Assembly (NCBI GenBank): GCA_002269645.1
Contig: NIVC01000862.1
Coordinates: forward strand, 362,219-426,218
Length of the DNA stretch: 64,000 bases
Origin: Macrostomum lignano
Taxonomy: Eukaryota
Direction of reading: 5' to 3'
Shown here piece by piece: positions 1 to 64,000 of the stretch (its first letter is position 1; each line of letters begins with the position of its first letter). The notes beneath the pieces are model-generated. The model had not been told where the DNA came from. It was given only the letters and a program-made list of their open reading frames with translations, and searched no databases. A program made the position numbers and the translations under genes.

Positions 1-20800: not shown

Positions 20801-22786
20801 ACTCAGATCCTGAAGCTCACCTAACTCAGGTCAGACCCTGAGGCTCACTTGACTCAGATTCTGATAGTCACCTGACTCAGACCCTGAGGCTCACCTGACT
20901 CAGATCCTTAGGCTCATCTGACTCAGATCCTGAGGGTCATCTGACTCAGATCCTGAGGCTCACCTGACTTAGATCCTTAGGCTCATCTGACTCAGATCCT
21001 GAGGGTCATCTGACTCAGATCCTGAGGCTCACCTGACTCAGATCCTTAGGCTCATCTGACTCAGATCCTGAGGGTCATCTGACTCAGATCCTGAGGCTCA
21101 CCTGACTTAGATCCTTAGGCTCATCTGACTCAGATCCTGAGGGTCACCTGACTTAGATCCTGAGGCTCACCTGACTCAGATCCTTAGGCTCATCTGACTC
21201 AGATCCTGAGGGTCACCTGACTTAGATCCTGAGGGTCATCTGACTCAGATCCTGAGGCTCATCTGACACAGATCCTGAGGCTTATCTAACTCAGATCCTG
21301 AGGCTCATCTGACTCAGACCCTGAGGCTCACCTGACTCAGATCCTGAGGCTTATCTGACTCAGATCCTGAGGCTAATCTGACTCAGATCCTGAGGCTCAT
21401 CTGACTCAGATCCTGAGGCTCATCTGACTCAGATCCTGAGGCTCATCTGACTCAGATTCTGAGGCTCATCTGACTCAGATTCTGAGGCTCATCTGACTCA
21501 GATCCTGAGGCTAATCTGACTCAGATCCTGAGGGTCACTTGACTCAGATCCTGAGGGTCACCTTAATCAGATTCTGAGGCTCATCTGACTCAGATCCTGA
21601 GGGTCACTTGACTCAGATCCAGAGGGTCATCTGACTCAGATCCTGAGGCCACCTGACTTAGGTCAGATCCTGAGGGTCGCCTGATTAAGAACCGCAGGCT
21701 CACCCAATTTAGATTTTGAACCGAAAGCAGCCCTGACCTAATCTTAAGTCACGCGAACACAAAAGCTCCAAGCCAACAAACCTGAACCCGCCTCTCCAAT
21801 CCGTCCAGATATTCCTTGCGTTTCCGTCGGCTCTCCGATGCGCTGTGCCGATTTTTAATCATCCGTTCGATTCGTTTGACTTTGGCCTGATCGCCCTCGA
21901 CCAGCGCAGCTCCAGAACTAGCCGCAACAGTGGTAGACGCTTGACTCTGGACTCCAACAACGTAATCAATACCCGTAGCACTAGTAGTAGCAATAAAAGA
22001 ATGTGGCGAAGGTACAGATGACTGCACAGATGGAGAACTGGGAGACACTGCAGAAGAGACGATAGAATTAGTAGACGCCAATTCTGGTTGTTGATGGTTC
22101 AATTGACGCGGTTGAATAAGTCGAAAGCTACCATGATGCTGCGATAAGAATTCGTCAGTTGGTTCCGATTTAAATAGCTGCGTGGTAGAAGTCAGCTGCT
22201 GCTGTTGTTGATGCTGCTGATGCTGAAGCTGAAATTGAGGCGGCTGCTGATGCTGCTGCAGAGCCGATGTCTGAGTCAAGAAACCGGCCAGTCTGCCTTC
22301 GACAACGAAATCCTCAACCCGAAGGCGGGTACAGTCGTCGGGAGCGCGCTCTCTAGATCTGCGCCAATCAAACGGGCGCGTGCGGCTGCAGCTGTGATCT
22401 GGGTCAGCCGCATCGGTAGGACCTGCAGTAGGATTATTATTGACAGCAGCTAAACCGCCACTGCCCAGCCCGCTATCGCTGTCCGACTGCTCAGGCGTGG
22501 ACAAGGAGTCCACTAATCCCAAATCCGGATCCTCTAGTTCCGCCATCGCTGCATCTGGGCCGCCACAATCCGCATTATTATTGTCAAGCAAAGCCGGGAA
22601 GATGTCGGCAGGAAACAGCTCGGCAGCTGTGATGCCCAGATCGAATGAGTCTAGCATTTCATCTGTTGACGAGCTCGGCTCGCTGGTGCCATCGTTGGCA
22701 ATGAGTTCGTTGAATAGTTCGGCGAAATCGCCAACATTAGTAGTGCCAGTAGACATAACTGGCTGCTGGGAGACTATCGAGTTCAT
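17866..22786 (-). CDS. ATF6: ATF6-family ER-membrane bZIP transcription factor (669 aa, 4 coding exons)
   Basis: Exons 22786-21782, 20619-20075, 19077-18761 and 18008-17866 total 2010 nt. bZIP RMIKNRHSASESRRKRKEYLDGLE..; TM segment TAMALLLFLGLNLVGLGVWPL; S1P-type RHLL; luminal motifs ALDRREDTMYLVSFRSDHLVFPA..NKT..PRMTFLMP and LMQIDCEV, both characteristic of ATF6. Confidence 0.93.
18068..18718. repeat. Two abutting related 23-bp minisatellites in ATF6 intron 3
   Basis: GGAGCTCGAAATCTCCGTTGATT (18068-18486), then CAAGCTGAAAATCTCACAAGATT (~18497-18718). Confidence 0.92.
19300..19995. repeat. 32-34-bp minisatellite (AACCATAAACACTAGCCACAAATCAATAAACACA)n in ATF6 intron 2
   Basis: Direct inspection. 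Confidence 0.93.
20790..21670. repeat. 23-bp minisatellite (GATCCTGAGGCTCATCTGACTCA)n in ATF6 intron 1
   Basis: Direct inspection; most units carry TGACTCA. Confidence 0.95.
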
Positions 22787-23090
22787 TGGAACTGCAGGTT
22801 TCCTCGCTTGGATTGCAAGGACGCCTAACTAGTAAATCTGGATTGGAGTGTTCTTCAAAACTTGTAACATAAATTGAGAATAAAAAACCAATAAAGTAAT
22901 CTCGAAAAAAACTTGAATGTTCATGTAGCACAAAAAAGAGACTGAACCAAATAAAATGCAAGGTTTTATAGATAAGTAAAACAATTAGAAGTATATTAAA
23001 TAAACCATCAGTTTGCCATGGAGAAGATAGCCATCAACTCTGCATATTTTAATTAGCTTGAACTATTAGACTAGAAACACTGATCACTAC

Positions 23091-24078
23091 TAGGGGTGTT
23101 CGGGATGGCATTTTTTTCGGGGTTCGGGGTTAACTCCGATCCCGAACATCTTTCGGGAATCCCGAACCCCGCCCCGAACATTTATCGGGAACCCCAAACC
23201 CCGTCCCGAACCCTAATCCCGACCCCGAACCCCGATAACCCCGAAGTAAGGAATAGCATGAAATAAAAAGTGATATTGACGGCTAGCCTGTTTCAGTTCA
23301 ACTTAAAATTCAACTTAAACTTAAAACAACTTAAAAACAGTTCAACTTGGCGCCGGAGTTCGATGCACTCGCAGTCGAATTGCACTCCTGAGTGGTAATT
23401 CCAGATAATCTGCAGAACTGCAAAAACTTGCATCCAGAGCTCTCTTCAGTGCCCGAAATGACATTATCGTGCATCTCCTCGGTAGTGGCCATTGTATTTG
23501 CGCTGCTGGCAGCAGCAGCGGCATCTTGCCCAGAAAGCTCCTGCTCAAGGCTCCAGATGACCTCACTCTTGAGATGGTTTTGGATGTCCACCATGTCCCC
23601 CAGGTTTTGATGAGGCGATGCGACGATGGTATTGTCTAGAAAAGCAGCGGTCTTGTAGAACAAGATGTTGAAGTCTTTGCACTCAAACGTGTACTTGTTC
23701 AGCTGCTCCATAAGACGCCTCCGAATGGATCGATCGACGCCGTCAACATCAGCAGAAAGAAATTGCCGCAGACCATAGAGGACGACATAGGCAATGTTAG
23801 CGGTAGGATAATTTTGACCTGAAAGCATTTCTGTGGCGAGCGAGACTTGGCTCAGATCATTGAGAAGTGCGCTTGCAATCTCCTCCTCTTGGCGCAGAAA
23901 GAGGTCTCGGAGCTCCCTTGTTTCGGTGTCGCTGGTCGATGGGAATTTCTATGGGAATTCAGAAAATTTGTGAAACCCCGAAATCCCAGTCCAAAATCCC
24001 GTCCCGAACCCCATCCCAAACATTCATCGGGACCCCAAACCCCGACCCCTAATCCCGACCTAACCCTGAACACCCATA
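23091..24078 (-). mobile_element. Non-autonomous hAT DNA transposon with transposase fragment
   Basis: TIRs TAGGGGTGTTCGGG / (rc) TATGGGTGTTCAGG; 8-bp TSD ATCACTAC (23083-23090, 24079-24086); CCCGAA subterminal repeats; internal frame ..LLNDLSQVSLATEMLSGQNYPTANIAYVVLYGL...AAFLD resembles a hAT transposase segment. Confidence 0.88.
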
Positions 24079-25114
24079 ATCACTACCATGCCTCTCTATC
24101 CAAATATGTGTATTTGGCTAAAATTTGTACTGAAATGACTTTTAAGCCTTTGATTGTAAAAAATTCTCTTTTGTAGATATAATTTGTAAAACATATTTTC
24201 CTTAAATATTATTCCAAAAATGTTCCAATTTCTTAGCCTAATCATGTTTTAACAATATGCATCAAAAGACTATGTATTATTATCTAAATAGATTATCTTT
24301 TATTTATCTGCCTTAACTTATTACAATTTGCAATCTTTCATTTTTTAATAGTTTCAAAAGATTATTTATTTTTCATTTTTGGCTTTATGTTTCATGTTTT
24401 TTAGCTTTAAGTGCTTGTAACTTTGAACCATATTAGATAGAACAAAGCTGCAAAAAGCAATTTGTGTCAAACTTCTAGTTCTATTTTTTTCACATAGCTG
24501 CTTATGAATTCTAAAACAACTGAATAAATAATTCACAAACAACTAAAACAACATATAGCAGAGCATAAACTAATGCTGAAGTTACAAGTGCTTAAAGTTT
24601 AAAAACATGATAGGACTCTCTCTTGAGGAATGGCCCTAATATTAGTTTAGGGCATTTCTTTGTAATGACAGTTGAGGCTCATTAATTGATATATTCTAAG
24701 TTAAATTAAATAGAATAATTTTTAATGACTGATAAAAAATAGGTTATGGGTTATTTTTTATAAATACAATGGCACTGCAACCTTTCAGATCAGAAGGTTC
24801 ATTGGCATATATTATGTCTAAATAACTTTTCACTAAAGAAAGGACATGATGGTCATGGCATGATGAAATTCATATAATGTAGAAAATAAATCTTTTGCAT
24901 TTTTCTAAAAAAGATGGCATAGTTTAGAAAGTATAGAAATTTTTGTATAAAAAATTAGTAGCACATTTTGTATAAAATAATTATAAGTGTTGCAACTTGC
25001 AATTGTATATTTATTTAGACTGATGGTGGCACCTAATAGTTGTGACAATTCAAAATTCCTAAACTATAATTTATCTTATATGTAAATTTCAAATATTTTG
25101 GCAACATTTATATA

Positions 25115-25879
25115 GCTTTTTGCAGCCCATTTGGGCTTACGTGCATTGAATTTAATCCAATATATGTTTGTCAAAGTAATAGAGCTTTTGTCTATGGTAG
25201 CAAGGCTGTGGCACAGTGGCATTTAATTTGGTCCAACAAGCATCAATTTGGTCCATTTAGTTCATTTGCAGCTCAGTCCCAGAATTGTGGACCATATGCT
25301 AGGCTGTTGAACGAATGTCATTTGCTTGTGATCGAAGCACTCGATGGAGGTGAACACCCAAAGGACATTGCAAGGTTGCTGAATGTAAAAGAAAAGGTGG
25401 TTTACAGCATCCAGCAGCGCCTTGAAACCCTGCTGGCAGAGATTGCCTGCAAAAGGGTGGCAATTGCCAAGGAAAGTTGCTCGAGAGCCTCAGGTCCAAC
25501 TGCTACTCAATGCAGTAGAGACGAACCCTTTGTTGACGGAGCAGAAAATGCAGCAGCAGTTGAAGGAACAGTTCCAGTTGGTTATCAGATTTTAACTATC
25601 AGCAGAGCTCTGGAAAAGCAACTGAAAATTGCTGGTAGAGACGCTAACATTCCAGCAGTGCGCAACAACCTGCAGACAGTTGAGAGAAGGCAAGAGTTTG
25701 TCCAATGGCTCATGGGTGTTTGGACCAAATGGATGCTTTTTGGACCAAATGGATGCTTTTTGGACCAAATTAAATGCCGCTGCGCCAGTCTTGCTACCAT
25801 AGACAAAAGCTCTGTTACATTGGCAAACGTATCTTGGATTAAACTAAATGCGCATAAGCCCAAATGGGCTGCAAAATGC
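25115..25879 (+). mobile_element. Tc1/mariner-like non-autonomous element with ~140-bp TIRs and an HTH-coding remnant (second copy ~29817-30568)
   Basis: Imperfect TIRs GCwTTTTGCAGCCCATTTGGGCTTA...TTTGGTCCA at both ends; TA flanks; internal LVIEALDGGEHPKDIARLLNVKEKVVYSIQQRL resembles a transposase N-terminal HTH. Confidence 0.7.
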
Positions 25880-26304
25880 TATATTATATAAATATTATAA
25901 ACATTCATTATTCCAATTTTTATTACAGAGTAAACCATGCAACATGAGCTAATTCAACCTAAATGTACTTCTTGCAAATAGGTGCCTATCATTAAACATT
26001 TTCATGCAGAAAATATGCTTGCATATGCTAACTTAAAAAATTACTTTAGTTGCTAATTAGGTAAAATGATTTTCTAGACTCAAATATGCATATAGCATAT
26101 GCAGCCTAAGCATGTTTGTTAGTTGGGTTTTTTATTTTTATATTAAAATAAAAAGGTAGGGCCTAATATGTATCATGGCTTTGAAAAGTTTATTTGGCAT
26201 CCTGAATTTAGACCCACAGTGACAAAATAATACTATGATCATAATACTATGACTTTTTTAATAATAAAGTAAAGATAAAATTATTGAAGTGTAGTAAGCA
26301 TTCC

Positions 26305-26601
26305 TATACATGCGCAACACTTGGCCGAGTCGGCCAATCTGGCTGACCAATTTGGCGGCCAACCAAGGAAGTCACAAAAATGCCCACCCAAAAAAATACC
26401 CAAGTAGTAGTACTAAGTAGCTGATGAGGCATTTTGGCTTAATAAGACAGTCATAGTTACTCCTGCCGTTTACCCACAGTTGTGTTAATTTTGTTCTAGG
26501 GTTTTTTACATGTAAGTTGCATTTTTGGCCAAAAAGTATGTCGCATTTTTGTTAAAACTAAGTCGCACGGCTGACCGAAATTTGGGGGTCGCGCATGTAT
26601 G
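26305..26601. mobile_element. hAT-type MITE (297 bp; second copy ~31002-31296)
   Basis: TIR (T/C)ATACATGCGC(A/G)AC; 8-bp TSD AGCATTCC (26297-26304, 26602-26609). Confidence 0.75.
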
Positions 26602-27750
26602 AGCATTCCTTTGGTTTATGATCATTTTTCCACCTGAAAAGTTTAGGTGGATGTAAAAATTTCAGTTTACAATCCCCATGGCCATGTATTTTTTTATTTA
26701 AGTGATCATAGCTTGCTTAAACAAAACAAAAATTGTTAAATTGAGCTTATTTGTTTTATTAGAAAAACTGAACAGAATAGCCAACAAATGGTTTCTCCTA
26801 TGACATGGCGATGACAAGGATCTTATATCTACTTCAGTTTACAATCATTTAAATGGAAGCAATATATGAAAATGATTGTGAGCCAAGGCTAGTGTGTCAT
26901 ATAACAGGGGTTTTTGGTATTTTACAAGCATAATCTGAAATCAATCACTGACACTATCTTGATACATATATGCTAGCTTTGGTTCACGATCATTTATATG
27001 TATTGCTTCTATTTAAATGATTGTATACTGAAGCTAAGGAGGGCTATACACTTGTAATTTCTTGTATAATGCTTAGAGTTGTTCCAAAATTTCAGTTTTT
27101 ATTTTCAAAAATTTGGAATTATCAAGAGTGAATTTCAATTTTGAAAATATTAGGAAGTCAAAATTTTGGAAGTGTGTAAGAGTGGCTAAAATAAACTAAA
27201 TTGTGTTACATTTACATATATTTTGTTTGGCATAAGCAGTAAATCAAGAATTAAAAAGTGAGTTTTGGTCATACTAAACTTTGTTTTTCTGAATTTGATT
27301 TAAAAAAATTTCAATTTCAATTTTAGAAAGTTAGCTAATGTTGATTCTAATAGAAAATGATTTCTAATAATCCTAAAATGCAATAAAATAATTTGACTTC
27401 TTTTCTAAAGCACATATCTGCGAGTTTTCAACATTTATTCTAATAGGAAGGGGGGATATTGAAGACATGTAGTCATATTGATACTTTATTCCCTGTATAC
27501 TCTCCCCCCCTTAGCTTTGGTTTATGATCATTAAAATACATGTAAATGATTATGAACCAATACATAGGAACCAATACATATAAATGATTTTGAACTAAAG
27601 CTAGCATAGCATCAAGATAGTAATTGATTTCTGATAGGCCTAATGCTTGTAAAACACCAAAAACCCCATTATATATATGCTAGCTTTGGTTTATGATTAT
27701 TTACACATATTGCTTCTGTTTAAATGATTGTAAACTGAAATGGACACTAG
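26602..27750. mobile_element. Older diverged copy of the same foldback family
   Basis: Starts GCATTCCTTTGGTTTATGATCATT; arms 26820-27045 and 27505-27745 are inverted and homologous to 28244-29217. Confidence 0.55.
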
Positions 27751-28243
27751 GCCTATATAGGACTGTCTTTCTATGGATTTGTTTTTGGATTTTTGGAACT
27801 ATGAAATTGATTTCTAAAACCTTTTTAGCTTTGGTTTTTTATTAGTAATGTAAAGTGATAGTGTTATGATGGATAAATAAAAAGGATTGGAGTGCTTGTT
27901 GATTGTTGGTTTGTATTTTGATAAAAAAAATAGTTTTGTCTTTTCCTTATCTCTTTAATAGGGATCTTTACTAATTTCAATGATTGTAAATAGAAGGAAT
28001 ACCATGTAGTAATAATATATGTAGCTATTTAGATATCATTTAATAGGGAAAATAAGTAGGCCTAGGTGTAGATGATAAAAATTAGATTAAAAATAGAATA
28101 TCAAATTGCAAAACTAAAAATTTTGATAAGTACCAATTGGCACCCTGACTTCTAACCTAGCACCCTAATTTTGAATAGTGTTGGATTAGCACATGATTAA
28201 GACTGCCATTTGGCATATACTAAGACTACCATATAGCTATTAT

Positions 28244-29217
28244 GGCATTCCTTCGGTTTACGATCATTGAAATTAGTGACGATCCCCATTGGAGAGATAG
28301 CCAGATAGGGAAGATACAAAATTGTTGTCTATTTCATCAAAATGCAAAAAAATCAGTAGACAAGCACTCCAATCCTTTTTATTTATCCATCATAACACTA
28401 GCTGCATGTTCAAATGAAAAAAGAAGGTAAAGGGGTTATAGTGATCCATTTCACAGTTCCAAGAATCCAAAGATGATCCTATATATCCACTTCAGTTTAT
28501 GATCATTTAAATGGAAAAGATACATATAAATGATCGTGAACCGAAGCTAGCGTATGTGTGTAAGGGGGTTTTGGTGTTTTACAAGCTCTATTTGAAATTG
28601 ATCACTATCTCAATACATGGCTAGCTTTGGTTCACGATCATTTACATGTATTGCTTACATCTAAATGATCGTAAACTGAAGCTGAGGGGGGGTGGCAGCG
28701 TGCAGAGAATAATAAAGCATCAAGTTAATTGGGAGCGCACATTAACTCAAGATGACATTTCAATCGCCAACAAGCCAACAAATAAATATATGACTACATA
28801 TGTCTTTGACACCCCCCTTAGCTTCGGTTCACGATCATTTAAATGGAAAAAATACATGTAAATGATCGTGACCGAAGCTAGCCATGTATTGAGATAGTGA
28901 TCAATTTCAAATAGAGCTTGTAAAACACCAAAACCCCCTTAACACACATATGCTAGCTTCGGTTCACAATCATTTACATGTATTGCTTCGTTTAAATGAT
29001 CGTAAACCGAAGTGGATATATAGGATCCTTGTCATCGCATGCCATGAAAAAAACCAATTTATCGGCTATCCGTTCAGTTTTTTTAATGTAACGAATAAGC
29101 TCAGTTTAACAATTTTTGTTTATTTCAGCAAGCTATGATCATTTATATGAAAAATTACATGGGGATCGTGAACCAAAATGTGGGTAGAAAAATGATTGTA
29201 AACTGAAGGAATGCCGC
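28244..29217. mobile_element. Foldback/MITE-like element with iterated internal hairpins
   Basis: Ends GGCATTCCTTCGGTTTACGATCATT ... AATGATTGTAAACTGAAGGAATGCC; 28480-28690 is the reverse complement of 28815-29040; repeated GCTTCGGTTCACGATCATTTA/TAAATGATCGTGAACCGAAGC modules. Confidence 0.65.
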
Positions 29218-32200
29218 TTTTATTGGCTATTGTATTGGAATTAAGAGCGAGTTACCTATCTTCTAGCATTGCTATTCTTCTCTCATAGGTTCCTTTTTTG
29301 CAACCTTGTCTTACTGGTTCTCCTAGGCCCACCTACAGTGACCTAGGGCCTACTCATCTTTTTCTAGCACCATCTAATAGCACATTATGCTAAATTTCTC
29401 CTCTATCTAGTTCCCCCAAGTGTGCAGTCTTGTCTTGATGAATTTTGATGAAAAAATCTAATTTGTTAGTCTCTGAATGATAGCAACAACTTGTTGATTT
29501 AAAGTAGTTGGCACTTGGCAGTGATAAATATGAGCCTTGTATGTAGGCCTAGCATTGTAAGCCTATAAAACAGTTTTAAGGAGTTCATTTCAGACCTAAG
29601 AAATGATTGNNNNNNNNNNNNNNNNNNNNNNNNNNNNNNNNNNNNNNNNNNNNNNNNNNNNNNNNNNNNNNNNNNNNNNNNNNNNNNNNNNNNNNNNNNN
29701 NNNNNNNNNNNNNNNNNNNNNNNNNNNNNNNNNNNNNNNNNNNNNNNNNNNNNNNNNNNNNNNNNNNNNNNNNNNNNNNNNNNNGTAAATTTCAAATATT
29801 TTGGCAACATTTATATGCTTTTTGCAGCCCATTTGGGCTTACGTGCATTGAATTTAATCCAATATATGTTTGTCAAAGTAATAGAGCTTTTGTCTATGGT
29901 AGCAAGGCTGTGGCACAGTGGCATTTAATTTGGTCCAACAAGCATCAATTTGGTCCATTTAGTTCATTTGCAGCTCAGTCCAGAATTGTGGACCATATGC
30001 TAGGCTGTTGAACGAATGTCATTTGCTTGTGATCGAAGCACTCGATGGAGGTGAACACCCAAAGGACATTGCAAGGTTGCTGAATGTAAAAGAAAAGGTG
30101 GTTTACAGCATCCAGCAGCGCCTTGAAACCGCTGCTGGCAGAGATTGCCTGCAAAAGGGTGGCAATTGCCAAGGAAAGTTGCTCGAGAGCCTCAGGCCAA
30201 CTGCTACTCAATGCAGTAGAGACGAACCTTTGTTGACGGAGCAGAAAATGCAGCAGCAGTTGAAGAACAGTTCCAGTTGGTTATCAGATTTTAACTATCA
30301 GCAGAGCTCTGGAAAAGCAACTGAAATTGCTGGTAGAGACGCTAACATTCCAGCAGTGCGCAACAACCTGCAGACAGTTGAGAGAAGGCAAGAGTTTGTC
30401 AATGGCTCATGGGTTTTGGACCAAATGGATGCTTTTTGGACCAAATGGATGCTTTTTGGACCAAATTAAATGCCGCTGCGCCAGTCTTGCTACCATAGAC
30501 AAAAGCTCTGTTACATTGGCAAACGTATCTTGGATTAAACTAAATGCGCATAAGCCCAAATGGGCTGCAAAATGCTATATTATATAAATATTATAAACAT
30601 TCATTATTCCAATTTTTATTACAGAGTAAACCATGCAACATGAGCTAATTCAACCTAAATGTACTTCTTGCAAATAGGTGCCTATCATTAAACATTTTCA
30701 TGCAGAAAATATGCTTGCATATGCTAACTTAAAAAATTACTTTAGTTGCTAATTAGGTAAAATGATTTTCTAGACTCAAATATGCATATAGCATATGCAG
30801 CCTAAGCATGTTTGTTAGTTGGGTTTTTTATTTTTATATTAAAATAAAAAGGTAGGGCCTAATATGTATCATGGCTTTGAAAAGTTTATTTGGCATCCTG
30901 AATTTAGACCCACAGTGACAAAATAATACTATGATCATAATACTATGACTTTTTTAATAATAAAGTAAAGATAAAATTATTGAAGTGTAGTAAGCATTCC
31001 TATACATGCGCAACACTTGGCCGAGTCGGCCAATCTGGCTGACCAATTTGGCGGCCAACCAAGGAAGTCACAAAAATGCCACCCAAAAAATACCCAAGTA
31101 GTAGTACTAAGTAGCTGATGAGGCATTTTGGCTTAATAAGACAGTCATAGTTACTCCTGCCGTTTACCCACAGTTGTGTTAATTTTGTTCTAGGGTTTTT
31201 TACATGTAAGTTGCATTTTTGGCCAAAAAGTATGTCGCATTTTTGTTAAAACTAAGTCGCACGGCTGACCGAAATTTGGGGGTCGCGCATGTATGAGCAT
31301 TCCTTTGGTTTATGATCATTTTTCCACCTGAAAAGTTTAGGTGGATGTAAAAATTTCAGTTTACAATCCCCATGGCCATGTATTTTTTTATTTAAGTGAT
31401 CATAGCTTGCTTAAACAAAACAAAAATTGTTAAATTGAGCTTATTTGTTTTATTAGAAAAACTGAACAGAATAGCCAACAAATGGTTTCTCCTATGCATG
31501 ACGATGACAAGGATCTTATATCTACTTCAGTTTACAATCATTTAAATGGAAGCAATATATGAAAATGATTGTGAGCCAAGGCTAGTGTGTCATATAACAG
31601 GGGTTTTTGGTATTTTACAAGCATAATCTGAAATCAATCACTGACACTATCTTGATACATATATGCTAGCTTTGGTTCACGATCATTTATATGTATTGCT
31701 TCTATTTAAATGATTGTATACTGAAGCTAAGGAGGGCTATACACTTGTAATTTCTTGTATAATGCTTAGAGTTGTTCCAAAATTTCAGTTTTTATTTTCA
31801 AAAATTTGGAATTATCAAGAGTGAATTTCAATTTTGAAAATATTAGGAAGTCAAAATTTTGGAAGTGTGTAAGAGTGGCTAAAATAAACTAAATTGTGTT
31901 ACATTTACATATATTTTGTTTGGCATAAGCAGTAAATCAAGAATTAAAAAGTGAGTTTTGGTCATACTAAACTTTGTTTTTCTGAATTTGATTTAAAAAA
32001 ATTTCAATTTCAATTTTAGAAAGTTAGCTAATGTTGATTCTAATAGAAAATGATTTCTAATAATCCTAAAATGCAATAAAATAATTTGACTTCTTTTCTA
32101 AAGCACATATCTGCGAGTTTTCAACATTTATTCTAATAGGAAGGGGGATATTGAAGACATGTAGTCATATTGATACTTTATTCCCTGTATACTCTCCCCC

Positions 32201-35200
32201 CTTAGCTTTGGTTTATGATCATTAAAATACATGTAAATGATTATGAACCAATACATAGGAACCAATACATATAAATGATTTTGAACTAAAGCTAGCATAG
32301 CATCAAGATAGTAATTGATTTCTGATAGGCCTAATGCTTGTAAAACACCAAAAACCCCATTATATATATGCTAGCTTTGGTTTATGATTATTTACACATA
32401 TTGCTTCTGTTTAAATGATTGTAAACTGAAATGGACACTAGGCCTATATAGGACTGTCTTTCTATGGATTTGTTTTTGGATTTTTGGAACTATGAAATTG
32501 ATTTCTAAAACCTTTTTAGCTTTGGTTTTTTATTAGTAATGTAAAGTGATAGTGTTATGATGGATAAATAAAAAGGATTGGAGTGCTTGTTGATTGTTGG
32601 TTTGTATTTTGATAAAAAAAATAGTTTTGTCTTTTCCTTATCTCTTTAATAGGGATCTTTACTAATTTCAATGATTGTAAATAGAAGGAATACCATGTAG
32701 TAATAATATATGTAGCTATTTAGATATCATTTAATAGGGAAAATAAGTAGGCCTAGGTGTAGATGATAAAAATTAGATTAAAAATAGAATATCAAATTGC
32801 AAAACTAAAAATTTTGATAAGTACCAATTGGCACCCTGACTTCTAACCTAGCACCTAATTTTGAATAGTGTTGGATTAGCACATGATTAAGACTGCCATT
32901 TGCATATACTAAGACTACCATATAGCTATTATGGCATTCCTTCGGTTTACGATCATTGAAATTAGTGACGATCCCCATTGGAGAGATAGCCAGATAGGGA
33001 AGATACAAAATTGTTGTCTATTTCATCAAAATGCAAAAAAATCAGTAGACAAGCACTCCAATCCTTTTTATTTATCCATCATAACACTAGCTGCATGTTC
33101 AAATGAAAAAAGAAGGTAAAGGGGTTATAGTGATCCATTTCACAGTTCCAAGAATCCAAAGATGATCCTATATATCCACTTCAGTTTATGATCATTTAAA
33201 TGGAAAAGATACATATAAATGATCGTGAACCGAAGCTAGCGTATGTGTGTAAGGGGGTTTTGGTGTTTTACAAGCTCTATTTGAAATTGATCACTATCTC
33301 AATACATGGCTAGCTTTGGTTCACGATCATTTACATGTATTGCTTACATCTAAATGATCGTAAACTGAAGCTGAGGGGGGTGGCAGCGTGCAGAGAATAA
33401 TAAAGCATCAAGTTAATTGGGAGCGCACATTAACTCAAGATGACATTTCAATCGCCAACAAGCCAACAAATAAATATATGACTACATATGTCTTTGACAC
33501 CCCCCTTAGCTTCGGTTCACGATCATTTAAATGGAAAAAATACATGTAAATGATCGTGAACCGAAGCTAGCCATGTATTGAGATAGTGATCAATTTCAAA
33601 TAGAGCTTGTAAAACACCAAAACCCCCTTACACACATATGCTAGCTTCGGTTCACAATCATTTACATGTATTGCTTCCGTTTAAATGATCGTAAACCGAA
33701 GTGGATATATAGGATCCTTGTCATCGCCATGCCATGAAAAAAACCATTTATCGGCTATTCCGTTCAGTTTTTTTAATGTAACGAATAAGCTCAGTTTAAC
33801 AATTTTTGTTTATTTCAAGCAAGCTATGATCATTTATATGAAAAATTACATGGGGATCGTGAACCAAAATGTGGGTAGAAAAATGATTGTAAACTGAAGG
33901 AATGCCGCTTTTATTGGCTATTGGTATTGGAATTAAGAGAGAGTTACCTATCTTCTAGCATTGCTATTCTTCTCTCATAGGTTCCTTTTTTGCAACCTTG
34001 TCTTACTGGTTCTCCTAGGCCCACCTACAGTGACCTAGGGGGCCTACTCATCTTTTTTCTAGCACCATCTAATAGCACATTATGCTAAATTTCTCCTCTA
34101 TCTAGTTCCCCCAAGTGTGGCAGTCTTGGTCTTGATGAATTTTGATGAAAAAATCTAATTTGTTAGTCTCTGAATGATAGCAACAACTTGTTGATTTAAA
34201 GTAGTTGGCACTTGGCAGTGATAAATATGAGCCTTGTATGTAGGCCTAGCATTGTAAGCCTATAAAAACAGTTTTAAGGAGTTCATTTCAGACCTAAGAA
34301 ATGATTGCTAAATGATATATAATATCTATTCAAAGTAAAGCTGCACTTGTTCATAATCATGGCATATGACTAACCCTAACTATCTTGAGGACTTGAGCCA
34401 AATACCTAGAAATCAAGCTTATATCTCTAGCAATTGGTTAGTGCTTGAGCCACCTACAGTTTACATGCGCAAATGCTGGGGTGGCCTGGCCAATCTGGTC
34501 ATCATAAATGACAATGTAGCAATGTAGGTAGGACCTAGGCTAAATAGAATAGAAACTGGTTAGGTGGCCAAGCCTAACAAATTAATGTCTATTCTTAATA
34601 GTTGTATTAGGCCTATCGGATACGCCTGGCCCTAAATTTTTTTAATCAGACGGTCAAAAGCCCATGGACCATGGTCGTAGCATAGGTCTAACTCTAAAAT
34701 GTTTTAAATTTGCAATCGGCAATGCAATGCAATATCAATTCAAGTATGAGTATGACCCTGTTTTGAAAACATTACCTATTCAGGTAAATAGAACTGATGT
34801 GAAGCTGTGGAAAAGCAGGAAAAATATCACTCTGCCACCAGGCTACAGCTCACTATGCTTAATTTTAGTGAGGCCAAGTTAAGTACATCACGGACACGGG
34901 CATATACATAATGTTGAGAAAAAACGAAGAATTTAGTTCTACTGGCGAGTAAGCATTTATTTGAAAAATATAGAACGATTTTTATTAGTTAAAACAAAAA
35001 AGTTAAAGAATTCAATAATAAATTAAATAGAAAAACTATTTATATTTGTTTGTTTTTTAAAAGTAACGTTTTTCTTTGCCGGTTATAGGCGGCGTTGCAT
35101 CTCGAATTGACTAAGGATCCTATTATACTAAAAATTATGTTCTAGACTTTAATCGCGGACTACTCAAGTTGAGTTACCTCAAGTTAAGTTTACTAAAATA

Positions 35201-36289
35201 GCTTCCCATCCTTTTACTTTACTTGACTTTACTAACTATACTTTTGCTCAACTTGAATATGATGGAAGTCTTAGATTCTTACGAAACTTTTTGGACGAGA
35301 AACGTTTTTTTTAAACTTGCTGGTTTGCATGGTTGGCAGGAGAAATACACTGCCGAGATAAAAAATTCGTTTTTATCATTGCAAAGTATTGCTGCAAGCG
35401 CATCTAAAGAAAGCTGGTCAATATCTAAAATATGCGGATTCAATATATAAAATAAAGTTTTCTGTTTTACTTAAAAGCCCGCCTTGCCAAAGTTGATGAA
35501 GCATGTACGAGATATTCATTTATTAATTACTCTTACCGACGAAGCCATTGCAACTAATGATGTTGTAAACCAATAACTCATGAACGGAGGCTAATTCACA
35601 AAAATTAACAATAGAACAAAAAGCTCCATGTATTTGCGTATGTTTACCAAACACAAAAAAACACGGAAAACAAACACCAGCTGAAACACTTCACAAACAC
35701 AGTTGATTAAATGTCTGTTTTTGCGCTTTATTTTTATTTTGCTTTTATAAAGACGTAAGGGGTGTATTGTTACAAATAGAAACAACTAAGAAGTCATTGT
35801 AAACTAATTAAAAACTCCCTAAGCACATATCAGGATATGCCTTACGTATAATAGCATAAGATAAAGGTTACCATTGAGTTATATTATTCCAGAATCGTGT
35901 TACTTTTACAAACAAATTAAAGTCGTAAATTATGTAAAATCGTACAGACAATATAACAAAGACATCGTACCGGACTAAAGAAAAGCATGCAATGGTTAAA
36001 CATAGAAATTCAATCATTATCATGCCGTGACTATATAGTCTATATACAATTACAAACTCAATAAAACTATTAATAACTAAAAATCGAAATTAACCGACAA
36101 CAGCAGAAATCGACGCAACAAAACGCATTAGAGCCCATTTTTTATATGAGGGACTACGGAATTAACTGCTTTCGAATGTAGCACACGCCTTTTTTCAATA
36201 TTAGACTTATAATTCACTATTAGAATTATAATTTTTATTTTGGGCATAATTTACAAAACAACAATTGTACAAGACCTAAAAACGTTTTC

Positions 36290-36867
36290 TCACATAAACA
36301 TGCTAGGATCAAATGGATATCTGGGATCCATCGGAGGAAAGAATGGCGATTGCGGTGGCGGCGGCTGCCTAGGCGGTTGCTGCTGCTGTTGTTGTTGATG
36401 ATGCTGAGCGGCTATGGCAGCTGCGTATAACTGCTGCAACTGCGCCACCTCGTGCGGATGCATGTTTTGCAACGGGTGAGGAGGACCTCCGGCTGGGTGC
36501 GACGGTGGCTGCTGCTGCTGCTGCTGCTGCGGATGTGGCGGATGCTGCGGAAGCCTTGGCGGCAGGAAGCTGTGCGGATCAAGGCCGATAGAGGCGCCGC
36601 TGAATACGCTGTGCGGCGGCGGCGGTAACGGAGGCTGCGACATTGATGAAGCGAAGCTGACCTGGTGTTGAGCTTGCAGCATTGCAACCATCTCGGCGGC
36701 CGACACAGGGAGGGTTGGAGGAGGCGGCGGCGGTTGGTGATGCGGCGGAGGCGGCAGGTGATGTTGCTGCGGCGGTCTCATATAGCCGCCGCCGCTAGTC
36801 CGGAACATCTGTTCAACCATGCGAGCACGCTCCAGAGCGGCAATGTGCTGCTGCTGCTGCTGCTGCT

Positions 36868-36911
<44 letters not shown>

Positions 36912-39900
36912 ATCTTTCGGTACTCTGCATCAGCGGCAGACGACGACGTGGCAGCAGATGTCGGTACAGGCGATTGAGTGTGCTGCTGCGACTGCTGTCT
37001 TTTAGCTTTCTGCTGGTTAGCAACCAGCACTTCGGCGTACTTGCTCTTGCGCATTGGCGCAAACTGTAAATCGGTCCTAGCGCAAGAGTTGGCGCCGCCG
37101 CTGCGTATCCAGACGCGTTGCATGCTACAGTTGGGACTGTTGAATACATTCGGCAGTTGGCAGGGCACCGGCGGCGGACTGCACACTACCGGAGGCTGTG
37201 TTAGCGTCGCCTGCGGAGGCGGCGGCGACTTCAATGAACCAGCGGCTGCAGCGCCAGAGGCGTTGCTGCTGGACACCGCAGCAGCTGCCGTACTAGTAGT
37301 AGTAGTTGCTGTTGTCAGCTTCGCCAAGACTGCGGACGACTGAACAGTGGATGCGGTCGCCACTGTCGAAGCTTCAACATCGGTAGAAGCAGCAGGGCCA
37401 GGAGCAGAAGACTTCACCTCGCTGCAGCTGCCGCTGCTGCTTGAGCTTCTCCTACCGTCATCCTCCTCTTCCTCGTCCTCCGTCGAGTCGTCTCCCGACG
37501 TGTCGTCTTCGTCTTCGTCCTCGTCGTCCGATCGACCGCACGGTCGGTCCTCGCCGTACTTCTGATAGAACAGCCGGCACTCCGGGCACAGCGGGTCCCT
37601 GGCGCCGCCGCTGCCAGCAACAGCCGAGCCAGCCGCCTCTTCAAGCGACCGGTCGCAATTGCGACAATTCGCCGGAACCGTCGTTAAACAGCTGTTATCA
37701 TCGTCGCCGACGCCAGCCGCTGCCGCTCCCGAAGCAGCACCGCCGCCCCCGCTGCCATCCTCCAGCATCGTGGCGTCATCGTCTTTGTTCGATGCGCAAC
37801 TACGCGACGAACAACTCGGAGCTGGCGAATTGCAGCCGCCATTGCTGGCTGCCGTAGCGGCCGCCGCCGCCGAAATGGTCGACGAAGAGGCCGCGCCAAC
37901 AGCCGCAGCTGAAGCGGCGGCAGCGGCAGCGGCGTTCGCCGACGAACTGTTGGTGTTATTAGCCCGCCGAACCGAGCGGACACTCGGAGGACAAGAGGAC
38001 GACTTCTTCCACAGATAATAGAACTCCACCAGCTGGCTCACCCGCCTCTCCGGGAACAGTTCGCGTCGGATTCGAAAGAAATTTTTGCCGTATTGACGAA
38101 TTCCTTTTTGAAATTTGCGAACGCACTCGTGCGTCCAACCGGTGGGCCCGGCGGACTCGCCGAGCTGGGGATTGCGGACTAGCACCTGGGGGATTAGTAG
38201 GATATTTTGGGATTTAGTTTTATATATGGGGACTCGCATTTAAGTCTTTGCAGGGCAAGCAGACCCGTATTTTGACTCGATTTCTCCCAACTGTCTTGTT
38301 CATACATTTTTTCGAGATCCCAACTCGCCCGAACAACACCTGTATGCGACCTCCCCAAGATCCCAATTCTCCATAGCAACACCCCTATCCACCTTCCCCA
38401 AGATCCCAAATTGCCCTAGCAACACCCGTATCCATCTTCCCCCAAGATTCCAATTCTCCCTAGCTACATCCGTATCCACCTTCCTTAAGATCCCAATTCT
38501 CCCAAGCAACACCCGTATCCATCTTCCCCAAGATCCCAAATCGCCCTAGCAACACCCGTATCCGACCTCCCCAAGATCCCAATTTTCCATAGCAACACCC
38601 GTATCCACCTTCCCCAAGATCCCAAATCGCCCTAGCAACACCCGTATCACCTTCCTTAAGATCCCAATTCTCCCAAGCAACACCCGTATCCATCTTCCCC
38701 AAGATCCCAATTCTCCCTAGCAACACCCGTATTCATCTTCCCCAAGATCCCAAATCGCCCTAGCAACACCCGTATCCGACCTCCCCAAGATCCCAATTTT
38801 CCATAGCAACACCCGTATCCACCTTCCCCAAGATCCCAAATCGCCCTAGCAACACCCGTATCACCTTCCTTAAGATCCCAATTCTCCCAGAAACCAACAC
38901 GCTGAGCTAGCAAACCTTCAGGGCCAGTCGAACATCATAGTCCAGATCGTGCAGCACGTCCATCGCCAGCTGGGCAGTTCTGTCCATATCAGCCGAGGTT
39001 TGGCCCTCCTGCGCGCTGCCCAGATCGCAGAAGCCGGAGAAGGCGGCCAGAGATCTGGCTGCTTTCACGTACATGCTGAGCTCCTCATCGTCTAACTGGT
39101 CGGGCAGCCAGCGCTGTGTCTCCCAGACTCGACCGGTCTCGTCAGCGATGGCGTGCATGTGCGGCAGCTGTGTGAGTTGGAATGAGAGAGATATAGAGTG
39201 AAAATGGGTAGGGGGAGATAGAGGTAGATGAAGACAGGGGTAGAGGAGCATGAGGTAGAGGTAGACAGGGGTAGAGGAGCATGAGGTAGAGGAAGACAGG
39301 GGTAGAGGAGCATGAGGTAGAGGAAGACAGGGGTAGAGGAGCATGGGGTAGAGGAAGACAGGGGTAGAGGAGCATGGGGTAGAGGAAGACAGGGGTAGAG
39401 GAGCATGAGGTAGAGGTAGACAGAGGTGGATGAGTATGAGGTAGATGACGACAGGGGTAGATGAGCATGAGGTAGAGGTAGATAGTGGTAGAGGAGCATG
39501 GGGTAGAGGAAGACAGGGGTAGAGGAAGACAGGGGTAGAGGAGCATGAGGTAGAGGAAGACAGGGGTAGAGGAGCATGGGGTAAAGGTAGACAGGGGTAG
39601 AGGAGCATGAGGTAGAGGTAGACAGGGATAGAGGAGCATGAAGTAGAGGTAGACAGGGGTAGAGGAGCATGAGGGAGAGGTAGATAGGGGTAGAGGAGCA
39701 TGAGGTAGACGAATACAGGGGTAGAGGAGCATGGGGTAGAGGTAGATAGGGGTAGAAGCCTATGAGGTAGAGGAAGATAGGGACCAAGAGGTTGAACCAA
39801 AGAATTAGCTTAAGAAAATAATAGCTCCAGACACGAGCAGCCTCACCTCAGACTGGTAGTCAGGCAGCTCAGCCTGATAGGAGGGTCCGACATGAATCTC

Positions 39901-40485
39901 AGCTTTAGTAGATGACAGCCTCCGTGTCTCGGGATTGTAAGTGAAAATGTAAAAGAAAGTGTCCGGCTCCAGCTTGAAGTTGGTCACAGCTGAGCGCAAA
40001 TCCGGATAGTGGATCACTGAGCACTTGCCTCGGAGCCAAGCGGTTGGAAAGGCTTCAGACACGTCGCTAATGAACAGCTCTCTAAATTTGATCTCTCGAT
40101 TAGGGAATAGGTCGTCTCGGCAGCCGGTGAAACCTTCGGACTCGCGGTCTCGAAGCGCCTGATAGCTGGCATCCGGGACATCGTGAAGTCTGTAGTAAGT
40201 TCTCACGTGAACATTGGTTGTGTCTCGCCTAGTGATGCGAAACTCTTCGATAATGCTAATCAAATAGGGCTCGTTGCCGCCTCGATTGACATCTTCAATG
40301 TAGCAGCACTCGCCGGCCGTGTACTCAACTCCAGCAACTTTGTAGGTTTCAATTTTATCCTCGGAGCCGCGTTCCAACTTGCCTTTGCCTCGATTGCTCC
40401 TGCGGACATCTTTGCTGCTGGCACTGTTGCTATTAGCAGGCGCTGCCGCTGTCCCTGAAGATGCAGCAGCCTCTTCTGTCTCCAT
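36290..40485 (-). CDS. RERE: RERE/atrophin family corepressor (BAH-ELM2-SANT-GATA-like ZnF-atrophin), ~928 aa
   Basis: Exon 40490-39847 (ATG 40485; BAH ..[30 protein letters not shown], then [13 protein letters not shown]), exon 39167-38916 (ELM2) and exon 38185-36290 ([43 protein letters not shown]; [17 protein letters not shown]; atrophin motif [15 protein letters not shown]; polyQ/polyP). Upstream 5' exon(s) not identified. Confidence 0.92.
38320..38890. repeat. ~42-43-bp minisatellite in a RERE intron
   Basis: AAGATCCCAATTCTCCCTAGCAACACCCGTATCCATCTTCCCC-like units. Confidence 0.9.
39195..39780. repeat. 31-bp purine-rich minisatellite in a RERE intron
   Basis: GGTAGAGGAAGACAGGGGTAGAGGAGCATGA-like units. 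Confidence 0.9.
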
Positions 40486-40708
40486 AAGCACTGCAAGTTT
40501 TTTTGTAGAAGTACAGATTTCTAAACATGGGCAATTTCTACTTATTCCACTGACTCATGAGTAGCTACATACAAGATTGCCAATACTGTACACAGACACA
40601 CTTTCATGGCCATGTACAAAATCAAATCAAATAATTATGGGAGTCACACACATTTGCTGCCAAGCAGGTCGTCTACCTTCTTATTTTTTTCCATGCTAGA
40701 ATAATGTT

Positions 40709-40934
40709 TTTTTTATTAGAGGCAGGGGGGTTGTGTGCACCCTGGCGCACTTTAAGCGACATAGGCACACAACCGGCGAGAGGCATTACTGCCCATTCCG
40801 CCAACTCCCCTGAGCAGGCATACAAGCGCGCGGATACGTTACGCAGGCACACACTCACACAGGAGTGTACAGCAGCCCTAACTTTATCAATTGTTAGGCA
40901 TGTACACTTTACTGCACCTTGGGGGGTTGGCTCT
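40709..40934 (-). mobile_element. Short retroposed insertion (5'-truncated LINE 3' end or SINE)
   Basis: 12-bp TSD TAGAATAATGTT (40697-40708, 40935-40946); on the minus strand it ends ...CTCTAATAAAAAAAA. Confidence 0.7.
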
Positions 40935-43043
40935 TAGAATAATGTTACGAGTATTTTGAGCATTTATAAAGAAGAAGTCTACCAAGATCTCATTTCAATT
41001 GTAAAATATATATTATATTCAACAAATTTTTATGTAATGCTTCTACTAATGCTAATATAACTTTCAAAATAAGACTATTTTACTTATATTCCTTCAAAAT
41101 AGTTTTGCTAATTAACATATTAGGACTAACATTTTGATGTACCAAAATAAAACTAAAAGTCTAGCTTCTGATATAAATCACAATAAGTTGATCTTAAGTT
41201 TTATTGAAGGTTTCTTAATTTAAACTAATGCTGAGCATGCTGTTTTTGTATTGGCTTAAAAATCTTGGAGATGATAAACTTAAATTATGCACATGTGGCA
41301 ATCCAATACTTTTATTTTCTTTGATAAATGCTTTGACAAGCATTTTCAACAAAACAGATTCAAATACAAGTTTTGCCAGTATTTTTCAAACAAAAAATAT
41401 TGTTTTTTGTGTTCTTGCATTTTTTACAAAAAAAGTTCCAGCACCCAGTGTAAGCAAAATTTTTGATAAGAATAGTTCTAGTGCACAGTGCAATCAAACT
41501 TTTTTGATAGGATTTGTTCCAGTATAGGTGTGCCATGATCCTGACTATAGCTCACCTCAACAAAAACCCTATTGGAATAAGTGGTATTTTCGCGGACGGC
41601 GTCCGGCGCACTTTTTCTTTTTCCTCATAGTCATGGCGCATGGCGCGCTACGCGCGCCATGCGCCATGACGCACAGCAGCTCACAGGTAAGATGCAAGGA
41701 GGACATCACGCGCTACATACAGCGCTGCTGAACAAGGATGAGAAGCATGCACAGGAGAAAGTCAGCAGCACGGTGGAAATTCAGCAAACTGTAAGTAAAA
41801 CTTGTTTTTCTAATTTCTATAACTTTGATAATATTGCTATGGGCTATAGTATAGCATATCTCCTATCATATGTATTGATTGTTGTGTCATCTAGAATATG
41901 CATGCAAGTTAATCGTAAAATTGGAAATTGTAGTTGAAAGATCGTAGCAGAAATGTTCTTTATTGCCTCATAAACATTATAACATAGTGCCAAATGCTAA
42001 TTGCTCTTAATGTTCTCTTATAACGCAGTTGCAAGAAATAAAAAAGTAAACTAAATTCTATTAAAAGTCTCAACAAATTTTCTGCTTTGTTTAATTATCT
42101 TTTGGATTGGTTGCGCGTACATTTATTTATGCTGACATTTAAATGTGAAAATATTCTTCGAAACACCATGCTAAATAGTTATCAGATTTGATAACCCGAC
42201 CCGAGCCAAAGTGCTACAACTACTACTGAAAAAGTGTGTGGATAAGGCAAAGACAATTTTCTCTCAATCTCTTTAAATCTCTCAAAAACGAGTGATGCAT
42301 CATCAGAATGAACATGATAGAGACTGGAGTCATGCACAATATCACCTAAACCTAGAGTGCTATGGCACCCTAGGATTTGAAGATTTGAATGACACATCGT
42401 CCATACCACCTTAGGATTTGAAGATTGTCATGACGCACCGTCCAGGCCACTTTATGATTGCCATGGCGCACTAGATGCACTGTCCACAGTGTCTGAAAAC
42501 TTATTCCAATAGGGAACAAAAACGCCTACATGTCTAGCATCTACATATTTGTTAGTGTTTGTAACTTTGTTCAGAAATTCAAAGAATTGAGAATAAATTT
42601 AAAGTCAAGATAACTTACTAAACAAAACAAATGTAGTATTGCTATATATTTTTTTTGCTAATAATATTGCTTTTTACAAAAACAGGACCAGGTATTGGAA
42701 TAAAGTTTAGAATTAGGCCTAGGATATTGATCATACTTAAATTTGGGTATTAGAGTTTGAGGTATTAGGTGATACTTATTTTAGAAAAGTAGGCCTATTG
42801 AAACATTGCTATCTATCCCTACTTTTTATTGAGTAGGTCTACAATGCCAATTCCAATAGGCCAATATTCCAATATTCCAAATAGGTATATTAAAGTATAA
42901 CTATAAGCAAATTTTAGGCTATCATGTATCACTAACTAAAAGACAACTAAAGGGACTTAAGCCCCCTGGTTGCACTTGCCCTGCAGGAAAGATGACCATT
43001 CACAAAAGTGTATAGTAGAGCCCAATTGATGCCAACCCTGAGG

Positions 43044-43938
43044 TAGGGATTCCAATCCCAGGATCCCGGGATCCCAGGATCCCGGGATTGGGGCCAAAAA
43101 TCCGGGATTTGAATCCCGGGATTTTTTTGGGAATCGAATCCCAGGATTTTTAATCCCGGGATTGCAAAAGTCTGGGATCAGGATCTTGGGATTTCAAGGC
43201 CTTAATCCTAGGATTGGTCTGGGATTAGAACAACCTTTCAATGCCTAAATTAGATAATTTAAAGTCTAAACGTTTATTTGAATAATAAATCATTTATTTG
43301 TTTTTGCTGTTTCTCAATGAAACGTTAAACATTTGCAAAGCTCCTGTCCTAATTGAGCCAAAAATTGTTAATGTGAACTGTAAATGATAGATAATTTTAA
43401 CTTTTTTTCGTTTTCCACCATGAGACAAGACTGAGGGCCTTTTCATATTGCTTGTTCTGGTTCTAGAACCAGAACCAATTTGTGAAGTATAACTTTTTGT
43501 CTCCATAACTAGAGGGAGATACGTGCTATAAAGTTTTTATTATTGAATGACAATTGCCAAGAAGGAAGTGAAAAATCGTGCAAAGTGAGGCTGTTAAGGC
43601 AGTCAAATATTAACAGAGTTTAATAGTTATACTGCTGTTTTTCTTGGAATTCCAAACCGATTCTGGTTCTGGAATTGGTAATATAAAAAGGCCCTAAGAC
43701 TCTAAGAGTCGCGAGACCATGACTACTGCACGCGGCATGCCGCACAGTCTGTCTTAGGGATCCCGGGATTGGGGCCAAAAATCTGGGATTTGAATCCTGG
43801 GATTTTTTTGGGAATCAAATCCCGGGATTGCAAAAGCACCAGGATTCCGGGATTTTGAATCCTGGGATTTCAACAGCATCGGGATTTTGGGACTATTCAA
43901 TCCCGGGATTGTAAAATGTCGGGATTTTGGAATCCCTA
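43044..43938. mobile_element. Non-autonomous hAT element
   Basis: Perfect 12-bp TIR TAGGGATTCCAA; 8-bp TSD CCCTGAGG (43036-43043, 43939-43946); many ATCCCGGGAT subterminal repeats at both ends. Confidence 0.9.
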
Positions 43939-46099
43939 CCCTGAGGCTAAGCCCCAGAGATCATGTGATCCTCCTCTATAGGCCTAGCCACTGCAACTTC
44001 TTTGTGTTTTTATCCTTTGCTTTTATTTAGTTTTATTTGGCATTTGAGTTGCCCAATACTAGCAGTTGATAGATTTTGCCTTTGTGATTCTATCTGCTCC
44101 CTTGGTCTATTTGTTGGCTCCTCTAGCTGTCTCCCTGCTTTTGTGTCTTTCGCTCTAATCTCTAAAAATAATGATGACTTAGGTCTTTCTGCTCTTGGAC
44201 CACTTTCCAATATTTTTCCAAAGTTTTTTTAAACTCCAAATTGTTTTTTTGTACACACTTGGGTTTTGTTGCTGGGTGTGGCTTGGGTGGATCAGTCCTT
44301 GCACTGTCCTTGATTACACTATGGGTTGGCAGTGTCTTAGTCTATAGGCTCTACACTCTGGATCATGTAGTATATGCCTGAAAATTTGGGCGTGCATTGG
44401 CCTTGCATGCCAAAATTAGGTGTGCACAGTTGGCGTGCATTACTCCTAAGAAGAGAGTATGCGTGCACACCTGGCATGCACTTTATGGAATCACGTGTAA
44501 GAGTAATTGTGAAGTAGAAAAAAAATGAATAAGTTCATTTTTAAGTCCAAATTTCAAGCTTTCCTGTTTTTTTAGCTTGTAAAAGAGCATTTAAACAAAT
44601 TTTTGCATGTATTAACTTTTTGCCATAAAATAGTATCGCCGAAAAAGCATAAAAAGCAACCAAATTATCTGGTAATAAGGGTCTATTACACAATTTGAAA
44701 GAATTACTTTATTGTCACAATGTAAAAAAAGTCATTTATTGTTGCAACACCAGCATATTTTAGAGAATCGGCATGCACTACATTTTTTCTGGCATGCATT
44801 TGTAATTATTCAATTTTTGTTTGGGCATGTACCCAGCATGATCCGGACTATGGCATAGGCTTAGCTTAGGTTAATACAATAGGCAGTAGCATAGCATCCA
44901 ATAAGGCTCCCCCAGGGTGACCAGGCCTTAAGTCCTGGTCTCAATCTGGGCCTCTCAGGCTTCAGCCCCTGGTAGTATGGCCCTATACCTAACTAAGTGG
45001 CAGATCCCTTCTCTGGGCTGATATGTGGGTTGCCCCAGGTTCCCTCTTTGTTTAACAACTGTTAAACATTGTTAATTATTTAATAATTGGATAAGACAGA
45101 AAGGCTTAAAACCATATTGAAATTGAAATGAACATACATGGAAAATTTGACTTAGGCCTAATGAGTGGAGCCTAGAGGTTTTACAAAGGCAAAGTTTTAG
45201 GCCTATATAGCATATTGTAGAAATATTCACTGAAGAGAAATAAATTTTCACAGACTATTTAGCTCCCCAAAGCGGTTGATTAAACTGGGAAAAAGCGAAT
45301 AGGCCATAAAATTCTGTTTTTCCTGTCAACGTCCGGACTTCGCGGCCTCAGAGCTGGCTGCAAAATCGCTATGGCTAGCTTAATATACTTTTACATAAAT
45401 ACTCAAAGAGAGTAATTGGTTTTACTTTCGTAGAAAGAAAAAGAAAATTATTTTACGGTAGCACAAATTATAACCAACCTAATTCCGACATGTAAGGCAG
45501 ACTTGCGTAAATTTTTTTAATATATAAACGCAAGTTTATTTTATCAATTTATTCATTTTCAATAACATTTACCATTATAGTAGCCGCCAACTGAAAAAAA
45601 CCTGTCATTGGAATCCAATAAAGAATATTTTTATTGGAATCCAGTCGGAACCACAGCAAGGACTACTTAAGTACTATCTACTAGTGGTCCTTGAACCACA
45701 GATTGTAAAATAATAAAATAAAAAAGTACACAAGAGACGAAAATAGATCGCAAAAAATAAATAACCACAGATAGTAAGAATAGTAAAATATTCTAGTATC
45801 TGTGGTCAAAACTGTGGTTAATTCAGGAAATCTATTTGGGGTAATCGTTTTGTAAAATTTCTCTATGGATCGTGTTGAGCAGCTTTCGCCATATTGAATT
45901 GAAGGGCGATAATGCGTTGTTTCTCAAGATTAGTCGAGCGAGAGCTCTTTCCTTTCGGGATGGAAATTTAATTTTTGAGGTGCACCAGAGCAAAGGTGTG
46001 CAGTGCGCGCATTCAGGAATTTTATTCCAAGACAGTTGTTTTTTAACACGTTCATACATGTACGTTTTATCGTACAGACGTGATAAAGTTCAGCTTTGA

Positions 46100-47450
46100 T
46101 CACGCGAGGAGGCACCTCATATATCGGCTCCAGTCTCTGTGTCTGCAGTCGATTGGGTTGGTCGTCGTCAGCATTTGACGAACGTTGCAGTCAAAGAAAT
46201 TTGCTAGACTTTGAAATTGTGCTGCTGCGGATTTTGGATGAATTTGGTTCTTCATCAGAAATGGGGACAGTGAGAACTTTTTGGTATTAAGATGCCAGGG
46301 CGCCTCTCTGATCCCCAACACGGCGCTAACAACGGTTTCACCTGGGTCTCGTGCCATCAACAATTCCCAAGCAAGGACCACTAGAATTTTTTAGTGGTCC
46401 TTGCTTGGGAATTGTTGATGGCTCGTCAAGCAGTGGTACGAGTATGCCTGCAAGTGTATAGATCTCTGAATGGATCTTAGCGACAGACTCAACTTTACTG
46501 TACATATAAAGTCACAGCATAGATGCGTTGGAACTCCTCGAGGGCGCGATTGCAGCCCATCTGATCGCCACATATATGCACTTTCTGGTCGGTTTCGAGC
46601 CACAGCGCTCTCGAAGCGGCGTCTCTGGCGAGGTGAGATCTCGGGTTCCGAGTTCCAGATCGCCTTTGGTCGATGCACAGAACGTCTTGGAAGACTAGAA
46701 GCGGCAGACTCGAAGCCAATTGATGAAACGACTCAGCCAAATCATCAGGGCTGAATGCATGGCGCTCAAAACTTTGTGAACGTTGTTTTGGCCTAGTCTT
46801 GGGGTTGCGGAGTCTGCCCACCTAGAGAGAAATCTGAAACATTTCCAGCTGGCAGCGGGGAGTAGTATTCTAGAATGAAGACCAGGTCTGAATTGACCAG
46901 GGCTTGAATGTAGTCGAGGACGTTGCCAATGATTTGATAGGCCCTCAGTTTCAGTAGAATTATCTCGTAAGAGCAATAGTGCGTTGGCTGCATGGTAGGT
47001 GCGTACATGTAGATACGCTCTCATACAGATGATGTGATGCGTCTGTTTGAGAGAGTAAAAGATTAGACGTGCCCAATACTATCACTTGGGTAGGTGACGC
47101 AGCCTTGAGTTGCCAGCCATTTAAAGGTCACCACTCTCGAGTTTGTTTTTACGGTGTCCTTGCAAGGATCGACACCAAACGTAGGCCACAATCCATCAGA
47201 GCTCGTGCAGCCTACAGGAGTGCAGGAATTGAAGCTGCCAAACCAAATCTGTTTGGCCAGCCGCGGTTTGAGTCCTGGACGCCCTCCTTCTCCTTTTTCC
47301 TCGGTAGCTTGCATTTGCACTATTGGGGTGCCGTGCGCGATGGAGAAGCCAGAAGTCGAGGCTCCAGCCGGAGTTCTCGACGGCTGGCAATTCAAACGTC
47401 TCCGATGGCGTTCGGCAACTAGACAGCCATTTAATAGTTGATGCACAAGA
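46100..47450 (-). pseudogene. Degenerate non-LTR retrotransposon (RT) fragment
   Basis: YEIILLKLRAYQIIGNVLDYIQAL resembles the LINE RT motif 'HxxLLxKLxxYGIxGxxLxWI'; WHLNTKK resembles 'WxLxLNxxK'; frames are broken. Confidence 0.3.
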
Positions 47451-48186
47451 GCACGTCCGGCGGCACCATTGGCCCCTGGCTCAGAGCCGGAGGGAGGCTG
47501 CCAATCTGTACGTCAAGGACGTGCACATAAATCCAACTGAAAATTTAAGCAAACAATGTGGCCTATCAAATTATAAAGAATGCCAAAAATGAATAAAAAA
47601 ATAGCATTCACCTCTCCATAAATCAACGCGTACGAGCTATGTACAGTACCTAATTTATAATAAGAGTCCTTGCTCCCCATAGAACCCTAAATTTCTTTGT
47701 GCAATCTAAATTTTACTAATTTTTATCACCTGTCATTCGTCACTCATCATTTCCCATGAAGTTGGTCCCCCGCAACTTACCACAACAATTAAATGAATTT
47801 CGCAAAAATTAATTGGGGGATCGGCAGGCAAAACTTATTCCGGTACTGATAAACAACTACGTCAGTGCCGGTTGAATTTTCGGCGATGCAATTGCTAGAA
47901 GCGTACATTTACAGTTATCTGCATTTTTCATTGGCTGCTGACTAAATAAAGGAGGTTAGAATAAAATTTTACTGTCCAAAACATTAAAAAATGCTGACCA
48001 ATTGGAGCTCAACTACATGCAATTCTTCAAACGTCAAATGACTCCCTCCAAGTGGAGAACGGGATAAAATAGGGAAAATAATTTGCTATCTACACACACA
48101 TCAAATCGAGGACATTGAAAACTTTATTATAAGCATTGATATCCTACTAACAAAAACTGACTTCCATTGAGCAAAAACTCAAAGAC

Positions 48187-51100
48187 ATGATTCTTTCTTT
48201 GACCGCCTTGTTACTGATCGTGGTGACCTCGGCGCCATTGGCAGTGATGGCTCAGAGCGTTGGTAAGTTTTCTGAGCCCAATTACCATTGAATATTCTTA
48301 AGCTATTCATGTTACAACATATAGGAAGATCTGGTTTTCCGAAGGGAACACTCTAGATTTAGCATTCAGGCTACTCGGGTCTGTCTGTTTTATTATCAGA
48401 TGTTGAGAGCTTGATTTACCCAAAGCTCCCATCCTGCTTGCGAAATAACAAACAAACGGCATGTAAAGCTAGGAGTAACCATCGCTATGCCTCATCCGGC
48501 AGGTTCCAACCAGCTCGCCAAGCTCAGCCAGTCCCCGGCCGGCCTGGGTCGGTACATGCCGTCAGCCTGGGCGATACCGAAGGCTGCCGCTGCCAACCAG
48601 TTCCAGAACTCGTTGATGTTCACATCAAAAGCGACAGGGCCTTTCATCCAGGGGGCCTATCTGACTGACAAGCTAGTCAGTATCTACTTTCCATTCAACT
48701 ATACGGTGACCGGATTTCTGGTCTACGGCAACATGTCGCGTGCAACGAGTCCGCAGGGCCGAGTGACCAGCTTCAAGGCCGGCTACTCAACTACGAAGTC
48801 CTACTTTACCGCTGGCTCCACTGTGTTCCTTATGAGCGGCATAAGTCCGGTGAGTATTCATTTACTAGGGGCTCGATTTTGCTACTAACACTTCATTGCC
48901 CAACTGTCGGCAGTTTTAATCAAAATATCTAGCTCGTTCCTCGTATTCAATCGAAAAAAAGAAAAAATGAACTCAAGAAAAAAAGTAGGAACAATTGAAA
49001 TTTCACTGCAACTTTGCTTTCTTGCCAGTCTTAAGTACTTGTAATATTTTATAAAGTCAAAAGGCAAAAAGTCTGTGTAGTCACCCCCTAACTGTTTCCT
49101 AGAAAATCTTCTCCGTGACCTACGCGGATGCTAGCACTCCAAGCCTAGTATCATTGAACACCTCCATGGTGACTCAATTGGCGTTCTTTGAAGCGGTCAG
49201 CTGCCAGACGGCTTGCGTACTGCAACTCGATCTGGTCGGCTATCCAAGTCCTACTGGTAAAAATCAAAATTCGAGTTGCTTCTTCTCAGTATTGTTAAAG
49301 TTAGTTTTAATTCCTGCTTTTATTTCATTTAAATGTCTGAATATATCCCACAGCCTGTCCTGACATTGCGACTACCGAGTACACTTCGTTGGTAACTAAA
49401 ACGGCTCAAGAGACTCTGATATCGGTGAACTTCACCCGAGTCTATTATCTAACTAGCTTTGTGCTGCGCGGTCTCTCATCCGACCCCAGCTTTTGGATCT
49501 CTTACCAGAAAATTCACGGTGAACCGTTTGAAAATCTTACTCACGCTTGGAACTCGAGTCTCTACGTCGTAAGGATGCCGATATGCTCTTCCTGAATCAA
49601 AATGTACTTTCGTTTAACTAATTTAGGAAATAGTCAAGACTTTTAACTGACATGCCCCCTATTTGGGAAATCACTAAGATGCCAAGGCTCAGGGAGGGGA
49701 TTGCTCAGATATCAAGGCTCCATCGGGAGTTATTGGTAGGCCAAGAATCAAATAGAGAGTTAGAGTTGAGTTAAGCCATGGCTTAAAGGGAGTTTTTGAT
49801 GTCAAAGCTCAAAAGGGTCGCTGATATCTTAAGCTGAAGAACTGGCTGTTAGGGCGGATGCTTCTTTGCTGAAGACATAATTTTCCTCAAGAAACAAACT
49901 ATAGTGACTTTTACAAGACCAAAATAGCTCGTATAAGCATTTTAATCAAAAAACTATTTCATTCTTTGTTGCCTCCCCAACGGGGCCACAGTTTGTTTAT
50001 TTGATATAACTAGCAGTAAAGTGATCCACTAATAAATACATGTAAGACAAGAACGAATTCCGTTACTTCAACTTCAGTTCCCGGTCACGAACGCTGACGA
50101 ACGCTTTATTGTGCCGTTCATTCTGACGCCTCTGCAGCTGCAGATCCATCTGTCTCCGGCATCCGCTGTAACGGGAGTTGACAGTCTGACAGGCTGCCCT
50201 ATTGAGAGTGAGTTGATGGAAACTCTAAGAAAACGATGCCAATTACGCATTTCAAGTATTGTTGAGAAATAAGTTTACACCTAGTTCTCTCATACCTGCT
50301 ACTTACCTGTATCTAGAATTAAAGCATGCAAAGTAACCAAAGTAATTTCGACTTTTATCACTACATCTTTGGCTCAGATGCGCACCGTTTAACCATTTTG
50401 GCATTCCATAAAAGCTGAGAGAAACCGCAAACTAAGATTTAGGATTGTAAATGAAGTACACATTGTTTCGGTTAAAATTGCTTTGCTAAATAGAAGATTT
50501 TTCTGCCTGACAAATAACAAGCCGCTAGCGTCCAACTTGATTGATGAGCAACGCGTATTTCTCAAAAATAAAAAAAATTCCGTTGCGTGGTTGCAAATTA
50601 ATTGAATTAAAACAAATAAAAGATACACTCAGATCGGCTGCGCGTCGTTTGGACACGGGGAAGGAAAAAGCAATTAATCTTTCTCAGGAGCGATGCCTCA
50701 CCCAACTGTTAGGTATTTCTGCCCACTACCCAGTCCCCACCTATGTTAGAATCTCTATTGGAATTAGATTGGCTTTTTATCACCCCTCATTTTCAACGGC
50801 TGGGCACGCAGCCCACGCATACATGGCTTAATAGAACTACCAATGCCGCTTAACAGGGAGACCAACAGGCAAGGCTGCATGACTGCTCCAGGACTTCATC
50901 TGGAGGTTTTTTAAAACCCGCAGATCAGGCGTTGCTACAGCTATCTTGGCCATATTTTCTACCAATTAATTTATATTTGCTGATAGAGAGGCTTTTCAAT
51001 AGAGACTTAATTTCCTAACTGCTGGGGGATAAGTTGTAAATGCATTTCGGCTTCTGTTGAATGGGCTTCTGTTTTGCCCATGCCATGCCAATAGCAAATG

Positions 51101-54100
51101 CAAGATGAGGATTTGGCCTCTCTTATTGGCCTCTTCTCTTCTAGCTAATCCTATTGAATTACGCCATTAACAATGGTAGCCCCACTCGTAAATCTATGCA
51201 AAATCAAGATACTCTGTTGCATTCGGTGCACGTCTTCTGTGGGTACTTCATAATATAACTATCCGATGTGAGCTAGATCAATTTCATAAATATGTTTCAT
51301 AAACATCCTATTTAAAGAAGATTTTATCAAAGTTACATACTAGAAGCCGCTTAAAATTAGAACTTTCAGCATCGCGACTCACTTTTTTACACATTTCTAT
51401 CTACTGGGGCTAAATGAGACAGATATATATGTATATATATAGTGGAGACCTCCGATGATTCTGCTCTCATTTCCGGTCTAAACTGGCGTCCTGATGAAGC
51501 ACTCTCACTTGCAGACTAAGCTCGATCAAAAACAAATAATATGGGTGAATCTCACCCGATAGTGTCGGAAGATTTTCCTTCGTTAATGATTTTTCTGATG
51601 AATAAGAAGATAAACGAAGTTCATAAGATGACTTAAAGTAATCCATCTATGTACAAAGCAACAATTTTCTTGATTTGTGTGTGTGTTAACGTTGTTTAGC
51701 CTTAAGGACAATCTGTACTTTACCCATATAAAATGACAGTATTATGCCTGCGTTTCAAACCATATTTTAAGGAGTACACGAGAAAGTAAGATTTAATCAC
51801 GGGATTTCATCAGTGGTAAACACGTCTGACTTTTGCATCACAATCAAGGGTTCGTTTCCGTACGCGGTCACATTTAGCTGGAGCATGCGCAAGAGCATTA
51901 GTCGAGGGTATGTCACGCGATTCCCAAGGCACAGGGAGTGTACAGTACATACCTGACGAATAGTCACCTGCTTACTGCAGTTTTTCAATATTATTGTAAG
52001 ATTTTAATGCAACAAAATGACACATAAACACTAAACTAAGAGGCGTTGATGTTGAAACATTGATTGTTCGCTCATCTAGAAATGCTATCTAAGTCCGTTA
52101 CTGTCAACTGTGATCGTCCATCCTCATAAATCACCCGCTACCATCAGCCTGCCCGCCGGGCTGGATGAGTGGCCTGACAGGTTTCTGCTGGCATCGCGAG
52201 GAGTCCGAGGTTTACTGGTCGGAAGCGGACCAGTTCTGTACTGAGGGCTTGGCGTGGGGCGGCAGCCGTGGTAAACTGCTACTGGCCAAGACTGTGGTGG
52301 AGAGGAATATCTTCATGAACGGGTGAGGAATCAGCTATTATTAAACATTTTACATATGAAATCTTCAAGATTTGCTTTTCTGTATACTTAAGGTTTAACC
52401 AAAGACAGGACCTTGCTGGATTGCTTGTCTCGAGTAGCATTTACGAGTATGTTGTTAGTGCTCCTCGGACGCAATAAATGCCTGCCGTATTTGGAATTCC
52501 TCTCTCCTCTCTCTTCTCATATTCTGCCTCATCTTTTCTCTCATTCCGTGTCTCACTTCATCTCTTGTCTCCATCTCCTTTCTCGCCTCTCTTCCTCTCT
52601 CTTTTCTCTCCCCATATCTCTCATCTCCTCTTCCCTCTTTCCTTCTTTTTTCCTCTTTCATCTGGCCCACAGCGCTGAGCTAGATCATCTAGCTCCCACG
52701 TGTACTTGAGGCAAAAATCTGGAGGTTAAAAAAATTGCTAGACGATCAACAATACTTAATAGGCATTAGTCCCTGAGCCATGATTCAGTCTTGCTTAGTA
52801 TGTCTATAAAACTCTATGGGGCTTAGTTAAGCGTTAAGACCCCAAATATACTGTGGTGATCCATATTTCTTAAGATCGTGAGGGCTTCTAGATATTTCCA
52901 TTTTGATTTTTTATTATATTTTCCCATTAAGCAAAAGCAATGCCATGTGCTTCAAAGTTGTACAGAGTCCCTGTCTAATCTACCAATGGCTCCAAATTAC
53001 GTTCCTTTTTGACATTTGAAATTTTATGAATAGTTGTGAAATCTCATTGAAATTCTCAGACACAATTTTTACACTTGTTAGTTAAATGACTAAATGTATG
53101 TTTTCGTAGTTCAATCGAAATCAGTTAACTAAAGCCGCTTAGCATTATCGCGACTTAGCTTCCTGGGTCGAAGATTTTTTAAATTAGTTTTAAAGCGGTT
53201 CGGAACCAACTGTACATTGATTTGAGAAATTCTTTACACTTGGGGCAATTTGAACGAGTCTTTACAATCAATCAATCACCGCATTACCCACAGCGCTGTT
53301 CGGGAGGCCACATACGGCATCTACCACGTCGGGCTTCGACGCAATTCGACAAACAACCAGTGGGTGTGGAGCGACGGCTCGCAGCCGGAGGCGGGCACCT
53401 ATTTCATGACGCAGCCTCCGTTTCACTGCGCCGCTCTGGAAAGTAGCCAAGCTACAATCACCAGCGTTTCGTGCTCTTCGAAGCTGCAATTCATTTGTCA
53501 TGTGGACATGTACTTTGGTAAAAACAAATTTTAAATACTGCTGAATGATAAATATCGCTATCAGTACGTGTCGGAATTTCATTGTTGATTGACTAAATTA
53601 ACTCGCAATGAAGTTGGGTTGTGCGTACATAGTGAAGTCATTCAGTTTTACTGTTTTCCTATTTTGTATAAATGCACATGTAGTTTTAATATCAATCCGT
53701 CAACAGTATATCTTTACATTGCCGCTGTGAGAGTGCGCGAGAATGACATTCACTGTCTTTGCTCTTTCTGTGAGGCTACAGTAAACGTTTGTCACTATAA
53801 CTACTACCTGTCTACCTTATACCTCGAATTCAACTTACGAATCCAACTCGAATCCAGCGTCAAATCTCTAGCTTGAATTTTATACAAAAGGGATTAGTAA
53901 AGCCGTACAACAGGCCGTCTCTTATTACAAACATGTGTATTTTTTGTCAGATCACGTTACCGACACTCACGAAGTACTGTTAACGAAGACTCACAATTGT
54001 GCCTCAGTGTCAGGAGACGAAGTGATTACCATTGCTGGTTACAGCAACATTCTCAGAGTACAAAATATGGACAGCTTTGTCACCGATCAGATTGAAACTC

Positions 54101-57100
54101 AGAATAAGGTTGGAACGGCTTACTCTGTTACCACTTCACCTGGCTGCTGCTACTCCTCGGCTTCAACTGTCTCAACTACGTACTACATGTTCCCTATTAA
54201 GAAGGGTTAGTCCATTGGTTTAAACAATAGAAAAATCTGATTGATTGAGTTCAAATCTCATATCTAATTCATTTAGGCTGTCGAATGCCGCTGTTTGACT
54301 CGCATAACAGTCAAATTGAAGTGAGTTTCGATGCATCGAGCAGCAATTATCGTCGGAATGCAAACTATTCGCTTGCAGGCGCAGCAACTGACTATGCAGG
54401 TCAGTAACTAAATTCGTAATAGCTCGAAGTGTCATATTGTGTTGAGTTCAAGGAAATCATAGCACTAAAAGCAGATTTTTTCCATTAAATCTCCTTACTT
54501 CGAAACAGACCACCTAAAGTGCACAGTTGTCGGCAATGATTACGAATACTATGACTACGGGGTGACAATGACCTACCTGGGCCACGCGTGTAGGCCCTGG
54601 AGTGCCACTTACATTCCGTATAATCGTTCGTGTGTGACAGGTAAATTTTTATATTTTTATTATGTTTATTATTTTATATTTTTGTAGAATTTCCAAAAAC
54701 CAGAATGAAACTGCATCTGAAAATTTATTTTTTTATTTTTTAGTTAGCGTAGGAGCCCCAACAAAGTGCCAGGCTCAGGGTTCAGGAACGGAGTACTATT
54801 GTCAGACAACATTCAATCAGCTGTTGTGTGGTTCGTGAATTATTTTTTCTACTTTTTGAAAGGAAAGTCTTTCTTTAAAAAATTAAATCTTTTTTTACCC
54901 GGCTGATTTTTTAAAACGCATTTCAGCGCGAAACTACCAGCCGATAGCCGACCCTTCCGGAACGTTTCAACTCTCCATCACGTGGCAGAAAGCATTTTAT
55001 TACAACGATGCTCGAGTCGCGAGTCCTGCATTTGCCATGGACACGGTCACCTTGAGCACTGGCTCTTTGCCGGCTACAACTCCCGATCACTACTGGCGAC
55101 TCGTTGCTGACATGAAATCTAGCCATCATATCATTTCGGGTGTCGTTCATTTTTCTCCACGTAAGTGAAATATTTTTTGATTGGTGCGGCATTAATAGGC
55201 AACAGTTAAAGTTCCCTAAACTTTGACCTTTATCACTCGAACCCTCACCAGATACATAGTTTTTTTGTAGCGATATTCTATAGGACTATTGATTCTTTAG
55301 AATGTTTTGGTAAACCTATATTCAGTGCTATGCTCATTAACACGAATTGCTTCTGCTCTGGCAGAAATGAATTTGAAATGCCCCGCCATTTTTCATACTA
55401 CAGCCTAGTGATATTGTGTAATGCAGATTCAAAATTTCAAAGTAATTTTCCAAGGAATAACAGACAAAAGACTATTTATCTTGATTATACTTTTCCCACA
55501 TTCCCTTGATGCTAATAAATAATCTAATCAAAGCTTAACTGCAACCTCCGCTTCAGCATTAAACAACTTCACCGTGCTAGTCAGCAACGAGTGGAACACA
55601 AGCTTAGGCGAACTCGCCCACCAGTCGTGGGCCCTGTGCTACACCTACAACCTGCCCGAAGCGGCTGCATCACCGTTAAAGTTCTGGTGCGAGAGACCCG
55701 TGAGCGGGCGGTACGTCGCCTTCCTGCAAGGGGCAGCAGTTGGAAGACTGTCGATAACTGTGCTGCAACTGTATGGCGAAGAAGGTTAGCTAAGTTCCCC
55801 AAGGAACTTTATGTGCTATCTCCGCATTTATTGTTACATTTAACCCTTTTATTATCTAATAATCGACCATTTTAACCCTTTCGGTCTCGCCGTTATGTTT
55901 CCTTGATTAATAGAAGTCGATTATACTAGCATTGCGATAACAGAAAATCAGCTCAATTTATTTATTTACACTGGCAGTAAACTTTGAAGAGACTGGAACC
56001 TACACGAATCTGATCCGTCGGGTACCAGCTAAGATAATGAGTTCCGCTTCTGTGCTACAAAACAACACACTTTTAATACATGTCCGACTAAGGACATCTG
56101 GATTGAAGCTTTGGCTGACTAATCTATACGAGCACGCGGATATTCTTAACTCGGTAAGTTGATAAAAGGCATTCAATTATGACCTGTTACAGCTAAGTTG
56201 AACTTCTTATGCACTAAATTTAATCAAAGCAAGCCAAACATCTAAGCTGTGCCTTGAATAACGTATAAAATTGTTACATTCAGGCACTCAATTGGCCTTG
56301 GGCTATAGGCCTTAGCTTAAAAATCGATAGCTTCTAAAGACAAGGTTCACAACAATATGAAAAATTATGTTTGGAGAATTGCCTGCATTTAATTTCTTAG
56401 ACAGGGTTAGGAATAGCTACTAATATGAATCTAAATGGAACCATACCTACAATAATGGCTTAATAGTACCTGCATGCAACCATTCTATAACAAACATACT
56501 TGATTCAAGAAGGAAAAATAATATTTTCACTTGTGAGAATTTACAACTTTTTGGCTTCGGCCTATGAAATAAAAATAAAAGTAGAAGACAATATGAAAAT
56601 GAAGCCTCACTATACACAAATATATAAAATGCAACAGAGTAACATGTAGTGCATGCTAAATTAAAGGAATGGTACGTATTCTTTACTGCCCTAGATCAAA
56701 TGCAATCAATCATTCTGTGACGAAAAAATGAATTTTCCCATCTCGGCAGTGCATTTTTCCAAGACATTTGCCCACTAGAAGTTAATGTTATACGATCTTT
56801 GAGTTTCACGTCTTGCTATATTTACAGTGGCTCTTGGATTAAGTAGCACGATAAATGCACATGTTGAATTGCTTACTATAACAAATATTTACCTACAGAC
56901 GGACTTTTTGGCATCATTAGGAGCAAAATAATAAGTAATAATTGATAATTAAGTTTCGTAACATGTTTTACCTGCTTTTTACACTATATATCTATTCTTC
57001 TTTCATTCGGCCCGCAGCCTCGATGGGAGATTTCGATTGGAGGCAACGGATCCGCGGCGTTCATCAGCGAGGCTGTGGTTCGCACCGGCGATGTTTCCAG

Positions 57101-60100
57101 CCGGAGCACCTTGGCGACTATGACTCAGACTAGCGGAGGCGGTCCGGTGGCTGTCAATACAGACAACTACCAGAGTCTGCAGTTGGTCTGGACCCAGCAA
57201 AGCCTTAATATCAGCATTGGCGGGGTCAGATTAGCTGATTTATCGGTGCCAAGTCCAGCGAACGCGTTGGAAATTCGAACAGTGGGCTACACAACCCTTG
57301 GAGACGGTTCCTACGCCACAAAGTCTCAAGTGATGTTCGATATGCCAAGTAAGTTGTTTTATGAAATGCGAAATGCGTTAAAACAAACTGAATCACTCTT
57401 GCATCGTCTGCTATTTTAGACGACAGACAAGTGGGAACGTGGGCACCTATGTACATAATGAATTATCCTTCAGGTTGCTCCACATACTCGTACATGTACA
57501 AGCAGTATATTCAGGTAGGTGCAAACTTCATTTCATCTAGCAAGCTGAAACAATTTACAATTTCATTTTTTTTCATAACAAATTGTTATCTCATATTTCA
57601 GGCAAAATTTTCAAAATCGGTCACAGTATTCGTTTTGGCAACTCAGAGCGGCAGCGACCGGTCGATCCACAACTATCTGCAGTTTCCACAATATTTGACT
57701 TTCCATTACTCTACTGACGGAGTGTCATTTAGTCCGTACATTTTCGTAAGTAATATACATTTTTACCTGATATAAAGTCCAGTGGGTTTGTAGTCTAGTG
57801 GTGAGACCGTCGGACTCACGAATTGAAGGTACGGGGTTCGATTCCCGATCCCACTGGAAACATTTGTGTCCTCGAGCAAGACAATTAACTCTGCATTGCT
57901 TCAGTTCACCCAGCTGTAAAATGGGTGCCAGCATTAGCTGGGGTAATTGAGGATGTGTGTGGCGACCCCCAGTCCTTGGACTGAACAGCCGTACGCAGCC
58001 TTCAGATACGCCGCGCAATAGCTGCGGCTGAGCTGTCGGTTGCATATCTGGCCCAATTGGGGAAGGTGTAATCAGTTATTATTATCATTAATAATACTAT
58101 TATTTTTTGTTCCTTATTATTATTATTATTAATATTAAGGTCTAAAGACACTAGAAAAATTAGCCGTTAGTGTTATTTTTCACACATTTTGGAACTGTTT
58201 GTTTCCAAATCTATAATGAAGCAGGAATTGAAATAATCCTCTATATTTATTAAAACAAAACACAAATATTTTTTAAATACTTACGCGTTTAGGAAGACCT
58301 TGTCAGCTCAAGAAAGCCGTTTCATGCTCGAGACTCTTACGTGTCACTGATTGGTCTGTACCCGGAGCTCAGTGGTCGGATGTTCCGCATGTATGCCGTG
58401 TCTTTTTATGGCCGCTGGGAGTCGCGATGGATGCTGTACGGATGTCTGTCTAGTAAGTACACCTGGTTTTGCTTCTAGCTAGTAAAATTATTATTTGTCC
58501 TTATAGCTAATTATAGCTAATTTCTAATTTAAACATTACCTTAAAAAACTCCAGGATGATATAACAAACTATTAAAGTTTCTGTAGATTTGCAGTATAAT
58601 GTAGTAAACACGATATAGCTAGCATGTTGTTTAATCAAAATGGCTTCTGGCAAATCAGAGCATCACTAGATCAGTCATGCCCATTTGACTGACACCTGAG
58701 CACTCACATGCACAGGGTACACTACGGCCCTGATGTTCTATTTACTAGGCATCTGCACACAGTGTGCCTTGAGTAGTCGAGTTTAATGAAAAAAAATCCC
58801 GTGACAGAGCAAAACTAATTTGGCCGTCCGCGGAAACTGAGTCTAACAATAGAAGCTTTCTTTGCCGCTCAAAATTGGTGTTGAACTTTAAATCCTGTCA
58901 ATTTGATTTTCAGATCGAACCGCCTACAATCCACCGCCGGTGCTCATGTCCCAAAATCTGCCTCTATACACCAGCGACCCCACCTATGCAAAATACCTGA
59001 CCGATGGCAAACGCACGCCGAAAAATGGCGAGCCCAACTGGATTGCCAACAGTCCACAGCCGTGGATAGCCGTGGACTTCTTAGCGCCCAGGTACATTGA
59101 GTTCGCCCTGGTGATCGGTTACAACGTGAATCATGGCAGTGAGTATTTAACGATTTCATTTCATCAATAAATTAAATTAACTTGAAGCGAATTACCGTCG
59201 AAACACTAATTTAACTGAACCTGTTTTTAGATTTGGCATCAAACGAGAAAAATGTTTATTTAGCAACATTTGTTACAAACCAGACTGTTTATTCGGAAAC
59301 CGATTCTGTCTTTGTTGCACAAAATTACTATGCCGTACTTAAGCAGCCGTGGCGCGTTAAAGTCAACAAGGTAATTATATTTTTGTGGTACCTATTGTAC
59401 TTTTAATTTCTGAATTGTAGTGAACTTTTACAAACTGTATGACAGCTGCTAGCAAGCTCCTATAGATGTACTATTCGGGTGCTAATTCAGTTCGAAATCA
59501 TAAACATGTAATCAGGACGTCTGTTTCAATGCCAGATGCCAAAGTTGGACCAAAATTGGACCAGTTGACATAAGATTATCCTACATATTTTCACTGGGAC
59601 CTAGTCAGAATTCTATGGGATCTTAGAAGATTTTACACAATTTGATCACCCTTGGGATACGTTTTCACTCGCTTTATTTCGTAAATCATAAACTGTTAAA
59701 AATATCTAAAAAGAAGTTACTATTTAGTTAGAAGTTAGAACTCTTCTCTGTTGAGGAATTTTTTTAATCGTTCTAATTTTTATTATTTTTGTTTCTGCAA
59801 GAATTTTCGCGCAATCAAATCTCAGGTCGCTAGGCTGATTGGCCTCGCTAAGACCAACACCAGTCTTTGTTCGCCGTTCTGTCCGCTGCAAATTATCGAG
59901 CTGGAGGTGTACGGCAACCCGCTTAGTAAGCACATTGAGCATGCTTTCCTGTTACTAAGCTTATTTGATCGATCAACCCGTGGTCTTTTAATTCCAACGC
60001 TTTAGGTAGTGCCTAATGGTAATGTTGGTAGATAATGTACATCAAATTTAGTGCTGGTGCTACAATATACCCTAACTGAATCAGGAGCGTCGACGTGGAT

Positions 60101-62715
60101 TTTGTATGGTGGGGGGGGGGCAAAGCCAAGAATTTTACATGACTAGATTTCTGCATTATTTTGTGAATCGGTGTTACTAGCACTCAATTTGGCGCCGCTG
60201 GCACTCATTTTGGCATCTGTCCCCTGGTGGCAATGCGCCTGAACTGAATCGCGAGTCGAAATACGTTGAACAAAAATCACTGGCTCATCGGATTACACAT
60301 TGCAGTGTATATATTTTAGCTCTAATGAAATCTTTATCCAATATGAAGACCTTATGAAACTTTCTTGCCGCGTTGAGAAAATAGAAAAACCCAGTTAAAT
60401 CTAAAAAGATGTCAGAAGTGTAGCACGACATCAGGAGCGGGTTCGTATCCTTTACCGCTGGAATGATAGGATTTTTGATGTGATTTTAAACGTTTTTTGT
60501 AATTCCTTAATAATCTTTCAGACGTCACAGACTCGAACATACCTCGGGCTTACGACGTGTCAGTCGGATTCGGTACTCGCTTCCCATCGACCGGAGTGCG
60601 TCACGAGGACATCAGCAGCATTTGCGACTACTGCGCCGACATGTACTCATTGCCCTTGGACTTCCCCGGCGACGAGAGCTTCCACCAAGCTCTGATGTTT
60701 CCCATTAGCAGCCAGTTTTTCATCTACCTGCCGCAAACCTACTCATTGACTGGCTTAATGATCCGGGGGACCTACAAAAGACTGGATAATGTGCACGGCA
60801 TGGTGACCAGCTTTCAGGTGTGGTATTCGCTTGACAGGAACAGCAACGGCTTGGTGCCCTTCACCAATATTCAGGACGGCTCGGTGGTAAGCCCTGGCAG
60901 ACGGTCTTAGTATCATGATCAATCAATGGATCTCCTTGTCTAGGGGCCAGACCAAATTTACTGCTGCCGTATGGGAATTCTCTTTATGCTGGCTTAACTA
61001 TCAAATTGGCTGATAAAATCAATATTACACAAAGCATTGTAATTATACTTTTACCCAGACGCAATAACAAAACATCTTGGCCATTATTCCACAGTTTTGA
61101 TGTGTACCATAGACATTTGGATTGAAAAAATCCATCGCTCAGTATTTTTGTTAATAAATACAGAAAAACAAGAAGTAAATGAACAAAAAGAAAAATCATT
61201 AAAACTAAAGTACCAGCTACACGAAAAGAGTTCATAATTAATGTCATAGCTAGTGCAGTTTATTAGTTTGTAGTCGAAATTTGACAATGTAAAAATCAAT
61301 TTGTCAAACAAAGTGAAACATGCAGTTCTCAAAGCCGCAGTTTCCAAAGATGCTCGACACTTTAGCCTGATGATTTGGCACTGCAAAAGGAGTTGGTCTA
61401 TGTTGAATGTTTTCTATGAAAGAGAAATACAGGTGCTCAAGTATAGTTGCTGAACTATCCATTTGAAGGATGCACGTCTTGGTTAAGTTGGCTTGCGACT
61501 GATGAGCTTCGTCTGATGAGCTTCTTTGGTACCGCAGTATCCAAGCTGGGATTCTTTGGGACTGTCGGCTGCTCGACTGAATCGATTGGCCGCTTTGAGG
61601 CATCGCTTATAGCCGTCGAGGCGTTGAAGACTGCATGGTCGCGTTTTCTTCCTAGGTAGCGCCGCACGGTTCGTTCAGTCGTCGACAGGAAGATTTTTCC
61701 AATTAATACGCGCGGCTGTTTGACGAGGTGCACTATAGCCATAGTTGTTTGACAAGACAAATAGCTTTTTCTCGCACTACTCGCTTTCCTGATTTCTTGC
61801 AAGACGCAAGCCAAATTAGCACTCATCAGTGTTGTCTATGATCAAACTAATCCACACAACTCAGTCGTTTGTGGGTAAAACAACTCTTAAAAAACAGCCA
61901 ATTGAAGCATGATAAAAAGTGTGGAATAATGGCCGCAAAGTGTGGAATAATGGATAAATAATCAGCGGTTGCAGTGCGTGACAACGATTGTCTGGCGAGC
62001 GCCGGTAGGCGCGAGCCATAGACAAATTGTTGTCACGCACTGGGACCGCTGATTCTTTGCATTGTTTTTCTGTTTGACGATCCTACAGACAATGCATTGT
62101 TTGTAGTAATGGGCTTTTCTGCATTAAAAATGTGAATAATGATCGTCAAATTGCTAAACAATGACTGAGCGCTGACTGAAAGTATAAATATTGTACAATA
62201 CACTTGTATGGTATGCAACTTCGTTGAATAATGGCCATAGACACTCCAGTTTTAACCATTATTCAACTCAGTTGCATAATATACAATCTACCATTGTCAA
62301 TCTCTCAAACCACATACGCAACTATACATTGTCCATGGCGGTACTTTAGGTCTATGGTAAAAATCGACATTAATAGGCAAAATGACGATAAGCGTCATAT
62401 ACCAACAGAAATCAAACGTATCTATTTTGTAGTCTTGAATATAGAGCTCCACTTTAAAATCAATTTTTAGTATTTTTTTCGTTTGTTGCAATGATATTTT
62501 TATTTAGAATTTGGTTAAAATATTTTGAATTATTTAATCATGCCCTTTAAAAAAATTTGTGCAGGTCACGTTCTCCGGCCCACCAGTCTACGATGCCACT
62601 GCTCGCGCGAACTTTCAACGATCAATTCTAGCCACTCTGGTCCAAATCAAGCTGACAGCCTACTGCAATAGGCAACAGTTGAAGATGGATTTAGTTGGCT
62701 ACCCGAACGAGCCGT
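48187..62715 (+). CDS. Large secreted multidomain lectin-like mosaic protein (5' part; continues beyond window)
   Basis: 22 phase-compatible exons: 48187-48262 (signal peptide MILSLTALLLIVVTSAPLAVMAQ), 48473-48849, 49103-49256, 49354-49568, 50078-50207, 52148-52322, 53294-53517, 53951-54205, 54509-54640, 54744-54830, 54927-55160, 55557-55784, 55978-56153, 57018-57348, 57420-57514, 57602-57745, 58293-58452, 58914-59138, 59231-59370, 59802-59925, 60522-60886, 62565-62715. No stop codon reached. Confidence 0.85.
52148..53517 (+). CDS. C-type lectin domain (2 exons) of the mosaic protein
   Basis: CPPGW..FCW..VYWSEADQFC...GKL / YHVGLRR..QWVWSDGS...HCAAL...SVSCSSKLQFICH. Confidence 0.85.
54509..54830 (+). 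CDS. Divergent kringle-like domain (2 exons)
   Basis: CTVVGNDYEYYDYGVTMTYLGHACRPW...KCQ..EYYCQT..QLLC follows the kringle C-x-GNG-x-Y-x-G...T-x-x-G-x-x-C-x-x-W pattern. Confidence 0.6.
54927..55784 (+). CDS. F-type lectin (FTP/fucolectin)-like domain (2 exons)
   Basis: PAFAMD...PDHYWRLV.. / LNNFTVLVSN..LC..KFWCERPVSGRYV..LSITVLQLYG. Confidence 0.7.
55978..57348 (+). CDS. Farnesoic acid O-methyltransferase (Methyltransf_FA)-like domain (2 exons)
   Basis: IHVRLRTSGLKLWLTN.. / PRWEISIGGNGSAAFI...YQSLQLVW..NISIG..IRTVGYTT resembles the FAMeT 'yEIxIGGwxNxxSxI...FWIxW' signature. Confidence 0.55.
57778..58135 (+). mobile_element. tRNA-derived SINE with CORE-like central domain
   Basis: tRNA-like head 57778-57858 (A box TAGTCTAGTGG, B box GGTTCGATTCCC, TCCAGTGGG/CCCACTGGA pairing); TGTGTCCTCGAGCAAGACAATTAACTCT..CTTCAGTT..CTGTAAAATGGG resembles the MIR CORE; (TAT)n-like tail. 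Confidence 0.75.
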
Positions 62716-62979
62716 GTAAGTAGAAGCTGATTTTGAATCTGATGTTGAATACTCACATTACGTCGGTTCAAACAGATGTTGGAAATTCAATTTTTGAAAG
62801 TCTATGCAGATCTAAAGATCTAGCTCCTTTGCTACAAGTAGGTGCCAAAAAACCGGAAAATAATTCATTAATTCTGCAGTTCCACGCTCTATAATCAAAT
62901 GAGTTCTATTTCAGAGAGCCTTCAAACAATTTCAGTAGTTTATAAGTGTTTCGTCATTGTACAGGTAGTAACCAAGGGG

Positions 62980-63125
62980 CAGTGTTGGGCTTTCCGATTA
63001 AGTAACTTCCGGTTCCTAGGAAAGTAGCTTCCGACACTTGTTCCGGTACCGGTAATTTTTAAACAAAGTAACTTCCGGTACTTTCGTTACAGGTCCTTTC
63101 TAATTTTAAAGAACCGCCAGTTAAA
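62980..63125 (+). mobile_element. Possible left end of a hAT-like element
   Basis: Begins CAGTGTTGGG, followed by repeated AGTAACTTCCGG subterminal motifs; no matching right end in the window. Confidence 0.35.
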
Positions 63126-64000
63126 GTTCTTAAACATGTCTTTATGAAAAAACAAAAATATGTGTTGGTCTAGAGTTGAATATGCTGTTATGCCTCAAAA
63201 AAGATGCTACATACGAGCGTAATACTTTTTTATTATCGCATCCAAACTTTGAGTTTTGGAGGCCGATTTTCAAATGTTGATTCTGACTCTTCAGAAGTAC
63301 TGTATGTATGAAGATTATTTTTGTCCAGTTGGTGTGTCACAATGAGTAGAATACATGTACTTTAGAATAATTTTTGTCTGTGTGGATCATTCTCATCGCC
63401 CTACTAGTATTTTGCTGTAATTTTACAGCAGCTATACTTTTACAGTAGTGTAAGTATACTTTTTTTACCGCTGACTCACTTAGAATCAATGATAATCTTC
63501 TGGCAGCCTTAGAAATACCAGTTAACAATTAATAAAAAAGATACCAGGACAACAAATGGATAGTATTTGATAGATGGACCAATGCACAAGACTTTAAATA
63601 CCTTGATTAGTGCCATGCGCTAGCTGCAATTAATTAGCCTAAAAAGTTGAAAGTCAAAAAACACTTTTAGAATAATGCATCAATCGTGTCGTCCTGCACG
63701 AACATCTAAATAAAGAAATCGGCCTTCAAAAACTTTTCCAAAACTTGCAAGAAGTTGTTAAAGGATGTTTATTGTTTTGAAAGTGTCTTGTTTCAGAATT
63801 AATGGTTACCAATAATTACTTTAATTCTATGATTTCATGATGCTTAAAACGTGCTTTAACTTCAAAAATTAAAAACCACAACAACTAGGATCATCCCCTT
63901 TTTACCTTTTTATAATTGTACTACGAGTATTTTGGTGAAAGTTTTGCGCTTTTGGGAAATATTTAGTGCTAACTTGGCTGTTTGGCACCTAAAATCATTT

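What the first reader, a model, noticed from the sequence alone, without database searches (positions are those of the whole stretch)
48187..62715. Giant secreted mosaic protein with an unusual lectin/kringle/FAMeT domain string
Seen: signal peptide, then discoidin/F5-8C-like x2, C-type lectin, an unassigned ~85-aa exon, kringle-like, F-type-lectin-like, FAMeT-like, F5-8C-like (..VLATQSG..YSTDG..RMY..LYGC), F-type/F5-8C-like (PWIAVDF..IELEVYG) and F5-8C-like. That is more than 1,300 aa in 22 exons and the frame is still open at the window end. Established: each module is a glycan-, lipid- or protein-binding extracellular fold. I do not recognise this combination as a named protein. The domains are highly diverged, and canonical sugar-binding motifs (EPN/QPD; the F-lectin HxRxD..R motif) are not evident. 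Inference: a lineage-specific multi-ligand pattern-recognition, mucus/adhesion or gamete-recognition protein family.
Basis: partly seen in the sequence, partly recalled or inferred. Interest (0 to 1): 0.72.

Follow-up and report, generated by a model that had tools for sequence, protein, structure and literature searches.

The report
Giant secreted mosaic protein gene, flatworm

Summary
48187-62715 (+) carries 22 GT-AG exons with consistent phases, giving an uninterrupted 1389-aa reading frame that starts with a signal peptide and ends at a phase-1 donor. Exon GC is 0.52 and intron GC 0.37. Every module boundary is a phase-1 intron.

The only relatives found among 1.84 billion representative proteins are fragmentary Macrostomum lignano (flatworm) models. 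One of them starts exactly at the exon-21 boundary and is 71% identical to the last module. It then continues with a second copy of modules 2-6. So the window holds one about 1190-aa nine-module super-repeat plus the start of a second, and the gene almost certainly runs past the window end.

Module names:
- **C-type lectin-like:** solid, and it lacks the calcium/sugar motif.
- **Modules 1, 10 and 8:** discoidin (F5/8C), supported.
- **Module 2:** marginal.
- **Kringle-like:** six conserved Cys and a shortened loop, weakly to moderately supported.
- **'F-type lectin', 'FAMeT' and module 9:** no Pfam or PDB support.
- **The 85-aa exon:** still unassigned.

It is not the known flatworm adhesives Mlig-ap1 or Mlig-ap2. 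The best reading is a lineage-restricted, multivalent extracellular binding or cross-linking protein. Its function is inferred, not shown.

The parts
48187..48262 (+). Exon 1: start codon and signal peptide (aa 1-25)
   Evidence: ATG with A at -3. The hydrophobic core is followed by VMA|QS. Donor is GCGTTG|gtaagt.
48503..48849 (+). Exon 2: discoidin module D1, N-terminal two thirds (aa 26-141)
   Evidence: Paralogous to exon 21. The D1-type profile hits only discoidin domains in PDB.
49103..49256 (+). Exon 3: D1 C-terminal part (aa 142-192), ends ..LDLVGYPSPT
   Evidence: Paralogous to exon 22. A phase-1 intron follows.
49354..49568 (+). Exon 4: module D2, first part (aa 193-264)
   Evidence: Colinear with M. 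lignano P0004 and P0002. Cys is present at both domain ends. The discoidin HMM score is marginal, 6.5 bits with 1/200 shuffles reaching it.
50078..50207 (+). Exon 5: module D2, second part (aa 265-307)
   Evidence: Same evidence as exon 4. Phase-1 boundary.
52148..52322 (+). Exon 6: C-type lectin-like domain, N-half (aa 308-365)
   Evidence: Pfam Lectin_C 39 bits, E 1.4e-9. PDB hits are ovocleidin-17, NK receptors and snaclecs.
53294..53517 (+). Exon 7: C-type lectin-like domain, C-half (aa 366-440); QPP instead of EPN/QPD, no WND
   Evidence: the motif was read from the sequence.
53951..54205 (+). Exon 8: unassigned 85-aa module U (aa 441-525), a single 1-1 exon
   Evidence: No Pfam or PDB hit. 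The single-sequence AF2 model is all-beta but has pLDDT 53, and there is no Foldseek match. The P0004 counterpart is about 55 aa longer and poorly alignable.
54509..54640 (+). Exon 9: kringle-like module, N-half (aa 526-569)
   Evidence: The best PDB hits are HGF, plasminogen and angiostatin kringles.
54744..54830 (+). Exon 10: kringle-like module, C-half (aa 570-598); strong acceptor, weak donor GTTCGT
   Evidence: It restores Cys 4-6, which align one-to-one with the six Cys of the P0004 kringle-like module.
54927..55160 (+). Exon 11: module F, first half (aa 599-676)
   Evidence: Colinear at 28% identity with P0004 611-766. No Pfam or PDB assignment.
55557..55784 (+). Exon 12: module F, second half (aa 677-752), ends ..LQLYGEE; TAG at 55787 if unspliced
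   Evidence: P0004 ends at the equivalent point.
55978..56153 (+).
   Evidence: This is the only exon that restores phase between exons 12 and 14. Donor is TCG|GTAAGT. No family hit.
57018..57348 (+). Exon 14: module FA core (aa 812-921)
   Evidence: The single-sequence AF2 model is all-beta with pLDDT 53. The top Foldseek hits are galectin/GH16 jelly-rolls, but at E>=0.1.
57420..57514 (+). Exon 15: discoidin module D8, start (aa 922-953)
   Evidence: Strong acceptor, in phase.
57602..57745 (+). Exon 16: D8 middle (aa 954-1001; ..VLATQSG..YSTDG..)
   Evidence: Pfam F5_F8_type_C gives 18.2 bits, below the cut-off. The mixed discoidin HMM gives 9.6 bits, with 0/200 shuffles reaching it.
58293..58452 (+). 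Exon 17: D8 end (aa 1002-1054; ..RMY..LYGC)
   Evidence: The terminal Cys pair is 941/1052.
58914..59138 (+). Exon 18: module D9, first part (aa 1055-1129; ..PWIAVDF..)
   Evidence: Strong splice sites. No family assignment.
59231..59370 (+). Exon 19: module D9, middle (aa 1130-1176)
   Evidence: Aligned to the P0002 N-terminus (tblastn 59242-59385, E 4e-4).
59802..59925 (+). Exon 20: module D9, end (aa 1177-1217; ..IELEVYGNPL)
   Evidence: P0002 runs D9 -> D10-type without a break.
60522..60886 (+). Exon 21: discoidin module D10, the first module of the second super-repeat (aa 1218-1339)
   Evidence: 71% identical to M. lignano P0004, which starts exactly at this exon boundary.
62565..62715 (+). 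Exon 22: D10 end (aa 1340-1389; ..DLVGYPNEP), phase-1 donor CCGT|GTAAGT; the gene continues beyond the window
   Evidence: Both P0004 and P0002 continue with a D2-type module after this point.

Best explanation
The region is the 5' part (22 exons, 1389 codons) of one intact gene of a macrostomid flatworm. It encodes a secreted, very large modular extracellular protein.

After the signal peptide comes a nine-module super-repeat of about 1190 aa:
1. discoidin D1
2. D2
3. a non-canonical C-type lectin-like domain
4. an 85-aa unassigned module
5. a six-cysteine shortened kringle-like module
6. module F
7. module FA
8. discoidin D8
9. module D9

The tenth module in the window (D10) opens a second copy of the unit, which continues past the window end. 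The protein is therefore probably about 2000-2400 aa or more.

Shown: the gene structure, the signal peptide, the super-repeat, and the identity of the CTLD, three discoidin modules and (weakly) the kringle-like module.

Inferred: the protein works outside the cell as a multivalent binder or cross-linker. Many weak protein, glycan or membrane-binding beta-sandwich modules strung together would tie components of a secretion or matrix (mucus, adhesive/cohesive material, egg or body covering) to each other or to a surface, in the way multi-discoidin proteins do in other marine invertebrates. The CTLD lacks the calcium/sugar triad and the kringle lacks the long loop, so classical lectin or lysine binding is not expected from them.
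For: Gene model:
- 22 exons, all GT-AG, with consistent phases and no stop.
- Exon/intron GC is 0.517/0.369 and GC3 is 0.61.
- All ten module boundaries fall on phase-1 introns, the classic exon-shuffling pattern.
- The only hydrophobic segment is the N-terminal signal peptide.

Homologues:
- An exhaustive HMMER scan of 1.84e9 representatives with the exon-2/exon-21 profile gave two real hits. Both are Macrostomum lignano UniRef entries.
- P0004 starts at the exon-21 boundary. It is 71% identical over 171 aa without gaps, then colinear at 24-28% with window aa 84-752. That is a second copy of D2-CTLD-U-K-F.
- P0002 joins D9-D10-D2.

Modules:
- Lectin_C scores 39 bits.
- The D1-type profile hits lactadherin C2, neuropilin b1/b2 and factor V/VIII C domains, E from 2.4e-4; 29 of the 32 listed hits are discoidin-domain proteins and the three others have E>=0.34.
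- D8 gets a sub-threshold Pfam F5/8C hit, and 0/200 shuffles reach its score against a mixed discoidin HMM.
- The kringle profile hits angiostatin, plasminogen and HGF, E from 1.5e-4, and six Cys are conserved between the two copies.

Analogy: sea-urchin nectin has a signal peptide plus six discoidin domains and is an adhesive/cohesive protein. Discoidin and CTL domains recur in temporary-adhesion proteins (PMC10057474). Large M. lignano genes are known to be split into unconnected transcripts in the annotation (PMC6410801).
Against: - There are no expression data and no functional data.
- Four junctions (SP-D1, F-FA, FA-D8, D8-D9) are supported only by splice-site quality and phase, not by a homologue or transcript.
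- Retained introns after exons 12 and 22 would end the frame at once, and the M. lignano model P0004 ends just there.
- Four or five of the modules have no verified fold, so 'binding modules' is an extrapolation.
- The C-terminus is unknown, so a membrane anchor cannot be excluded.
- The domain set does not match the characterised flatworm adhesives Mlig-ap1 and Mlig-ap2.
Confidence: 0.55

Rival explanations
1. It is a humoral pattern-recognition or opsonin-type immune protein. The lectin-like and discoidin modules would bind microbial surfaces and aggregate them.
For: It is secreted and has many lectin-type folds. The paralogous units have diverged quickly, 24-28% identity between super-repeats. 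The distribution is lineage-restricted.
Against: The CTLD lacks the EPN/QPD and WND sugar-binding residues (sequence). No F-lectin motif or family hit was found. No effector or collagen/oligomerisation module was seen. There are no induction data.
Confidence: 0.15
2. It is a reproductive protein, in seminal fluid, the egg coat or sperm-egg interaction, evolving quickly under sexual selection in a hermaphroditic flatworm.
For: It is lineage-restricted and divergent. The multi-lectin-type architecture recalls gamete-recognition proteins; this rests on general knowledge and was not tested here.
Against: There are no tissue data. 71% identity to the M. lignano counterpart over 171 aa without gaps is not especially fast evolution. 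Nothing in the sequence is specific to reproduction.
Confidence: 0.15
3. The exons belong to two or three neighbouring genes, for example SP-D1..F, FA-D8-D9 and D10 onward, rather than one.
For: An in-frame stop follows immediately if the introns after exon 12 or exon 22 are retained. The M. lignano model P0004 begins at the exon-21 equivalent and ends at the exon-12 equivalent.
Against: P0004 has no start Met and begins exactly on an exon boundary, so it is a fragment. P0002 bridges D9 to D10 to D2. Exons 13 and 21 have no upstream ATG plus signal peptide and would start in the middle of or without a secretion signal. All junctions are phase-compatible with good splice sites. No AATAAA lies between 55790 and 55977. 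M. lignano annotation is known to fragment giant genes.
Confidence: 0.1
4. It is a decaying or unexpressed duplicate (pseudogene) that merely retains open frames.
For: No transcript evidence is available here. One weak donor exists (exon 10, GTTCGT).
Against: 1389 codons across 22 exons carry no stop or frameshift. There is a strong exon/intron GC contrast and GC3 bias. Cysteines and core motifs are conserved against M. lignano.
Confidence: 0.05

Closest known systems
Macrostomum lignano uncharacterised proteins UniRef100_A0A1I8G7X9 / A0A1I8GUP4 ('C-type lectin / F5/8 type C domain-containing') and A0A1I8J0E9 / A0A1I8FVK6
   Same: They belong to the same family. They are 71% identical to window aa 1219-1389 and share an exon boundary with it. 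They have the same module order: D1-type, D2, CTLD, U, kringle-like, F, and also D9, D1-type, D2.
   Different: They are fragments of 324-766 aa without a start codon and carry only automatic names. They correspond to the second super-repeat, which lies mostly beyond this window. Nothing is known about their function.
Sea-urchin nectin (six tandem discoidin domains; adhesive/cohesive protein of tube feet)
   Same: It has a signal peptide followed by repeated F5/8C discoidin modules, in a secreted protein of a marine invertebrate that binds matrix or cells multivalently (PMC10057474).
   Different: Nectin is 984 aa and made only of discoidin domains that are 47-55% identical to each other. Here the discoidin modules are about 25% identical and are interleaved with a CTLD, a kringle-like module and four unassigned modules.
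Flatworm temporary-adhesion proteins Mlig-ap1 / Mlig-ap2 (M. lignano)
   Same: They come from the same genus-level lineage and are giant secreted repetitive proteins. [quoted passage not shown] They were also fragmented into several transcripts in the annotation (PMC6410801).
   Different: Their defining parts are absent from the 1389 aa seen here: vWD/C8/TIL, EGF arrays, TSP-1, LDLa, KR-rich or 221/255-aa repeats. Discoidin and kringle modules are not reported for them.
Vertebrate discoidin-domain proteins (lactadherin/MFG-E8 C2, neuropilin b1/b2, factor V/VIII C domains)
   Same: They are the best structural relatives of modules D1 and D10. The alignment covers the conserved beta-core up to the C-terminal ..EL.G motif.
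   Different: The scores of 17-24 bits are below Pfam's gathering score. D1 lacks the N-/C-terminal disulfide. The ligand-binding 'spike' loops cannot be compared.
Kringle domains (plasminogen/angiostatin, HGF); Tmed-krg1 of the flatworm Theama
   Same: There are six cysteines, and P0004 has the spacings C-x22-C, C-x10-C, C-x10-C and C-x4-C. The motif is Y.G....T..G..C. The top PDB hits are kringles.
   Different: The C2-C3 loop is 13-15 residues instead of about 27. The Pfam Kringle model does not match. Only the N-terminal ~25 residues align to solved kringles. It is a single copy per super-repeat, not an array as in Tmed-krg1 (PMC9229212).

Membership tests
C-type lectin-like domain (Pfam PF00059) | Match to the family profile above its curated cut-off | tested here: met
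   39.0 bits against a cut-off of 22.6, E 1.4e-9, covering profile positions 4-106 of 107. PDB relatives reach down to E 7e-6.
C-type lectin-like domain (Pfam PF00059) | Conserved cysteine framework (4-6 Cys) | tested here: met
   There are six Cys, at aa 309, 321, 338, 411, 426 and 434.
Calcium-dependent carbohydrate-binding C-type lectins (subset of CTLDs) | EPN or QPD tripeptide plus the WND motif of Ca2+ site 2 | tested here: not met
   The sequence reads ..FMTQPPFHC.. and ..TITSVSC... The M. lignano copy has GQPG. The nearest solved relatives are non-sugar-binding CTLDs such as ovocleidin-17, NK receptors and snaclecs.
F5/8 type C (discoidin) domain, modules D1 and D10 | Match to Pfam PF00754 above the gathering score | tested here: not met
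   D10 scores 17.4 bits and P0001 19.0 bits against a cut-off of 28.2. D1 gives no hit.
F5/8 type C (discoidin) domain, modules D1 and D10 | Specific, consistent similarity to solved discoidin domains over the beta-core | tested here: met
   A four-sequence profile found 29 of 32 PDB hits to be discoidin-domain proteins: lactadherin C2 at E 2.4e-4, plus neuropilin-2 b1/b2 and factor V/VIII. The alignment covers profile positions 43-167.
F5/8 type C (discoidin) domain, module D8 | Profile match and a terminal disulfide pair | tested here: inconclusive
   Pfam gives 18.2 bits, E 0.0028, below the cut-off. The mixed discoidin HMM gives 9.6 bits, exceeded by 0 of 200 shuffles. Cys941 and Cys1052 lie at the domain ends.
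F5/8 type C (discoidin) domain, module D2 | Profile match | tested here: inconclusive
   No Pfam or PDB hit. The mixed discoidin HMM gives 6.5 bits, reached by 1/200 shuffles, but the M. lignano D2 copy shows no signal. Cys194/Cys304 lie at the ends. The module is only 115 aa.
Kringle (Pfam PF00051) | Match to the family profile | tested here: not met
   There is no Pfam hit for the window module or for P0004.
Kringle (Pfam PF00051) | Six cysteines in kringle spacing and similarity to solved kringles | tested here: inconclusive
   Six Cys are conserved in both copies, but the C2-C3 loop is 13-15 residues instead of about 27. The PDB profile's top hits are angiostatin at E 1.5e-4, plasminogen and HGF, but they align only over about 25 N-terminal residues.
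F-type lectin (fucolectin / FTP domain), module F | Profile or structure-sequence match; HxRxD...R fucose-binding motif | tested here: not met
   The clean module has no Pfam hit. A two-sequence profile against PDB found nothing. The discoidin HMM gave no signal. There was only a sub-threshold hit to PF22633 in a crude ORF concatenation, E 0.019. The motif is not present by inspection.
Farnesoic acid O-methyltransferase N-terminal domain (Pfam PF12248, 'FAMeT'), module FA | Match to the family profile | tested here: not met
   No Pfam hit at E<=10 with two different boundaries. No PDB sequence hit. The AF2 single-exon model has low confidence (pLDDT 53), and its top Foldseek hits, galectin/GH16 jelly-rolls, are non-significant at E>=0.1. 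The resemblance (..WEISIGG....LQLVW..ISIGG..) is a pattern seen by eye only.
Flatworm adhesion proteins Mlig-ap1 / Mlig-ap2 | vWD-C8-TIL, EGF array, TSP-1/LDLa, KR-rich or 221/255-aa repeats | tested here: not met
   None of these domains was found by Pfam in the 1389 aa or in P0004/P0002. The architectures are as described in PMC6410801.

The most novel reading that the evidence does not exclude
The about 1190-aa nine-module super-repeat is an invention of macrostomid flatworms. Several of its modules (U, F, FA, D9, perhaps D2) would be domain families with no detectable relatives elsewhere, possibly including a new fold. The protein would be a major structural component of a flatworm-specific secretion, such as rhabdite/mucus or adhesive-organ material, distinct from the known Mlig-ap1/ap2 system.
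Probability: 0.2. Interest if true: 0.6.

Novelty: new variant of a known kind. Interest (0 to 1): 0.42.

Why it matters
If the model is right, this is a previously undescribed family of giant secreted proteins, so far seen only in Macrostomum, a laboratory model for regeneration, bioadhesion and sexual selection in which RNAi and in situ screens are routine.

The tandem nine-module unit, bounded throughout by phase-1 introns, is a clean example of exon shuffling followed by whole-unit duplication. It also shows that the current M. lignano protein set holds only broken pieces of the gene under misleading automatic names such as 'Omp85 domain-containing'.

Four to five modules escape all sequence-based classification and are good targets for structure prediction. 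Against this, lineage-specific mosaics of lectin-type modules are common in invertebrate genomes and no function is known, so the finding is useful rather than surprising.

Tried and rejected
1. **Word-indexed protein search.** A crude ORF concatenation, the clean 1360-aa model and a three-sequence D10 profile containing P0004's own N-terminus all returned nothing. The last query included a sequence known to be in the collection.
2. **Spliced sequences in restricted tools.** I did not try to get round this. Only single-exon translations were used.
3. **Single-sequence AlphaFold2.** Exon 14 (FA core) and exon 8 (U) both gave pLDDT 53. Foldseek against PDB gave nothing below E 0.1.
4. **Profile or sequence searches of PDB.** Modules F, D2, FA and D9 gave no hit.
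5. **hhalign of all module types against each other.** There was no significant pair, so the unassigned modules cannot be tied to the discoidin modules that way. By blastp, only D1-D10 are related.
6. **Automatic exon chaining with a low intron penalty.** This inserted many short in-phase spurious exons, which were removed after inspection. One of them, 54744-54830, was reinstated because its cysteines align with the homologue.
7. **Exact look-up of two window ORFs in assemblies, to identify the organism.** They are not on record.
8. **Literature search.** A search for the UniProt accessions found nothing, and a search for Macrostomum with discoidin, kringle or lectin found only adhesion papers on other proteins.
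9. **Other scans.** There are no Rfam families or tRNAs in the window, and no DNA repeat is shared between the gene and the rest of the window.
Full report
**What is in the sequence.** The window is eukaryotic. It has AT-rich non-coding DNA full of mini- and microsatellites, and short GC-richer exons.

On the + strand between 48187 and 62715 I rebuilt the gene from stop-free segments, splice-site scores and phase bookkeeping. I then corrected the model by eye at three places:
- exon 13 (55978-56153), the only exon that restores the phase between exons 12 and 14;
- the longer acceptor of exon 15;
- exon 10 (54744-54830), added after comparison with a homologue.

The final model has 22 exons, all GT-AG with good consensus. 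It spans 4168 nt and 1389 codons with no stop, starts at ATG 48187 and ends at a phase-1 donor (CCGT|GTAAGT) at 62715. Exon GC is 0.517 against 0.369 in introns, and GC3 is 0.61. The N-terminus is a textbook signal peptide and is the only hydrophobic stretch.

**Module boundaries.** All ten boundaries between modules fall on phase-1 introns, whereas introns inside modules have mixed phases. This is the classic signature of exon-shuffled extracellular modules. It independently supports the division into these parts:

| Module | Residues |
|---|---|
| SP | 1-25 |
| D1 | 26-192 |
| D2 | 193-307 |
| CTLD | 308-440 |
| U | 441-525 |
| K | 526-598 |
| F | 599-752 |
| FA | 753-921 |
| D8 | 922-1054 |
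| D9 | 1055-1217 |
| D10 | 1218-1389 |

**Relatives.** The word-indexed protein search returned nothing three times. One of those queries contained a sequence that is demonstrably in the collection, so those negatives mean little.

The exhaustive HMMER scan accepts only contiguous window translations. I gave it the alignment of the two paralogous exons 21 and 2. Among 1.84 billion representatives it found two real hits. Both are Macrostomum lignano UniRef entries (lineage Platyhelminthes, Macrostomorpha).
- **P0004 (766 aa)** begins with VTDSNIP..., exactly at the exon-21 boundary. It is 71% identical to window aa 1219-1389 over 171 residues without a gap. It then continues colinearly, at 24-28% identity, with window aa 84-752, that is D2, CTLD, U, kringle-like and F.
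- **P0002 (324 aa)** runs from the end of a D9-type module through a D10-type module into a D2-type module.

So D10 is not a tenth kind of module. It is the D1-type opener of a second super-repeat, and the unit D1-D2-CTLD-U-K-F-FA-D8-D9 (about 1190 aa) is tandemly duplicated. No D2'-type exon lies in 62716-64000, so the gene continues beyond the window. The window is very probably from Macrostomum or a close relative: either an orthologue in a congener or a paralogue in M. lignano. I could not decide which.

**One gene or several?** If the introns after exon 12 or exon 22 were retained, a stop would follow at once. P0004 ends at the exon-12-equivalent position. Against a split:
- P0004 has no start codon and begins on an exon boundary, so it is a fragment.
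- P0002 bridges D9-D10-D2.
- Exons 13 and 21 are not preceded by an ATG plus signal peptide.
- There is no AATAAA between 55790 and 55977.
- The M. lignano annotation is documented to break giant genes into unconnected transcripts (PMC6410801).

I put the several-genes reading at about 0.1.

**Which module names hold up.**
- **CTLD:** firm. Pfam gives 39 bits, and the PDB relatives are ovocleidin-17, NK receptors and snaclecs. It has QPP in place of EPN/QPD and no WND, so calcium-dependent sugar binding is not expected.
- **D1/D10:** Pfam is below cut-off (17-19 bits). A four-sequence profile hits discoidin domains for 29 of its 32 PDB matches at E<=10; the three exceptions are weak (E>=0.34). 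The best is lactadherin C2 at E 2.4e-4, followed by neuropilin-2 b1/b2 and factor V/VIII C, aligned across the beta-core. I accept these as discoidin.
- **D8:** Pfam F5/8C gives 18 bits. A mixed discoidin HMM gives 9.6 bits, with 0/200 shuffles reaching it, and there is a terminal Cys pair. Probably discoidin.
- **D2:** marginal. It scores 6.5 bits with 1/200 shuffles reaching it, but the M. lignano copy shows nothing. It has a terminal Cys pair but is only 115 aa, and the profile finds nothing in PDB.
- **K:** six Cys align one-to-one between the two copies. P0004 has the spacing C-x22-C-x15-C-x10-C-x10-C-x4-C, close to a kringle except for a C2-C3 loop about half the usual length. The top PDB hits are angiostatin, plasminogen and HGF (E 1.5e-4 for the best), but only about 25 residues align. 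Pfam Kringle does not match. 'Kringle-like, shortened' is fair.
- **F ('F-type lectin'), FA ('FAMeT') and D9:** there is no Pfam hit, no PDB hit with sequence or profile, and no signal against the discoidin HMM or against each other. The only trace is a sub-threshold PF22633 hit in a crude concatenation.
- **Single-exon structure predictions:** AF2 models of the FA core and of U are all-beta but of low confidence (pLDDT 53). Foldseek finds nothing significant. The FA core's top, non-significant hits are galectin/GH16 jelly-rolls.

The F, FA and D9 labels are therefore resemblances by eye, not findings.

**What it most likely does.**
- *Shown:* it is secreted, it is very large, it is built from repeated beta-rich extracellular modules, and it lacks the canonical lectin sites.
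- *Inferred:* it is a multivalent extracellular binder or cross-linker in a secretion or matrix. The analogy is with multi-discoidin proteins such as sea-urchin nectin and with the recurrent use of discoidin and CTL modules in invertebrate adhesive secretions (PMC10057474).

It is not Mlig-ap1 or Mlig-ap2, whose defining vWD/TIL/EGF/TSP-1/KR-repeat parts are absent. It is also not the six-kringle Tmed-krg1 type. Immune recognition and a reproductive role are live alternatives, and nothing here discriminates among the three.

**Novelty and score.** The building blocks that can be named are ordinary. The family exists in UniProt only as unnamed or misnamed fragments from one species. The nine-module super-repeat and its four to five unclassifiable modules are new as an architecture. 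I rate it a new variant of a known kind, with interest about 0.4. It is a sound gene-model correction and a reasonable target in a tractable model flatworm, but not a surprise to a specialist without functional or structural data.

**Limits.**
- Spliced sequences could not be submitted to the exhaustive HMMER search or to structure prediction, so modules split across exons could not be folded.
- Lineage restriction was tested exhaustively only for the D1-type exon profile.
- The 3' part of the gene lies outside the window.
- The U region of the homologue is about 55 aa longer than in the window, so a small exon may be missing there.

Noticed in passing
window 25082-29600 and 29785-34298, gap 29610-29784: Two direct copies of 4.5 kb, 99.3% identical, lie on either side of a run of 175 N. 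This is either an assembly duplication at a gap or a very recent tandem duplication. Each copy carries an ORF (25208-25891 / 30008-30469) with no Pfam match.
   Followed up: partly
window 36290-40491, minus strand: A neighbouring gene has a BAH-domain exon (39805-40491, Pfam 53 bits) and a 649-aa Gln/Ala/Pro-rich exon (36290-38239). By eye the second exon holds SANT-like and GATA-finger-like motifs, giving an MTA/RERE-like look. The intron between them is filled with 31-bp and 43/86-bp minisatellites at 38315-39756.
   Followed up: partly
window 19921-22786, minus strand: There is a bZIP transcription-factor exon (21749-22786, bZIP_1 34 bits). A downstream ORF (19921-20691) has a hydrophobic stretch, which looks CREB3/ATF6-like by eye. 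The two ORFs are separated by a 23-bp minisatellite array at 20794-21658, and a 34-bp array (19228-20020) overlaps the low-coordinate end of the 19921-20691 ORF.
   Followed up: partly
window 1-20000: An unusually dense chain of tandem arrays occupies this stretch: a 13-mer CCCTCTCTCCTCA x121 (9-1594, GC skew -0.89), a 19-mer x60, GATA x312 (3517-4766), a 20-mer x49, a 39/77-mer x40 (9438-11002), and 35-, 23- and 34-mers. Most long 'ORFs' listed there are translations of these repeats.
   Followed up: no
Tool behaviour: The word-indexed protein search did not return the M. lignano UniRef proteins, even when one of them was part of the query alignment. The cluster look-up shows they are in the collection. 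Its negative results for UniRef-only eukaryotic entries should not be read as absence.
   Followed up: partly
M. lignano proteins P0002/P0005 (UniRef100_A0A1I8J0E9, A0A1I8FVK6): These fragments of the same family carry the automatic name 'Omp85 domain-containing protein', which nothing in their sequence supports. Pfam finds no family in P0002.
   Followed up: partly
window 57770-58070 (intron 16) and 47063-47446: These stretches have open frames on both strands and look by eye like short interspersed-element remnants. ARAGORN finds no tRNA, and there is no second copy in the window.
   Followed up: partly
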